A stretch of 64,000 nucleotides of DNA from an uncultured Actinomycetes bacterium (GTDB taxonomy: Bacteria; Actinomycetota; Thermoleophilia; Solirubrobacterales; 70-9): assembly GCA_963716545.1 (NCBI GenBank), contig OY970316.1, positions 1,823,225-1,887,224 of the forward strand, written 5' to 3'. Shown piece by piece: positions 1-64,000 of this stretch. A program made the position numbers and the translations under genes. The notes below the pieces were generated by a model. The model was given only the letters and a program-made list of their open reading frames with translations, was not told where the DNA came from and searched no databases. Position 1 is the first letter of the stretch; every line of letters starts with the position of its first letter.

Positions 1-711
1 CTCGGAGGCGCCGTAGACCGCGGCACCGAGCCCGGCCGGCCCGCCGCCGATCACCAGCAGGTCGACCTCCTCGCGAGGGGAGAGCTCGAGGCCGATTCCC
101 AGGGCCCGCGAGAGCTCGCCGTTGGTCGGGTGGCGCAGTTCGGCCCCGCCCGGAAGCCGCACCAGTGGCAGCTCGGTGGCTCCCAGCGGCTCCAGCGCCG
201 CCGCCGCCTCGGCGTCCTCGGCCGGGTCGCGCCAGACGAACGGCAGCCGCTGTCGTTTCGCGTACTCGACCAGCGCCCGGGTCTCGTGCGAATCGCGCGG
301 GCCGAGGACTTCGACCCCGATCCCCTCCCGTTCCTGCAGCATTTCGCGCCGCTGGACGAAGGCGGAGAGCAGTAGGTCGGAGAGCTCGGGGTCCTCGAAG
401 AGGAGTTCGCGCAGCTTCATTCGGTCGACCGCGATGTAGCGCATCGGCTGGGTGGCGACGGCGGTGAGGAAGACGGTCTGCCCGGAGAGCAGGTTCATCT
501 CGCCGAGAAAGCCGGGGGCGCTGTGGCGGACGATCTCGTGGCCGGCCGGGTCGAGGACCGCCGCCTCACCCTCCTCGATTGCGATGAACGGGTAGGTCTC
601 GTCGCCGACCTCGAAGAGCGTCTCGCCGGCCTCTGCCGTACGACGCTCGCCGTGCTCGGCCAGCTTGCGCATCTGCAGGGGGGAGAGGACGCGACCCGCG
701 GGAGAATCCAC
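1..711 (-). CDS. cyclic-nucleotide-binding domain / thioredoxin-reductase-like FAD-dependent oxidoreductase (N-terminal part only; 3' end lies beyond the window start)
   Basis: Absent from the ORF track because it runs off the window edge. My reverse-strand translation reads VDSPAGRVLSPLQMRKLAEHGERRTAEAGETLFEVGD... (cNMP-binding-like) and ends at position 1 with DLLVIGGGPAGLGAAVYGASE (GxGxxG dinucleotide fold). Start is uncertain (GTG 711 or ATG 672). Confidence 0.7.
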   Translation of the reverse strand, partial: MDSPAGRVLSPLQMRKLAEHGERRTAEAGETLFEVGDETYPFIAIEEGEAAVLDPAGHEIVRHSAPGFLGEMNLLSGQTVFLTAVATQPMRYIAVDRMKLRELLFEDPELSDLLLSAFVQRREMLQEREGIGVEVLGPRDSHETRALVEYAKRQRLPFVWRDPAEDAEAAAALEPLGATELPLVRLPGGAELRHPTNGELSRALGIGLELSPREEVDLLVIGGGPAGLGAAVYGASE

Positions 712-777
712 GGGCTTAGGGTACTGGGGGCGACTAGCGGCTCAAAAGGGGCCGAGACGATAGGGAGGGAGACTCCA

Positions 778-1164
778 GTGGCGGACGCGTACACCCACAA
801 GACGATCAAGGACGTGAAGGACTCTGCGGTGGAATTCGGGGTCGACGGTATCGAAGCGCGCTTCGCCACCGAAGACTTCGATGCCGAGGACACCGGCTTC
901 AGTCACCACCGCCTCGAGCCGGACATGCGCCAGCCGTTCGGCCACGTGCACGAGAAGGCCGAGGAGGTCTACGTCGTGATCCGCGGCACTGGCCGGCTGA
1001 AACTGGACGACGAGATCGTCGAGATCGAAGAGCTCGACGCGATTCGCGTCTCGCCGGCGGTGACGCGCTGCTTCGAGGCTGGGGGTGACGGGCTCGAGGT
1101 GATCGCCTTCGGACCGCGGGTGAAAGGCGACGGGGAAGTCGTCCCGAATTGGTGGGCTGACTGA
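778..1164 (+). CDS. cupin domain protein
   Basis: C-terminal part of track ORF 523..1164. In-frame GTG at 778 is preceded by GGGAGGGAG. Sequence GHVHEKAEEVYVVIRGTGRLKLDDE...IRVSP fits a cupin beta-barrel. The upstream part of the track ORF overlaps the opposite-strand gene and looks non-coding. Confidence 0.7.
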   Translation: MADAYTHKTIKDVKDSAVEFGVDGIEARFATEDFDAEDTGFSHHRLEPDMRQPFGHVHEKAEEVYVVIRGTGRLKLDDEIVEIEELDAIRVSPAVTRCFEAGGDGLEVIAFGPRVKGDGEVVPNWWAD

Positions 1165-1640
1165 TGGCAGCGGCGACGGAGGTGGTGGGCGTCGAGGGGA
1201 TGCAGTCGCTGCTCGGCAAGGAGCTCGGGCCGAGCGAGTGGCGCACGGTCACCCAGGCGGACATCGACACCTTCGCCGAGCTCTCCGGCGACCACCAGTG
1301 GATCCACGTCGACCCCGAGCGGGCGGCGAAGGAGAGCCCGTTCGGGACGACGATCGCCCACGGCAACCTCACCCTCTCGCTGGTCGACGGCTTCCGCGGC
1401 GAACTGATCCAGGCCAGCGGCTTCGCCCTCGGCGTCAACTACGGCTGGGACAAGATCCGCTTCCCGGCGCCGGTCCCGGTCGGCAGCCAGGTCCGCGGCC
1501 GCGCCGAGCTGGTCTCGATGGACGACAAGGGCGGCGGCTGGTGGCAGGCGGTGACCCGCTTCAGCCTGGAGGTCGAGGGCAGCGAGAAGCCCTGCTTCGT
1601 CGGCGACTCGGTGACCCGGGTCTACGCGCCCGAGAGCTGA
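1164..1640 (+). CDS. MaoC-like (R)-specific enoyl-CoA hydratase / dehydratase
   Basis: Hot-dog fold signature FAELSGDHQWIHVDPERAAKESPFGTTIAHGNLTLSL. ATGA overlap with the cupin stop suggests translational coupling. Confidence 0.8.
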   Translation: MAAATEVVGVEGMQSLLGKELGPSEWRTVTQADIDTFAELSGDHQWIHVDPERAAKESPFGTTIAHGNLTLSLVDGFRGELIQASGFALGVNYGWDKIRFPAPVPVGSQVRGRAELVSMDDKGGGWWQAVTRFSLEVEGSEKPCFVGDSVTRVYAPES

Positions 1641-1661
1641 GCGCCCGGGACCTAGCTTGCG

Positions 1662-1690
1662 GCGGCGGGCGCGAGCTCCGCGCCCGCCGC
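1662..1690. terminator. GC-rich hairpin between convergent genes (probable bidirectional terminator)
   Basis: gcggcgggcgcg (1662-1673) pairs perfectly with cgcgcccgccgc (1679-1690) around a 5-nt loop. It sits between the MaoC stop and the cupredoxin stop. Confidence 0.5.
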
Positions 1691-1700
1691 ACCGCGCTCG

Positions 1701-2177
1701 CTACTTGACGACGAGCGTGCCTTCCATCCCGGCCTGGCGGTGGCCCGGGACGGTGCAGTAGAAGGTGTAGGTCCCCTTCGGCAGGTCGACCACGGCCGAG
1801 TCCGAGCCGCCGTTGATGACTTCGGTTTCGCCCAGCTGTTCGCCGTTTTCGCTTTCGATCGCGACGTTGTGGGGGGTCGAAGACTGGTTGGTGAAGTCGA
1901 TCGTGTCCTTGCCTTCCGACGCGGTCACTTCCGTCTCCTTAAAGGCGAGTTCGCCGCTTGGGTCGGCTTCGATCGCGACCTCCGAGCCGGTCCCCGCGGT
2001 GCCGCCTTCGGCTTCCGCGCCGCCTTCCTTGCCACCGGCTCCCGCTCCGCCGGACCCTTCGCCGGATTCGGCGCCGGAGGTCGCTTCGGAGCTGGTCGAG
2101 CTGGAGCCGCCGCCGCAGGCCACCAGGCCGAGCGAGGCGATGACGAGGACGAGTGCTGCGACTAGGGCCTTCTTCAT
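1701..2177 (-). CDS. blue-copper (plastocyanin/azurin-like cupredoxin) lipoprotein
   Basis: Type-1 copper ligand pattern HNVAIE ... YCTVPGHRQAGMEG. Lipoprotein signal MKKALVAALVLVIASLGLVAC with lipobox. I chose the internal ATG at 2177 rather than the track start at 2225. Confidence 0.8.
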   Translation of the reverse strand: MKKALVAALVLVIASLGLVACGGGSSSTSSEATSGAESGEGSGGAGAGGKEGGAEAEGGTAGTGSEVAIEADPSGELAFKETEVTASEGKDTIDFTNQSSTPHNVAIESENGEQLGETEVINGGSDSAVVDLPKGTYTFYCTVPGHRQAGMEGTLVVK

Positions 2178-2249
2178 TTGGCGGTTCCTCCCGTGGAGCC
2201 GGTTGCGATCAGGGTGTACCCACACCTACGAAGCGGGGATCAATCGGGT

Positions 2250-3065
2250 TCAGCGGCCGTGGAAGACCGGTTTCTCGCCGCCGAAGAATGCCTGCACGCC
2301 TTCGCGCAGATCCTCGGTCGCCATGCTGTCGGCGATTCCGTGGCGCTCCAGCTGCAGGTGCTCCGCCAGGCTGTGGTCGAGGCTGGAGCCGACCAGCTGC
2401 TTCGCCATCCGCACGTAGTGCGGGGCCATCGCTCCCAGCTTCTCGGCCTTCTCCCGCGCCGCCGCGTCCAGCTCCTCGGGCTCGACCACGGCGGAGACGA
2501 GGCCCTCGGCGAGGGCGTCGGCCGCCGGCATGTTCGGGTCCTCCAGCAGCAGCTCCAGCGCTCGTGCCGGGCCGACCACGCGGGGAAGGAAGTAGGTCAT
2601 GCCGCCGTCCGGGGAGGCGCCGATCCGCCCGTAGGCGGGGGCGAAGAAGGCCTTGCTGGAGGCGATTCGCAGGTCGCAGGCGAGGGCCAGCGAGAAGCCC
2701 GCCCCGGCTGCCGGCCCGTTGATCGCGGCCACCACCGGATAGGGGATCCGCCGCAGGTCGACGATCGCCTGGTGCAGCATGTCGGCGCCCCGCCGGACCG
2801 CCGAGGGCAGGTCGATCTCTTCGCTCTCGACCCCCTGGCGGAAGGTGGTGATGTCGCCACCGGAGCTGAACGCCTGCCCGGCCCCGGTCACGATCAGCGC
2901 CCGCGCCGGCGCTTGGTCCGCCAGCCAGGCGAAGGCGACGGTCAGCTCGCCGATCATCTCCGGGCTCATCGCGTTGAAGGATTCGGGCCGGTTCAGGGTC
3001 AGCGTCGCCAGCTCCCCCTCCAGCTCGATGCGCAACGTGTTCAGCTCGGGCGCCCCGCTCGTCAT
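2250..3065 (-). CDS. enoyl-CoA hydratase/isomerase (crotonase family)
   Basis: 271-aa ORF with crotonase hallmarks: FNAMSPEM, VTGAGQAFSSGGD, VVAAINGPAAGAGFSLALACDLRIAS. Confidence 0.85.
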   Translation of the reverse strand: MTSGAPELNTLRIELEGELATLTLNRPESFNAMSPEMIGELTVAFAWLADQAPARALIVTGAGQAFSSGGDITTFRQGVESEEIDLPSAVRRGADMLHQAIVDLRRIPYPVVAAINGPAAGAGFSLALACDLRIASSKAFFAPAYGRIGASPDGGMTYFLPRVVGPARALELLLEDPNMPAADALAEGLVSAVVEPEELDAAAREKAEKLGAMAPHYVRMAKQLVGSSLDHSLAEHLQLERHGIADSMATEDLREGVQAFFGGEKPVFHGR

Positions 3066-3101
3066 CGCTCCTGAATCCCCCCGTCGGTTCGGATTGGCCG
3101 A

Positions 3102-5066
3102 GTGGCCGGGAGCCTACCCTTTGAGGTCGTGAGCGCGGACGCGGACAACGGCAACGGAGCAGCCCCCGGCGGCGAGCCGGAGGCGCGCGAGGAGTCACGG
3201 GCCGAGCGGATCGCCCGCCAGCGCCGCGAGCTGCCCGACAGCCCCGGCGTCTACCTCTTCTATGGCCGCGGCGACGAGCTCCTCTACGTCGGCAAGGCGC
3301 GCTCGATCCGCAAACGGATCGCCTCCCACTTCTCCGGCGGCGAGCCGCGCCTGACCAGCCGGATCGAACGGATCGAGAGCCTCGTCACCTCGACCGAGGC
3401 CGAGGCGCTGCTGACCGAGCAGAGCTTCATCAAGCGCCACCGGCCGCGCTTCAACATCCGCCTCCGCGACGACAAGTCCTACCCCTACGTCGCCGTCAGC
3501 CTCGACGAGGACTACCCGCGGGTCTACTTCACCCGCGAGAAGCACCGCAGCCGTCGCGCCTACTTCGGCCCCTTCTCCAGCGCCAAGCGGGTGCGCGAGA
3601 CCCTCGACCTGCTCGGCAAGCTGTTCCAGTTCCGCACCTGCGAGGGGTCCGAGCCGGGCCGCCGCTCCGGCAGCCCTTGCCTCGACTACTACATAAAGCG
3701 CTGCGGGGCGCCCTGCGTCGAGTACATCTCCAAGGAGGAGTACCGGCGCAACATCGACGCCATCGTCGACTTTCTCTCCGGCCGCTATCGCCAGGTCGAG
3801 CGCGAGGAGCAGGCGGCGATGGACGCCGCCTCGGAGGCCGAGGAATTCGAGCGGGCGGCGATCCACCGCGACCGCCTGAAAGCGATTCGCAGCCTCTTCG
3901 AGCGCCAGCGGGTGGCGAGCGAGAACGTCGGCACCGCCGACCTGATCGGGGTCGCGGTCGAGGGGGTCGACGCCAACGCCCAGGTCTTCCAGGTCCGCGA
4001 CGGCATCCTCGCCGAGCGGCAGAGCTTCTACCTCGAGAACGAAGGCGAGCGCGATATGGCCGAGGTCGCCGAGGAGTTCATCGGCCAGTACTACGCCGCC
4101 TCGCCGGCGATGCCGCGGAAGATCATCGTCGGGCCCTACCTGCGGGAGCGGGCGCCGGTGATCGCCGAAGCGCTGAGCGAGCGGCGCGGCAGCCCGGTCG
4201 AGGTCCGCCCCGCCGAGCGCGGCGACAACCGCCGCCTCCGCGAGCTCGCCGAGCGCAACGCCAAACTGGCGCTCGACCAGGACCGGCTGCGGCGCGAGCA
4301 CCGGCGCACCCGCCGGGTCGAATCGCTGACCTCGCTGGCCGAGGCGCTGGGGATGGACGAGCTGCCGGTGCGGATCGAGGGCTTCGACATCTCGACGATC
4401 GGCGGCGAGCACACGGTTGCCTCGATGGTCGTCTTCGAGGGCGGGGCGACGAAGAAGTCCGACTACCGCCGCTTCAAAGTCCGCGGCGAAACGCGTGCGG
4501 ACCCCGACGGGCCCGGCCCCGACGACTTAGCCTCGATGGAGGAGGTGCTGACCCGGCGCCTCAACCGCTACCTGGAACAAGCGGATCTTTCGCCGCACGA
4601 TCGCAAGCGCGACGCGAGCTTCGCCTCGCTTCCCTCGTTGATCCTGATCGATGGCGGCAAGGGACAGCTGGGGGCGGGGATGCGGGTGCTAGAGCCGTTC
4701 GTCGAGCGCGGCGTCACCGTCGCCAGCCTCGCCAAGCGCGAGGAGGAGGTCTACGTCCCCGGCCGCTCAGCCCCGCTCGACCTCGCCCGCGACTCGGAGG
4801 CCAACCAGCTGCTGCAGCGGGTCCGCGACGAGGCCCATCGGTTCGCGATCGAGCACCACCGCGGCCGCCGCGACCGCGACATGCTCTCGGGCTCGGTGTT
4901 GGACGAGTTGAAGGGAATCGGGCCGGCCCGCAAGCGGGCGCTGCTGCGGCATTTCGGCACGCCGGAGCGGTTCCTGGCGGCGAGCCGGGAGGAACTCGAG
5001 GCGGTGCCCGGCCTGCCTGGCAAAGTGGGGCGGGAGATCCACGAGCAACTGAACAGGATCGGCTGA
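3102..5066 (+). CDS. uvrC: excinuclease ABC subunit C
   Basis: GIY-YIG N-terminus (PGVYLFYGRGDELLYVGKARSIRKRI), UvrC central region, and C-terminal (HhH)2 region (LDELKGIGPARKRALLRHFG). 654 aa. Confidence 0.95.
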   Translation: MAGSLPFEVVSADADNGNGAAPGGEPEAREESRAERIARQRRELPDSPGVYLFYGRGDELLYVGKARSIRKRIASHFSGGEPRLTSRIERIESLVTSTEAEALLTEQSFIKRHRPRFNIRLRDDKSYPYVAVSLDEDYPRVYFTREKHRSRRAYFGPFSSAKRVRETLDLLGKLFQFRTCEGSEPGRRSGSPCLDYYIKRCGAPCVEYISKEEYRRNIDAIVDFLSGRYRQVEREEQAAMDAASEAEEFERAAIHRDRLKAIRSLFERQRVASENVGTADLIGVAVEGVDANAQVFQVRDGILAERQSFYLENEGERDMAEVAEEFIGQYYAASPAMPRKIIVGPYLRERAPVIAEALSERRGSPVEVRPAERGDNRRLRELAERNAKLALDQDRLRREHRRTRRVESLTSLAEALGMDELPVRIEGFDISTIGGEHTVASMVVFEGGATKKSDYRRFKVRGETRADPDGPGPDDLASMEEVLTRRLNRYLEQADLSPHDRKRDASFASLPSLILIDGGKGQLGAGMRVLEPFVERGVTVASLAKREEEVYVPGRSAPLDLARDSEANQLLQRVRDEAHRFAIEHHRGRRDRDMLSGSVLDELKGIGPARKRALLRHFGTPERFLAASREELEAVPGLPGKVGREIHEQLNRIG

Positions 5067-5977
5067 TGGCAATCGAGCAGATAGCGGCGGACGAGAGCAG
5101 CGAGCAGCACCACCCGGTCGAGATGGTGGTGATCACCGGTCACTCGGGGGCCGGCAAGTCGGAGGCGATCGCCGCCTTCGAGGACGGCGGCTACTTCTGC
5201 GTCGACAATCTGCCGCCGCGGATGATCGCCGGCCTCGGCGAGCTCTTCCAGCACCAGGGCAGCGGCGTCGAGTACGCGGCGGTGGTCTCGGACGTGCGCG
5301 GCGGCGAATATTTCGACGACCTCCTGGCGGTGCTCGACGAGCTCGAGGGGACCGGGCTGCGGCCTATGGTCCTCTTCCTCGAGGCCGACGAGGAGACCTT
5401 GCTGAACCGCTACAAGGAGACCCGCCGCCGCCACCCGCTGGCGCCGGAAGGGCGGATCGTCGATGGCATCCGGGCCGAGCGCGAGCTGCTGGCGCCGCTG
5501 CGCGAGCGCGCCGACGTAGTGATGGACACCTCCGACCTGACCGGTGGCGAGTTGCGGCGGCGGATCTCCGAAGAGCTGCTGGGCCGCGAAGACGGCGGCA
5601 AACTGGCGCTGACCCTGCTCACCTTCGGCTTCAAGAACGGTCCGCCGCGCGACGCCGACCTCACCCTCGACGTCCGCTTCCTGCCCAACCCCCACTACGA
5701 CCTCGAGCTGCGGCCGCAGACCGGGATGGACGAGCCGGTCCGCGCCTACGTCGAGTCAGGGACCCAGGCGGGTGAGTTCTACGGCCGGCTGCTGCCGCTG
5801 CTCGAGTTCCTGGTCCCGGCCTACGTCGCCGAGGGCAAGTCCCACCTGACGATCGCGGTCGGCTGCACCGGCGGTCGCCACCGCTCGGTCGCCGTCGCCG
5901 ACCGGATCCGCCGCAGCCTCGCCGCCCGCGACGACGTCGTCGTCAAAGTCAAACACCGCGACGTCGAGATCGGCTGA
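5066..5977 (+). CDS. rapZ: RNase adapter / nucleotide-binding protein RapZ (YvcJ family)
   Basis: Real gene is the tail of track ORF 3677..5977. ATG at 5066 overlaps the uvrC TGA. Walker A ITGHSGAGKS, FCVDNLPP, and C-terminal GCTGGRHRSV motif. Confidence 0.9.
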   Translation: MAIEQIAADESSEQHHPVEMVVITGHSGAGKSEAIAAFEDGGYFCVDNLPPRMIAGLGELFQHQGSGVEYAAVVSDVRGGEYFDDLLAVLDELEGTGLRPMVLFLEADEETLLNRYKETRRRHPLAPEGRIVDGIRAERELLAPLRERADVVMDTSDLTGGELRRRISEELLGREDGGKLALTLLTFGFKNGPPRDADLTLDVRFLPNPHYDLELRPQTGMDEPVRAYVESGTQAGEFYGRLLPLLEFLVPAYVAEGKSHLTIAVGCTGGRHRSVAVADRIRRSLAARDDVVVKVKHRDVEIG

Positions 5978-6520
5978 TCAGGAGGGCGGGTCGGCGAAGC
6001 CGGCGGGCCTGGTCGCCAGGCGCTCGCCGCGGGCCAGTCGCTCGGGCGGCTCGCCGGTCGCCTCGAGCGCCGTCGCCAGCTCCCGCACCGCCTCCTTCGA
6101 GAGGCGCCATCCCTTGACCGCGTAGACGGCACGGTCCTCGACGTCGCCGCCGACCGGCACCGCCTCGACCCACCAGGGCTTGCCCAGCAGGAGGCGGCCG
6201 AACAGCCCGGAGCCCAGTACGAGGATCAGCGCCACGATCTCGAGGGCGACGCCGAGCAGTGGCAGCAGGACGAGGAGGATCAGGAAGAGGAGGACGCCGC
6301 CGACGATTGCCGCCACGGGGCTGTCGGTCAGCCCGCCCAGGGAGCCCTCGAGGGCTCCTTCGGCCGCTGCGTCGCGAGTGCCGTCGCCGAAGTGGCGGCC
6401 GAGCTTCGGCATCGGCCGGTCGAGCCAGCGCCGCCGCACCCGCCAGCGCTCGCCGTCCGGCGTCCGGACCGTGATCCTCTCCCCGCCCGCCACGGTGGCC
6501 GAGTCTAAGCCCGCGCCCAC
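5978..6520 (-). CDS. hypothetical membrane protein (two predicted TM helices)
   Basis: 180-aa ORF with the hydrophobic stretch VAAIVGGVLLFLILLVLLPLLGVALEIVALILVLGSGLFG. I recognise no family. Start codon uncertain. Confidence 0.45.
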   Translation of the reverse strand: MGAGLDSATVAGGERITVRTPDGERWRVRRRWLDRPMPKLGRHFGDGTRDAAAEGALEGSLGGLTDSPVAAIVGGVLLFLILLVLLPLLGVALEIVALILVLGSGLFGRLLLGKPWWVEAVPVGGDVEDRAVYAVKGWRLSKEAVRELATALEATGEPPERLARGERLATRPAGFADPPS

Positions 6521-6537
6521 CTAGAATCGCCCGGGCC

Positions 6538-7452
6538 TTGCCAGACCCCGTCATCTCCATTCGCGGCCTGCAGATGTCCTACGGCCGCACCGAAGCGGTT
6601 CGCGGCATCGACCTCGAGGTCGAGCGCGGCGAGGTCTTCGCCTTCCTCGGCCCCAACGGGGCCGGCAAGACGACCACGGTCGAGATCCTCGAGGGCTACC
6701 GGCACCGCTCCGGCGGCGAGGTCAGCGTGCTGGGGGAGGACCCACAGCGGGCCGGGCGCGAGTGGCGCGAGCGGATCGGGATCGTCCTCCAGAGCAGCCG
6801 CCTCGACCCCTACCTGACCGTGCGCGAGTCGCTCGAGCTCTACGCCGGCTACTTCCGCGCGCCGCGGCCGGTCGACGAGGTGATCGCCCTGATCGGGCTG
6901 GAAGGCAAAGCCGACGAGCGGGCGCGCAGGCTCTCCGGTGGCCAGGGGCGGCGGCTCGACGTCGGCATGGCCCTGGTCGGCGACCCCGAGCTGCTCTTCC
7001 TCGACGAGCCGACCACCGGCTTCGACCCCTCGGCGCGGCGCCAGTTCTGGGAGGTCGTCGCCGGCCTCCGCGAGCTTGGCAAGACGGTCTTCCTCACCAC
7101 CCACTACATGGACGAGGCGCAGCGGCTGGCCGACCGGGTGACGATCATCGCCGCCGGCCGGATCGTCGCCCGCGGCACCCCCGAGGACCTCGGCGACCGC
7201 GACAGCGGCGCGACCACGATCCGCTACCGAGCCGAGGGCCGCGAGGTCGCGGTCGAGACGCGGACGCCGGTGCAGACGCTGCACGAGCTGACCGGCGCGG
7301 CGCTGGCCAAGGGCGAGGAGCTGGAGGGGCTGGAAGTGACGCGGCCGAGCCTCGAGGACGTCTACCTGGAGCTGACCGCCTCCGAGGAAGCGGCCGCCGC
7401 CAAAGCGGCCACGGCGGAGGCGGACGCGACGGCGGGGAGGAGGGACCGGTGA
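6538..7452 (+). CDS. ABC transporter ATP-binding protein (ABC-2/DrrA-like exporter)
   Basis: Walker A GPNGAGKTT, signature LSGGQGRR, Walker B LLFLDEPTTGFD. Confidence 0.9.
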   Translation: MPDPVISIRGLQMSYGRTEAVRGIDLEVERGEVFAFLGPNGAGKTTTVEILEGYRHRSGGEVSVLGEDPQRAGREWRERIGIVLQSSRLDPYLTVRESLELYAGYFRAPRPVDEVIALIGLEGKADERARRLSGGQGRRLDVGMALVGDPELLFLDEPTTGFDPSARRQFWEVVAGLRELGKTVFLTTHYMDEAQRLADRVTIIAAGRIVARGTPEDLGDRDSGATTIRYRAEGREVAVETRTPVQTLHELTGAALAKGEELEGLEVTRPSLEDVYLELTASEEAAAAKAATAEADATAGRRDR

Positions 7453-8222
7453 GCCGCGGCCTCGCCCTCGTCGGGCACCAGTTCCGCTACGACCAGAAGG
7501 CCTTCTGGCGCAACCCCGCCTCGGTCTTCTTCACGGTGATGTTCCCGGTCATCGTCTTCCTGATCCTCGCCGTCGTCTTCGACGGCGAAACGGTCGACGT
7601 CCGCGGCGGTGTTGCGGCGACCACCTACTACGTGCCGGCGATCATGTCGCTCTCGATCATCTCGGCAACGATGCAGACGCTGGCGATGACCCTGGTGATC
7701 GCCCGCGAAGACGGGCGCCTCAAGCGCGGCCGCGGCACCCCGATGCCACCCTGGGTCTTCATCGCCGGGCGGATCGGCAATTCGATCGTCGTCGCGCTGA
7801 TGATGCTGGTCTTGCTGGCGCTGATCGGCGGCGTCCTCTACGGCGTCTCGGTCCCCTGGGATCGGTTGCCGGCGATCCTCGTCGCCCTCGTCGTCGGCGC
7901 CGCCTCCTTCTGCTGCCTCGGCATCGCCCTCACTGCGGCGATCCCCTCCCAGGACGCCGCCGCGGCGATCGTCAACGCCCTGCTGCTGCCGCTCTACTTC
8001 CTCTCCGGCGTCTTCATCCCGGAAGATCAGCTGCCGAACGGGGTGATCGCCTTCGCCGACCTCTTCCCGGTGCGCCACTTCTTCGACGCCTTCTTCGACG
8101 CCTACGTCCCCGCCGGCGGCTCCGCCGTCTCCTGGGACAACCTCGCGATCGTCGCCCTCTGGGGGGTCGCCGGGGCGCTGCTGGCGATTCGCTTTTTCCG
8201 CTGGACCCCCCGCTCGGGTTGA
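7449..8222 (+). CDS. ABC-2 type transporter permease
   Basis: GTG at 7449 overlaps the ATPase stop (GTGA). It is the tail of track ORF 6762..8222. Six hydrophobic segments; typical ABC-2 start LVGHQFRYDQKAFWRNPASVFFTV. Confidence 0.8.
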   Translation: MSRGLALVGHQFRYDQKAFWRNPASVFFTVMFPVIVFLILAVVFDGETVDVRGGVAATTYYVPAIMSLSIISATMQTLAMTLVIAREDGRLKRGRGTPMPPWVFIAGRIGNSIVVALMMLVLLALIGGVLYGVSVPWDRLPAILVALVVGAASFCCLGIALTAAIPSQDAAAAIVNALLLPLYFLSGVFIPEDQLPNGVIAFADLFPVRHFFDAFFDAYVPAGGSAVSWDNLAIVALWGVAGALLAIRFFRWTPRSG

Positions 8223-8279
8223 GCCCGCCGCGACCCGGAATGCTTCCGGGGGATCGCGTCTATAGCCTCCGGTTCACCA

Positions 8280-8642
8280 ATGCTTCACCACGTCCTCCTC
8301 GAGGTCGATGACCTTCAGCGCAGTGCCTCGTTCTATGACTCGATGCTCGCCCCCCTGGGCTGGCGCCGTCATTACGAGGAGAACAACACGATCGGCTGGG
8401 GCATCGCCAAACCCGTTTTCTTCATCTCCGGCAACCGCTCGGCGCAGCGCGGCTACGGCCTGCTCAGCTTCTCGGCGCTGGGGATCGTCGCCGTCAAGGC
8501 GGCCTACGAAAACGCGGTCAAATCCGGCGGCACCAGCATCAGCCTGCCCGGCGAGCGGCGCGGGCCGGGCTCCGGCTCCTACTCGGCCTTCCTCGAGGAC
8601 CCCGACGGCTATGAGATCGAGATCACCATCGGGTCCGACTGA
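8280..8642 (+). CDS. glyoxalase/bleomycin-resistance (VOC) family protein
   Basis: MLHHVLLEVDDLQRSASFYDSMLAPLGW ... AFLEDPDGYEIEI is the typical VOC fold pattern. Confidence 0.75.
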   Translation: MLHHVLLEVDDLQRSASFYDSMLAPLGWRRHYEENNTIGWGIAKPVFFISGNRSAQRGYGLLSFSALGIVAVKAAYENAVKSGGTSISLPGERRGPGSGSYSAFLEDPDGYEIEITIGSD

Positions 8643-8694
8643 CGCCCGCGAGCGCGTACGATCGGCTCTGACAATTGAAACAGGAGGCAGCTGA

Positions 8695-9707
<1,013 letters not shown>

Positions 9708-9708
<1 letters not shown>

Positions 9709-10928
9709 TGCCGGAGGGCGCGGTCGTCGGCTTCGCCAAGGCAAGCGTCCGCGACGCCGCGGTCAAGGGCCGGCGGGTGCTGGTCCGGGTCGACTTCAAC
9801 GTGCCGTTGGAGGATGGGCCGGATGGCGAGCGGGTGGTCGCCGACGACATGCGGATCCGGGCGGCGCTGCCGACGCTCGAACTGCTGCGCGAACGGGGAG
9901 CGGCGCTGATCCTCGCCTCGCACCTGGGACGGCCGCAGGGCCGCGACGAGTCGCTCTCGATGAAGCCGGTCGGGAAGCGGCTGGAAGAGCTGCTGGGGAC
10001 GAAGGTCAACGTCGCCTCCGGGGTGATGGCCCACGACGTCGACCGCAAGTGCGGCGGCGGCCTTGGGCCCGGCGACGTGCTGCTGCTCGAGAACACGCGC
10101 TGGGAGCCGGGGGAGACGAAGAACGACCCGAAGCTGGCCGAAAGCCTCGCCTCGCTTGCCGACGTCTACGTCGACGATGCCTTCGGCGCCGCCCACCGCG
10201 CCCACGCCTCGACCGCGGGCGTCGCCCAGTACGTCCCCGCCTATGCCGGCCTGCTGCTGGAGCGCGAGGTGAGCGAACTGACCCGGGTGGTCGAGTCGCC
10301 GCAGCGGCCGCTGGTCGTCGTCCTCGGCGGCGCCAAGGTCTCCGACAAGGTCGGGGTGATCGACCGTTTCCTCGAAGTCGCCGACAAGATCCTGATCGGC
10401 GGGGCGATGTGCTTCGGCTTCTTCAAGGCGCAGGGGCACGAGATCGGCGACTCGCTGTTCGACGCGGAGAGCGAAGCCGCGGCGCGCGAGGCGCTGACCA
10501 AGGCCGAGGCCGCCGACTGCGAGCTGGTCCTGCCAGTCGACCTGGTGCTCGGGCGCGAGTTCAGCGCGGAGACCGAGCGCGAAGAGCTCGACGGGATCGA
10601 CGTGCCGGACGGCTGGATGGGCCTCGACGTCGGCCCGAAGACCGGTGCGCTCTACGCCGAGGCGGTCGCCGGCGCCGGCACCGTGCTCTGGAACGGGCCG
10701 ATGGGCGCCTTCGAGCTGGAGCCATTTGCAGGCGGCACCCGGGCGGTCGCGGACGCGGTCGCCAAGGCGTCGGGGACGACCGTGGTAGGTGGTGGCGACA
10801 GCGTCGCCGCGATCCGCCGCTTCGGCCTCGAGGACGAGGTCGACTGGCTCTCGACCGGCGGCGGCGCCTCGCTGGAGCTGCTCGAGGGCAAGAAGCTGCC
10901 AGGGGTGGAGGCGCTGATCGATGCCTAA
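9708..10928 (+). CDS. pgk: phosphoglycerate kinase
   Basis: ATG at 9708 overlaps the gap TGA (the track ORF starts upstream at 9654). RVDFNVPL, LLENTRWEPGE, GGAKVSDKVGVI, STGGGASLELLEGK. Confidence 0.95.
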
Positions 10929-11670
10929 CCGCACCCCCTACATCGCCGCCAACTGGAAGATGAACAAGACCGTCGCCGAGGCCGCCGCCTACGTCGACAC
11001 GCTGCTACCGCGGATCGCCGCGACCCAGGCCGACGTCGTCCTCTGCCCGCCCTTCACGGCGCTCTCCGAGGTGGTCGAGCGCCGCCGTGGAACCGCGGTC
11101 AAGGTGGCGGCCCAGAACATGCACGAGGCCGAGGCCGGCGCCTACACCGGCGAGGTCTCGGCAGCGATGCTGGTCGAGCTCGACGTCGAATGCGTCGTCC
11201 TCGGCCACTCGGAGCGGCGCCAGTACTTCAACGAGACCGACGAGGCGCTGGCGCGAAAGGTGCCGGCGGCGCTGGCGGCCGACCTCGAGCCGATCCTCTG
11301 CGTCGGCGAGAGCGAGGAGGCGCGCGACGGCGGCCAGACCGAGGAAGTCCTCGAGCGCCAGCTGCAGGCCGACCTCGGCGGGCTGGAGGACGGTCAGGTC
11401 GCCTCCGTCGTCGTCGCCTATGAGCCGATCTGGGCGATCGGCACCGGTCGCGTCGCCACGCCCGAGCAGGCCCAGGAGGCCTGCGCCTTCATCCGCGACG
11501 TCCTCCGCGCCCGCGGCGCCGCGGCCGACGCGGTGCGGATCCTCTACGGCGGCTCGGTCAAGCCGTCAAACGCCGCCGAGCTGCTGGCGCTGGAGGACGT
11601 CGACGGGGCGCTGGTCGGCGGCGCCGCCCTCGACCCGGAGGAATTCGCCGCGATCGTCGACGCGGCCTAG
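10921..11670 (+). CDS. tpiA: triose-phosphate isomerase
   Basis: IAANWKMNKT, VVLGHSERR, AYEPIWAIGTG, ILYGGSV. 8-nt overlap with pgk. Confidence 0.95.
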   Translation: MPNRTPYIAANWKMNKTVAEAAAYVDTLLPRIAATQADVVLCPPFTALSEVVERRRGTAVKVAAQNMHEAEAGAYTGEVSAAMLVELDVECVVLGHSERRQYFNETDEALARKVPAALAADLEPILCVGESEEARDGGQTEEVLERQLQADLGGLEDGQVASVVVAYEPIWAIGTGRVATPEQAQEACAFIRDVLRARGAAADAVRILYGGSVKPSNAAELLALEDVDGALVGGAALDPEEFAAIVDAA

Positions 11671-11679
11671 AGTCGACCA

Positions 11680-13194
11680 ATGACCCTGGTCCCCTCGCTG
11701 GCGCTGGTCATCCTCGACGGCTGGGGGCTCGCCCCGCCTGGCCCGGGCAACGCGATCTCGCTGGCCGAGACGCCCACCTTCGAACGCCTCTGGGCGCAGT
11801 ACCCGCACACCCAGCTCTCCGCCCAGGGCCCGGACGTCGGCCTGCCCGTGGGGCAGATGGGCAACTCCGAGGTCGGGCATCTCAACCTCGGCGCCGGGGC
11901 GATCGTCAAGCAGGACCTGGCGCGAATCGACGACGCGGTCGCCGACGGCAGCTTCTTCGAGAACGAGATCCTGCTCGCCGCCTGCGCGCGGGCCCGCGAA
12001 TCGCCGCGGGGGCGGCTGCACCTGCTCGGCCTGGTCTCCGACGGCGGCGTCCACTCCGGCTGGGAGCACATCGAGGCCTGCGTCGAGCTGGCCTCCCAGG
12101 AGGGCGTCCCCGACCTCGTCTTCCACGCCTTCACCGACGGTCGCGACACCCTGCCGACGGGCGGCCGCGCCTACGTCGCCGAGCTCGAACGCTGGCTCCA
12201 CGCCGCCGGGCGGATCGGCACCGTCAGCGGCCGCTACTACGCGATGGACCGCGACACCCGCTGGGAGCGGACCAAGCTCGCCTACGACGCGATCGCCCAC
12301 GCTCGCGGCCTACACGCGGCGAGCGGGGTGGCGGCGGTCGAGGAGTCCTACGAGCGCGGCGAGACCGACGAGTTCGTCAAGCCGACCGTTGTCGGCGACT
12401 ACGACGGAGCGGCCGACGGCGACGTCGCCGTCTTCGTCAACTTCCGGCCCGACCGGGCGCGGCAGATGACCCGGGCGCTGGCCGAGCCCAACTTCGACGA
12501 GTTCTCCCGTTCCGGCGGCTCGGTCCTCGACCTGACCACGATGACTGCGTACCGCAAGGGCTGGCCCTACCCGGTTGCCTTTCCCGAGCAGCGGCCGAAG
12601 ACGACCCTGGCGCAGACGATCTCCGAGGCCGGCGGCCTGCAGCTGCACGTCGCCGAGACCGAGAAGTACGCCCACGTCACCTACTTCTTCAACGGCGGGG
12701 TGGAGGCCGAGTACGCCGGCGAGGAGCACGCCCTGGTCGAATCGCCGCGCGACGTCGCCACCTATGACGAGAAGCCGGAGATGAGCGCCGCCGGCGCCGC
12801 CGAGGCCTTCGTCTCGCGCTGGAGCGAGAACTCCTACCGCTTCGGGATCATCAACTTCGCCAATCCGGACATGGTCGGCCACACCGGGGTCATCCCCGCC
12901 GCCGTCAAGGCGGTGGAGACCGTCGACACGCAGCTCGCCTCCGTGGTCGAGGCGGTCACCGCCAAAGGCGGCGCCTGCATCGTCACCGCCGACCACGGCA
13001 ACTGCGACAACATGCTCGAGCCCGACGGCTCCCCCAACACCGCCCATTCGCTGAACCCGGTCCCGCTGATCGTCACCGCCGAGGGCCTCACCCTCCGCGA
13101 CGGGGGCATCCTCGCCGACGTTGCCCCGACCGCGCTGGACCTTCTCGGCATCCCCCAGCCGGCGCCGATGACCGGCCGCTCGCTCCTCGCCTGA
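11680..13194 (+). CDS. gpmI: 2,3-bisphosphoglycerate-independent phosphoglycerate mutase
   Basis: LVILDGWG, MGNSEVGHLNLGAG, GLVSDGGVHS, NFANPDMVGHTG, ADHGNCD. Confidence 0.95.
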   Translation: MTLVPSLALVILDGWGLAPPGPGNAISLAETPTFERLWAQYPHTQLSAQGPDVGLPVGQMGNSEVGHLNLGAGAIVKQDLARIDDAVADGSFFENEILLAACARARESPRGRLHLLGLVSDGGVHSGWEHIEACVELASQEGVPDLVFHAFTDGRDTLPTGGRAYVAELERWLHAAGRIGTVSGRYYAMDRDTRWERTKLAYDAIAHARGLHAASGVAAVEESYERGETDEFVKPTVVGDYDGAADGDVAVFVNFRPDRARQMTRALAEPNFDEFSRSGGSVLDLTTMTAYRKGWPYPVAFPEQRPKTTLAQTISEAGGLQLHVAETEKYAHVTYFFNGGVEAEYAGEEHALVESPRDVATYDEKPEMSAAGAAEAFVSRWSENSYRFGIINFANPDMVGHTGVIPAAVKAVETVDTQLASVVEAVTAKGGACIVTADHGNCDNMLEPDGSPNTAHSLNPVPLIVTAEGLTLRDGGILADVAPTALDLLGIPQPAPMTGRSLLA

Positions 13195-13285
13195 GGCGAC
13201 GGCGACTGCCGTCGCGAACCGCCGAAACTCCGCCTTCGCAGACAATTGTCTTGAATCCTTCTGTCTGCCCCGCTACGGTATCCCC

Positions 13286-13462
13286 ATGGAGGCATTGATC
13301 CACCCCCGCACCGGCGAAGAGCTCCGCTCGATCAAGCCGGTTTCGCCGCCTCCTCCACACCCCGGCCGGGAGCACGTCATCGGCAACCGTGTCCGCTGGG
13401 CGATGCAGGTGATGCGCTATATGCGCTACCGGCGCCGGACCCGGCAGCGCCCTCTGTTCTGA
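13286..13462 (+). CDS. small hypothetical protein (58 aa, basic C-terminus)
   Basis: Below the track length cutoff. My translation: MEALIHPRTGEELRSIKPVSPPPPHPGREHVIGNRVRWAMQVMRYMRYRRRTRQRPLF. Third-position GC is high. No family recognised. Confidence 0.3.
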   Translation: MEALIHPRTGEELRSIKPVSPPPPHPGREHVIGNRVRWAMQVMRYMRYRRRTRQRPLF

Positions 13463-13471
13463 GGAGGCCCA

Positions 13472-13645
13472 ATGCCACCCGGTCCTGCCTCTGCCACCCA
13501 GACCTATGTCATGCAGGTCGTCATCTCGGCGGTCTTCGCTGCAGCCGGCCTGGCGGTGCTCCTCTTCCATCTCGGCGACGACCCCTCTCTTTCCAAGCTG
13601 GCCGCTGGCTGGCTCGGCGCCGTGATCGGCTACTGGCTGCAGTAG
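13472..13645 (+). CDS. small hypothetical membrane protein (57 aa)
   Basis: GAGGAGG SD lies 4 nt upstream of the ATG. Translation MPPGPASATQTYVMQVVISAVFAAAGLAVLLFHLGDDPSLSKLAAGWLGAVIGYWLQ has two hydrophobic segments. Below the track cutoff. Confidence 0.4.
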   Translation: MPPGPASATQTYVMQVVISAVFAAAGLAVLLFHLGDDPSLSKLAAGWLGAVIGYWLQ

Positions 13646-13694
13646 CGGGAGCGGCACTGAGGAGGGGCGAGCGCCGCACCAATACGCTGCCCGC

Positions 13695-14897
13695 GTGCGA
13701 AGCGATCCACAGCGGCTGAGATTCGAGATCGGCGCCCGCGACGGGGCGGCGCGAGCGGGGGTCATCCATACCGCCCACGGGCCGATTGAGACCCCGGCGT
13801 TCATCCCGCTGGCGACGAAGGGCAGTGTGCGGGGGATGGAGTCGCGCGAGGTCGCCGAGCTCGGCTACCAGCTGGTCCTCGGCAACACCTACCACCTGTT
13901 CGTCTCGCCAGGCCCAGAGCGGATCGCCGCCGCCGGCGGGCTGCACGGGTTCATGGGCTGGGAGCGGGCGATCATCACCGACTCCGGTGGCTTCCAGGTC
14001 TTCTCGCTGGCCCACGGCGGGGTGGCGAACGAGGTCAAGGGGAGTGGCCGGAGCGGGGGAGAGCACGGCTCGAAGGTCGAGATCACCGAGGAGGGCGCCC
14101 GCTTCCGCTCGCCGCGGGACGGCCGCGAGCTGTTCATCTCGCCCGAGGTCTCGATGAGCGTGCAGGCGGCGCTCGGCTCCGACATCGCCCTCGTCTTCGA
14201 CGAGTGCACTCCCTTCCACGCCGACCGCGAGTACACCGCCCGCTCGACCGAGCGCACCCACCGCTGGCTCGACCGCTGCCTCGAGTGGCATGAGCGGGAG
14301 GGGCCCGAGCGCCAGGCAATTTTCGGGATCGTCCAGGGCGGCGTCCACGAGGATCTGCGGCGCGAATCGGCCCAGGCGGTGAGCGAGGCGGGCGTCGACG
14401 GGCTGGCGATCGGCGGCACCCTCGGCCGCGACAAGGAGGAGATGGCGGCGGTGCTGGCGCTGACCGCGCCGATGCTGCCGGTGGAGGCGCCAAAGCACCT
14501 GCTGGGGATCGGCGAGGTCGACGACCTGCTCGGCGGCATCGCCCTCGGCCTCGACGTCTTCGACTGCGCCGTCCCCACCCGCCTCGCCCGCCACGGCGTC
14601 GCTCTGGCGCCGAGCCCGGAGACCCGCTGGCGCCTCGACCTGCGCAAGGGCCGCTGGGTCGGCGACCGCAGCCCGATCGTCGAGGGCTGCCCTTGCGCCG
14701 CCTGCCAGCACCACGACCGCGACTACATCAGCTACCTCTCCCGCGGCGAAGAGCTGACCGCCGTCCGCCTCATCGTCCTCCACAATCTCACCTACATGCA
14801 CCAACTCACCACCCACGCCCGCCGCGCGATCGAAGCCAACCGCTTCGCCACCTACCGCGCCGCCGTCCTAGCCGGCACCCCACCCTGGGACGCCTGA
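13695..14897 (+). CDS. tgt: tRNA-guanine transglycosylase (queuine tRNA-ribosyltransferase)
   Basis: TPAFIPLATKGSV, LGNTYHL, ITDSGGFQVFSL, GLAIGG, zinc site CPCAACQHH...Y. Confidence 0.93.
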   Translation: MRSDPQRLRFEIGARDGAARAGVIHTAHGPIETPAFIPLATKGSVRGMESREVAELGYQLVLGNTYHLFVSPGPERIAAAGGLHGFMGWERAIITDSGGFQVFSLAHGGVANEVKGSGRSGGEHGSKVEITEEGARFRSPRDGRELFISPEVSMSVQAALGSDIALVFDECTPFHADREYTARSTERTHRWLDRCLEWHEREGPERQAIFGIVQGGVHEDLRRESAQAVSEAGVDGLAIGGTLGRDKEEMAAVLALTAPMLPVEAPKHLLGIGEVDDLLGGIALGLDVFDCAVPTRLARHGVALAPSPETRWRLDLRKGRWVGDRSPIVEGCPCAACQHHDRDYISYLSRGEELTAVRLIVLHNLTYMHQLTTHARRAIEANRFATYRAAVLAGTPPWDA

Positions 14898-14963
14898 GCA
14901 ACCGTTCGACCCTTGTCGCCCACAGGGCTACAAGTCGAACGCGTCCCTCGCGATCTCACCTCA

Positions 14964-15082
14964 GCGGGAGGGGCGGGGTGACCCTGCGAACGTTTTGCGC
15001 TTCTCGCCAACGGCTCAATCTCGGACGGCCCGAGCCGATCCAGCGAGCAAGCGAGAGAGCAGGGTCACCCCGCCCCTCCCGC
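14964..15082. repeat. long inverted repeat: 24-bp perfect stem with a structured loop of about 71 nt
   Basis: gcgggaggggcggggtgaccctgc (14964-14987) is the exact reverse complement of 15059-15082. The interior has further pairing (ctcgg..ccgag). It lies between convergent tgt and the kinase gene. Confidence 0.75.
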
Positions 15083-15088
15083 GCCAAG

Positions 15089-16324
15089 TCATTCTTTGTT
15101 TTCGTTGACCAGGTCTTTGACTTCTTCGACGACCTTGTCGACGGTGTTGCCGACGACGTGGCTCACCTTCACCCCGGCCGCCTTGTCGGTGGCCAGGATC
15201 ACGGCCGTCGCGACCGCGGCGGCGACCAGGACCAGCGCCACCAGGGCGAGCACGAAGCGGACGAAGCGGGAGAAGCCCCCGCGCTTGCGGGGCGGCGCCG
15301 GCGCGGCCGGACGCGGTGCTTCGTAGGTAATCGGTGGCGGCGCCATTCGCGGCTCCGGACGGCGGGTGGGGGAGGCGGGGCGGTACTCGGTGGCGGCGGT
15401 GTCGCGGCTGAGGTGGCGGGTCGCGGCGGTGTCACCGAGGACGCTGGTCGGCCGGGTGTGGCCTTCTTCGTCGATCGTGATCTCCTCGCCTTCGAGCCCC
15501 AGCTGCAGACCGGTAGATAGCTCCCCGGCGCTGGCGTAGCGTCGGTTCGGGTCGCCCTCCAGGGCCCGCAGGACGGCGGCGCCGAGCGTCTCCGGCACCT
15601 CGTCGTTGTAGGTGCTCGGCGGCAGCGGCGTCTCGTTCTGCTGGCGCACCGCCAGCTCGGCCAGCGAGCTGCCCTCGTAGGGCAGGCGACCGGTGAGGAA
15701 TTGGTAGAGGACGACGCCGAGGGCGTAGACGTCGGTCGCCGGCGTCGCCTCCTCGCCGCGGACCTGCTCCGGGGCCAGGTAGGCGGCGGTGCCGACCACT
15801 GAGCCGACCTGGGTGATCCGGGTCTGCTCGATCGCCCGGGCGATCCCGAAGTCGGTCAGCTTCACGGTCATCTCGCCGCCGCCCACCGGGCCTCCCATCA
15901 TCATCAGGTTGCCCGGCTTGACGTCGCGGTGGATGATCCCGCGACGGTGCGCGTAGTCGAGTCCGGCGCAGGCCTCGACCCCGATCTCGGCCGCGATCTC
16001 CGGCTCGACCGGCCCCTGGCGCTGGAGGATCTGCGCCCCCGAGCGGCCTTCGACGTACTCCATGACGATGTAGTGGCGGCCGTCGTCGACCCCGGTGTCG
16101 TAGACCTGGACGATGTTGGGGTGGATCAGCTTCGCCACCGCCAAGGCCTCGCGTTTGAAGCGGGCGACGAAGCGGTCGTCGTCGGAGAGGTGCTCGGCGA
16201 GGATCTTCACCGCGACCTGGCGCTCGAGGATCCGGTCGGTCGCCTTGTAGACGTTCGACATTCCCCCGGAACCGAGCTTGTCACCGGTTTCGTAGCGCCC
16301 CGAGAGCGTCCCAGCCTCCATCAT
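15089..16324 (-). CDS. Ser/Thr protein kinase (Hanks-type) with C-terminal TM anchor
   Basis: GSGGMSNVYKA...VAVK, HRDVKPGN, DFGIAR, APEQ. TM segment FVLALVALVLVAAAVATAVILA near the C-terminus. Confidence 0.9.
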   Translation of the reverse strand: MMEAGTLSGRYETGDKLGSGGMSNVYKATDRILERQVAVKILAEHLSDDDRFVARFKREALAVAKLIHPNIVQVYDTGVDDGRHYIVMEYVEGRSGAQILQRQGPVEPEIAAEIGVEACAGLDYAHRRGIIHRDVKPGNLMMMGGPVGGGEMTVKLTDFGIARAIEQTRITQVGSVVGTAAYLAPEQVRGEEATPATDVYALGVVLYQFLTGRLPYEGSSLAELAVRQQNETPLPPSTYNDEVPETLGAAVLRALEGDPNRRYASAGELSTGLQLGLEGEEITIDEEGHTRPTSVLGDTAATRHLSRDTAATEYRPASPTRRPEPRMAPPPITYEAPRPAAPAPPRKRGGFSRFVRFVLALVALVLVAAAVATAVILATDKAAGVKVSHVVGNTVDKVVEEVKDLVNENKE

Positions 16325-16953
16325 TCGACCCCCACGCCGGGCCCGATGCCGCCTTCGGGCCCAGTTTCCGGCGGTTCGGTGCCGCTCGGGGTTTCCGCCG
16401 GCGGGCCCTTGCCTTTTTCGGCGCCTTCGTTGGCGGGCGGGGCTTCTTCGTCACCTTCGTCGCCCTCTTCCTGCGGCGATTCTTCGGCGCCCTGCTTGCC
16501 CTTCTTTTCCTTCTTTTCCTTTTCTTCGTCGCGTTCGGATTCTTCTTCGTCTTCTTCGAGCTGCTGCTGTTCTTCTTCTTCGGCCGCTTCCAGCGCTTCG
16601 CTTTCTTCGCGTTCTTCGGCTTCTTCCTTCGACCGCGCGACCGCCGCCGATTCTTCTTCGCAGTGGGAGACGACGTCGGCGAGCCGTTCCGTCCCTTCGC
16701 GCAGTGCCGCCTTCAGCTTCTTGTCGACCTTGCCGAGTTCGTCGACCTCGGTCGAGACCTGGCCGACTGCGTCTTCGGCCCCGGCGCAATCGCCTTCGTT
16801 GACCAGGGTCCGTACCTGGTCGAGGTTCTGGTTGATCTGGTCGGCGGTTTCCCCCGGCAGCAGGTCAGCCGAGGAGCCGCCGCAGGCGGACAGCCCCAGG
16901 GCCGCGGCGGCGACCAGGCAGAGGGCGGCTATCGGGGGGGCAAGGCGACCCAT
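16321..16953 (-). CDS. acidic lipoprotein, function unknown
   Basis: Signal and lipobox ALCLVAAAALGLSAC. Very Glu/Asp-rich C-terminal half (EEEEQQQLEEDEEESERDEEKEKKEKK). 4-nt overlap with the downstream kinase gene. Confidence 0.6.
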   Translation of the reverse strand: MGRLAPPIAALCLVAAAALGLSACGGSSADLLPGETADQINQNLDQVRTLVNEGDCAGAEDAVGQVSTEVDELGKVDKKLKAALREGTERLADVVSHCEEESAAVARSKEEAEEREESEALEAAEEEEQQQLEEDEEESERDEEKEKKEKKGKQGAEESPQEEGDEGDEEAPPANEGAEKGKGPPAETPSGTEPPETGPEGGIGPGVGVE

Positions 16954-17006
16954 CGTTCGAGTCTAAAGAACACTCCTGAAGCGCTTTTCTACCTGCATTT
17001 CTCGCA

Positions 17007-17769
17007 TCAGCGGCCGATTTGCAGGCGATCGGCGAGGGACGCAGGCAGGCCGGCGGCGAGGATTGCCGCCGCGGCGGCGGCGATGTCGTAGTCGACGCGG
17101 TGGAAGCGGGCGGTCCATTCCTCGGTGTCGAGCTCCATCCAGGCGGCCCGCGGGTCGCCGTCGCGCGGCTGGCCGACGCTGCCGGGGTTGAGCAGCCAGG
17201 CGCCGGAATCGAGGTCGACGAGGGCCCCGGCCGAGGTCTGGGCGCCGTGGGCGTAGGTCGGCCGGTTCGCCACCGTGCGGGTGAAGAAGAGCGAGACGTG
17301 GGAGTGGCCGATCAGCCCGATTCGCTCCGGCTGGGCGTCGAGGCCGGCTTCGGCCTGGTCGAGCGAGAGCACGTACTCCCAGACCGGGTCGCGCGGCGAG
17401 GCGTGGAAGAGGCCGATCCCCTCGCGCTCGCCCTGCGGCTCCATCGTCCCGAGGAACTCCAGGGTCTCCGCGGCGGCGTTCTCCCGGGTCCAGCGAACCG
17501 CCGCCGCGGCCCCCTCGGAGAAGGTCGAGATGTCGATCGTCCCCAGCACCGCGAGGTCGTGGTTGCCGACCAGGCAGGCGGCGGAGGCGTCGCGGACCAG
17601 CGCCGTGCAGGCGTCCGGCTGGGCCCCGTAGCCGACCAGGTCGCCGAGGCACCAGACCTCGTCGACCCGGGCCTCGCCGATCGCCTCCAGGACGGCCTCG
17701 AGGGCCGGCAGGTTGGCGTGGACGTCGCTGATCACCGCTGCGCGCAAGCGGCCAGCGTAACGGGGCACC
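17007..17769 (-). CDS. metallophosphoesterase family protein
   Basis: Only the C-terminal third of track ORF 17007..19319 looks coding: AVISDVHAN, GDLVGYG, GNHD, GHSH. The start assignment (GTG 17769) is approximate. Confidence 0.8.
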
Positions 17770-17792
17770 GGTCGGGTCCATACGATGAGGAG

Positions 17793-19439
17793 GTGAACGC
17801 AACCGATTCGATCGCCGAGCTGCGCGGGGCAATCGACGCCGCCTCGCGGGCCCTGCGCGACGGCGAGCGGACCGAGCCCTCGCCCTCCCTCGACCGCCCC
17901 CCGAACCCCGAGTTCGGCGACTACAGCTCCAACGCGGCGATGCTCCTCGCCGGCCCGCTGGGCGACAACCCGCGGGCCGTAGCCGAGCGCCTGCGGGGCG
18001 AGCTGGAGGAGCGGCTGGGCGGCGAGGCGGGCAGCCTGGAGCGGATCGAGGTCGCCGGCCCCGGCTTCGTCAACCTCTTCCTCGCCGACGCCTGGTACCG
18101 GCGGGCCCTGGATGGCCTGCTGGCCGCCGGCGAGGAGCTCGGACCGGCGCCGGTGGAGGTCCCGGAGCGGGTCCTGGTCGAGTTCGTCTCCGCCAACCCG
18201 ACCGGGCCGCTGCACGTCGGCGGCAGCCGCGGCGCCGCCTACGGCGACGCGATCGTGCGCCTGCTGGAGGCGGTCGGCCACGAGGTCGAGCGCGAGTACT
18301 ACGTCAACGACGGCGGCGGCCAGGTCGGTCGCTTCGCCGATTCGATCGGCGCCCGGATGCGGGGCGAGGAAGTGCCGGAGGACGGCTACAGCGGTGACTA
18401 CGTGGTCGACCTCGCCGAGCGGATCGCCAGCGAGGGAATCGACCCCGGCGACCGCGAGGCGGTCGGCCGGCGGGGGATCGAGCTGATCCTCGAGGGCGTG
18501 CGGGAGACCCTGGAGCGCTTCGGCGTCCGCTTCGACACCTGGACCTCGGAGCGCACCCTCTATGAGAAAGGCGAGGTCGAGGCGGCGCTGGCCGAGCTCG
18601 ACAAGCGCGGCCACACCTATCGCCACGAGAACGCGCTCTGGCTGCGCACCACCGATTTCGGTGACGACAAGGACCGGGTGCTGATCCGCAGCGACGGCGA
18701 CCCGACCTACCTCACCCCCGACATCGCCTACCACTGGGACAAGCTGCAGCGCGGCTTCGAGCGGCTGATCGACGTGCTCGGCTCCGACCACCACGGCTAC
18801 GTGCCGCGGATGCGGGCGGCGATCGCGGCGATGGGCGGCGACCCCGATGCCTTCGAGGCGCTGATCCTCAACCTGGTCAACATCGTCGAGGGCGGCGAGC
18901 GGGCGCGGATGTCGAAGCGCAGCGGCGACTTCGTCAGCCTCGACCAGTTGATGGACGACATCGGGGTCGACGCGACCCGCTGGTTCATGCTCTGGCGCAG
19001 CCACGAGACCACGGTCGACCTCGACCTCTCCCTCGCCCGCAGCCAGTCGAGCGAGAACCCGGTCTATTACGTGCAGTACGCCCACGCCCGGATCGCCAGC
19101 ATCCTGCGTAAAGCCGGCGCCGCCGCCGAGGAGGCCGCCGCCGGCCCCGGCGAGCCGCCCTCGACGCCGCTGCAGGAGAGCGAGAAGGCGCTGGTGAAGC
19201 GGCTGCTCGAATTTCCCGAGGAGGTGCGCGAGGCGGCGGCGCGGCGGGCGCCGCACCGCGTCTGCGCCTACTCGACCGCGGTCGCGGCGGACTTCCACGC
19301 CTTCTACCGCGACTGCCAAGTCGTCGGCGCCGAGGGGGAGGGGGTCGAACGGGCCAGGCTGGGACTGTGCCTGGCGGCGAAAAGGACGATCGCCGCGGCG
19401 CTTGGCCTGCTGGGGATCTCCGCCCCCGAGCGGATGTGA
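17793..19439 (+). CDS. argS: arginine--tRNA ligase
   Basis: Tail of track ORF 17019..19439. Class I HIGH-like SANPTGPLHVGG, KMSKRSG-type MSKRSG, and DALR anticodon-binding C-terminus. GTG 17793 is directly preceded by GAGGAGG, so the exact start is uncertain. Confidence 0.93.
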   Translation: MNATDSIAELRGAIDAASRALRDGERTEPSPSLDRPPNPEFGDYSSNAAMLLAGPLGDNPRAVAERLRGELEERLGGEAGSLERIEVAGPGFVNLFLADAWYRRALDGLLAAGEELGPAPVEVPERVLVEFVSANPTGPLHVGGSRGAAYGDAIVRLLEAVGHEVEREYYVNDGGGQVGRFADSIGARMRGEEVPEDGYSGDYVVDLAERIASEGIDPGDREAVGRRGIELILEGVRETLERFGVRFDTWTSERTLYEKGEVEAALAELDKRGHTYRHENALWLRTTDFGDDKDRVLIRSDGDPTYLTPDIAYHWDKLQRGFERLIDVLGSDHHGYVPRMRAAIAAMGGDPDAFEALILNLVNIVEGGERARMSKRSGDFVSLDQLMDDIGVDATRWFMLWRSHETTVDLDLSLARSQSSENPVYYVQYAHARIASILRKAGAAAEEAAAGPGEPPSTPLQESEKALVKRLLEFPEEVREAAARRAPHRVCAYSTAVAADFHAFYRDCQVVGAEGEGVERARLGLCLAAKRTIAAALGLLGISAPERM

Positions 19440-20104
19440 TGCTCGGTCGCGGGCTGCCCGTCCTGGCCGCGATCGACGGCCCGGCGGGGGACGGGGCCTG
19501 GGGGCTGCGCGCCCGTGACTTCGAGGCGCTGGCGGAGCCGCTGGAGCAGCTGGCGACGGCGCCCGTGCTGCTGGTCAGCGGCAGCGGCGAGCTACCGCGG
19601 GTGCTGGGTGTATCGCTGGCGGCCGCGGCGCTCGCCCGTGGCCGCGGCGCGATCGTCGTCGAGTGCGACCTGACCCGGCCGCGGCTCGCCGTCGAGCTCG
19701 GCCTCGCCGCGGCGCCGGGCCTGCACGAGTACCTGCGCTGGGAAGCGGCGGCGGCGCAGCTGCTGCAGCCGGTCGCAGTCGCCGGCTCGGCGGCCGCGGA
19801 GGCGGAGCCGCTGGTCTGCGTCGTCGCCGGCCGCGCCACCCCGGACCCGCGCACCCTGCTCGGCCTCGGCAGCTTCGCCCAGATGCTGGAACGGCTGCGC
19901 TCGGCCTACTCGTTGACGGTGCTGATCGGGGCGCCGCTGGAGGCCCCGGCGGGGGGGCTGCGGCTGCTCGCCGGCCGCGCCGACGCCGGCCTGCTGGCGC
20001 TGTCGCCGGGCGACGCCGGCGGTCGCCGTGGCCGCGCCGCGTTGAAGGCGGCGCGAGGGGCGGGGATGGAGCCGCTCGGTGTCGTCGCGGTCCGCGACGC
20101 CTGA
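19439..20104 (+). CDS. hypothetical protein resembling a MinD/ParA/CpsD-type ATPase fold but lacking a Walker A lysine
   Basis: ATG overlaps the argS TGA. LLVSGSGELPRVLGVSLAAAALARGRGAIVVECDLTRP occupies the place where GxxxxGK[ST] is expected. Function unknown. Confidence 0.45.
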   Translation: MLGRGLPVLAAIDGPAGDGAWGLRARDFEALAEPLEQLATAPVLLVSGSGELPRVLGVSLAAAALARGRGAIVVECDLTRPRLAVELGLAAAPGLHEYLRWEAAAAQLLQPVAVAGSAAAEAEPLVCVVAGRATPDPRTLLGLGSFAQMLERLRSAYSLTVLIGAPLEAPAGGLRLLAGRADAGLLALSPGDAGGRRGRAALKAARGAGMEPLGVVAVRDA

Positions 20105-20162
20105 ACCGGCGTGCGCGGCGCCTCGAGGCAAGAGCTCCCCGACCGTCCGCGGCAGAGCGCCC

Positions 20163-20639
20163 CTAAAGGTCGTACTTCGCCAGGTCGGCGTCGAGCCGAT
20201 CGCTGTCGCTGGCGCTGGGGCCGCGCGGGGTGCCACCGGGGCCGCCGCCACGCGAGCTACGCCGCCAGCCGAGCACGCCCAGCGCAAGGGCGATCGCGGC
20301 GATCGCGAAGGCGACGATCGGGACCACGTAGGCGGAGAGGCTGAAGCCCGAGTCCTGTGGCAGCGCCAGCACCTCGTCGCCGTACTCGGCGACCAGCGCA
20401 TCCTTGATCTCACTCTTCGACTTGCCTTCTTCGACCAGTCCCTTGAGGAAGACCTTCTCGCGCTGGGCCTGGGGCGATTCGGCCAGCTCCAGCAGGGTGC
20501 CGCAGACCGGGCACATCACTTCGCCTTCGATCTCGGTGATGTTCACCCGCGGTTCCGCCGCCCCGGCCGCCGCTGGCAGCAGCAGCGCCGCCAGCGCCAA
20601 TGCCGCCAGCGCCGCCACGGCCAGCCGCGGCGCCCTCAT
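20163..20639 (-). CDS. ccmH: cytochrome c-type biogenesis protein CcmH/NrfF family
   Basis: Signal peptide, CxxC motif VMCPVCG, LVEEGKSKSEIKDALVAEYGDEVL, C-terminal TM segment. Confidence 0.75.
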   Translation of the reverse strand: MRAPRLAVAALAALALAALLLPAAAGAAEPRVNITEIEGEVMCPVCGTLLELAESPQAQREKVFLKGLVEEGKSKSEIKDALVAEYGDEVLALPQDSGFSLSAYVVPIVAFAIAAIALALGVLGWRRSSRGGGPGGTPRGPSASDSDRLDADLAKYDL

Positions 20640-21238
20640 GAGCGCGGCTGCTTGGGCAGCAGCGGCGCCACTTCGTGCTCCAGGTATTCGGTCGAGACCG
20701 GGCCGACCGCGTGCAGCCTCAGCTTGCCGCGGGGGTCGACCAGGAAGCTCTCGGGGACGCCGGTGGTGCCGTAGTCCTTGGCGCTGGCGCCGTCGCCGTC
20801 GCGCAGCTGCGGGTAGCTGATCCCGTACTTACTGACGAAGTCCTGGCCGTCGCCGCTGAGGTCGCGGGTGTCGATGCCGAGGACGGTGAACTTGGCCCCG
20901 CCGTGTTCCCTCTGGAATTCCTCCAGCGCCGGCGACTCCTGGCGGCAGGGGACGCACCAGGAGGCCCAGAAGTTGACCAGCACCCAGCGGCCCTTGTAGT
21001 TGGCGAGCGATTCGTCGCCGCTGCCCTCCAGCCGCTGCATCTGGGCCTCGGGGACGGCTTCGCCGATCGCGATCCCGGAGTTGCCCTTGCTGGCGAGGCC
21101 ATAGACGAGCAGGCCGACGGCCGCCAGCACGGCGAGCACGACTATCGAGGAGCGGACGCTCAAGGGACCCGGAAGGTTAGATCGCGGTGGCTGCCGGCCC
21201 CGCTCCGGGTCCGGACTGAACCGGCCGGGCCGCGGCAT
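20636..21238 (-). CDS. TlpA/ResA/CcmG-like thiol:disulfide oxidoreductase (membrane-anchored thioredoxin fold)
   Basis: N-terminal TM segment, WASWCVPCRQE active site, GTTGVPESFLVD. 4-nt overlap with ccmH. Confidence 0.85.
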   Translation of the reverse strand: MPRPGRFSPDPERGRQPPRSNLPGPLSVRSSIVVLAVLAAVGLLVYGLASKGNSGIAIGEAVPEAQMQRLEGSGDESLANYKGRWVLVNFWASWCVPCRQESPALEEFQREHGGAKFTVLGIDTRDLSGDGQDFVSKYGISYPQLRDGDGASAKDYGTTGVPESFLVDPRGKLRLHAVGPVSTEYLEHEVAPLLPKQPRS

Positions 21239-21254
21239 GGTGCCGTCCCGCCGC

Positions 21255-21860
21255 TCAGCTGCCGGCGTGCTCGCGGACGGCCTCGAAGGCCTGGTCGATC
21301 AGCTCGACCAGGCCGTCGTCCTCGCCCCGTTCGGCCCAGTCGCGGAGCGCCGCTCCGAGCGCCGCTAGCGCCGCCCCTGCCAGCGCTTCGGCGCGAATGT
21401 CGCCGGGCTCGAGGCCGATCCGCGGCGCCAGTACGCCACCCAGCATCCGCTGCCACTGGGCTCGTCGCTCGAGGTCATGGGCGGCCAGAGCCGGGGTCTG
21501 GCGGGACAGCCGGGCCCGCGCCAGCGCCTCTGTCGGGCTGCGTTCGTAGTTGCGGACGAGGGCGTCGGCGGCCCGCCGCAGCGAGGACCAGACCTCTTCG
21601 TCGGACGGCCGCGAGTCCAGCTCGGCGGCGATCTCTTCGCCCATCGCCTCCTGGGCCGCGAACACCGCCTCTTCCTTCGAGGAGAAGTAGCGGAAGAAGC
21701 TGGCCCGCGAAATTCCCGCCGCTTCCGCCGCTTCGGTCGCGGTCGTCTCGTCGAAGCCGCGCTCGGCGAAGGTGTTGAAGACGACGCGGGCGATCTGCGC
21801 ACGCACGCTGGCTCGCGCCTGCGAGCGTGGGTCGGGCAGGTTTCCAGGCGCCTCCGGCAC
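21255..21860 (-). CDS. TetR/AcrR family transcriptional regulator
   Basis: N-terminal HTH FAERGFDETTATEAAEAAGISRASFFRYFSSKEE. Divergent from the cytochrome c gene. Confidence 0.85.
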   Translation of the reverse strand: MPEAPGNLPDPRSQARASVRAQIARVVFNTFAERGFDETTATEAAEAAGISRASFFRYFSSKEEAVFAAQEAMGEEIAAELDSRPSDEEVWSSLRRAADALVRNYERSPTEALARARLSRQTPALAAHDLERRAQWQRMLGGVLAPRIGLEPGDIRAEALAGAALAALGAALRDWAERGEDDGLVELIDQAFEAVREHAGS

Positions 21861-21957
21861 GGCCGACGCATCCTATTTGGATATATTCCCCGCGTCTTGA
21901 CCCTGGGACTCGGCCATTAACACCGAACAGCAAATCTCCGCCTTCGTCTGGATCCAG

Positions 21958-22527
21958 GTGGGGGTCATCGCGCTCTCCCAGGTGATCCTCGTCGCCTTCG
22001 CCCTCGGCTTCTTCCTCGGCCACTTCACCGGCAGCGACAAGGTGACGACCGTCACCGCGCAGCAGGTCAAGGCCGAAGAACAGAAGGAAGCGACGGAAGA
22101 AGAAGAAGCCCCGGCGCTGGCCGAAGCGCGGATCGAAAAGGCCAAAGCCGAAAACGAAGGCAAGGAAAAGGCCGCCGAAGTCGCCAAGCAGACCAAGGAA
22201 GAAGAAGCCGAAGCCAAGCAGGGCGAAGGCGAAGAACCCGAAGAAACCGCCAGTGGCAAAGGCGAAGAAGCAGGCGCTGCGGGCGGCGCGATGGCCGCGG
22301 CCGGCAAGGAAGTCTTCACCTCCAACTGCGGCACCTGCCACACCCTGGCGGACGCCGGCACCAGCGGCGAAGTCGGCCCCAACCTCGACGAACTGATGCC
22401 GACCAAATCCCTGGTCGAAACCCAGGTCACCAACGGCGGCGGCGGCATGCCCCCCTTCGGCGGCCAGCTCTCCGAAGAAGAAATCCAGGACGTCGCCGAA
22501 TACGTCTCCTCCGTCGCCGGCTCCTAG
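21958..22527 (+). CDS. membrane-anchored class I c-type cytochrome
   Basis: N-terminal TM segment, long Glu/Lys/Ala linker, heme motif CGTCHTL, and a distal Met in GGGGMPPF. Confidence 0.85.
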   Translation: MGVIALSQVILVAFALGFFLGHFTGSDKVTTVTAQQVKAEEQKEATEEEEAPALAEARIEKAKAENEGKEKAAEVAKQTKEEEAEAKQGEGEEPEETASGKGEEAGAAGGAMAAAGKEVFTSNCGTCHTLADAGTSGEVGPNLDELMPTKSLVETQVTNGGGGMPPFGGQLSEEEIQDVAEYVSSVAGS

Positions 22528-22564
22528 CCGCCGACCCCCCGATTCCCCCTAGAATCGCCCCCAC

Positions 22565-22637
22565 GCGGACGTAGCTCAGCTGGTAGAGCGCGAGCTTCCC
22601 AAGCTCGAGGTCGCGGGTTCGAGACCCGTCGTCCGCT
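22565..22637 (+). tRNA. tRNA-Gly (anticodon CCC)
   Basis: Hand-folded cloverleaf: acceptor gcggacg/cgtccgc, D arm gctc-agctggta-gagc, anticodon arm cgagc-ttCCCaa-gctcg (CCC at 22598-22600), T arm gcggg-ttcgaga-cccgt. CCA is not encoded. Confidence 0.9.
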
Positions 22638-22650
22638 TCTCATTTCGCTT

Positions 22651-22673
22651 CTCGGGCCGCTTTGCGGCCCGAG
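22651..22673 (+). terminator. hairpin downstream of tRNA-Gly
   Basis: ctcgggccg-ctttg-cggcccgag: perfect 9-bp stem with a 5-nt loop, 14 nt after the tRNA end. Confidence 0.5.
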
Positions 22674-22844
22674 GGTTCGAGACCCGTTCGAAATGCCGCT
22701 CTCGCTGACGGGGTCGACTGTAGCGGGGGCCGAGGCGGCCGGGACCGATGGGACCCGGATCTTCTTCGCCGCTGGTCAGGGGGTCGTCGAGACTGCCGAC
22801 GTTCAGGCCGAGCTTCAGCCCGGATCGATTATCGTGCTCGAACT

Positions 22845-24539
22845 TTGAATCCCCTTTCGGCGCTCAATAGATATTCGCTTGTCTCCTTCCTGGCAGCTTT
22901 AGCCGTTCTCACTACCGGACAGGTCGCAGACGCCGCCGGCAAGTTGCCCCAGGACCATCGACAAGCGGCAAGTCAATCGGCCGGATCGGCGATTACGGGT
23001 GCATACGCGTGGCGTCCCAACCTCGACCCGCAGGTGGCTTGGAGCAATTACAGCCTGGATGTGATCTACGACACCTACATCCCGCTGCTTACCTACAAGC
23101 ATGCGGGCGGTAGGGCTGGCAGCGAGGTCATTCCCGGTCTTGCCCGCAGCTTGCCGCGTATCACCGACGGTGGCCGCACCTACATGTTGCGTCTCCGTAG
23201 TGGCCTCCGGTACTCGAACGGCGAACCGGTGAGGGCGACGGATTTCAAGTTCTCTGTCGAACGGATGTTCCGACTCGAATTCGGTGCAGCTTTCTCTGGT
23301 CCCGGGCACTTTTTCAAGGACATCGTCGGCGCCAAGAGATTCGAGGCGACCCGCCGGGGGGACGTAGGCGGAATCGTCACCGACGACCGGACGGGAAGGA
23401 TCACGATCCACCTCGCGAGGCCGGAGCGGTCCTTCTCCCGCAAGCTGGCGATGACGTTCACGGCGCCGGTGCCGCCGGACACGCCGATCCATAACGAGTC
23501 TTTCGATCCGCCTCCGGCGACCGGTCCTTACGCCATCACCTCGTCCACGCGGCGCGGCTGGACCTACGAGCGCAACCCCGACTGGCAATCACACAACGGC
23601 GAGGTGATGCCTCAGATCCCCAACGGACACGTCGACAAGATCAAGATCAGAGTGGTCCGCAGCGTGGCGAAGGAGGTGAGGGAGGTGGAGCATGGGAGCC
23701 TCGACTGGATTTCGGCAGAACTTTCGGGTCCGGACTATCTCTCCCTGCAGCGCCGGTTCCCGTCCCGCGTTCGCCTCGAGCCCACCCTCAGCACCGAATA
23801 CTTTTGGCTCAACACCTCGAAGCCCCCCTTCAACGACGTCCGGGTCCGCCGCGCGGTCAACTACGCGGTCGATCGCACCGTCTTCGATCGCCTTTCCGGT
23901 GGCCAGATGAGGCCTACGGAGCAGATCCTTCCCCCCGGCCTGCCGGGATACAAGAGGTCTTCCCCCTATCCACACGATCTGCCCAAGGCGCGAAGGCTGA
24001 TCGCGGCAGCGGACCCATCAGTTCGCGACATCACCCTCTGGACCTACGCTGAACGGGCCGACCTCCTCCCGACCGAACTCACCGTCTACTTCGCCGTAGT
24101 TCTTGACGAACTCGGGTTCACCGTGCACCTTCGGATCCTCAAGCCAGAAAGCTATTTCAGCTCCATTGCGAATCCTAGGCAACCGAATTTCAACGCCGGG
24201 ATCGGCGGCTATTTCTCGAACTATCCGGATCCAAATGACTTCTTCGCGGAAACCCTCGGCTCCCGCGTGAGGCCGTACTTCAACGAAAATCTGGCCCAGT
24301 TCTTCGTCCCAAGTCTTGGGCGCCGGATCGACCATCTGGAGAGCCGGCCTTCGTCGAAGATGCGAGAGGCAGGCTATGCCGCACTCGACCGGACCTATAC
24401 TCGCCTCGCCCCGTGGGTTCCGATCGGCAATATCTCTGAGCCGCTCTTCGTCTCGCGTCGAATAGATCTCAGCAAGGTGGTATCGAACCCAAGCTTCGGA
24501 GTCGACCTGGCCTCTCTCAGCATCGTCAAATCGCGCTGA
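22845..24539 (+). CDS. ABC transporter substrate-binding protein, family 5 (peptide/nickel type), orphan
   Basis: Track ORF 22662..24539. The plausible start is the in-frame TTG at 22845, giving signal-like LNPLSALNRYSLVSFLAALAVLTTGQVADAAG. SBP_bac_5-like blocks: YDTYIPLLTYK, WTYERNPDW, RVRRAVNYAVDR. No cognate permease or ATPase genes nearby. Confidence 0.75.
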   Translation: MNPLSALNRYSLVSFLAALAVLTTGQVADAAGKLPQDHRQAASQSAGSAITGAYAWRPNLDPQVAWSNYSLDVIYDTYIPLLTYKHAGGRAGSEVIPGLARSLPRITDGGRTYMLRLRSGLRYSNGEPVRATDFKFSVERMFRLEFGAAFSGPGHFFKDIVGAKRFEATRRGDVGGIVTDDRTGRITIHLARPERSFSRKLAMTFTAPVPPDTPIHNESFDPPPATGPYAITSSTRRGWTYERNPDWQSHNGEVMPQIPNGHVDKIKIRVVRSVAKEVREVEHGSLDWISAELSGPDYLSLQRRFPSRVRLEPTLSTEYFWLNTSKPPFNDVRVRRAVNYAVDRTVFDRLSGGQMRPTEQILPPGLPGYKRSSPYPHDLPKARRLIAAADPSVRDITLWTYAERADLLPTELTVYFAVVLDELGFTVHLRILKPESYFSSIANPRQPNFNAGIGGYFSNYPDPNDFFAETLGSRVRPYFNENLAQFFVPSLGRRIDHLESRPSSKMREAGYAALDRTYTRLAPWVPIGNISEPLFVSRRIDLSKVVSNPSFGVDLASLSIVKSR

Positions 24540-24583
24540 TCGAGAATGCATGTGGTCACTCGATAGGGGGAGGAGGGACGTTG

Positions 24584-25489
24584 ATGTCAGTGATCGCAGA
24601 GGGCTCGCGGCTTAAGCGTCAGAGGCTTGGCCGGGCGGCGCTCGTTGCGGCCTACGCAGTGGTACTCGTCTTGTTGGCGACTCCCTCGCTGGCTCTCGGC
24701 GCGAGGGCGTCGCATGGAAGCGGGAACGACTATTGCCCACGAAGTCAGACTCATGACTTCACGGCGCCGCTTCGTCGCTTGCCGAAGGCTTCGATGGTTC
24801 CGAGCTCCGGCAGACTGCCTTTCGGTCCTAGGGCCTATCGCTTGTTTGGCAATTCAGGCGTCGTCACCTCAGACGACCCGGTCGGTTTCGTCCTTCGGTC
24901 TGAAAAGGAACTTCGCGGGAGCCCAGGTTGGAATCTGAGGCTGGAACTGCAGAAGATCTCAGCTGTTGGCAACGGCCTTGGCACGATCCGCTCGCGCGAG
25001 GTCAACCTGTCCAAAAAGAACGACCCCTCGGCCGCTCCCGTCACCGTACGACTCCGCCCCGGCGTAGGGTCTGCTTTTCTTCGGACGACGCTCACGATTC
25101 GTGATCGCCAAGGCAGGATCGTGGGGCTCTACGAGGAGTATCTCCGCAAAATGAAGCCGACCGGAACGGCGATGCTTGCCGGTGTCGTCCGCGGAGTCTC
25201 TGGGGAAAGATCGATCGCGTTTCGGGTAGTGAATTCCAGCAATCTCGGCCTGACGATGGGCCCAGGGGCCGCTGCCGAAGAGTTCACTGAAGGTCGGTGG
25301 TCTCCCATTCCGGGCCCCGACCCCTTTGTTAGCCCTCTCGCGATCGATACCGAAGCTGGAGTTTCGGGTCCTTGCGAAAGCCTTGCGCTTCCAGACGGTC
25401 TCGCCGCCGGTTCGTACCGTTTGCGGAAGAACATCTCGCTCGGCGATCACGAATTGCGACTTACCTTCCCGTTTCATATTTCTTCATAG
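24584..25489 (+). CDS. secreted hypothetical protein
   Basis: GGGGGAGGAGGGA SD. Signal peptide AALVAAYAVVLVLLATPSLALGARA. No family recognised. Lower GC than the flanks. Confidence 0.5.
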   Translation: MSVIAEGSRLKRQRLGRAALVAAYAVVLVLLATPSLALGARASHGSGNDYCPRSQTHDFTAPLRRLPKASMVPSSGRLPFGPRAYRLFGNSGVVTSDDPVGFVLRSEKELRGSPGWNLRLELQKISAVGNGLGTIRSREVNLSKKNDPSAAPVTVRLRPGVGSAFLRTTLTIRDRQGRIVGLYEEYLRKMKPTGTAMLAGVVRGVSGERSIAFRVVNSSNLGLTMGPGAAAEEFTEGRWSPIPGPDPFVSPLAIDTEAGVSGPCESLALPDGLAAGSYRLRKNISLGDHELRLTFPFHISS

Positions 25490-25796
25490 ATCCATACCGG
25501 AGTCCAGCGAGGTCGACACCGCTGGATCAGGTCGCGCGCCCCTGATCCCTGCGATAGCTCGATCGGCTAGTTGATCTTGCTCGGTGCCAGCGGCATTACG
25601 AGCGACTCCATCCGGTGGATTTTCACGATGTATCACCTCCTCTATCTCCGTCGGGTTCGACCGAGGAGGCTTACTACAGACGGCTTAACCGGTTCATTGG
25701 GTACGACTAAGTCTCGCCCATTTTTCGTTGCATACTTTCGATAAGAGGATTAACCTCTACTGCTTGATAAATTTTCAAGTGCTGAAAAAGGGAGTT

Positions 25797-26402
25797 GTGG
25801 TGGGCATCAGACAAAAGGCGCAGCCGGAGAACCAGCAGGAGGCGGATGAGATCCGAATCGCCCGGGCTCTTTCTCATCCGCTCCGGGTGAGGATCCTCAC
25901 GGAGCTGAACCGCCGAGATGCATCCCCGAGCGAAATATCATTGGCATGGGGGAAGGAGGTCGCGGGGATCGCCTACCACTGTCGTGTTCTTGAGAAAGCC
26001 GGCATGGTCGAGGTGGTGAAATCCGAGCCAATCCGCGGAAGCGTTAAGCACACGTTTCGCGCGGTGCAGCGCATGTACTACTCAACTGATGCCTGGGAGG
26101 CGATTCCCAAATCTGCGCGCAGCGATTTCTCAGCGCTTGCTCTCGACGCTCTCGGCGGCCGTGCTTCTCATGCCGTCTCAGCAGGCACCTTCGATTCGAG
26201 GACGGACCGCCATCTGAACGTCTCCACCTTCGAGGTCGACGAGGTTGGTTGGCAGAGAATCCACGACCTTCTTGACGGGGTTGAAAGGGCGATGCTGGAG
26301 GTGGAGGAGGAAACGAGAAATCGCGCTGCTGACGACGCGGAGGTCACGCATTTCTGGGCGACGGTCGGATTGCTGAGCTTCGAGTCTCCCGGCCCCGAGT
26401 AG
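25797..26402 (+). CDS. ArsR-like winged-helix transcriptional regulator with C-terminal extension
   Basis: ARALSHPLRVRILTELNRRDASPSEISLAWGKEVAGIAYHCRVLEKAGMVEVV. GTG 25797 is preceded by AAAGGGAG. The track start at 25728 lies in an AT-rich, promoter-like stretch. Confidence 0.7.
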   Translation: MVGIRQKAQPENQQEADEIRIARALSHPLRVRILTELNRRDASPSEISLAWGKEVAGIAYHCRVLEKAGMVEVVKSEPIRGSVKHTFRAVQRMYYSTDAWEAIPKSARSDFSALALDALGGRASHAVSAGTFDSRTDRHLNVSTFEVDEVGWQRIHDLLDGVERAMLEVEEETRNRAADDAEVTHFWATVGLLSFESPGPE

Positions 26403-26700
26403 CCCCTTCCTTACCTGCGATTCGCCGCCCGTGGCGCCGCCCTCCGTTCGCTGGAAGCGAATCGCGCCGCCCAGGCGTAGGTCCTGGTCACCTTCACCCC
26501 CGACGGAGGCACGCCGAAGGCGATCGCCGAGGAGGTCGTCCTCCACGGCTGATCGCGATCGAGTGACCGCTCGGGGCCGCGATGCGCGGGTCCGGGCGGT
26601 CGCCCCGGATCGTCCCGGGTAGGCTTCTCGCCGGGACTCTGGCTACGGCCAAACGGGGCGAGGCGGCCACTCCGCAGCAGAGGTTTCCGCTGGAGGTTCG

Positions 26701-26889
26701 ATGTTCTATTGCGAGCGCTGCGGCACCCGCTTCAACGCAGGTGCGCTCGGTGGCAACGACCAGGTCTGCCCCCATTGCCGGGCCAGGGACGGAGTCGTCT
26801 CACCACTGACCTTCAAGATCTTCGACCCGGTGGCGAAGAGGGTGGACGGAGACGGTTCTGGCGAGAAGCCCTGGGAGCCCGGGACCTAG
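26701..26889 (+). CDS. small zinc-ribbon protein (62 aa)
   Basis: GGAGG SD. Two CxxC pairs: MFYCERCGTRF...QVCPHCRARDG. Confidence 0.5.
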   Translation: MFYCERCGTRFNAGALGGNDQVCPHCRARDGVVSPLTFKIFDPVAKRVDGDGSGEKPWEPGT

Positions 26890-26922
26890 CCGCATTGCGG
26901 CGAACGACTTAGTACGCCTTGC

Positions 26923-26945
26923 GTTACTACGTCTTACGTAGTAAC
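26923..26945. promoter_or_regulatory. perfect 10-bp inverted repeat; candidate PadR operator
   Basis: gttactacgt-ctt-acgtagtaac, 10 nt upstream of the padR ATG at 26955. Confidence 0.5.
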
Positions 26946-26954
26946 TTCTTGGCC

Positions 26955-27317
26955 ATGACGACTGACGGAGCTTCCAAGCAGAAGGGCGGTCGCTCGAACG
27001 ATCCGACCGTGTTGATCCTCACCAGCCTCGCTTCCGAACCGAAGCACGGCTATGCGCTGACTCAGGACATCGAGGAGTTCGCCGCGGTCAGGCTCGGTCC
27101 GGGAACGCTCTATGGGGCGATTTCGCGGCTCGAGGACCGGGGGCTGATCGAGGCGGTGGGGGAGTCGGGACGGCGGCGGCCCTACCGGATCACCGCGGCG
27201 GGGACGGCGGCGCTGCGGGAGGCGCTGGCGGAGATGAGCGCGATCGTCGCCGCCGGCAGCGAGCGCCTCGGGGCGGCCCAGTCTCTCGGCGCCTCTGCTG
27301 CGGGAGCGACGGCATGA
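26955..27317 (+). CDS. PadR family transcriptional regulator
   Basis: LILTSLASEPKHGYALTQDIEEF...LGPGTLYGAISRLEDRGLIEAV...RRPYRITAAG. ATG 26955 is chosen so that the palindrome is upstream (the track starts at 26919). Confidence 0.85.
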   Translation: MTTDGASKQKGGRSNDPTVLILTSLASEPKHGYALTQDIEEFAAVRLGPGTLYGAISRLEDRGLIEAVGESGRRRPYRITAAGTAALREALAEMSAIVAAGSERLGAAQSLGASAAGATA

Positions 27318-28225
27318 GCGCCGCTCGGACTGGAGCCCGGTTGCTGCGCGCCTATCCTCGCGGCTGGCGCGAGCGTTACGGCGCCGAGCTGGAGGCGCTG
27401 ATCGCCGAAGCGAACGAGGGTGGCCGGGTGTCGATGGCGACCAGGCTCGATGTCGTCCGTGCCGGGCTCGGTGAGCGCGTTCGCGCCGCCGGCCTGCGTC
27501 CCGAAGGCTCGCCGCGGCAGCGGGCGCGGGCGGAGGTGCTGCGGGTGCTCTGCGCCTGGGCGCTCTTCGCGTTCGCCGGGCTCGTCGTCGCCAAGTTCTC
27601 CGAGCACTGGCAGGGAGCGGTCCACGGCGGCGGCTCGCTCGCGAGGGTCGCTTTCGTGGCGATTCTCGCCGGGGCCGGCTGCGGCTCGGCGCTGGTCCTC
27701 GCCGGCATCGCCATCGCGGTCCCGGCCTTTCTGCGGCTGCTTCGCGCAGGCGGCTGGGGGAAGGTCCGCGGGCCGCTGCTGGTCAGCGTCCTGGTCGCCG
27801 GCGCCCTCGCCGCGGCGACCGCCGGGTTGGCGCTTTGGTCAGGTTCGCTCAATGCTGATCAGCGGAACGGCGATGACGCCCTCTACGCCGCAGCCTTCCT
27901 CGTCTGGGCGGCCCTGATCGCCGCCTCGTTCGCGATCTGGGCCGGCGCCGCGATCGCGATCGCCCGCCGCCTCGAGCTGGCCCCCCGGGTCGTCAGGGTC
28001 CAGGCGTGGCTCGCCGCCGGCGCTGCCGCCGCGATCGGCTTCGTCGCCGCGGCGACGGCCATCTGGTGGATTGGGATGGCCGATTCCGCTCCAGGCTTCT
28101 TCGGCGGATCGACCCTCGCCCCGCAACTCTTCGCCGCGATCGCACTGATGGCATTGGCCCTCTGGGTCGCCGCCCCTGCCGCCTGGCGCGCGGCCCGCGA
28201 GGCGCCGCGGATCTCGGAGCTCTAA
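27314..28225 (+). CDS. integral membrane protein co-transcribed with padR
   Basis: ATGA overlap with padR. N-terminal soluble segment, then about 6 hydrophobic helices. Function unknown. Confidence 0.6.
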   Translation: MSAARTGARLLRAYPRGWRERYGAELEALIAEANEGGRVSMATRLDVVRAGLGERVRAAGLRPEGSPRQRARAEVLRVLCAWALFAFAGLVVAKFSEHWQGAVHGGGSLARVAFVAILAGAGCGSALVLAGIAIAVPAFLRLLRAGGWGKVRGPLLVSVLVAGALAAATAGLALWSGSLNADQRNGDDALYAAAFLVWAALIAASFAIWAGAAIAIARRLELAPRVVRVQAWLAAGAAAAIGFVAAATAIWWIGMADSAPGFFGGSTLAPQLFAAIALMALALWVAAPAAWRAAREAPRISEL

Positions 28226-28251
28226 GGAAGTCCCCCTAGGCTCGGGGGCCG

Positions 28252-29214
28252 ATGAGCGGCTCCTCCTTCGGCCTCGCGGCCTCGGTCTTCCTCTCCTGCG
28301 CGGTCGAGGCGGTCGAGGCGTTCACGATCGTCCTCGCGGTCTCGATCTCCCGCCGCGCCTCCTCGGCGCTGCTCGGCTCGGCGCTGGCGCTGCTGTCGCT
28401 CGCGGTCCTGGTCGCCGCGCTCGGCTCGGCGCTGACCGCGCTGCCGGTCGCGGCGCTGCAGCTCGTCATCGGCGTCGCCCTGCTCGGCCTCGGCCTGCAG
28501 TGGCTGCGCAAGGCGGTGCTGCGGGCCGCCGGCGCCAAGGCGATCCACGACGAGGAGGCGATCTTCGCCACGACCTCGGCCGCCGCCGGCACCGCGCCGG
28601 CCGCGGGCGCGGGCCGGGTCGACCCCTACGCCTTCGTCGTCGCCTTCAAAGCGGTCCTGCTGGAGGGGCTCGAGGTGGTCCTGATCGTGATCGGGTTCGG
28701 CGCCGGCCAGGGACGGATGGCCCTCGCCGCCGCCGTTGGCGTCGCCGCGGTCCTCGTCGTCGGCACCGCCGGCCTGGCGCTGCGAGCGCCGCTCGCCCGC
28801 GTCCCCGAGAACACGATGAAGTTCGCCGTCGGCGTCCTCATCACCGCCTTCGGGATCTTCTGGACGGCGGAGGGTTGCGGCCTCGAATGGCCAGGAGGCG
28901 AGGCCGCCGCGTTGGGCCTGGCCGCCCTGGTCCTGCTCGCCGCGCTGGCCGCCGTCGCTCGGCTCCGGCGGCGTCGCTCAGCGGCGTCCGGCGGCGAGCG
29001 CCAACAGCAGCAGCCCGAAGACCACCAGCGGCCAGCCACCGCTGGCGACCAGCCCCATGGCGAGGATGAGGACGCCGGCGACGGCGAGGAGAACGCGTTG
29101 GTTGCGGGTCCGCTCGTCCGGCCTGGGGTCGTGGACGTGCCCGGCCACCCTCAGCCCCGCAGCGGGTCCGGGCCGGCGGCGGCGCGGCCGCGGCGACGGC
29201 GCACGAGCAGGTAG
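28252..29214 (+). CDS. multi-pass membrane protein (COG4280/GDT1-like putative cation transporter), with long non-hydrophobic tail
   Basis: Repeated E-x-x-E-A/LEGLEV helix motifs (AVEAVEAFTIVLAV; LLEGLEVVLIVIGFG). There is no in-frame stop before 29214, so the tail overlaps convergent genes. Confidence 0.55.
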   Translation: MSGSSFGLAASVFLSCAVEAVEAFTIVLAVSISRRASSALLGSALALLSLAVLVAALGSALTALPVAALQLVIGVALLGLGLQWLRKAVLRAAGAKAIHDEEAIFATTSAAAGTAPAAGAGRVDPYAFVVAFKAVLLEGLEVVLIVIGFGAGQGRMALAAAVGVAAVLVVGTAGLALRAPLARVPENTMKFAVGVLITAFGIFWTAEGCGLEWPGGEAAALGLAALVLLAALAAVARLRRRRSAASGGERQQQQPEDHQRPATAGDQPHGEDEDAGDGEENALVAGPLVRPGVVDVPGHPQPRSGSGPAAARPRRRRTSR

Positions 29215-29807
29215 ACGAGCCCAGCGAGGATCGCGGCGGCGACGACGTAGTCGAGGTAGCCGAGGTTGTGGCGCCAGCTTTCCCAGTTGGCGCCGACGCC
29301 CCGACCGAGCAGGGCGAGCGCGGTCACCCAGGGGAGACAGCCGGCGACGGTGAGCACGGTGAAGCGCCAGAAGGGCATCCGGGCGACCCCGGCGGGGAGC
29401 GAGATGAAGGTGCGGACGATCGGCAGCATGCGGCCGAAGAAGACGGCGGCGGCGCCGTGGCGCTCGAACCAGCGGTCGGCTTGGGCGAGGTGGCGGGGGT
29501 TGACGTGGACGAACCGATTGCGCTCGAGCAGGTCGACTCGGCCGTAGTAGCCGACCGCGTAGGCGAGCCAGGAGCCGACCAGATTGCCGAGCACGCCGGC
29601 GGTGATGATCCCGAGCAGGGTCAGTTCGCCTTTGGAGACGGCGAAGCCGGCGAACAGCATGATCGCCTCGCTGGGCACCGGCAGGCAGGCGGACTCCAGC
29701 GCCATCAGCAGGAACACCGCGCCGAGGCCGGCCGAGCCGATGAATTCGGTCGCCGCGTCGACGACCGGGTTGAGCACGAAGTCGGTGACCGAGGCTTGGA
29801 ATGGCAT
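29151..29807 (-). CDS. DedA family membrane protein
   Basis: GAVFLLMALESACLPVPSEAIMLFAGF, RFFGRMLPIVRTFISLPAG are typical of DedA/SNARE-associated proteins. Confidence 0.85.
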   Translation of the reverse strand: MPFQASVTDFVLNPVVDAATEFIGSAGLGAVFLLMALESACLPVPSEAIMLFAGFAVSKGELTLLGIITAGVLGNLVGSWLAYAVGYYGRVDLLERNRFVHVNPRHLAQADRWFERHGAAAVFFGRMLPIVRTFISLPAGVARMPFWRFTVLTVAGCLPWVTALALLGRGVGANWESWRHNLGYLDYVVAAAILAGLVYLLVRRRRGRAAAGPDPLRG

Positions 29808-29921
29808 CGGCGCACCGTGCCCAGTCCGGATTAAACGGAGATGAGATGTCGCGGGCGCTCCCGCCGCGGCCGGGCGCTCTCACTTGGGCTTTAGCCGGCC
29901 CGCCTACCGTCGCCGCCGCGA

Positions 29922-30788
29922 ATGAGCCTCACCACCTCCGTCCGCACCGCCACCGCCCGCCGCTATGCCTTCTCGAAGGTGCCGGAAGTGACCGCCTTCT
30001 TCTGGATCGTCAAGGCCCTGACCACGGCGATGGGGGAGTCGACCTCCGACTTCCTCGTCCACGCGATCGTCCCCGAGGCGGCGGTCCTGCTCGGGGCGAT
30101 CGCCTTCGCGGTCGCCTTCCTGGTCCAGTTCCGCCGGGACCGCTACGTGCCCTGGGCCTACTGGACCGCGGTGGCGATGGTCGGCGTCTTCGGCACGATG
30201 GCCGCCGACGTCCTCCACGTCGGCCTCGGCGTTCCCTATGCCGCCTCGACCGCGCTCTACGCGATCGTCCTCGCCACCGTCTTCGCCTGCTGGCAGCGCA
30301 GCGAGGGGACGCTTTCGATCCACAGCATCGTCACCGCCCGCCGCGAGCTCTTCTACTGGGCCGCCGTCCTCGCCACCTTCGCCCTCGGCACCGCCGCCGG
30401 CGATTTCACCGCCCACACCCTCGGGATCGGCTACTTCGGCTCGATCCTGCTCTTCGCCGCGGTGATCTCCATCCCGGCGATCTCCTGGGCCCGCGGAGCG
30501 ATGGGCTCGGTCCTCGCCTTCTGGTTCGCCTATGTCGTCACCCGTCCGCTCGGGGCCTCGGTCGCCGATTGGCTCTCGGTCTCCCACGCCCGCGGCGGCC
30601 TCGCCCTCGGCACCGGCCCGGTCAGCCTCGCCCTTGCCGCGATCATCGCCGCCTTCGTCGCCTACCTCGCCCGCAGCGGCCGCGACACGCCGCCGGACCA
30701 AGGCCGGCGGGACACCCCGGTCCGGGGCGCCGGCCGGGAGGAGCTCAGCCGTCGGGCCCCGCTGCCGGACGATGGCGTCACGCCCTAG
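29922..30788 (+). CDS. integral membrane protein (COG4705-like, function unknown)
   Basis: 288 aa, about 8 hydrophobic helices. FWIVKALTTAMGESTSDF and FWFAYVVTRPLGASVADW form an internal duplication. Confidence 0.6.
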   Translation: MSLTTSVRTATARRYAFSKVPEVTAFFWIVKALTTAMGESTSDFLVHAIVPEAAVLLGAIAFAVAFLVQFRRDRYVPWAYWTAVAMVGVFGTMAADVLHVGLGVPYAASTALYAIVLATVFACWQRSEGTLSIHSIVTARRELFYWAAVLATFALGTAAGDFTAHTLGIGYFGSILLFAAVISIPAISWARGAMGSVLAFWFAYVVTRPLGASVADWLSVSHARGGLALGTGPVSLALAAIIAAFVAYLARSGRDTPPDQGRRDTPVRGAGREELSRRAPLPDDGVTP

Positions 30789-31930
30789 CCCGGCACCGGC
30801 GCCCCGGCCAGCGCCAGGACCACCCCGACCGCTCCGGCCCCGACCAGGGTCGGGACGACCCCGACCCGCAGGGCCAGCAGCGCCAACGCCGCCGCGGCGA
30901 GGACGGCGAACTGCCAGAGCTCGCTGAGGGCGACCGCGAGTGGGACCGCCGCGCCGAAGATCGCCCCGATCGCCGCCGGCCCGGCACCGTCGAGGAAGCC
31001 ACGGGCGGTGGCGTCGCCGCGCAGGCGCTCGAAGCGACCGCCGCCGAGCAGGATGAACGAGAAGGAGGGGAGGAAGGCGACCAGCGCGGCCAGCAGTCCG
31101 CCGCCGACACCGTGGGCGGCGTAGCCGACGGCGGCGACGGTGGCGACGACCGGGCCGGGCGTGACCTGGCCGAGGGCGACGGCGTTGAGGAATTCGGCGT
31201 TGGTCATCCAGTGGTAGACGTGGACCGCGTCCCCCTGCATCAGCGGCACGATCACGAAGCCGCCGCCGAAGGAGAGGGCGCCGACCTTGAGCGCGGTCCA
31301 GCAGAGCGCGCCGACGCCGCCCGTGGCGACGGCGAAGGGGAGGAGCGCCAGCGGCGCCCCGGCACCGAGTGCCGCGGAGCGCCGGCGCAGCAGCAGCTCG
31401 AAACCGCCGCAGGCGAGCAGGACGAGCACCAGGTAGGGACCGACCACGGCGGCGGCGAGGCCGCCGAGCAGCAGGTAGGCGAACCAGCGTCGCTCCTCGC
31501 GACCGTCCTCGCGAACCAGGGCGAAGCTCGGCCCGACCAGGTCGAGCGCCGCCCGCACCGCGACCGCGGCTACCGCCGCGCCCGCCCCGGCGCCGGCGCC
31601 GCGGACCCAGAGCGGCGGCGCGGCCGAGAGGAAGAGCAGCGACAGCGCCAGCACCATGACGACCGCGGGGACGATGAAGCCGAGCCCGCCGACGATCGCC
31701 CCAGGCCAGCCGGCGAGCCGGTAGGCGCAGAAGATCGCCAGCTGAGTCGAGGAGGGGCCGGGGAGGAGCTGGCAGGCGGCGTTGGCGTCCTCGAAGGCGC
31801 GGGCGTCCATCCAGCCCTCGCGCTCGACGACGAGCTTTCGCAGCAGGGAGATGTGGGCCGGCGGGCCGCCGAAACCGGTGAGGCCGATCCGCGTCCACTC
31901 CGCGGCGACGACTCGCAAGGGTGCCTGCAC
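30785..31930 (-). CDS. chrA: chromate transporter ChrA (CHR family, two-domain form)
   Basis: C-terminal 381 aa of track ORF 30785..32728. FGGPPAHISLL, QLLPGPSSTQL, second repeat SFGGGFVIVPLM, GQVTPGPVV. GTG 31930 start is approximate. Confidence 0.85.
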   Translation of the reverse strand: MQAPLRVVAAEWTRIGLTGFGGPPAHISLLRKLVVEREGWMDARAFEDANAACQLLPGPSSTQLAIFCAYRLAGWPGAIVGGLGFIVPAVVMVLALSLLFLSAAPPLWVRGAGAGAGAAVAAVAVRAALDLVGPSFALVREDGREERRWFAYLLLGGLAAAVVGPYLVLVLLACGGFELLLRRRSAALGAGAPLALLPFAVATGGVGALCWTALKVGALSFGGGFVIVPLMQGDAVHVYHWMTNAEFLNAVALGQVTPGPVVATVAAVGYAAHGVGGGLLAALVAFLPSFSFILLGGGRFERLRGDATARGFLDGAGPAAIGAIFGAAVPLAVALSELWQFAVLAAAALALLALRVGVVPTLVGAGAVGVVLALAGAPVPG

Positions 31931-32053
31931 GGCGGCATCGTAGTGCTCCGTTGGACGGATCGTGGCACCGTCCGGCCGCCTCCGGGACGCCCCGGCAAAA
32001 GAGGAAATTCGCCCCGGCTGGAGGCGTCGTTGGGCGGGTAGTGTGGGCAGCAG

Positions 32054-33313
32054 ATGGCCGCGGGCGTCGACAGCCGCTTCTGGCATCCGTTCTCGAACAT
32101 GGCGGCGACGGCGGCGAACCGCGTCGTCTTCGTCTCCGGCGAGGGCACGCGAATCCGGGACCGCGACGGCAACGAGTACTTCGACGCCGCCGGCGGGCTC
32201 TGGTTCAACGCCGTCGGCCACGGCCGCAAGCGGATCGCCGCGGCGATCGCCGCCCAGGCCGAGACGCTCGCCGCCTGCAGCTGCTTCGACCTCTACGTCT
32301 CCGAGCCGACTCTGGCGGTCGCCGATCGGATCGGCGAGCTGGGTCCGATCCCCGGCGCCAAGGTCTTCCTCACCAGCGGCGGCTCCGACAGCGTCGACAG
32401 CGCCGGCAAGATCATCCGCCGCTGGTTCGCGCTGCGCGGCGAACCGGAGCGGACCGTGATCATCGCCCGCGAGGGCGCCTACCACGGCATGCACGCCTAC
32501 GGCACCTCGCTTGCCGGCATCGCCGGCAACCACGACGGCTGGGGCGAGCTGGTCGGCGATGTCGAGCACATCACGGCCTTCAACGCCGAGGCCCTGGAAG
32601 AGCGGATCCGCCAGCTCGGCGCCAGTCGCGTCGCCGCCTTCTTCGCCGAGCCGGTGATCGGCGCCGGCGGCGTCTTCCCGCCGCCCGAGGGCTACCTGCG
32701 GGCGGTCCGCGAGGTCTGCGACCGCCACGGCGTCCTGCTCGTCTGCGACGAGGTGGTGACCGGGATCGGCCGGCTCGGAAGCTGGAGCGGCAGCGAGCGC
32801 TTCGGCGTCGTCCCCGACCTCGTCCTGCTGGCGAAGATCCTTACCTCCGGCTACCAGCCACTCGGCGCCGTCCTCGTTTCACCCGAGGTGGCGGCGCCGT
32901 TCTTCGAGGGCGAGGGCGCCTGGCTCAAGCACGGCTACACCTACTCCGGCCACGCCACCGCCTGCGCCGCGGCGATGGCCAACCTCGACATCATCGAGGA
33001 GGAGGGCCTGGTCGACCGCGTGGCCGAGCTGGAGCCGGCGCTGCCACGGCTGCTGGGGCCGCTGGCCTCGCTCGACGGGGTCGAAGAGGTACGGGCAATC
33101 GGCCTACTCGCCGGCGTTCAGCTCGACGGCGCCTGGTTCGAGCAGCGGGGGAGGGTGGCTACCGAGGTTCCGGTGCTGCTGCGCGAGCGCGGCCAACTGA
33201 CCCGCCTGCTCGCCTGCGGCGCCTTGCAGTTCTCGCCGCCGTTCGTCAGCGAAGAGGAGGAGATCGGCGCTTTCGCCGACGCCGTCGCCGACGCGCTCGC
33301 TTCACTCGCCTGA
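32054..33313 (+). CDS. class III (omega) aminotransferase, PLP-dependent
   Basis: GGLWFNAVGHG, SGGSDSVDSAGK, EPVIGAGGV, CDEVVTGIGRLG, and the expected PLP-lysine region AKILTSGY. Confidence 0.9.
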   Translation: MAAGVDSRFWHPFSNMAATAANRVVFVSGEGTRIRDRDGNEYFDAAGGLWFNAVGHGRKRIAAAIAAQAETLAACSCFDLYVSEPTLAVADRIGELGPIPGAKVFLTSGGSDSVDSAGKIIRRWFALRGEPERTVIIAREGAYHGMHAYGTSLAGIAGNHDGWGELVGDVEHITAFNAEALEERIRQLGASRVAAFFAEPVIGAGGVFPPPEGYLRAVREVCDRHGVLLVCDEVVTGIGRLGSWSGSERFGVVPDLVLLAKILTSGYQPLGAVLVSPEVAAPFFEGEGAWLKHGYTYSGHATACAAAMANLDIIEEEGLVDRVAELEPALPRLLGPLASLDGVEEVRAIGLLAGVQLDGAWFEQRGRVATEVPVLLRERGQLTRLLACGALQFSPPFVSEEEEIGAFADAVADALASLA

Positions 33314-33355
33314 GACTCCGACAATCGTCCAGCGATGCTCTGGCGCAGAGCAAAT

Positions 33356-33378
33356 CTAAGGCTCGAGTCGAGCCTTAG
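33356..33378. terminator. palindromic hairpin between convergent genes
   Basis: ctaaggctcga-g-tcgagccttag is a near-perfect palindrome, preceded by a second small hairpin gctct-ggcgc-agagc (33337-33351). Confidence 0.5.
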
Positions 33379-33396
33379 AGATGCCCTAGGGGGTGG

Positions 33397-33807
33397 CTAT
33401 GCGGCGCGCGCTTCTGAGGAATCGTCGGCGGCCGCGGGGGGAGGGGGAACCTGAACCGCGTGCAACTCGCCGATCGCCTTCGCGATCACGGTTGCCGGCA
33501 GCCGGTAGAAGTGCTCGGTAGCCCCGCGCACCTGGCGCTCGCGGGCGAGTTCGATCAGGCCGGCTTTGTGCAGCTCGGTGACGTGGTAATTCGTGTTGCT
33601 GAGCGGAATCTGGAGCTCTCGGCAGAGCTCGCTGGGCGACAGGGTCCGGCCCCCGTCGAGCCCGAGGATTTCGAGCACCGAGATCCGCAGCGGGTGAGCG
33701 GTCGCCCGCGCCAGCAGCTCCCAGTCGACTGGCACCGAAACGGGCCGATTTCCAACGGTGCCGCTGGGCCCGTTGCCGTTGGTTGGGGTGGAGTCTTGGG
33801 GGGGCAT
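33397..33807 (-). CDS. ArsR-like winged-helix transcriptional regulator, divergent from the paralog cluster
   Basis: LLARATAHPLRISVLEILGLDGGRTLSPSELCRELQIPLSNTNYHVTELHKAGLIELA. Same family as the regulator at 25797. Confidence 0.7.
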   Translation of the reverse strand: MPPQDSTPTNGNGPSGTVGNRPVSVPVDWELLARATAHPLRISVLEILGLDGGRTLSPSELCRELQIPLSNTNYHVTELHKAGLIELARERQVRGATEHFYRLPATVIAKAIGELHAVQVPPPPAAADDSSEARAA

Positions 33808-33894
33808 GCGGATCAGATTACCAAAAATTATTGACTCAAGTCATCAAAATCGGGTACCGTTCGGATCGAGATGTTTTCCTGGGAGGGAGAGTCA

Positions 33895-36828
33895 ATGGCC
33901 AACAGGCCTCTAGTACGCAGATCGCCCCGCGGGCGGATCACTTTTCTTGCCTTTCTTTGCACCGCGGCCTCGCTGTTCGCCGTCGCCGTGTCGCTGCCGG
34001 CGCTCGCCGCGGCCAACACGGAAGGGATCATCAGCGAACCGTTCAACCCGCACGATCCCCAGGTCAACTCGGGCTGGCAGGCCGGCACCTGCTCGAAAGA
34101 AAAAGCCGAAACCGGCAGCTACTGCTCGGTCGCGACCCCGAATCAGTTCTTCGAACAGGCCGCTGGCCATCCCAACTTCGGCTTCACCCAATTCATCATC
34201 AAGCACACGACGACGGGAACGCCGCCACTCCAATTCGAAACCCCGACCGGCGAACTGAAGACGGTCCGGGTCGATCTTCCGGTCGGCCTCAGCGTCAACC
34301 CCGGGGCGACGATTCAGTGCACCCAGGAAAAATTCGACGCCAACGCCTGCCCGCCCGAATCGGAAGTGGGGGTCAGTGAAGTCACCGTCTCTGTCGGCGG
34401 CATCGTCGTCGGCCCGATCGAGGGGGTCACTTCCGTCCCCGTCTACAACGTCGTCCCCGGGGATGGCGAATCGGCTCGCTTCGGGTTGATGCTGGCCGGC
34501 AAACCGGTCTACCTCGAAGGCGACGTCGATTCGGCCGGCGACTACCACGAGGGGTTCACGATCCACGTGCCGGAAGCGATCCCGGTCGAAATCGGCTCCG
34601 GAGTGATCCTCAAAAACCGCCTCACCTTCAAAGGCCGCGCCGGCGACGGCACCTTCCTCACCACCCCCAGCACCTGCCGCGGTGAAGCCTTCAAAGAATC
34701 GGGCAGCGATTACTCGACCTTCCTGCTCGCCGCCTCGAAGGCCGAAGAAGAATCGGCCGGCTACTCGTTCCCGGGCAGCGCCCAGCCGCCGCTCGAGTCG
34801 CCGATCCCGCCCGGAACCTCGCCAAAGGAATGTGGCTCGATCCCCTACGCGCCGGAAGTCGATGTCGATCCGGGGACGGGGGCGACCAACTCGCCGGCGG
34901 CAGCTTCGGTCGGGGTCACGGTGCCCCACATCAAGAAAGGCAGCGCCCAGGAATCCTCGACGACCAAAGCGGCGACGGTGACGCTGCCCGGCGGGATGGG
35001 CCTCAACCCCTCCGCCGCCAACGGCCTGCAGACCTGCACCGACGCCCAGTTCGGCAAAGGGACGAAGGCCCCGGTCGGCTGTCCGGCGGCCTCGAAGGTC
35101 GGCACGGTGAAGATCGAATCCTTCGCGCTGCCGGAGAAAGAACACCAGCTCGAAGGGACCGTGTACGTCGGCAGCCAGCTCAGCCGCGATCCCGCCTCGG
35201 GCCAGGAGTACCGGATCTTCATCGACGCCGCCTCGCCCCGCTACGGAATCGACCTGCGGCTGGTCGGCAACGTCCGTGCCAACCCCGCAACCGGCCAGCT
35301 GGCGACGACGATCTCGGAAACTCCCCAGCTGCCGTTCAGCTCCTTCGTCCTCAACTTCAACGGCGGCCCCCGCTCGGTGCTGAGCAGCCCGCCGATCTGC
35401 GGTCCGAACCAGACCACGACCTCGCTGCAGCCCTGGTCCGGCAATCCCCCGGCGACGCCGAGCTCGAGCTTCGCGCTGAAAACCCTGCCGGCCGGCGGCA
35501 GCTGCCCGAAGACCTTGGCCGAACGGCCCTTCGCTCCCGGCTTCCTCTTCGGGCCGAAATCGACCGGAGCCGGCGTCTTCACCCCGCTCTCGACGCGGAT
35601 CACCCGTGCCGACGGCCAGCAGGAGCTGAAAGGAATCGAACTGCTGCTGCCGCCCGGGGTCACCGCGAAGCTCGCCGGCATCCCCTATTGCACGGCGGCG
35701 CAGATCGCCGCCGCTGCGGCGAAGAGCGGGGCGGAAGAGGCAAAGACGCCCAGCTGCCCGGCGAAGAGCGAAGTCGGCAAGGCGGCGATCACCGCCGGCA
35801 CCGGTTCGGCCCCCTACGCGATCAGCAACGGGCGGGCTTACCTTGCCGGTCCATATAAAGGCGCGCCGCTCTCGCTGGCCGTCATCACCCCCGCCGTCGC
35901 CGGCCCCTTCGACCTCGGCACCGTGGTCGTCCGCGTCGCCCTCTTCGTCGAACCGGAAACCGCGCAGGTCCGCGCCGTCTCCGATCCGATTCCGGACGTC
36001 TACGGCGGCGCCCAGCTCAGCCTGCGCTCGATCGACCTCACCCTCGACCGCAAGGAATTCAGCCTCAACCCGACCAGCTGCGACCTCTTCCAGGCGACCG
36101 GCGCGGTGCGCGGGGGTGGGGCGGACCCGGCCAACCCGGCCACTTACAGCGCCGCCCCGATCCGCTTCCCGTTCCAGACCACCGGCTGTGACGGCCTGAA
36201 GTTCCGCCCCCAGCTAACCACCAAGGTGCTGGGCGGGAAGAAGAAGCTGCGCCGCGCCGGCCACCCGCGGCTGCAGGCAGTGCTCCGCGCCCGTGCGGGG
36301 GATGCCAACATCGCCCGCGCCGCGCTCACCCTGCCGCACTCGATCTTCCTCGACCAGGCCCACATCGGCACCATCTGCACCCGCCCACAGCTCGCCGCGA
36401 ACAACTGCCCGGCGCGCTCGGTCTACGGCTACGCCAGCGCCAAGTCGCCGCTGCTCGACGACGAACTGAAGGGGCCCGTCTACCTCGTCTCCTCCGACCA
36501 CGAACTGCCGGACCTGCTCGCCGACCTGCAGGGGCAGGTGGACATCCGCCTACGCGGGGTGATCAGCAACACGAAGAAGGGCGAACGGACCAAAACCGTG
36601 TTCGCGACGGTGCCCGACGTCCCCGTCTCCGAATTCCGCCTGACGATGAACGGCGGCAAGCGCGGCCTGCTGGTCAATTCGCGAAACATGTGCGGCAAAC
36701 CGGGCGCCTCCTACCTCAACTTCAGAGGCCAGAACGGCAAGAAGTTGAAGAAGAAGAAACTGAAGCTGCACGTCCCCTCCTGCAAGAAGCACAAGGGCAA
36801 GGGCAAGAAGCATTCGGCCGCCAAGTGA
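33895..36828 (+). CDS. large secreted four-module Cys-patterned protein, paralog A (family not recognised)
   Basis: GGAGGGAG SD before ATG 33895. Signal peptide ...FLAFLCTAASLFAVAVSLPALAAA. 18 Cys in the mature part, in a repeating pattern. Lys-rich C-terminus. Colinear similarity to the next two ORFs. Confidence 0.85.
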   Translation: MANRPLVRRSPRGRITFLAFLCTAASLFAVAVSLPALAAANTEGIISEPFNPHDPQVNSGWQAGTCSKEKAETGSYCSVATPNQFFEQAAGHPNFGFTQFIIKHTTTGTPPLQFETPTGELKTVRVDLPVGLSVNPGATIQCTQEKFDANACPPESEVGVSEVTVSVGGIVVGPIEGVTSVPVYNVVPGDGESARFGLMLAGKPVYLEGDVDSAGDYHEGFTIHVPEAIPVEIGSGVILKNRLTFKGRAGDGTFLTTPSTCRGEAFKESGSDYSTFLLAASKAEEESAGYSFPGSAQPPLESPIPPGTSPKECGSIPYAPEVDVDPGTGATNSPAAASVGVTVPHIKKGSAQESSTTKAATVTLPGGMGLNPSAANGLQTCTDAQFGKGTKAPVGCPAASKVGTVKIESFALPEKEHQLEGTVYVGSQLSRDPASGQEYRIFIDAASPRYGIDLRLVGNVRANPATGQLATTISETPQLPFSSFVLNFNGGPRSVLSSPPICGPNQTTTSLQPWSGNPPATPSSSFALKTLPAGGSCPKTLAERPFAPGFLFGPKSTGAGVFTPLSTRITRADGQQELKGIELLLPPGVTAKLAGIPYCTAAQIAAAAAKSGAEEAKTPSCPAKSEVGKAAITAGTGSAPYAISNGRAYLAGPYKGAPLSLAVITPAVAGPFDLGTVVVRVALFVEPETAQVRAVSDPIPDVYGGAQLSLRSIDLTLDRKEFSLNPTSCDLFQATGAVRGGGADPANPATYSAAPIRFPFQTTGCDGLKFRPQLTTKVLGGKKKLRRAGHPRLQAVLRARAGDANIARAALTLPHSIFLDQAHIGTICTRPQLAANNCPARSVYGYASAKSPLLDDELKGPVYLVSSDHELPDLLADLQGQVDIRLRGVISNTKKGERTKTVFATVPDVPVSEFRLTMNGGKRGLLVNSRNMCGKPGASYLNFRGQNGKKLKKKKLKLHVPSCKKHKGKGKKHSAAK

Positions 36829-36946
36829 GCCACCGCCGGGTGGTTCACGTAGCCGTTGACTGGGTATGCCATTTGGAGCGTCGCCTCTGCGAGCGGGGGC
36901 GGCGCCAAACTTTTATCTGCCACCTGGGGAAGAAGGAGAACGCACA

Positions 36947-39772
36947 GTGAAGAAGCTGGGGATCTCGATTGCCGTCGGCCTGATTACGGTCCTCGGCCTC
37001 GTCGCCGCGCCAGGGGCCAGTGCCGCCTTCGGCGTCAAGTCCTGGGAAGCCGGGACCTGCACGAAAGACATCCCCCAGTGCACGTACCAGAACGACCCGA
37101 GCCAGTTCTTCACCCAGGCCGCGGGGCGGCCCAATGTCGGCCTCACCGACTTCGTCTTCAACACCGACGGCCTCGGCCTCCCGGAAGGGAAGATCAAAAA
37201 CGTCCGGGTCGACTTGCCCGAAGGCCTGAACGTCAATCCGCAGGCCACCGCGCAGTGCCCGAAAGAGACCTTCGAAGCCGGCGCCGCCGGTTGCCCCGCC
37301 GGGAGCCAGGTCGGGGTCAGCGAAGTCACCTCGTTCAGCCTGCTGGAAATCATCCCGGCGCAGCTCTCGCTGCCGGTCTACAACATCGTGCCCGACCAGG
37401 GGCACCCGGCGCTGTTCGGGTTCAGCGTCCCGGTGATCAACAAGAACGTCTACCTGCAGGCCGACATCGCCTGGGCGACCGACTTCCACGAGGGCTTCAC
37501 GATCAGCGACATTCCCAACGAATTGCCGCTGACCGAGAACCGCCTCGTCTTCAACGGCCGCGCCGGCGACGGCACCTTCCTGACCATGGGTAGTGAGTGC
37601 AACGGCCCCTCGACCACGACCCTCGCGGTCGAAAGCTACGAAGAAGCCAAGGATGGGCCGATCCCGACGACCCCGCCGGCGAACATCGACGGTTGCCAGA
37701 AAGTTCCGTTCGCCCCCGGCCTCGACACCGGGGCCGGTGGCGCCACCACCGACACCGCGGCGCCGATCTCCGTCGCGCTCAACGTGCCGCAGGGCCAGGG
37801 CGGCGAACAGCTGAACGACTCGACCGTGAAGCAGGCGCAGGTGACCCTCGCCCGCGGCGTCGGCCTCAACCCGGAAGCGGCGGAAGGGCTCGAAGCCTGC
37901 ACCAACGCCCAGTTCCACGGCGCCCGCGGCGAAACCGCCGCCGTCGCCTGCCCAGCGAAATCGCAGATCGGCACGGTCAAGATCGAAGCGCCGGCGCTGC
38001 CGGCCGGCTCGCTGACCGGCAATGTCTACCTCGGCAACCAGCTCAGCCGCGACCCGACCTCGGGCCAGGAGTTCAGGATCTTCATCGCCGCCGCCTCGTC
38101 CCGCTACGGGGTCGAGGTGCGGCGCGAAGGGCGGATCAGCGCCAACCCGACGACCGGGCAGCTGACCACCACGGTCAGCGAAGCCCCGCAGGTCTCGTTC
38201 AGCTCCTTCCAGCTCAGCTTCGGCGGCGGCCCGACGAAAAAGCTGCCGCTGACCAGCCCGCCCGTCTGCGGCCCGAACACCTCCAGCGGCAAGATCACGC
38301 CCTGGTCCGGTAACGCCGCGGCCTCGCCCTCGACCAACCTGGCGATGAGCAAAGCGCCGGGCGGCGGGCCCTGCGCGAAGACGATGGCGGAACGGCCCTT
38401 CGCTCCGGGCTTCAGCGCCAAACCGGTCTCCGCTAAGGCGCTCGACTACACCCCGTTCCAGCTCAACATCACCCGCAACACCGGTCAGCAGGAGCTGAAG
38501 GGCGTCAACGTGATCCTGCCGCCGGGAGCGACCGCGAAACTCGCCGGCGTCTCCTACTGCACGCCGGTCCAGCTTGCCGCCGCCGCCAACCCCAAACGCT
38601 CCGGCGCCGAAGAGAAGAAAAAAGCGAGCTGCCCGTCCGACAGCGAAGTCGGTGTCGCGACGATCCGCTCCGGCTCCGGCAGCGCGCCGCTGACGATCAA
38701 CGGCAAGGCCTACCTCGCCGGCCCCTACCAGGGCGCACCGCTCTCGCTGGCGGTGGTCACCCCGGCACTCGCCGGCCCCTTCGACCTCGGCAACGTCATC
38801 GTCCGGGTGCCGCTCTTCGTCGATCCGGAAACCGCGCAGATCCATCCGGTGACGACGGCGATCCCCGACGTCTTCGGCGGCGCCAAGCTCGACATCCGCT
38901 CGATCTCGGTCAACGTCAACCGCCCCAACTTCACCCTCAACGGCACCAACTGCTCGCAGTTCGCGACCGAAGGGCTGCTCTACGGCGGCGGCGCCGACCC
39001 GACCAACCCGGCCACGTTCGGCACCGCCAAAGTCGCCGACCCGAGCAAACTTGCCGGCTGCGAAGCGCTCGGCTTCAAGCCGAAGATGAAGCTGCGGACC
39101 TTCGGCGCGACCAAGCGGGCCAAACACCCGAAGCTGCGGGCCGAACTGAAAGCCCGCTCCGGCGACGCCAACCTCAGCCGCGTCTCGGTGGCGCTGCCAC
39201 ACGCGCTCTTCCTCGACCAGGCGAGCCTCAGCGGCGTTTGCACCCGGGTCCAGTACGCCGCGCAGCAGTGCCCGAAGAAATCGATCTACGGCCGCGCTCG
39301 CGCCTTCTCGCCGCTGCTCGGCAAGCCGCTTGAAGGACCGGTCTACCTGCGCTCCTCGAACAACCTGCTGCCGGACATGGTCGCCCACCTCGAAGGCCAG
39401 ATCGACATCGACCTCGACGGCCGCATCGACTCCTTCAAGGGCGGCATCCGGACCACCTTCGACCGCGTCCCCGACGTCCCGGTCGAAAAATTCGTCCTCA
39501 ACCTTCGCGGCGGTAAGCACGGCCTGCTGGTCGCATCCCGCAACCTCTGCGCCAAAAAGCCGATCAAAGCGATCGTTCAGCTGAAAGGCCAGAACGGCAA
39601 GAAGGCCAACAAGCGGGTGAAGCTGAAGTCGCCGTGCCATAAGAAGAAGCACGGCAAGAAGCACAAGCAGGCGGGGGCAAGAAGGGCGGCAAGAAGCACG
39701 CCGCCAAAGGCGCGAAAGGGAAGCGGAGTTAGAACCCAGGTAACCCCGCCGGTCAGGGATCTCGACCCTTGA
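36947..39772 (+). CDS. large secreted four-module Cys-patterned protein, paralog B (3' tail possibly frameshifted)
   Basis: GAAGGAG SD before GTG 36947. Signal VKKLGISIAVGLITVLGLVAAPGASAA. Conserved blocks shared with A and C (e.g. AYLAGPYQGAPLSLAVVTPALAGPFDLGNVIVRV). The alternative frame after the G5 run at 39673-39677 restores a paralog-like tail ending at 39732. Confidence 0.8.
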   Translation: MKKLGISIAVGLITVLGLVAAPGASAAFGVKSWEAGTCTKDIPQCTYQNDPSQFFTQAAGRPNVGLTDFVFNTDGLGLPEGKIKNVRVDLPEGLNVNPQATAQCPKETFEAGAAGCPAGSQVGVSEVTSFSLLEIIPAQLSLPVYNIVPDQGHPALFGFSVPVINKNVYLQADIAWATDFHEGFTISDIPNELPLTENRLVFNGRAGDGTFLTMGSECNGPSTTTLAVESYEEAKDGPIPTTPPANIDGCQKVPFAPGLDTGAGGATTDTAAPISVALNVPQGQGGEQLNDSTVKQAQVTLARGVGLNPEAAEGLEACTNAQFHGARGETAAVACPAKSQIGTVKIEAPALPAGSLTGNVYLGNQLSRDPTSGQEFRIFIAAASSRYGVEVRREGRISANPTTGQLTTTVSEAPQVSFSSFQLSFGGGPTKKLPLTSPPVCGPNTSSGKITPWSGNAAASPSTNLAMSKAPGGGPCAKTMAERPFAPGFSAKPVSAKALDYTPFQLNITRNTGQQELKGVNVILPPGATAKLAGVSYCTPVQLAAAANPKRSGAEEKKKASCPSDSEVGVATIRSGSGSAPLTINGKAYLAGPYQGAPLSLAVVTPALAGPFDLGNVIVRVPLFVDPETAQIHPVTTAIPDVFGGAKLDIRSISVNVNRPNFTLNGTNCSQFATEGLLYGGGADPTNPATFGTAKVADPSKLAGCEALGFKPKMKLRTFGATKRAKHPKLRAELKARSGDANLSRVSVALPHALFLDQASLSGVCTRVQYAAQQCPKKSIYGRARAFSPLLGKPLEGPVYLRSSNNLLPDMVAHLEGQIDIDLDGRIDSFKGGIRTTFDRVPDVPVEKFVLNLRGGKHGLLVASRNLCAKKPIKAIVQLKGQNGKKANKRVKLKSPCHKKKHGKKHKQAGARRAARSTPPKARKGSGVRTQVTPPVRDLDP

Positions 39773-39879
39773 TCACTTGCTCTCCGCCGCATCGAAGGTC
39801 TAAGGTCCGTGTTGGGAGAGGGAATACGACGCCTTGCAGGGGCGGCGTAAAGCTGGATTAGGGGAACAAGGAGGAGTTG

Positions 39880-42867
39880 ATGGTAAGGCGCTCGATCGTG
39901 GTGCTGATGCTGTGTCTGGGGACTCTGTTCGCGATGTCAGCGTCCGCTTGGGCGGACACCGGCGACATCGTCGAAAAACAGAACGAACCGCCGACGAACG
40001 CCGACGGCTGGCAGGCCGGAACCTGCTTCGCCAACGAACCGGTGGCGGGAGTGAAGTGCGGCCCGAACACCGGCGCGGCCTTCTTCAAACAGGCCGGCGG
40101 GCATCCCCCGATCGGCTTCACCCAGTACATCATCCAGCACGAACCAATCACCGAAGCTCCACTCGAACTCGCGAACGGAACGCAAGTCCCGGTGGAAACC
40201 AAAGTCACGTCGATCAAAGAACCGGTCGAGGACCGCGACATCAAAACGCTGCGCGTCGACCTTCCCCCCGGCGAGACCGTCAACCCCAACGCCTTGCCGA
40301 AGTGCCCGGTCGCGACCTTTGAAGCCGGCGGCTGTCCAGAAGCCTCGCAAACCGGCGAAGAGGAAGTCACGGTCATCACCACCGTGCCGCACGCCGTTCA
40401 CGTCCCCGGCACCACCGAACCGGAACTCTTCCTGCCGAAAGGCGCGATCGTGCCGCCGACCCCCGGTCTGACCAAAGTCCCGGTCTACAACCTCGAGCCG
40501 CGTCCCGGTGAACCGGCTCTGTTCGGCTTCATCGCCGCCGGCAAAAAAGTGTTCCTGGAAACCGAGGTCGCCTGGGAGAGCGATTTCCACGAGAGCTTCC
40601 GGATCAAACTGGAACCGTCGGCGCCGCCGTTCGAAACGCTGATCAGCCGTCTGGTCAGCTTCGGCGACAACAAAACCGGCAACGGCACCTACATCAACAA
40701 CCCGACCACCTGTGAAGACCCGAACACGTTCCCGGACCTCTACTCGACCTGGTTCCGGGCCGAGTCCTACGGCGAACCGAACCCCACCTTCCCGCTCGGT
40801 TCGACCGCGCTAGAGGCAAAGGTGGAGGAAACGAACGGAGGCACGGGCACGCTGGTCCAGCAGACCGGCTGCGACAAAGTCCCGTTCACCCCAGGTGTGA
40901 AAACGACCCCCGGCACCGGCGCGATCGATTCGCCGGCCCCGGCCACGGTCGAGACCACGCTCAAATACCTGACCGGCGATGAAAGCGCCGTCCAGGAGTC
41001 CCACCTGAAGAAGGCGGTGCTCACCCTGCCGGCCGGCATGGGCCTCAACCCCTCCGGGGCGAACGGCCTGGTCGCCTGCACCGACGCCCAGTTCAAGAAG
41101 GGTCAGCGCGTCGAAACGAACGAATGCCCGCCCGACTCGCGGGTCGGCAGCGTCGAAATCGATTCGCCGCCGCTTTCGAAAACGCTCACCGGCCAGGTCT
41201 ACGTCGGCGAACCGAAGAGCACCAATCCCGAATCCGGCGAAGAGTTCCGGATCCTGCTCGAAGCCAAGGATGAAAAACAGGGCATCGACGTCCGCCTCGT
41301 TGGCAACGTCAAAGCCAACGCGACCACGGGTCAGCTGACCGCCGTGTTCAACGAAAAAGAGATCGGCGAATTCGCCGGAGCGTTGCCAGAAGGCCTGCCC
41401 CAGGTCCCGTTCACCTCGGTCCGGGTCAAATTCGACGGGCCGCGGTCCGTCCTGACCAGCCCGCCGACCTGTGCGGCGGCCGAAACCACGGGCCAGATGG
41501 AACCGTGGGCGCGGCCCGGCACGACGACTCCGGTGAGCGACAAGTTCAATCTCACCGGCGACCCAGGTGGCGGTGCCTGCCCGACCACGTTGGCCGGCCG
41601 CAAGTTCGCCCCCGGCTACTCGGCGAAGGTCGACAACAGCACGGCTGGCGCCTACAGCCCGTTCCGGGTCGCGATCACGCGTCCGGACGGACAGCAGGAG
41701 CTGAAGGTCGTCAACGTGACCCTGCCCAAGGGGCTGACCGGCAAGCTCGCCGGGGTCCCCTACTGCTCCGACGCGGCGATCGCTGCCGCTGCGGCTGCAA
41801 CGGGCAAGGCCGAGCAGGTCAGTCCGAGTTGCCCGACCGCCAGTCGCATCGGCGGCGTGCAGACGATCTCCGGCACCGGGGCGAACCCGCTCCGCCTGCC
41901 GGGCAGTGCGTATCTGGCGGGTCCCTACAAGGGCGCGCCGATCTCGCTGGTGACGATCGTCCCGGCGGTTGCCGGGCCGTATGACCTCGGCACCGTGGTC
42001 GTCCGGGTGGCGCTCAACGTCAATCCGGAAACCGCTCAGATCAACGCCGTGTCCGACCTGATCCCCGACGTGTTCGGAGGGGTGAAGCTGGACATTCGCT
42101 CGATTCTCGTCAACGTCGACAAGCCGGCGTTCATGAAGAACCCGACGAATTGCGCCTCCCAGGCGACGACGGGCACGATCAACGGCGGGGGCGCCGATCC
42201 GGCCAATCCGGCGGCGTTCAGCACCTACGCGGTCACCTCGCCGTTCGCGGCGGTGAACTGCAACGCGTTGAAGTTCAAGCCGAAGTTCGTTGCTCAGATC
42301 TTCGGCCCGACCAAGCGCGCCAAGTTCCCCCGCATCAAGGTCACCGTCAAGGCGAAGGAAGGTGAAGCCAACTTCGAACGGACGGCTCTCACCCTGCCGC
42401 ACTCGCTGTTCCTCGAACAGAGCCACATCCGCACCGTCTGCACCCGGGTGCAGCTGGCGGCCGCGGCCTGTCCGAAGGGGTCTGTCTACGGCCACGCCGA
42501 AGCCATCACCCCGCTGCTCGACGGCAAGTTGAAGGGGCCGGTCTACCTGGTCTCCTCGACGCACAAGTTGCCGGACCTCTTGGTCAACCTGCGCGGCCAG
42601 ATCCCGATCCGGCTCCGCGGCGTGATCAGCTCCAAGAATGGCGGTCTGAAGACCGTCTTCAACGGACTGCCGGACGTCCCGGTGAAGAAGTTCGTGCTGA
42701 ACATGTCGGGTGGCAAGAAGAGCCTGTTGGTCAACTCGACCAACACCTGTCAGAAGCCGCAGCGCGCCGTCCTGAAGCAGAAGGGCCAGAACGGCAAGAA
42801 GGCGAACAACAACAAGTTCAAGTTGAACGTCGTCAGCTGCAAGGGCAAGAAGAAGGGCAAGAAGTAG
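39880..42867 (+). CDS. large secreted four-module Cys-patterned protein, paralog C
   Basis: AGGAGG SD before ATG 39880. Signal MVRRSIVVLMLCLGTLFAMSASAWA. Same module order and Cys pattern. Tail ...VVSCKGKKKGKK. Confidence 0.85.
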   Translation: MVRRSIVVLMLCLGTLFAMSASAWADTGDIVEKQNEPPTNADGWQAGTCFANEPVAGVKCGPNTGAAFFKQAGGHPPIGFTQYIIQHEPITEAPLELANGTQVPVETKVTSIKEPVEDRDIKTLRVDLPPGETVNPNALPKCPVATFEAGGCPEASQTGEEEVTVITTVPHAVHVPGTTEPELFLPKGAIVPPTPGLTKVPVYNLEPRPGEPALFGFIAAGKKVFLETEVAWESDFHESFRIKLEPSAPPFETLISRLVSFGDNKTGNGTYINNPTTCEDPNTFPDLYSTWFRAESYGEPNPTFPLGSTALEAKVEETNGGTGTLVQQTGCDKVPFTPGVKTTPGTGAIDSPAPATVETTLKYLTGDESAVQESHLKKAVLTLPAGMGLNPSGANGLVACTDAQFKKGQRVETNECPPDSRVGSVEIDSPPLSKTLTGQVYVGEPKSTNPESGEEFRILLEAKDEKQGIDVRLVGNVKANATTGQLTAVFNEKEIGEFAGALPEGLPQVPFTSVRVKFDGPRSVLTSPPTCAAAETTGQMEPWARPGTTTPVSDKFNLTGDPGGGACPTTLAGRKFAPGYSAKVDNSTAGAYSPFRVAITRPDGQQELKVVNVTLPKGLTGKLAGVPYCSDAAIAAAAAATGKAEQVSPSCPTASRIGGVQTISGTGANPLRLPGSAYLAGPYKGAPISLVTIVPAVAGPYDLGTVVVRVALNVNPETAQINAVSDLIPDVFGGVKLDIRSILVNVDKPAFMKNPTNCASQATTGTINGGGADPANPAAFSTYAVTSPFAAVNCNALKFKPKFVAQIFGPTKRAKFPRIKVTVKAKEGEANFERTALTLPHSLFLEQSHIRTVCTRVQLAAAACPKGSVYGHAEAITPLLDGKLKGPVYLVSSTHKLPDLLVNLRGQIPIRLRGVISSKNGGLKTVFNGLPDVPVKKFVLNMSGGKKSLLVNSTNTCQKPQRAVLKQKGQNGKKANNNKFKLNVVSCKGKKKGKK

Positions 42868-42887
42868 CGCGACGGGTCTAGCGAGGC

Positions 42888-42925
42888 GCACCGGCGCGGA
42901 GGGCGAATACCCTCCGCGCCGGTGC
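42888..42925 (+). terminator. strong hairpin (16-bp perfect stem) after the third paralog
   Basis: gcaccggcgcggaggg-cgaata-ccctccgcgccggtgc. There is no U-tract. The 3' arm contains the GTG start of the GT2 gene. Confidence 0.6.
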
Positions 42926-43950
42926 GTCCCTCGCTCTCAGTCCTGATCGTCGCCTGGAACAGCCGCGAGGAGCTCTCGCGGACGTTGCCGGCGCTGCTGC
43001 CGGAGCTGGGGGAGGACGACGAGCTGATCGTCGTCGACAACGACTCCCCCGACGATTCCGTCGCCGTCGCCGAAGGGCTGGCGCCGCGGGCGCGGATCGT
43101 GCGGATGGGGCGGAACGTCGGCTTCACCGGGGGGGTGAACGCCGCAGCCGCCGCCGCAACCGGCGAGCTGCTGGTCACCCTCAACCCCGACGCGATGCCG
43201 CGGCCGGGCTGGGGCAAGGCGATCCGCGCTCCCTGGCGCGAGGGCCGTGGCTGGGCGGCCTGGCAGGCGCTGGTGACCGAGGCGGGGGGGACCGAGATCA
43301 ACTCCGCCGGTAACCCGGTCCACTTCACCGGCATCGTCTGGGCCGGCCGCCACGGCGAGCCGCTCGCCGACGCCCCCACCGAGCCGACCGAGGTGCCAGT
43401 CCTCTCTGGCGCCTGCCTGGCGATCCCGCGGTCGACCTGGGACGACCTCGGCGGCTTCCCCGCGCACTTCTTCATGTACCACGAGGACGTCGACCTCTCG
43501 CTCCGCCTCCGCCTCCGCGGCGGCACCCTGGGAATCGAACCCGCGGCCGTGGTCGAGCACGACTACGACTTCGCCGGCTCCACCCAAAAGTGGCGCTGGC
43601 TGGAGCGCAACCGCCTAGCCACCCTCACCCGCCTCTGGCCAACCCCCCTCCTGATCCTCCTCGCCCCCGTCCTCCTCGCCACCGAGCTAGCCCTCCTAGG
43701 GGTCGCCTCCCGGGGCGGCTGGCGTAGCCAAAAGCGCCTAGCCAACCAAGACTTCGCCCGCTCCCTCCCCCGCCTCCTCCGCGAACGCCGCACCATCCGC
43801 CGCCACCGCCGCATCAGCCCCGCGGAGTTCGCCTCGACCCTGACGGCCGACCTGGACTCACCTTTCATCGCTCCGGCCGCCCGCTCCGCGCCAGCCCGCC
43901 TCCTCCTCCGCACCTACTGGCGAGTAGTCCGAGTCCTCCTGGGCCCGTAG
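42922..43950 (+). CDS. family 2 glycosyltransferase (WbbL/rhamnosyltransferase-like)
   Basis: SVLIVAWNSREEL, VVDNDSPDDS (DxD region), RMGRNVGFTGGVNAA, LNPDAMPRPGW, FFMYHEDVDLSLRL. Confidence 0.85.
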   Translation: MRPSLSVLIVAWNSREELSRTLPALLPELGEDDELIVVDNDSPDDSVAVAEGLAPRARIVRMGRNVGFTGGVNAAAAAATGELLVTLNPDAMPRPGWGKAIRAPWREGRGWAAWQALVTEAGGTEINSAGNPVHFTGIVWAGRHGEPLADAPTEPTEVPVLSGACLAIPRSTWDDLGGFPAHFFMYHEDVDLSLRLRLRGGTLGIEPAAVVEHDYDFAGSTQKWRWLERNRLATLTRLWPTPLLILLAPVLLATELALLGVASRGGWRSQKRLANQDFARSLPRLLRERRTIRRHRRISPAEFASTLTADLDSPFIAPAARSAPARLLLRTYWRVVRVLLGP

Positions 43951-44055
43951 CGGGAGCCGGGATCACTCCCCCGGAGGCTCAAGCGGGACTCGCCCGAGCC
44001 CAGGCGGCTCGCCCAGCTGCGCGACGGTCTCCGGGGGAGTGATCCCGGCTCCCGC
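43950..44055. repeat. long inverted repeat: 27-bp perfect stem with a 52-nt loop
   Basis: gcgggagccgggatcactcccccggag (43950-43976) is the exact reverse complement of 44029-44055. It lies between the convergent GT2 and SDR genes. It shares its GCGGGAG...CTCCCGC termini with the repeat at 14964-15082. Confidence 0.75.
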
Positions 44056-44076
44056 CCGTCCCAATGAGAGAGCGAA

Positions 44077-44781
44077 CTACCCCGGCTGCCCAGCCGGCCG
44101 GATGAGGATCTCACCCACATCGACGTTAGCCGGCTGCTCCAGCGCGTACATCACGGCCCGGGCGATGTCCTCGTCCTGCAGGGCCCACTCGCCGGGGCGA
44201 TTGTCGAAGAAGGGCGTGTCGACCATCCCCGGCTCGATCAGCGTCACCCTGATCGCGTTGTTCTCGTGGGTCTGGCGGAGCTCGGCGCGGAGGTTCTGGC
44301 CGATCGCCGTCGCCGCCCACTTGGTCGCCCCGTAGAGCGAGCCCGGCATCGTGATTCGGCCGGCGATCGAGCTGGTGATCACGTAGTGGCCGGTGCCGCG
44401 CTCGAGCAGGTGGGGGAGGGTGGAGCGGATCGTCAGCGCCGGGCCGAGGACGTTGGTCAGGACCATCGAGCGCCAGTGCTCGACCGACTCCTCGAGGAAG
44501 CCGCGGCCGGCGCCGAAGCCGGCGTTGGCGAAGACCGCATCGATCCGGCCGAAGCGCTCCAGCGCCGCCGCCGTCATCGCCTCGACCTGGTCCCACTCGG
44601 CGACGTCGCAGCGGACCGCCAACGCGCGCTCGTCGCCACCCAGCTCCGCCGCCAGTTCCTCCAGCTTCTCGACGCTGCGGGCGGCGAGGACGAGGCGGTA
44701 GTCGTTGGAGGCGGCGCGCGCGGTGGCGGCGCCGATGCCGCTGGAGGCACCGGTGATCAGAAGTACGGGGTCGTCGGCCAT
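44077..44781 (-). CDS. short-chain dehydrogenase/reductase (SDR)
   Basis: C-terminal 234 aa of track ORF 44077..45333. ITGASSGIG, NAGFG, S...YGATK catalytic pattern. Confidence 0.9.
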   Translation of the reverse strand: MADDPVLLITGASSGIGAATARAASNDYRLVLAARSVEKLEELAAELGGDERALAVRCDVAEWDQVEAMTAAALERFGRIDAVFANAGFGAGRGFLEESVEHWRSMVLTNVLGPALTIRSTLPHLLERGTGHYVITSSIAGRITMPGSLYGATKWAATAIGQNLRAELRQTHENNAIRVTLIEPGMVDTPFFDNRPGEWALQDEDIARAVMYALEQPANVDVGEILIRPAGQPG

Positions 44782-44844
44782 GGCGGGGATTCTCGCAGGC
44801 GCAATGAGGCCGTGTCGCAGGAGTGCGATAATTCCGGCCGTCGT

Positions 44845-45238
44845 ATGGACCCCTCGCGCAAGCGAAAGATTCGGCTGGTCGTGGCGCTCAGCGTTGCCGT
44901 CCTCCTGGCGGTGGCGTTGATCTACACCTCCTTCTCGGCTTCGACCGAGGCGAAGGAGCCGTCCGAACTCACTACCGCCGCGGCCGGCACCACCGCCGAC
45001 CTGACCGGCAAGGTCGTCACCGGGTCGATCCGGCACGAAGGGAACGGCATCGCCTTCAAGGTCGTCGACCGCGATGGCCACGGCGCCCAGCTTCCCGTCA
45101 CCTACCACGGCACCATCCCGGACCCGTTCCGCGGCGGCCGCGAGATTGTCCTGACCGGCGCGATGAAGGAGGGCACCTTCGTCGGCGAACCGGAAACCCT
45201 GATCACCAAGTGCCCGTCGAAGTTCACCACGCAAAGCA

Positions 45239-45246
<8 letters not shown>
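44845..45246 (+). CDS. ccmE: cytochrome c maturation heme chaperone CcmE, Cys-type variant
   Basis: Tail of track ORF 44266..45246. N-terminal TM anchor IRLVVALSVAVLLAVALIY, OB-fold core (VTYHGTIPDPFRGGREIVLTG). The C-terminal motif is KCPSKF where canonical CcmE has HxxxY. Confidence 0.85.
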
Positions 45247-47797
<2,551 letters not shown>

Positions 47798-47809
47798 ACT
47801 TTCAGGACC

Positions 47810-48034
47810 GTGTTCACGATCTTCGGAATCATCCAGGTGATCATCGCCGTCGTGCTGGTCTTCCTGATCCTGCTCCACTCGGGCAAAGACGCCGGCCTCT
47901 CCGGCGCCTTCGGCATCGGTGGCGGCGGCAGCTCGATCGGCGGCGGCTCGATGGTCGAGCGCAACCTCGACCGCGCCACCGTCTTCTTCGCGATCCTCTT
48001 CGTCGCGAACACGATTCTGCTGCTGAAGATCTAG
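47810..48034 (+). CDS. secG: preprotein translocase subunit SecG
   Basis: 74 aa, two TM segments, LLHSGKDAGLSGAFGIGGGGS is typical of SecG. Confidence 0.85.
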   Translation: MFTIFGIIQVIIAVVLVFLILLHSGKDAGLSGAFGIGGGGSSIGGGSMVERNLDRATVFFAILFVANTILLLKI

Positions 48035-48195
48035 CGCCTCCGGCGCTCCTCCTGGTCGTACTCCGCTTTCAGAGCCGAGTCTGTGCTTCCCCGAACTGGG
48101 GACGTTCTCCGCTGCTCTGTAACCTCAGTTGACAAATCTCGTATCTGTGTAAACCTTACGGACGTTCGGCCCCCAAATGACAGAGGAGGCGAGCC

Positions 48196-49503
48196 GTGGA
48201 GGCTCACGCAGAACACGAGCATCACCATCACCACCATCATCACGACGACGTCGAGGTCAATCCGGCGACGTGGAGCGACCCCAAGCGCTATGCCTGGCTG
48301 CTGGGGATCCTCGTCCCGCTGTCGCCGTTCGGCGCCTGGGGATGGGTGGAAGTCACCGGCTTCGGCGGCTTCTGGTTCCTCGGCCCCGTCCTCGTCTTCG
48401 GAATCTTCCCGCTGCTCGACTTCGTCGTCGGCCACGACAGCGTCAACCCCCCCGATAGCGTCCTCAAGTTCCTCGAGCAGGACCGCTACTACCGCTGGTG
48501 CACCTACGTCTTCATTCCGATCCAGTACGCCGGGCTCGTCCTCGCCTGCTGGAAGTGGGGCAGCGGCGACCTCTCGGTTGTCGAATCCTTCGGCCTGGCA
48601 CTGACCATGGGCGTCGTCGGCGGGATCGCGATCAACACCGCCCACGAGCTCGGCCACAAGCGCGAGAGCTCGGAGAAGTGGCTCTCCCGGGTCGCCCTAG
48701 CGCAGACCGGCTACGGCCACTTCTTCATCGAGCACAACCGCGGCCACCACGTCAAAGTGGCGACCCCGGAGGACCCGGCCAGCTCGCGGCTGGGGGAGAG
48801 CTTCTGGGCCTTCCTGCCGCGGACCGTCTGGGGCAGCCTCAGCTCCGCCTGGGAGATCGAGGGCAAGCGGCTCGACCGGCTCGAAAAGCCGCACTTCTCG
48901 ATCCACAACGACATCCTCACCGCCTGGGCGATGACGATCGTGCTGTTCGGAGCGCTCGCCGTCGCCTTCGGCCCGGTCGTCCTGCCCTGGCTGGTGCTGC
49001 AGTCGGTAATCGGCTTCTCCCTGCTGGAGGTCGTCAACTACCTCGAGCACTACGGGCTGCTGCGGCAGAAGAAAGAGGACGGCCGCTACGAGCGCTGCCG
49101 TCCCGAGCACAGCTGGAACAGCAACAACGTCGCCTCCAACGTGCTGCTCTACCACCTGCAGCGCCACTCCGACCACCACGCCAACCCGACCCGCCGCTAC
49201 CAGGCGCTGCGCCACGTCGAAGAGGCGCCGCAGCTGCCGACCGGCTACGCCGGGATGATCGTCCTCGCCTGGTTCCCGCCGCTCTGGAAGCGGGTGATGG
49301 ACCCGCGCCTGGTCGCCCATTACGGCGGCGAGGTCGAGCTGGCCAACATCAGCCCGCGGCGCCGGGCGAAGATCCTCGCCCGCTACGGCGGCGGCGGTCC
49401 GGCCGGCGGCGCCGGTGGTTCCGCGTCCGGCGGCGAGGGTCGCTCCGGCGGCCGGCCACGCGCCTTCGGCGGTGGCGGTCAGGCCGATCAGGCGGCGGCG
49501 TGA
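48196..49503 (+). CDS. alkB: alkane 1-monooxygenase (membrane di-iron hydroxylase)
   Basis: His boxes HELGHK, EHNRGHH, LQRHSDHHA, plus NYLEHYGL. GAGGAGG SD. N-terminal His8 tract and Gly-rich C-terminal tail. Confidence 0.9.
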   Translation: MEAHAEHEHHHHHHHHDDVEVNPATWSDPKRYAWLLGILVPLSPFGAWGWVEVTGFGGFWFLGPVLVFGIFPLLDFVVGHDSVNPPDSVLKFLEQDRYYRWCTYVFIPIQYAGLVLACWKWGSGDLSVVESFGLALTMGVVGGIAINTAHELGHKRESSEKWLSRVALAQTGYGHFFIEHNRGHHVKVATPEDPASSRLGESFWAFLPRTVWGSLSSAWEIEGKRLDRLEKPHFSIHNDILTAWAMTIVLFGALAVAFGPVVLPWLVLQSVIGFSLLEVVNYLEHYGLLRQKKEDGRYERCRPEHSWNSNNVASNVLLYHLQRHSDHHANPTRRYQALRHVEEAPQLPTGYAGMIVLAWFPPLWKRVMDPRLVAHYGGEVELANISPRRRAKILARYGGGGPAGGAGGSASGGEGRSGGRPRAFGGGGQADQAAA

Positions 49504-49661
49504 GCGCCTTCGCCTGCCCGGCCTGCGGCTACGTCTATGACGAGGCCGAGGGGAACCCCCGCGAGGGGTTCCCCGCCGGGACGCCCTGGAGCGAGGTGCC
49601 CGACGACTGGCCCTGCCCCGACTGCGGCGTCCGCGACAAGGTCGATTTCGAGCCTCGATGA
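49500..49661 (+). CDS. rubA: rubredoxin
   Basis: GTG overlaps the alkB TGA. CPACGYVYDE ... WPCPDCG: two CxxC pairs with the typical spacing. Confidence 0.9.
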   Translation: MSAFACPACGYVYDEAEGNPREGFPAGTPWSEVPDDWPCPDCGVRDKVDFEPR

Positions 49662-49674
49662 CTAGGGGTGGCGG

Positions 49675-50310
49675 TTGACCGCTTCCGCTGCGACGATAGG
49701 GGGGATGGCGAGCACGCGCACCCCCTATCCGGAGGCGGCACGGGAGCTCCTGCGCCAAACCCTCTTCGGCGCCGCCCGCGACCAGCTGGAGTCGCGCTCC
49801 TGGTCGCAGATCACGATGTCGGACATCGCCGCCGCCGCCGGCGTCAGTCGCCAGACCCTCTACAAGGAGTTCGGCAACCGCGACGAGTTCGGCCTCGCCT
49901 TCGTCATCCACGAGGGCGAACGTTTCCTCGACGACGTCGAGGCGGCGGTCCTCCGCCACGCCGGCGATCCCCACGCGGCGATCGAGGCCGCGCTGGAGCA
50001 GTTCCTCCGCTCCGCCGCCGAGGACCCGTTGATTCGGCTGCTGCTCAGCGACGACGGCACCGAAGGAATGCTGCCCCTGGTCACCACCCAGGGGCAGCCG
50101 GTCGTGCTCTGGGCCACCGCCCGCCTCTCCGCCGTGATCGAGCAGGGCTGGCCGGAGGCGCCGAAGCCCGACATCGGCCTGCTTGCCGAAGTCCTCGTTC
50201 GCCTCGCGATCTCCTACATCACCACCCCCGGCGACGCCCCCGAGACCACCGCCAATCGCGTCGCCGACCTGCTCGGCCCGTTCATCGACCGGGCTCTCGG
50301 CAGCGAGTGA
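49675..50310 (+). CDS. TetR family transcriptional regulator (alkB-associated)
   Basis: HTH ITMSDIAAAAGVSRQTLYKEFGNRDE. Position immediately after alkB-rubredoxin, as in other actinobacterial alk loci. Confidence 0.8.
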   Translation: MTASAATIGGMASTRTPYPEAARELLRQTLFGAARDQLESRSWSQITMSDIAAAAGVSRQTLYKEFGNRDEFGLAFVIHEGERFLDDVEAAVLRHAGDPHAAIEAALEQFLRSAAEDPLIRLLLSDDGTEGMLPLVTTQGQPVVLWATARLSAVIEQGWPEAPKPDIGLLAEVLVRLAISYITTPGDAPETTANRVADLLGPFIDRALGSE

Positions 50311-50334
50311 GGCTTAGGTAGGATCAACCGCTCT

Positions 50335-50418
50335 GCGGCTGTGGCGGAATTGGTAGACGCGTCAGCTTGAGGGGCTGGTGGCCGAAAGGCCGTGAAGGTT
50401 CGACTCCTTTCAGCCGCA
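50335..50418 (+). tRNA. tRNA-Leu (anticodon GAG)
   Basis: Acceptor gcggctg/cagccgc, anticodon arm tcagc-ttGAGgg-gctgg, long variable arm (tggccgaaaggccg), T arm with gttcgac loop. Confidence 0.9.
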
Positions 50419-50423
50419 CTTCG

Positions 50424-50449
50424 AAAGCCCCCGCTCGCGGGGGCTTTTT
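50424..50449. terminator. rho-independent terminator (usable from both strands)
   Basis: aaagcccccg-ctcg-cgggggcttttt directly after tRNA-Leu, 10 nt from the stop of the convergent gene. Confidence 0.7.
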
Positions 50450-50458
50450 CGGATGCGC

Positions 50459-51940
50459 TCAGGGCCGCAGAGCGGTGACCGTCGCGTCTTCGCGGCCGGT
50501 CGCGGCGAAGATCACGCCGCCGGGTCCGAGGGCGAGCTTGTTGAGGCCATCGAAGCCGCTGTCGGAGCCATCCTTCGTCGCTCCCGGCAGCTTCGCGCAG
50601 GCGCTGACCGGCTCCTGCTTGAGGCGCAGCTGGGCGGCGGTGCAGCCGGCGAAGGCGAGCTTGCCGGTGTGGGGGTCGCGGCGCAGTTCGGTGATCCCGG
50701 AGGCCCGGTTGGCGAAGAACATGATGCGGCCGTTGCGGCTGAGGATCGGGCTGCCGGTTGGGCCGGAGCCGAACGGCAGGTTGGCGCAGATGCGCCGGTC
50801 GGCGCCCATGCTGCTGGCGCAACCGACGGCGCTGAGCTTGCCGCTGGCCCGGCTCCGTTTGAGGGCGACGACCTCGCCGTAGGAGCGCACGTAGAGGAAG
50901 CGGCCGTCGGGCGATTCGACCATCCCGGTCGGCGCCTGCAGGGTGTAGGTGCCGCCGGCGGCCCGACCCGGGTCGGCGCATGGGGGCGAGGTGTAACGGG
51001 AGACGCAGCTGCGGAACTTCAGCGATCCCGAGCCGCCGACGGAGAAGACGTCTACGGTGCCGGCGTGGCGGCCGAGCACGGTGAGGAAGTGGCCGTCGGG
51101 GGAGAGCACCGGCGCCGCCGCTTCTTCGAGCACGCTCGCCGGCGCCCGCCCGCAGCCGGGGGCGCCGCGCTCGGAGGCGACGCAGCTTTGAAGGGTCATG
51201 TCGCCGCTGGCCGGGTCGCGGGCGAGGACGGCGACACCTTCGTCCCTGCTGGCGGTGACGTAGACGTGGCTGCCGTCCTTGCTGACCGCGAGGCCGCGAG
51301 CTTCGTCGAGGCCGGAGTGGTGGCCGTCCTTGGTCGCGCCGGGGACCGGCGTGCACGGTCCTTCCGGCGGCGCTGCGGCCAGGGTCCCGGTCAGGCAGCC
51401 GCCGTAGGTGAGCGTGCCGCTGGCGGGGTCGCGGTGCAGCCAGGTCACGGTCGCGTCGTAGAAGCTGCCGGCGACGTAGAGGGTGCGGCCGTCGGGGCTG
51501 AACGCCTGGGCCGAGGCCCCGGCGAGCGGTCCCTCGCGCTCGTTCGGCTTGGCGCCGGGGGTGGTCGTGCAGCCCTCGGTGAAGCTGTCGCCGGTGATGC
51601 AGGACTGAAAGGAGAGCGCCCCGGACGGCGCCAGGCCGATCTGGGTGACGGCGCTCGCGTCGAAGCTGCTGAGGTAGACCGAGCTGCCCTCGACCCGCAG
51701 CGAGCTGACGGCAGAGAGCAGGGAGGAAAAGATCGAGCCGGTCAGCTTCGTGCAGCCACGGCGGTGAATGACCTGCTGGCTCTGGCTGATGCAGCCGAGT
51801 ACCTTGGGGTGGAATCCGGCGGCGTGCGGCTTCGCCTTCGGCGCGGCCGCGGAGGGTGCCGCGCCGAAGCTCGAGAACGCCACACAGACGCAGGCGACGA
51901 AAGTGGCAGCCGGGACGAGATTACGAGCGAGCGGCTTCAA
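50459..51940 (-). CDS. secreted beta-propeller repeat protein (lactonase/YncE-like repeats)
   Basis: Signal peptide. At least 6 repeats of ...SPDG(R/H)xLYV...(D/R)PASGxL(T/K)..xxC (e.g. SPDGRTLYVAGSF..RDPASGTLTYGGC; SKDGSHVYVTAS..RDPASGDMTLQSC). Confidence 0.6.
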   Translation of the reverse strand: MKPLARNLVPAATFVACVCVAFSSFGAAPSAAAPKAKPHAAGFHPKVLGCISQSQQVIHRRGCTKLTGSIFSSLLSAVSSLRVEGSSVYLSSFDASAVTQIGLAPSGALSFQSCITGDSFTEGCTTTPGAKPNEREGPLAGASAQAFSPDGRTLYVAGSFYDATVTWLHRDPASGTLTYGGCLTGTLAAAPPEGPCTPVPGATKDGHHSGLDEARGLAVSKDGSHVYVTASRDEGVAVLARDPASGDMTLQSCVASERGAPGCGRAPASVLEEAAAPVLSPDGHFLTVLGRHAGTVDVFSVGGSGSLKFRSCVSRYTSPPCADPGRAAGGTYTLQAPTGMVESPDGRFLYVRSYGEVVALKRSRASGKLSAVGCASSMGADRRICANLPFGSGPTGSPILSRNGRIMFFANRASGITELRRDPHTGKLAFAGCTAAQLRLKQEPVSACAKLPGATKDGSDSGFDGLNKLALGPGGVIFAATGREDATVTALRP

Positions 51941-51982
51941 CCCCGGTGAGTATGGACGAAGGGTCGGGCGGCTCGCGGGAAT

Positions 51983-52492
51983 TCAACCGCCGAGGGCGGC
52001 GATGAACGGCTCGCGCACCGCCGGGTCGCAGTGGAGCCGCTCGAGCTCCCGCTTCGCCCGGGTCGGGTCCGCGCCGGCGGGGTGGTCCTCGCCGGGGCCG
52101 CAGGCGAGCGGCAGGGACGAGTGGCCGTCCCAGGGCTCGCCGGGGAAGGTCGCGTCGATGACGATGCGGCGTCCGCCGACGGCGGCGGTGAGATAGCGGT
52201 GGACGTCGACCAGGCCCTCCGGCGGGACCGTGGCGGCGACCCGCTCGCCCCAACGCTCGCCGGCGGCGTCGGGGGTGACGCGGTAGACGCGATGGACCAG
52301 CTCCGGTTCGGTCTCCGGGAACCGGGCGGCGAGCTCCCGCAGGAGGTAAAGGTGCTTGGCCGAGCAGGTGCCGCGACCCTCGCGCAGCATCGCCTCCGGG
52401 GTCGGCTCGCTTGGCCGCCCGTAGGGCAGCTGCCGCACCGACTCGACCAGCTCGACGAGGCCCTCGGCCGGGGAGTCGGCCGGCGCAATCAC
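51983..52492 (-). CDS. transglutaminase-like (Cys-His-Asp) superfamily protein
   Basis: Tail of track ORF 51983..52771. GRGTCSAKHLYL (Cys), VDVHRYL (His), VIDAT (Asp). GTGA overlap with the upstream DUF202 gene. Confidence 0.5.
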   Translation of the reverse strand: MIAPADSPAEGLVELVESVRQLPYGRPSEPTPEAMLREGRGTCSAKHLYLLRELAARFPETEPELVHRVYRVTPDAAGERWGERVAATVPPEGLVDVHRYLTAAVGGRRIVIDATFPGEPWDGHSSLPLACGPGEDHPAGADPTRAKRELERLHCDPAVREPFIAALGG

Positions 52493-52851
52493 TCGAAGAC
52501 GATCAGCGCCACGATCGCCAGGCCGAGGAGGGCGCCGAAGACGGTCATCGCGGTGAGCATGCGGTCGGAGGCAGCGAACTGGGGTGGGATATCGAGGCCG
52601 CGCTCGTAGGCGCGCATCCGTTGGCTGCCGTAGAGGATCGCCAACACGCCGTAGACGGCGAAGGCGACGCCGATGGCTACGTAGGGCCACGAGGTCGAGG
52701 CTTCGGCTAGTTCGGGGACGACGCGGCCGACCGCGAGGGCGACGGCGATCGCCGCGAAGCCGGTTCGCCACCAGGCGAGTTGGGTGCGCTCCGCCGCCAG
52801 GTAGGTGCGGCGCGGAGCGCTGTCGCGGGGCTCGGGCGGCTGGGCCGGCAT
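52489..52851 (-). CDS. DUF202/YidH family membrane protein
   Basis: Tail of track ORF 52489..53670. RTYLAAERTQLAWWRTGFAAIAVALAV is the DUF202 hallmark. Three TM segments. Confidence 0.7.
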   Translation of the reverse strand: MPAQPPEPRDSAPRRTYLAAERTQLAWWRTGFAAIAVALAVGRVVPELAEASTSWPYVAIGVAFAVYGVLAILYGSQRMRAYERGLDIPPQFAASDRMLTAMTVFGALLGLAIVALIVFE

Positions 52852-52936
52852 ATATCCCAGCTTTGCAGGCGAAAGGCGGGTAGGTGTGAAGGGTGGGGCG
52901 CTTGCAACCGTCCGCGGGGCGCGGTAGCCTTCGTCA

Positions 52937-52950
52937 CGAACAGGTGTTCG
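52937..52950. promoter_or_regulatory. LexA operator (Cheo-type SOS box)
   Basis: cGAACaggtGTTCg matches the Gram-positive consensus GAAC-N4-GTTC, 52 nt upstream of the lexA ATG. Confidence 0.75.
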
Positions 52951-53001
52951 AATGGAAGTTTCACTGGCATCTGCACCCGGCGAGGAGGAACGCTGAGCAA
53001 G

Positions 53002-53616
53002 ATGGTTGATCTCGATCTCACCAAGCGGCAGAAGGAGATCTTCGACTTCATCCGCAAATACGCGGCGAAAACCGGCTACCCGCCGACGGTTCGGGAGATC
53101 GGCAAGGCGGTGGGTCTGCACTCGTCCTCGACCGTGCACGCGCACCTCGCCAATCTGGAGAAGATCGGCCTGCTGCGACGCGATCCCTCGAAGCCGCGGG
53201 CGATCGAGCTGCTGTTCGAAAAGGCGAAGAAGACGGTGCGGCCGGGCTACGAGCTGCCACTGGTCGGCCAGGTGGCCGCCGGTGAGCCGATCCTCGCCGA
53301 GGAGAACATCGACGAGTACCTCGAGATCCCCGACGTGATCGGCGGCGAGGACGGCGACTACATACTCCAGATCCGCGGCGAATCGATGAAGAACGCCGGC
53401 ATCCTCGAAGGCGACTACGTCGTCGTTCGTCCCAGCGACGACGCCGACAACGGTGAGATCGTCGTCGCCCTGATCGGCGAGGAGGCGACCGTGAAGCGGA
53501 TCTACCGCGAACCGGAACACATCCGCCTGCAGCCGGAGAACGAGGAGATGGAACCGATCATCACCACCGAGGCCCGCGTCCTCGGCAAGGTGGTAGGCGT
53601 CTTCCGCAAGGTCTGA
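53002..53616 (+). CDS. lexA: SOS repressor LexA
   Basis: Tail of track ORF 52780..53616. LTKRQKEIFDFI, YPPTVREIG, cleavage-site region VAAGEP, catalytic GESM ... VKR. Confidence 0.93.
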   Translation: MVDLDLTKRQKEIFDFIRKYAAKTGYPPTVREIGKAVGLHSSSTVHAHLANLEKIGLLRRDPSKPRAIELLFEKAKKTVRPGYELPLVGQVAAGEPILAEENIDEYLEIPDVIGGEDGDYILQIRGESMKNAGILEGDYVVVRPSDDADNGEIVVALIGEEATVKRIYREPEHIRLQPENEEMEPIITTEARVLGKVVGVFRKV

Positions 53617-53630
53617 GCGGGCACGGGACC

Positions 53631-53830
53631 GGCGCGCTTCGGCGTCCTCGGTCGCTTGTGTGCAGGGCACACGGCGCTCCCTGCGTCCTTGAATCGCTTG
53701 GTCCCGCGTCCGCTCAGGTCAGGTAAGCCGAGCGAAAACCAAGCAAGGCGGTGGACGCAGGGAGGGTGGCGCAGCGAGCGCAATGGAATTGCGTGAGCAA
53801 GACGCACGACCGAGGACGCCGAATTGCGCC
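53631..53830. other. highly structured element of about 200 nt (extended multi-stem hairpin); candidate ncRNA or palindromic repeat
   Basis: Nested perfect pairings: 53638-53654 with 53807-53823 (17 bp), 53678-53688 with 53753-53763 (11 bp), gcttggt/accaagc, cgctc/gagcg at the apex. Only implausible short ORFs cover it. Confidence 0.4.
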
Positions 53831-53867
53831 GGTTTGCAGCCGGCCGCCCAAGGACTACCATCCCCAT

Positions 53868-54195
53868 TGCGGGCCGAGCGGACCGCGGGGGGAGAGACAA
53901 CCCTTCGAGGAAAGTCCGGACACCACAGGGCAGGGCGGTGGGTAACGCCCACCCGGGGAAACCCGCGGGAAAGTGCCACAGAAACACACGGCCGATGGCG
54001 CGGCGACCATGTGGGTCGCGTACAGGCAAAGGTGAAAAGGTGCGGTAAGAGCGCACCGGCGTCGCGGTGACGCGGCGGCCAGGCAAACCCCGCCCGGTGC
54101 AAGGCCAAGCAGGACCGTCGACCCGGCTCGGCGAGGTCCAGGTAGGCCGCATAGATAGATGGCCGCTCGAGACAGGATCCGGCTTACAGGCCCGC
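53868..54195 (+). ncRNA. rnpB: RNase P RNA, bacterial type A
   Basis: Universally conserved blocks GAGGAAAGTCCGGAC, GGGTAACGCCC, AAAGTGCCACAGAAA, GGTAAGAGCGCACC, CAAACCCC, ACAGGATCCGGCTTAC. P1 pairing gcgggcc (53868) with ggcccgc (54189-54195). Confidence 0.88.
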
Positions 54196-54199
54196 TAAA

Positions 54200-54225
54200 G
54201 GAGAGGCCCCGCGAGGGGCCTCTCC
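54200..54225 (+). terminator. hairpin terminator after rnpB
   Basis: ggagaggcccc-gcga-ggggcctctcc: 11-bp perfect stem. Confidence 0.6.
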
Positions 54226-54387
54226 CATACCCTCTGTTCGCCTCTGGGGCGAACAGATTGCAAGCCGGGATGCCGAATTCGAGGACGCCGCCCAAGGCGC
54301 CGATTTCGCTCTGTGCAGGCGTTTCCCCCGGATGCGGAGCGACGGCAGATTTTCCGTCTTAGCGTTTGCTAACCTGCCGCCAACTTC

Positions 54388-54519
54388 CGCTGAATCTCCG
54401 CCTACATACCGCGGGGAGCGGGGGACCCAATTAGTTGGGGCGAGTCGCGACCTGATGGTCGTGTAGCGCAGCTCTTTCAGCGCGAGCCCGACAGCTAACC
54501 CCGTAAGCGCCCGAAAGAG
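54388..54519 (+). promoter_or_regulatory. ydaO/yuaA-class (cyclic-di-AMP) riboswitch
   Basis: cgcTGAATC...GCGGGGAGCGGGGGACCCA...TTGGGGCGAGTC...CCCGACAGCTAACCCCGTAAGCGCCCGAAAGAG closely parallels the conserved ydaO motif blocks. It ends at the start codon of the RlpA-like gene. Confidence 0.85.
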
Positions 54520-54520
54520 C

Positions 54521-55039
54521 ATGAGCAAGGCCGAGAACCGCCTCGAGCGGAAAGACGATTACGGGCCGGTACGCCGTGCCCGCGGTGGGAAGGCGCGCAT
54601 CGCGCTGGCCCTGGCCACGGCGGCGATCGCCGTGCTCGCGGCCGTCCCCGCTGCCCAGGCGATGACCGGTGGCGCCTCCGGCTACGAAGCCGCTCCGACC
54701 GAAGAAGCGCCGGTCGCCGAAAGCGGCCAGGAACTCGCCTTCGGAGCAGCCAAATGGGCCGGCGCCAGCTGGTACGGGCCAGGCCTGTGGGGCAACTCGA
54801 CCGCCTGCGGCGCCACCTTGCGCCCGAGCACGATCGGCGTCGCCCACAAGACGCTGCCCTGCGGCACCATGGTCCGCTTCGTCTACCACGGCCGCACCGT
54901 GGTGGCGCCGGTGATCGACCGCGGCCCCTACGTCAAAGGCCGTGCCTTCGACCTCACCGCCGCCGCTGCCGAAGCGCTTGAATTCGAAGGCGTCGGCCGG
55001 CTTCGCTATCAGGTCGCCGCCGAATACGCGCGACAGTAG
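54521..55039 (+). CDS. secreted RlpA-like double-psi beta-barrel (DPBB) protein
   Basis: Signal peptide IALALATAAIAVLAAVPAAQA. ASWYGPGLWGNSTACG...VAHKTLPCGTMVRF...APVIDRGPY...FDLT. Confidence 0.8.
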   Translation: MSKAENRLERKDDYGPVRRARGGKARIALALATAAIAVLAAVPAAQAMTGGASGYEAAPTEEAPVAESGQELAFGAAKWAGASWYGPGLWGNSTACGATLRPSTIGVAHKTLPCGTMVRFVYHGRTVVAPVIDRGPYVKGRAFDLTAAAAEALEFEGVGRLRYQVAAEYARQ

Positions 55040-55184
55040 TCAGCTTTCCCCTGCTCCCGCCGAGCTGGCCTGCCGCCGCCCTGCGCCGGCCCTAAACGCC
55101 AGCTAAGAAACGCTTTTCGGCCGCAACGAGGGCTAACCTGCGGTGTTCTCACCTAGCCCGTCCCCGTCGGAGAGGAGTTCCTGC

Positions 55185-55913
55185 ATGCCGAGGTCCACGA
55201 TCGCGTCGCCCCGCCAACGCCGCACCCGCGGCCGCCTGCTGGCGCTGGCGACGGTGGCCTGCTCGCTGGTCGCGGTGATCTCGGTCTTCGCCGCCACCAG
55301 CTCGGCCCGCCAGCAGGCGACGGCGACGGTGGTGCTCGGCAACACCGCGACCGTCCCCGACCCCTCCTGCCCGGGCGATCCCTGCCAGGCGGTCGGCAGC
55401 GTCACCGGCTTTCAGGTCTCGACCGACCAGAGCAACCTGCCCTTCCGGGTGCCGCGCGATGGCACGATCAAGGCCTGGACGCTGACCCTGGCCCAGCCGA
55501 CGAACAAGCAGCGCTCCTTCTTCAACGGCTTCTTCGGCACTCCGCCGGAGGCGCGCCTGGCGATCCTGCACAAGGTCGGCGGCACCAACCCGCCCCGCTA
55601 CGCGCTGCGCCGCCAGGGCGCGACCAAGGTGCTCTCGCCCTACCTCGGCCAGACGGTCAAGTTCGGCTCCAATCTGAAAGTCGAAGAAGGCGACATCGTC
55701 GGCATCACCGTGCCGACCTGGGCGCCGCTCTTCGCCCAGGGTCTGGAAACCAGCAACGTCTGGCGGGCCAGTCGGGCGCCGGGGACCTGCACCAACTCGA
55801 CCGACATCCGCCAGGGCGAAGCCCAGCAGACGGTCGGCAAGCGTGCCACCTACGGCTGCAAATACACCTCCGCTCGCCTGCTCTACACGGCGACGCTGGT
55901 CGAGGGCAAGTAG
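55185..55913 (+). CDS. secreted hypothetical protein
   Basis: GGAGAGGAG SD before the internal ATG at 55185. Arg-rich n-region plus LLALATVACSLVAVISVFAATSSA signal. No family recognised. Confidence 0.5.
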   Translation: MPRSTIASPRQRRTRGRLLALATVACSLVAVISVFAATSSARQQATATVVLGNTATVPDPSCPGDPCQAVGSVTGFQVSTDQSNLPFRVPRDGTIKAWTLTLAQPTNKQRSFFNGFFGTPPEARLAILHKVGGTNPPRYALRRQGATKVLSPYLGQTVKFGSNLKVEEGDIVGITVPTWAPLFAQGLETSNVWRASRAPGTCTNSTDIRQGEAQQTVGKRATYGCKYTSARLLYTATLVEGK

Positions 55914-55926
55914 GCAGCAAAGAAAA

Positions 55927-55955
55927 CGCCCCGGCGCCGTGGCGGCCGGGGCGTC
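55927..55955. terminator. hairpin between convergent genes
   Basis: acgccccggc ... gccggggcgt: 10-bp stem. Confidence 0.5.
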
Positions 55956-55997
55956 TCGCACCGAGTCTCTGTTCGCCGGGTGGCCCGGCGGCGCGGC

Positions 55998-56564
55998 TTA
56001 CGCCGCGGAGGGGAGGACTCGTGGGGTCGCCTGGTCTTTCGGCAGCGCCGCGGCACCGGCGATCAGGCTCTGGAACTCGTTCAGCGCCAGGTGGCCGACC
56101 GCCTCGAGGATCTCCTCGTCGGTCCAGCCGATCTCCCGTGCCTCCTCGTGGAGGTGCAGCGGCGGCGATCCGTCCGCGTCCAGGGCCTCCTTCAGGTAAA
56201 GGAGCAGCGCCGCCTCCTTCTCGTCGGCCGAGCTGAAGCTGCGGGCTCGGCTGACCTCGTCGAGGCCGAGCCCGGCTCGACGAGCCGACTTGGCGTGCTG
56301 AGCGATGCTGTAGCTGTCGCCACGGTGCTCGGCGACCGCCAGGGCGATCCGCTCACGAGTGGCCTGGGGGAGGACGCCGCCGCGGAGCTCGGAGCGCATG
56401 CGGGTGTAGGCGCGCAGGACGGCGGGGGCGCCGGCGAGGACGCCGACGAACTTGGTGACCGCGCCGCCGGCGGCCTGGATGGACTTGATCAGCGGGGCGC
56501 TCTCGTCGGGCGCCGTGAGCTCGTCGTGGATCTGAAATCTGCTTACTGCGGTTTTTACCGTCAC
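55998..56564 (-). CDS. carboxymuconolactone decarboxylase (AhpD-like) family protein
   Basis: 188 aa. Helical AhpD-like repeats: RERIALAVAEHRGDSYSIAQH; EILEAVGHLALNEF. Confidence 0.7.
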   Translation of the reverse strand: MTVKTAVSRFQIHDELTAPDESAPLIKSIQAAGGAVTKFVGVLAGAPAVLRAYTRMRSELRGGVLPQATRERIALAVAEHRGDSYSIAQHAKSARRAGLGLDEVSRARSFSSADEKEAALLLYLKEALDADGSPPLHLHEEAREIGWTDEEILEAVGHLALNEFQSLIAGAAALPKDQATPRVLPSAA

Positions 56565-56835
56565 CTTGCGTCTCGCTTCTGCTCTGAGGGGTCGAATTTG
56601 GCTTTACAGAGCGTTTACGTGGCCTTTACTTTACTTTTAGCCTCTTACTTACGGTCTGTAAGTTATACCGATATTTGGTGCCTGGTGCAAGCTCGCCGGG
56701 TAGAGCCCCCGGCCGCCTTGCGGCATGCTTCCCCAGGCGGGGCCTGTACCCGATATACGCCGGCTCGCACCCGCCCGGTTCATTCGCCTATCGTTGCCCT
56801 CTTCTCGCGACCAGATCAGGAAGGCAGATCGAGGC

Positions 56836-58189
56836 ATGGCAGACGAATCCCGCAGCGCCGCCGACGTCATCAAGCTCGTCCAGGACTCGGACGTCCGCTT
56901 CATCCGCCTCTGGTTCACCGACGTGCTCGGCCAGCTGAAGAGCTTCTCGGTCAACGCCTCCGAGCTCGAGGACGCCTTCGAAGGCGGGATGGGATTCGAC
57001 GGCTCCTCAATCACCGGCTTCAACCCGATCGAGGAGTCCGACATGCTGGCGGTGCCGGACCCTTCGACCTTCGCGCTGCTGCCCTGGCGCCCGGGTGAGG
57101 ACGGACCGCGTCGCGCGGATGTTCTGCGACATCCGCGTCCCCGGCGGCGGCCCGTATGAGGGCGACCCGCGCTGGATCATGCGGCGGGCGCTGAAACGGG
57201 CCGAAGAGCTCGGCTTCGACGCCTACAACATCGGCCCCGAGCTGGAGTTCTTCTACTTCCGCTCGGCGAAGCCGGCCGCCGGTGTCCCCGAGCCGCTCGA
57301 CGAGGGCGGCTACTTCGACCTGACCACGCTCGACGCCGGTTCCGACCTGCGCCGGGAGACGGTGCTGGCGCTGGAGAAGATGGGGATCCACGTCGAGTAC
57401 ACCCACCACGAGGTCGGCCCCTCCCAGCACGAGGTCGACATGCGCTACAAGAACGCGCTCGAAATGGCCGACGACTGCATGACCTACCGGATCGTGGTCA
57501 AGGAGTACGCGATGAAGTACGGCTACCACGCGACCTTCATGCCGAAGCCGCTGTTCGGCGAGAACGGCTCCGGGATGCACGTCCACCAGTCGCTCTCCAA
57601 GGACGGCCGCAACGCCTTCTATGACGAGGACGATCCCTACTTCCTCTCGCCGGTGGCGAAGTCGTTCATCGCCGGCCAGCTCAAGCACGCGCGGGAGATC
57701 TCGCCGCTCTTCGCCCAGTGGGTCAACTCCTACAAGCGGCTGGTGCCGGGCTACGAGGCGCCGGTCTACCTCGCCTGGTCGCGCCGCAACCGCTCGGCGC
57801 TGATCCGGGTGCCGCTCTACCACCCCGGCAAGGAGGCGGCGACCCGGGCCGAGCTGCGCTGCCCCGACCCGGCCGCCAACCCATATCTCTGCTTCGCCGG
57901 GATGCTCCAGGCGGGGCTGGAAGGGGTCGAGAAGGGCTACGAGCTGCCCGAGCCGATGGAGCAGAACCTCTACCACCTCTCGCAGGAGGAGCTGGCCCAT
58001 CAGGGGATCGAGCAGCTGCCGGCGACGCTGGGCGAGGCGATCGAGGTCGCCGCCGACTCGGAGCTGGTGCTGCGGACCCTGGGCGAGCACACCTTCCGCC
58101 GCTTCGTCGAGATCAAGCGGCAGGAATGGGACGAGTACCGGGTCCAGGTGACCCCGTACGAGATCGAAAACTTCCTGCCGATCCTGTGA
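56836..58189 (+). pseudogene. glnA: type I glutamine synthetase, reading frame broken by a +1 shift near 57100-57112
   Basis: The N-terminal 90 aa (MADESRSAADVIKLVQDSDVRFIRLWFTDVLGQLK...LLPWRPGEDG) are in frame 1. The remainder (RVARMFCDIRVPGGGPYEGDPR...GSGMHVHQSL...NRSALIR...) is in frame 2. Total length 1354 nt is not a multiple of 3. Confidence 0.85.
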
Positions 58190-58220
58190 GCGGCGGGCCG
58201 GCGCCGGGTAGGGCCGGCTG

Positions 58221-58955
58221 ATGGCGACGCTGCACGTCCTCCGTGTCTTCTGCGACGAGGCGGGCGAGTTCGGCAATCCGCTCGGCGTCTTCCTCGACGG
58301 CGCCGAGGTGCCCGAGGCGCGGCGGCAGGCGGTCGCCCACGAGCTCGGTTTCTCAGAGACGGTCTTCGTCGACAACCGCGAGCGGGCGGAGATCCGGATC
58401 TTCACCCCGGGTCTGGAGCTGCCCTTCGCCGGCCACCCGACCGTCGGCACCGCCTGGCTGCTGGCGCGCGAGGGCGAGCCGACGACGACGCTGCGCCCGC
58501 CGGCCGGCGAGATCGCGGTGCGATGGGACCCGCCGCGGGGCTCGGGCGACGCCGGCGGCGGGGAGGATGCGGCGGCCGTCGGCGAGGCGCTCACCTTCGT
58601 CAGTGCTCGCGCCGATTGGTCGCCGCCCTGGAACCTCGTCCGGCTCGACGACCCGGCCGCGGTGGCGGCGATGACGGAACCGCCCGAGGGCCGCAGCGAC
58701 GAGGTCTACGTCTGGGCCTGGATCGACGAGGCGGCCGGCCGAGTCCGCTCGCGCTGCTGGTCGCTGGCCGACGGGGTCGGGGAGGACGAGGCGACGGGGT
58801 CGGCGGCGATCATGCTCGCCGTCCAGGAGGACCGCGAGCTGGCGATCGAGCAGGGCGAGGGTTCCCGTCTTCGCGCCCGCCCGCTCGGCGACGGCTGGGC
58901 CGAGGTCGGCGGCCGCGTCGTCCTCGACGAGGTCCGCGAGTTCGACCTCAGCTGA
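58221..58955 (+). CDS. PhzF family isomerase-like protein
   Basis: VFCDEAGEFGNPLGVFLDG, GFSETVFV, RIFTPGLELPFAGHPTVGTAWLL. Confidence 0.8.
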   Translation: MATLHVLRVFCDEAGEFGNPLGVFLDGAEVPEARRQAVAHELGFSETVFVDNRERAEIRIFTPGLELPFAGHPTVGTAWLLAREGEPTTTLRPPAGEIAVRWDPPRGSGDAGGGEDAAAVGEALTFVSARADWSPPWNLVRLDDPAAVAAMTEPPEGRSDEVYVWAWIDEAAGRVRSRCWSLADGVGEDEATGSAAIMLAVQEDRELAIEQGEGSRLRARPLGDGWAEVGGRVVLDEVREFDLS

Positions 58956-58981
58956 GAGCCGGTCGGGCGCGCGCTCGACGC

Positions 58982-59007
58982 ATCGCACCCCCTATCAGGG
59001 GTGCGAT
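58982..59007. terminator. hairpin between convergent genes
   Basis: atcgcacccc-ctatca-ggggtgcgat: 10-bp stem. Confidence 0.5.
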
Positions 59008-59019
59008 CGAACAAACGCG

Positions 59020-61116
59020 TTACTCGGCGAGCTGGCTGCGGAGCTCGGCCGGGTCAGCCACCGGGAGGCGGCAGGCGAAGTCCTCACAGACATAGGCGGC
59101 GGCGCGTCCGTCGAGCGTGGTGCGGCCGGCGAGGAGCGGCGGCCGCTCGCTGCCCTCGGGGCCGGCGGCGAGGACGAGGTGCGGTCGGTGTTCGGCGCGA
59201 ATCGCCGCCGCGAGCGGACCGACCGAGGCGTCACTGTCTCCCGCGCCCGTCAGCTCGCCGATCAGCGCCACCTCGCGGACCCGAGCCAGGTTGAAGTCGA
59301 TCGCCCTGAGCATGTGGGCGAAGGAGTCGGGGTGCTCGAGGGCAGGCGCCGAGAAGAGAGCGAGAACGCCTTCGGCCGCCGTCGCGTAACGGCGCTCCCC
59401 GGTCAGCGCCGCGAGGCGGAGCAGGCCGAGTGCCGCGGCGCTGTTGCCGGAGGGGATCGGGTGGTCGCCGACCTCCTTGCGGCGAACGATCAGCTCCTCG
59501 TGGTCGGCTGAGGTGGAGAAGAAGCCGCCGCGCTCGGGATCGCCGAAGCGCTCGATCATGGTGTCCGCGAGGTCGCGGGCGGTCTCGAACCAGCGCACTT
59601 CGAAGTCCGCTTCGTAGAGGGTCAGCAGCGCTTCCAGCAGGAAGGCGTGGTCCTCGAGGTAGGCGTTGAGGTGGGCGCGGCCGTCCTTGTAGGTGCGAAG
59701 CAGGTGGCCCTGCTCGTCGCGCATCGTCCCCAGCACGAACTCGGCGCACTCCCGGGCGGCGTCGAGGTAGTCGGCGCGGCCGAGGACGGCGCCGGCCTCG
59801 GCCAGGGCGGAGATCGCCAGCGCGTTCCAGGCGGCGAGGCGCTTGTCGTCGAGGCCGGGACGGACCCGCTCGGCGCGCGCGACGAGCAGGCGGGCGCGGG
59901 CGGCGTCGAGGCCGGGCGGCTCCGGCGCCGCGGCGCCCCCGGCCCGGTGGAGGACGTTGGCGCCCTCGAAGTTGCCGCGCTCGCTGATCCCATAGAACGC
60001 GATCACCTCGTCGGCGGCCGCGGCACCGTCATCGGCGCCGGCGTCGTGGCCGGGAGTCGGTTCCGAGCCGTTGCCGGCATGGGAGGTGGAGCCATTGCCG
60101 TTGGGCCCATCCGCCTCGCCCAGCGCTTCGCGAACCTGCTCCACGGTCCAGACGTAGAACTTGCCCTCGACCCCCTCCGAGTCGGCGTCGAGCGCCGAGT
60201 AGAAACCGCCCTCGGGGCCACGCATCTCACGCAGCATCCAGTCGAGGGTCTCCTCGCAGGCGCGTCGCCAGCGCTCGTGTCCGAGCGCCTGGAAGCCGTG
60301 CAGGTAGGCGCTCGCCAGCAGGGCGTTGTCGTAGAGCATCTTCTCGAAGTGGGGAACCAGCCAGACGCGGTCGACCGCGTAGCGGGCGAAGCCACCACCG
60401 AGCTGGTCGTTGATGCCGCCGGCGAGCATCGCGTCGAGGGTCTCGGTGAAGACCGCGGTCTCGCCGCGGGCCAGCAGCAGCTCCAGGGCAGATGCGGGCG
60501 GGAACTTGGGGGCGCTGCCGAAGCCGCCGTAACGGCGGTCGGCCCGCTCCAGCAGCCTCGCCACCGTCGCCTCCAGCGCGGCGGGTTCGGGACGCCCAGC
60601 GCTCGGCTCAAGCGCGCCCAGCGCCCCCAGTCGCTCGCGCACCAGACCCGCCCGTTCGCGGATTTCCTCGCGCTGGTCTCGCCAGGCTTGAAGAACGGCT
60701 TCCATCACCATCCGGAAGCTCGGCATGCCGCGGCCCTCGTCCGGCGGGAAGTAGGTGCCGCCGTAGAAGGGGACGCCGTCGGGGTCGAGGAAGACGGTCA
60801 TCGGCCAGCCGCCCTGGCCGGTCATCGACTGCACCGCCTCCATGTAGATCGCGTCGACGTCGGGCCGCTCCTCGCGGTCGACCTTGACCGGGACGAAGTG
60901 CTCGTTCATATAGGCGGCGGTCGCCTCGTCCTCGAAGGACTCGCGCTCCATCACGTGGCACCAGTGGCAGGCCGAGTAGCCGACCGAAAGCAGAATCGGC
61001 CGGTCCTCCTCGCGCGCCCGCGCCAGCGCCTCCTCGCCCCAGGGGTACCAGTCGACCGGGTTGTCGCGGTGCTGCAGCAGGTAGGGCGAGGTCTCCAGGG
61101 CGAGGCGGTTGGCCAT
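59020..61116 (-). CDS. thioredoxin-domain protein of the DUF255/YyaL family (N-terminal Trx-like plus six-hairpin glycosidase-like domain)
   Basis: [63 protein letters not shown]. Confidence 0.9.
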
Positions 61117-61205
61117 GGCTCCAACCTACCCGCGTCTCAGCCTGGCGGACCCACTCCGGGCACCGTCACAATTTTGGGAAGGGATCGTCGCCTATTTTCG
61201 AGTCT

Positions 61206-62675
61206 ATGAGCGGATTTGCGGCGGGAGCCGCAACTTCGGCGCCCGGCGGCGTCTACCGTCATAGTCCGATGCCCATCGTCGACAAGACCGACAAGCGCGA
61301 CCCCGCCCTGAGCGAGGTGCTGGAGCGGCTCGAGCCCGAGGACCGGGCAGTGGTCGAGGGCGCCCTCTCGCGGGCCGAGAAGACCGAGGCCGAGCTGCGA
61401 CACCTAGCGGACCACGACTCGCTCACCGGCCTGCTCAACCGCCGCAGCTTCCGCCGCGAGCTCGACTCCTACGCTTCCTTCACCGCCCGCTACGGCGGCC
61501 AGGGGGCGGTGATGGCGATCGACATCGACGGCCTCAAGCAGATCAACGATCGCTTCGGTCACCAGCCCGGAGACAACCTGATTCGGCGCATCGCGCTGGT
61601 CCTGCGCGAACGGGTGCGCGGCACCGACCTCGTCGCCCGCCTCTCCGGCGACGAGTTCGCGGTCCTGATGCCGCAAACCGACGTCGACGGCGCGCTGCAG
61701 CTCGGCGAGGACCTGCGCGCCCAGGTCGCCGAGGGCTTCGCCAGCGACCCGGAACTGAGCCCGGCGACGATCAGCGTCGGGATCACGATGTTCGGCGGCA
61801 AGCGCGGCACCTCGGCGGAGGCGGTCCTGGTCGCCGCCGACCAGGCGATGTACCGGGCGAAGGCGGAAGGACGCAACCGGATCGCCCTCTTCAGCGGACC
61901 CGACGAGGCCTACGAGGGCGAGCGCAGGCAGACGACCAGCGCCCGCATCCGCGACGCCCTCACCCAGGACCGCCTGCGGCTGGCGACGCAGCCGATCCTC
62001 GACCTCGCCTCGGGCGGCATCGCCCGCTACGAGCTGCTGCTGCGGATGTGCGGCGAAGACGGCGAGCTGCTGCCGGCAGCTTCGTTCATCGACGTCGCCG
62101 AGCGCTCGGGGATGATCCAGGAGCTCGATCGCTGGGTGGTCGGTCGGGCGCTCGAGATGCTGGCCGATCGCGAACGTTCCGGCGACCCGATCCGCCTTCA
62201 CGTCAACCTCTCCGGCTCCTCGCTCAACGACGTCTCGGTGCTCGAGTTCATCGAACGGCGGCTCGACGAGGGCGGGGCCGACCCGACCCACTGCACCTTC
62301 GAGATCACCCAGACCCAGCGGGTCGACGATTACGACCGCGCCGCCGGCTTCGCCGACCGCCTCACCGAGTTCGGCTGCGAAGTCGCGATCGACGACTACG
62401 GCACCGGCTTCGGACCCTTCGAGTCGCTGAAGCGCTTCCCCTTCGACGTGATCAAGATCGACGGCGCCTTCGTCCGCGACATGCCGCGTAACGACGCCGA
62501 CCAGCTGACCGTGCAGGCGATCGTCAAGATCGCCCAGGGCCTCGGCAAGCGGACGATCGCCGAGTTCGTCGAGGACGACGAGACCGCCCGCTTGCTGCGC
62601 GAGTACGGCGTCGACATGGGCCAGGGCTACCACTTCGGAGCGCCGGTCGACGCCGCCCTGGAGTTCGCGGCTTAG
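61206..62675 (+). CDS. GGDEF/EAL two-domain c-di-GMP turnover protein
   Basis: DSLTGLLNRR, I-site RGTD five residues before SGDEF. EAL domain with ELL (YELLLRM), DDYGTGFG, KIDG, EFVE, QGY. Start codon uncertain. Confidence 0.9.
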   Translation: MSGFAAGAATSAPGGVYRHSPMPIVDKTDKRDPALSEVLERLEPEDRAVVEGALSRAEKTEAELRHLADHDSLTGLLNRRSFRRELDSYASFTARYGGQGAVMAIDIDGLKQINDRFGHQPGDNLIRRIALVLRERVRGTDLVARLSGDEFAVLMPQTDVDGALQLGEDLRAQVAEGFASDPELSPATISVGITMFGGKRGTSAEAVLVAADQAMYRAKAEGRNRIALFSGPDEAYEGERRQTTSARIRDALTQDRLRLATQPILDLASGGIARYELLLRMCGEDGELLPAASFIDVAERSGMIQELDRWVVGRALEMLADRERSGDPIRLHVNLSGSSLNDVSVLEFIERRLDEGGADPTHCTFEITQTQRVDDYDRAAGFADRLTEFGCEVAIDDYGTGFGPFESLKRFPFDVIKIDGAFVRDMPRNDADQLTVQAIVKIAQGLGKRTIAEFVEDDETARLLREYGVDMGQGYHFGAPVDAALEFAA

Positions 62676-62689
62676 CTCGCCGCGAGTGC

Positions 62690-64000
62690 TCAGCCGCGCA
62701 GCTGAGCGCGCTTGATCTTGCCGCTGGTCGTCTTCGGCAGCTCGGTCGCGAACTCGACGATGCGAGGGAACTTGTAGGGGGCGGTGGTCGCTTTGCAGTG
62801 CTCCTGTAGCTCGCGCACGAGGTCCTCGCCGGGCTCGCGGTCGCGGGGGACGACGATCGCGCGGACGACGGCGCCGCGCTCGGGGTCCGGGGCGGCGACG
62901 GCGGCGGCTTCGGCGACGGCGGGGTGGGAGAGCAGGGCGGCCTCGACCTCGGTCGGCCCGATCCGGTAGCCGGAGGAGATGATGATGTCGTCGCCGCGGC
63001 CCTCGAAGAAGAGGTAGCCGTCCTCGTCCTCGCGGACCAGGTCGCCGGTCGGCCACCACTCGCCGGCGAAGCGCTCGCCGTCGAGGTAGTGGGAGAAGAA
63101 GGTGGGGGAGGAGGTGTGAAGCTGCAGCTCGCCCGCCTCGATTCGCACCGTCATCCCGGGCAGCACCTTGCCCATCGAGCCGAGTCGCACCGGCTCGCCG
63201 ACCAGGTTGCCGGTGACCTGGCCGGTCTCGGTCTGGCCGTAGCCGTCGGCCGGCTGGAGGCCCGTCGCGGCGGAGAAGGCGGCGATCGTCTCCGGGTCGA
63301 GCGGCTCGCCGGCGGAAACCATCCGCCGCAGCTTCGGCAGCTTGCGCAGCTTCGCCCGGCGGGCCAGCATCCGGTACTCGGTCGGCGCTTGGCAGAGCAC
63401 GTTCACCCCCAGCAGCTCGGCGAATTCGAGCCGCTCCTCGGGGTCGAAGCGGCCTTCGTGGAGAACCGCCGCGGCGCCGGTCAGCCAGGGGGCGAGGAAG
63501 ACGTTGCGGGCCGACTTCGACCAGCCGGTGGCGGTGGTGCACCAGGCGAGCTCGCCGGGGCGGGAACCGAACCAGTGAGTTGCCTGGATCTCCTGGCCGA
63601 AGAGGTAGCGGTAGGGGTGCACGGCGCCGCGCGGCTCGCCGGTGGTGCCGGAGGTGAAGACGATCAGCGCCGGGTCCTCGGGCGCCATCGCCGCTACCGC
63701 GGCCGGCGTCTCCTGCGGCAGGTCCTCGTCCAGGGCCCGCCCGACCTCCTCCAGGTCCATGGTGGGGACGCCGTCGGGCAGCATCACGAGTAGCTCCGGG
63801 TCGCCGACGCAGAGCTTCGGGAGGGCAGCCTCGACCCGCAGCGCCAGGTCCGCCTCGCGGAGCATCGTCGAGCAGGGCAGGGCCACCGCGCCCATCCGCC
63901 AGCAGGCGAGCAGGCTCAGCACCCACTCGATCCGGTTGCCGACCAGGGTCATCACCACGTCCCCGCGTTCGACTCCGCGCGCCGCGAACGCCCCCGAGAG
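62690..64000 (-). CDS. AMP-forming acyl-CoA synthetase/ligase (5' end beyond window)
   Basis: FTSGTTGEPRG (AMP-binding motif), YGQTETG, GDLVREDEDGYLFFEGRGDDII, LPKTTSGKIKR. The reading frame continues upstream of the track Met to the window end (…LSGAFAARGVERGDVVMTL). Confidence 0.85.
   Translation of the reverse strand, partial: LSGAFAARGVERGDVVMTLVGNRIEWVLSLLACWRMGAVALPCSTMLREADLALRVEAALPKLCVGDPELLVMLPDGVPTMDLEEVGRALDEDLPQETPAAVAAMAPEDPALIVFTSGTTGEPRGAVHPYRYLFGQEIQATHWFGSRPGELAWCTTATGWSKSARNVFLAPWLTGAAAVLHEGRFDPEERLEFAELLGVNVLCQAPTEYRMLARRAKLRKLPKLRRMVSAGEPLDPETIAAFSAATGLQPADGYGQTETGQVTGNLVGEPVRLGSMGKVLPGMTVRIEAGELQLHTSSPTFFSHYLDGERFAGEWWPTGDLVREDEDGYLFFEGRGDDIIISSGYRIGPTEVEAALLSHPAVAEAAAVAAPDPERGAVVRAIVVPRDREPGEDLVRELQEHCKATTAPYKFPRIVEFATELPKTTSGKIKRAQLRG

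Follow-up and report, generated by a model that had tools for sequence, protein, structure and literature searches.

The 64,000-nt stretch of Solirubrobacterales DNA analysed here (the window) includes three co-directional genes, which we call A, B and C, preceded by a divergent wHTH regulator gene and followed by a GC-rich hairpin and a gene for a GT2 glycosyltransferase (Table 1). Few soil Actinomycetota are as abundant as the Solirubrobacterales, or as rarely cultured, and to our knowledge their cell surface is all but unexplored. The three ORFs are intact. The original prediction gave each gene a ribosome-binding (SD) site and a signal peptide, and this is confirmed by the N-termini and by the start contexts, which read GGGAGGGAGAGTCA-ATG for A, GAAGGAGAACGCACA-GTG for B and AAGGAGGAGTTG-ATG for C, with an SD site at all three starts. 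The spacers are as short as had been stated (118 nt between A and B, 107 nt between B and C), and the proteins are indeed colinear over their full length, with 51–53% identity and 18 invariant Cys columns. All the motif blocks quoted for them earlier are present in A, B and C, the variants in B being SWEAGTC and LEGPVYL; the epithet ‘giant’ is overstated for proteins of only ~100 kDa.

Table 1 Features of the cassette and its flanks (positions in the window)
Feature	Position	Strand	Length	Remarks
wHTH regulator	33397..33807	-	136 aa	HTH_20/MarR_2/ArsR-like, assigned from Pfam
Putative divergent promoter/operator core	33814..33860			function proposed from sequence
Gene A	33895-36828	+	977 aa	ORF call and translation
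Gene A, signal peptide	33895-34008	+	aa 1-38
Gene A, N-terminal cap				carries the predicted GWQAGTC...C disulfide
Gene A, module M1	34249-34851	+
Gene A, module M2	34852-35532	+
Gene A, module M3	35533-36210	+
Gene A, module M4	36211-36789	+
Gene A, polybasic tail	36790-36825	+
Gene B	36947-39772	+	941 aa	ORF call and translation
Gene C	39880-42867	+	995 aa	ORF call and translation
GC-rich hairpin after gene C	42879..42937	+		conserved
GT2 glycosyltransferase	42922..43950	+	342 aa	one C-terminal hydrophobic segment

Long spurious ORFs are frequent in high-GC genomes, and the window does contain one, at 29801-32041. This 746-aa ORF is a shadow over DUF347 and chromate-transporter genes; considered as part of a larger locus, it proved unrelated to a 736-aa protein encoded next to a distant relative. 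That A, B and C might likewise be GC-rich shadow ORFs, or decaying and non-functional duplicates, is contradicted by their GC3 of 0.86–0.88 with a coding-type GC1/2/3 pattern, by orthologs that are intact in 68 loci and by more than 3,700 homologs with invariant motif and Cys columns. Their dN/dS against the closest relative is 0.23–0.30 (0.27 for gene B, against L085), which indicates purifying selection, and for this reason they are not pseudogenes. We regard this reading as refuted and give it practically no credence.

Protein architecture and homology

A, B and C share a layout of signal peptide, N-terminal cap, four homologous modules of ~200–225 aa (M1 to M4) and polybasic tail, from which protein B departs by a longer basic, Pro-rich C-terminal extension and protein C by insertions in M1 and M2 and a tail that ends in ...CKGKKKGKK. 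Four of the six module pairs of gene A align with hhalign probabilities of 81–97%, among them M2-M4 (97%), M2-M3 (95%) and M1-M2 (92%). Each protein contains 18–19 Cys, of which 18 are invariant in an alignment of 30 sequences, and these make up two conserved pairs per module and nine pairs per protein including the cap. The first predicted pair of a module encloses a short loop of the form C-x9-21-C that follows an LPxGxxxNP motif; the second, longer one would close the module immediately ahead of a P(F/Y)xP linker; the pairing is deduced from the periodicity of the sequence and not from model coordinates. Across 481 divergent domains 15 of the 16 module Cys are kept at 95–100% and C261 at 70%, while the cap pair is specific to A, B and C. 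The pI of the three proteins is 8.7–9.4, or 6.9–9.0 once signal peptide and tail are removed, and tails with at least eight Lys or Arg among the final 30 residues are found in 97.5% of the A/B/C-like proteins and in ~70% of the other subfamilies.

Using our own heuristics, a signal-peptide-like N-terminus was found in 96 of 120 close relatives and in 107 of 118 relatives of the NHL type, and a TM-like segment in one of the 120 as compared to 24 of the 118; LPXTG was found in neither set (within the last 60 residues for the close relatives). The proteins A, B and C themselves possess neither a C-terminal LPXTG signal nor a membrane anchor, as had been noted, the only LPxT-like match of B being internal (aa 433). 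The signal peptides, the nine predicted Cys pairs and the fn3, Ig or NHL heads of the relatives all speak for exported proteins of an extracellular type, in line with the original prediction.

Pfam, NCBIfam, PADLOC and PHROGs each gave no match to the three proteins; the single sub-threshold hit, that of rib_alpha on C (16 bits where the cut-off is 35), is due to chance. Searches of the PDB by sequence, with a single protein and with a 30-sequence profile, produced nothing real, the best matches being OSCP and pectate lyase at E = 0.018 or worse. The full-length AF2 model of gene A is nearly all beta (pLDDT 78, pTM 0.62), as is the model of one module (all-beta, pLDDT 70). Foldseek comparisons of the full-length model with the PDB and BFVD, and of the module with the PDB, returned generic multi-beta-sandwich neighbours (integrin legs, Saf pilus, complement MG domains, a DUF11 protein, which is the best BFVD neighbour of the full-length model, and phage fibres) and no specific homolog; against the PDB, TM did not exceed 0.19 at full length and E for the module was 0.03 at its most favourable. 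With moderate pLDDT, low TM and weak E, the fold assignment is therefore generic. The searchable literature holds no description of the family that we could find, and a search of it for S-layer, surface protein and cell envelope in Solirubrobacterales or Thermoleophilia retrieved nothing relevant. The label ‘undescribed’ thus stands, as does the statement that a Pfam-type signature is lacking, and the profile and Foldseek searches proposed as a check gave no confident homology to any characterised family.

Several well-known systems share the general construction. Integrin alpha legs and the MG domains of complement and alpha-2-macroglobulin are strings of beta-sandwiches and provide the top full-length Foldseek matches, but with TM of at most 0.18 (query or target) and 8–11% identity this is a likeness of domain class only. 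An alpha-2-macroglobulin test was negative: the thioester motif CGEQ is missing from all three proteins, Pfam detected no A2M or MG domain in them, and the shorter pattern C..Q, which A lacks altogether, is limited to unconserved positions in the other two (B-45, C-758); the alpha-2-macroglobulin/complement matches have TM of at most 0.11. MSCRAMM-type adhesins (Cnm N2, ACE19, RrgA), against which the module was compared with a CnaA/CnaB or DEv-IgG fold in mind and which are weak Foldseek neighbours of it (E 0.16–0.55, TM 0.28–0.48 as the best of query and target, for a model of pLDDT 70), are likewise exported, elongated and built of tandem Ig-like beta-sandwiches, with their ligand-binding parts at the distal end. 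In contrast to these, A, B and C display no sequence homology, LPXTG signal or TM anchor, fold matches of E 0.16 or above, larger modules with two predicted disulfides each and a polybasic C-terminus. DUF11/TIGR01451 and fn3- or Ig-repeat proteins are also repetitive beta-sandwich proteins of the cell exterior whose functions are poorly known, but A, B and C match none of these Pfam models at E ≤1, and the DUF11, fn3 and Ig_2 domains of the relatives are confined to N-terminal extensions outside the family body. We conclude that the family is new but that its kind is familiar.

Regulator, putative promoter core and terminal hairpin

The divergent regulator anticipated by the original prediction matches PF12840 (E = 2e-11, 44.1 bits) and PF12802 (34.9 bits), in both cases above the cut-off of 27, and lies directly upstream of gene A, in divergent orientation, in essentially all of 80 related loci, while the genes beyond it vary; its median identity to orthologs is 72%. 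As judged from this constant adjacency, it does belong to the cassette. It shares with ArsR/SmtB-MarR autoregulators its small size, the HTH_20 domain and the divergent arrangement with a dyad that overlaps the promoters. The metal site of ArsR/SmtB proteins is an alpha-3 CVC or an alpha-5 motif; the wHTH protein differs from them in having no such metal-binding motif, its helix reading ELCREL with a single Cys in place of CVC, and in a presumed target that is an operon of structural-type proteins. Its score against the NCBIfam metalloregulator NF033788 is 27 bits, below the cut-off of 55.

The putative promoter of gene A consists of a -35 element TTGACT (33831-33836), an 18-nt spacer and a -10 element TACCGT (33855-33860), and a dyad TGACT-CA-AGTCA overlaps the -35. 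On the minus strand an element TGGTAATCT stands 7 nt ahead of the regulator ATG, which suggests a leaderless regulator mRNA; among 35 loci with ATTACCAAAA, a CAT lies 8–9 nt from ATTACC in 30. An anchored alignment of 56 loci gives the consensus GAnATTACCAAAAAwTATTGACTCAnGTCATCAAAATCGGGTAGnnT, with at least 90% agreement at most positions. The pattern TTGAyn-N15-17-GGTAnnnT is present in 72 of 81 loci (0.1 expected) and occurs only once in the region 33000-44500, and a perfect dyad TGAC-N4-GTCA is present in 27 of the 81 (0.3 expected).

The hairpin after gene C has a stem of ~26 bp and an MFE of -68.6 kcal/mol (z = -7.9), and none of 200 shuffled sequences folds as well. Over 67 loci the 100 nt that follow genes 3, 1 and 2 have a median MFE of -52.9, -36.6 and -30.8, respectively. 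A 12-bp core is kept in 60 of 62 loci, with G-U wobbles and compensatory change at three pairs, and comparison of the hairpin and of the region 33000-44500 with Rfam found nothing real. Directly downstream of the stem stands CUCAGUCCUGAUCG instead of a U-tract, and a terminator scan did not list the hairpin; since tail-less terminators are common in Actinomycetota, a terminator function is still plausible, and the hairpin probably marks the end of an A-B-C transcription unit. The claim that a strong hairpin follows only the third gene is thus upheld as regards the hairpin itself, although the A-B spacer also contains a 12-bp GC stem followed by CUUUUAU, whose fold is not significant against shuffles. 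This terminator-like stem implies that A, B and C may differ in expression level.

As had been observed earlier, the GT2 gene starts inside the hairpin, its GTG (42922) lying in the 3' arm; the loop contains TACCCT (TAGCCT in relatives), 8 nt ahead of this GTG. The protein is a clear GT2 (PF00535, E = 6.5e-20, 72.2 bits against a cut-off of 23.3) with VVDNDSPDD and HEDVD Asp-rich motifs. A reading in which this enzyme glycosylates A, B and C, as part of a dedicated surface-glycoprotein system, is in keeping with its position next to the cassette in nearly all loci and with its C-terminal hydrophobic segment, which is compatible with membrane association. However, the conserved strong hairpin separates C from the GT2 gene and buries its start. 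There is no SD, and a conserved TAnnnT 8 nt before the GTG suggests that GT2 has a leaderless transcript of its own. GT2 also stays with the conserved SDR-ccmE-ccmF block downstream of it, is not adjacent to the distant family members and is generic, its best NCBIfam score being far under every cut-off. Its membership of the cassette is consequently doubtful, and the glycosylation link drawn in the original prediction we consider improbable. In many loci C and GT2 are in the same frame with a single stop between them; a read-through fusion was rejected because the frame varies among loci and because stop codons are in any case rare in a GC-rich spacer of 54 nt.

Conservation of the triad and its wider family

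In comparisons at species level, the gene in position 1 has A as its best match in all 67 other genomes, the gene in position 2 has B in 63 of the 67 and the gene in position 3 has C in 66. By these sequence matches the three positions are orthologous to A, B and C and the triplication is ancient; A, B and C are old lineages in a fixed triad, and the ‘tandem triplication’ of the original prediction is not a recent duplication. The cassette, consisting of the wHTH gene and A-B-C, is conserved across soil Solirubrobacterales and is vertically inherited in this order. No genes of the neighbourhood evolve faster than A, B and C, whose median identity is 55–62% as opposed to 68–77% for GT2, SDR and CcmF. 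Three loci (L010, L013, L032) lack C, and in them GT2 comes straight after A and B; with C lost from at least three species, an obligate A/B/C complex such as a heterotrimer is unlikely. In four loci of one subclade (L024, L057, L079, L081) a gene for a secreted Peptidase_S15/PepX_C-type hydrolase is inserted between B and C. To speak of a ‘system’ exceeds the evidence, which shows a regulator with three paralogous structural-type genes.

At 50% identity the family at large falls into more than 8,400 clusters; it has several copies per genome and is without Pfam, NCBIfam or PDB annotation, and it offers a domain family to be defined. Its named members all come from Solirubrobacterales or Actinomycetota MAGs, in agreement with the proposed lineage specificity. 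In some relatives fn3, Ig_2, DUF11 or NHL heads precede the same body N-terminally, and in some paralogs the body is repeated up to 16 times.

Proposed envelope stalks and alternative readings

Most likely A, B and C are stalk or scaffold proteins of the cell envelope. The three genes would be transcribed, probably from one conserved promoter, up to the conserved hairpin, and their products exported via the Sec pathway, relieved of their signal peptides and folded oxidatively outside the cell into an elongated body of four beta-sandwich modules, each stapled by two disulfides. At one end of this putative stalk would sit the N-terminal cap with its further disulfide, and at the other, after the last Cys, the Lys/Arg/His-rich tail, which may hold the stalk non-covalently on the anionic envelope (wall polymers or membrane). 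The N-terminal end would then point outwards, the place where paralogous subfamilies of the same order carry NHL-propeller, fn3 or Ig heads, and A, B and C would be non-redundant versions of the stalk that together provide a scaffold on the cell surface, structural or adhesive in nature. The wHTH regulator is envisaged to bind the dyad-containing core, which overlaps both back-to-back promoters, and so to control both itself and the A-B-C operon. Taken as a whole, this account of Sec-exported, disulfide-stabilised stalks that are held on the envelope by basic tails and expressed from a wHTH-controlled operon is in our estimation evenly poised between right and wrong, and the tail could equally bind DNA, exopolysaccharide or minerals, or act as a sorting signal. 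If true, it would account for the display of NHL, fn3 and Ig heads on the cells of this order; if false, the large family still merits a curated model. The deeply conserved and probably regulated triad is a concrete and testable way into the Solirubrobacterales envelope, and it offers a candidate anchoring signal and a conserved putative promoter/operator for a dedicated regulator.

The original prediction named an S-layer-like or adhesin scaffold. As subunits of a true S-layer, self-assembling into a two-dimensional lattice that covers the cell, the proteins would be large, exported and beta-rich and expressed from a near-consensus and deeply conserved promoter, and the cassette is found across the order. 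Lactobacillus-type S-layer proteins moreover have a basic wall-binding region; SlpA and the SLH-anchored S-layer proteins are abundant exported envelope proteins, and non-covalent electrostatic attachment to anionic wall polymers is what is proposed here for the tails. S-layer proteins typically contain few or no Cys and are usually acidic, while A, B and C have 18–19 Cys and a pI of 8.7–9.4. They show no SLH, CWB2 or other anchoring or lattice domain in Pfam or NCBIfam at E ≤1, they come as three fixed paralogs, and their kin combine the same body with variable NHL, fn3 or Ig heads or repeat it into giant proteins of up to 16 units, so that they look like stalks rather than lattice units. The searchable literature yielded no S-layer report for this order, and we consider the S-layer label a rather unlikely one. 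A pilus- or fibre-like appendage, into which A, B and C would polymerise as major, minor and tip subunits, could account for three non-redundant paralogs in fixed order and for the weak fold likeness to Saf pilus, RrgA and a membrane-anchored protein of C. diphtheriae. Yet near the cassette there is no LPXTG, pilin motif, sortase, chaperone-usher or assembly gene, the likeness amounts to TM of at most 0.19 at full length (query or target length) and at most 0.28 for the module with RrgA, with module E of 0.16 or worse, and C is dispensable in some species; this reading is very improbable.

It is conceivable, though not probable, that the proteins are released and that their tails bind extracellular DNA, acidic exopolysaccharide or mineral and organic surfaces of the soil, possibly in cooperation with secreted hydrolases in nutrient capture. 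Such a role would suit polybasic proteins with neither a covalent nor a membrane anchor, the hydrolase gene between B and C, and relatives with NHL propellers and fn3 domains like those of extracellular enzymes. Against it, the hydrolase insertion is restricted to a few loci, and the heads are always N-terminal and the tail C-terminal, which suggests a fixed polarity relative to a site of attachment.

Beyond the envelope-stalk reading that we prefer lies a bolder extension of it, which we put forward tentatively and think on balance unlikely to hold: the family could serve as an order-wide chassis for surface display, with A and B (and C) as the core of a hitherto unseen envelope layer and the tail as a new principle of anchoring in monoderm Actinomycetota. 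The attachment could then be electrostatic, or tail lysines could be linked to peptidoglycan by L,D-transpeptidases; Braun's lipoprotein is the analogue for such a covalent lysine linkage. As a side observation, one of the NHL-type relatives adjoins a YkuD gene.

Three paralogous proteins of four modules

Our gene calls recovered the three co-directional reading frames A, B and C of the original prediction with the same boundaries and with a good Shine–Dalgarno sequence upstream of each start codon; a GC3 of 0.86–0.88 and a codon-position pattern of the coding type confirm the frames. Proteins A, B and C are colinear over their full length (51–53% identity), and all motif blocks previously quoted reappear in the alignment. 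The gaps are as short as had been described (118 nt between A and B, 107 nt between B and C), and the A–B spacer, in which CUUUUAU comes after a 12-bp GC stem, as a whole folds no better than shuffled sequences. By our own heuristics the three N-termini possess the expected signal peptide (basic n-region, hydrophobic core, AxA-type site), and the proteins have no other membrane-spanning segment; as had been claimed, no LPXTG motif was found at the C-termini. Pfam, NCBIfam, PADLOC and PHROGs gave no match for any of the three. Searches of the PDB by sequence and by profile likewise found nothing for the family. Upstream in the window, a 746-aa reading frame (29801–32041, + strand) translates into Arg/Pro-rich nonsense and was rejected as a shadow of the DUF347 and chromate transporter genes.

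Features of the window and hydrolase insertions in related loci
Feature	Position	Strand	Remarks
HTH_20/HTH_5 regulator	25728–26402	+	related to the cassette's wHTH
PadR regulator	26919–27317	+	
Probable membrane protein	27314–28225		unannotated
Probable membrane protein	28252–29214		unannotated
DUF347 membrane protein	29922–30788	+	real gene under shadow ORF
Chromate transporter	30785–32728	-	real gene under shadow ORF
wHTH regulator	33397–33807	-	divergent from A; HTH_20/MarR_2-type winged helix (Pfam)
Gene A	33895–36828	+	977 aa
Gene B	36947–39772	+	941 aa
Gene C	39880–42867	+	995 aa
Hairpin	42879–42937		between C and GT2; -68.6 kcal/mol, z = -7.9
GT2 glycosyltransferase	42922–43950		Pfam match; GTG start inside 3' arm of hairpin
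SDR, ccmE/ccmF	~44077–47797		SDR on - strand
Lactonase/PD40-type beta-propeller protein	50459–51940	-	493 aa; unrelated to A/B/C
LexA repressor	52780–53616	+	unrelated to A/B/C
Inserted hydrolase, L024	8073–10367		between B and C
Inserted hydrolase, L081	7479–9812		between B and C
Inserted hydrolase, L057	13742–16105		between B and C
Inserted hydrolase, L079	13871–16279		between B and C

Eighteen cysteines are invariant across 30 aligned family members and are periodically spaced: downstream of an LPxGxxxNP block comes a short pair (C-x9-21-C), and a longer pair closes immediately ahead of a P(F/Y)xP linker. This pattern occurs four times per protein, with an extra pair (GWQAGTC...C) in the cap, the N-terminal part preceding the first module, and its periodicity suggests how the putative disulfides would be paired. 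When the alignment was split at the linkers and the resulting profiles were compared by hhalign, the probabilities (M2–M4 97%, M2–M3 95%, M1–M2 92%, M1–M3 81%) marked the body as four homologous modules, M1 to M4, of ~200–225 aa. Of the 16 module cysteines, 15 are retained at 95–100% and one, C261, at 70% amongst 481 domains of divergent relatives; the cap pair is limited to the A/B/C type. Past the last cysteine each of the three proteins continues into a terminal tail rich in Lys/Arg/His, and at least eight K/R amongst the last 30 residues are found in 97.5% of 120 close relatives and ~70% of more distant subfamilies. In many orthologues of A (P0003–P0023 and others) the polybasic stretch is followed by a recurring terminal (D/A)TKSG-COOH; protein A of the window ends in HSAAK and is devoid of this terminus.

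An AF2 model of protein A is nearly all beta (pLDDT 78, pTM 0.62). Foldseek matched it in the PDB only to generic beta-sandwich strings (TM ≤0.19, identity 8–11%), including integrin alpha-V legs, the SafDAA pilus, complement C3/C5 MG domains, mastigonemes and a C. diphtheriae membrane-anchored protein, and in BFVD to a DUF11 protein and fn3-type phage fibres. M2 modelled alone (pLDDT 70) has about ten strands and no PDB neighbour below E = 0.03 in Foldseek; the p53/p73 core tops its list, with Cnm N2, ACE19 and RrgA weaker. At moderate model confidence, the module is predicted to be a beta-sandwich without an identifiable solved homologue.

Regulator, promoter and downstream neighbours

Pfam matches corroborate the divergent wHTH and the downstream GT2, and nearly all related loci examined share the order wHTH, three family genes, GT2. 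The regulator adjoins the family genes in essentially all scanned loci while gene content further upstream varies, and it is therefore a member of the cassette; the window's aminotransferase upstream of it recurs in none (0) of the 80 loci scanned, and L085, the closest relative, is the one locus that shares it. Further upstream, a second HTH_20/HTH_5 regulator and a PadR gene precede two probable membrane proteins. The wHTH–A spacer contains a core, GAnATTACCAAAAAwTATTGACTCAnGTCATCAAAATCGGGTAGnnT, conserved to at least 90% at most positions. Read as a consensus, it offers gene A a promoter-like -35 (TTGACT), an 18-nt spacer and a -10 (TAnnnT), an arrangement present in 72 of 81 loci (0.1 expected from shuffling) and only once within 33000–44500 of the window. 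A TGAC-N4-GTCA dyad overlaps the -35 and is perfect in 27 of 81 loci (0.3 expected); these elements and the dyad are predicted sites. On the opposite strand most loci place TGGTAAT at a distance of 8–9 nt from the start codon of wHTH, which suggests a leaderless regulator mRNA.

The strong hairpin reported after the third gene is real, and both its sequence and its structure are conserved in 60 of 62 related loci, varying by G-U wobbles and three compensatory pairs around a nearly invariant loop (AATAGCCT in relatives, AATACCCT in the window); Rfam holds no match to it. It may act as a terminator combined with a leaderless promoter or translation gate. Since this hairpin intervenes, GT2 lacks a Shine–Dalgarno sequence and a loop TAnnnT sits 8 nt upstream of its GTG, GT2 is probably a separate, leaderless unit. 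Its adjacency belongs to a larger syntenic block because a short-chain dehydrogenase (SDR) and ccmE/ccmF, for system I cytochrome c maturation, are conserved after it (window, L001, L085). The proposed link between GT2 and the cassette is not supported. In Actinomycetota, system I is not known as the usual route. L001 has, in addition, ccmH and a gene of thioredoxin-like type across the cassette from this block.

Three full copies are present in 68 of 82 loci, and the genes at positions 1, 2 and 3 match A (67/67 genomes), B (63/67) and C (66/67) best, so the triplication is older than the diversification of this clade, with three lineages kept apart. One subclade carries, between B and C, an inserted gene for a hydrolase of ~765–800 aa with a signal peptide; in the two copies that were scanned, from L024 and L081, it matches Peptidase_S15/PepX_C, CocE/NonD type.

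Candidate role and alternatives

We regard as best supported, yet about evenly poised, the reading that A, B and C would leave the cell by Sec export and fold oxidatively into a rigid four-module beta-sandwich stalk, which the polybasic tail would keep on the anionic envelope, with the cap facing outward and expression of A-B-C driven by one strong conserved promoter under wHTH control. What is shown lies at the level of sequence features, and localisation, anchoring, orientation and regulation are inferred; the outward N-terminal end is suggested by paralogues that carry binding or enzymatic heads there. In their mode of working the proteins come closest to Gram-positive multi-domain beta-sandwich surface proteins, and they differ from sortase-anchored proteins in the missing sorting signal, from A2M (alpha-2-macroglobulin) proteins in lacking thioester/A2M features, and from the Big, fn3 and DUF11 families, whose profiles do not match.

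Release as matrix or binding proteins is unlikely, although the lack of LPXTG and membrane anchors and the basic tail speak for it. The S-layer-like label originally proposed failed on anchoring domains and on composition, and a true S-layer is rather more improbable still. Glycosylation by GT2, an addition to any of these readings, is improbable given the separate transcription envisaged for that gene. A pilus-like polymer, a type represented by SafDAA amongst the generic structural neighbours, seems very improbable. Gene C is absent in L010, L013 and L032, where A and B are followed directly by GT2, which argues against an obligate three-subunit complex; L075, with a divergent B, likewise lacks C. 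Decay into pseudogenes is scarcely conceivable: dN/dS against the closest relative is 0.23–0.30. No genes of the neighbourhood diverge more than A, B and C (median identity 55–62%, compared with 68% for GT2 and 72% for wHTH, 66–72 loci each; SDR 72% and CcmF 77% rest on the 9 and 3 loci whose flanks reach them), a pattern common among surface proteins.

A large family in Solirubrobacterales

A word-indexed search returned more than 3,700 homologues. The best 120 (940–1,024 aa, 62–100% identical) are all annotated 'hypothetical protein', and their named members all come from Solirubrobacterales MAGs, as named in the records. When 1.84 billion cluster representatives were searched exhaustively with a profile, 8,421 clusters matched at E ≤1e-3 and 3,166 at ≤1e-30; taxonomic statements rest on the best 120–150 matches. 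Two peptide patterns specific to A were matched by 363 stretches amongst the GTDB species representatives, and the best 80 are all from Solirubrobacterales or Actinomycetota MAGs, several being chromosomes of 2.5–2.9 Mb. Many members bear N-terminal extensions of 200–800 aa with fn3, Ig_2 or DUF11; a large subfamily (1,400–1,600 aa) places an NHL propeller and fn3 ahead of the same body, and giants of 3,400–7,161 aa repeat profile positions ~296–730 up to 16 times. The longest contig of one NHL-type relative and the contig with one A-B-C cassette are both 1,138,823 bp long; the two probably come from a single genome, which makes the family probably multi-copy per genome. The neighbours of distant members are quite different, with no HTH_20 or GT2 adjoining.

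No curated model, solved structure or paper covering the family was found in the databases and literature searched. As exported surface proteins of repetitive build the members belong to a familiar class, in which family and module are new and the anchoring mode possibly so; nothing in evidence points to an unprecedented mechanism. The family is a good target for curation and for initial envelope work in an abundant, poorly known soil order. In L084 (3670–20263), from another Actinomycetota MAG, two adjoining giant multi-repeat members (2,112 and 3,420 aa) are divergent from mreB-mreC-mreD and a PBP gene. In L082 (5418–15480) the NHL/fn3-headed P0160 is preceded by three unannotated ~233-aa genes and a 736-aa gene, and at its flank lies a convergent gene for a YkuD L,D-transpeptidase that bears a Big_10 domain.
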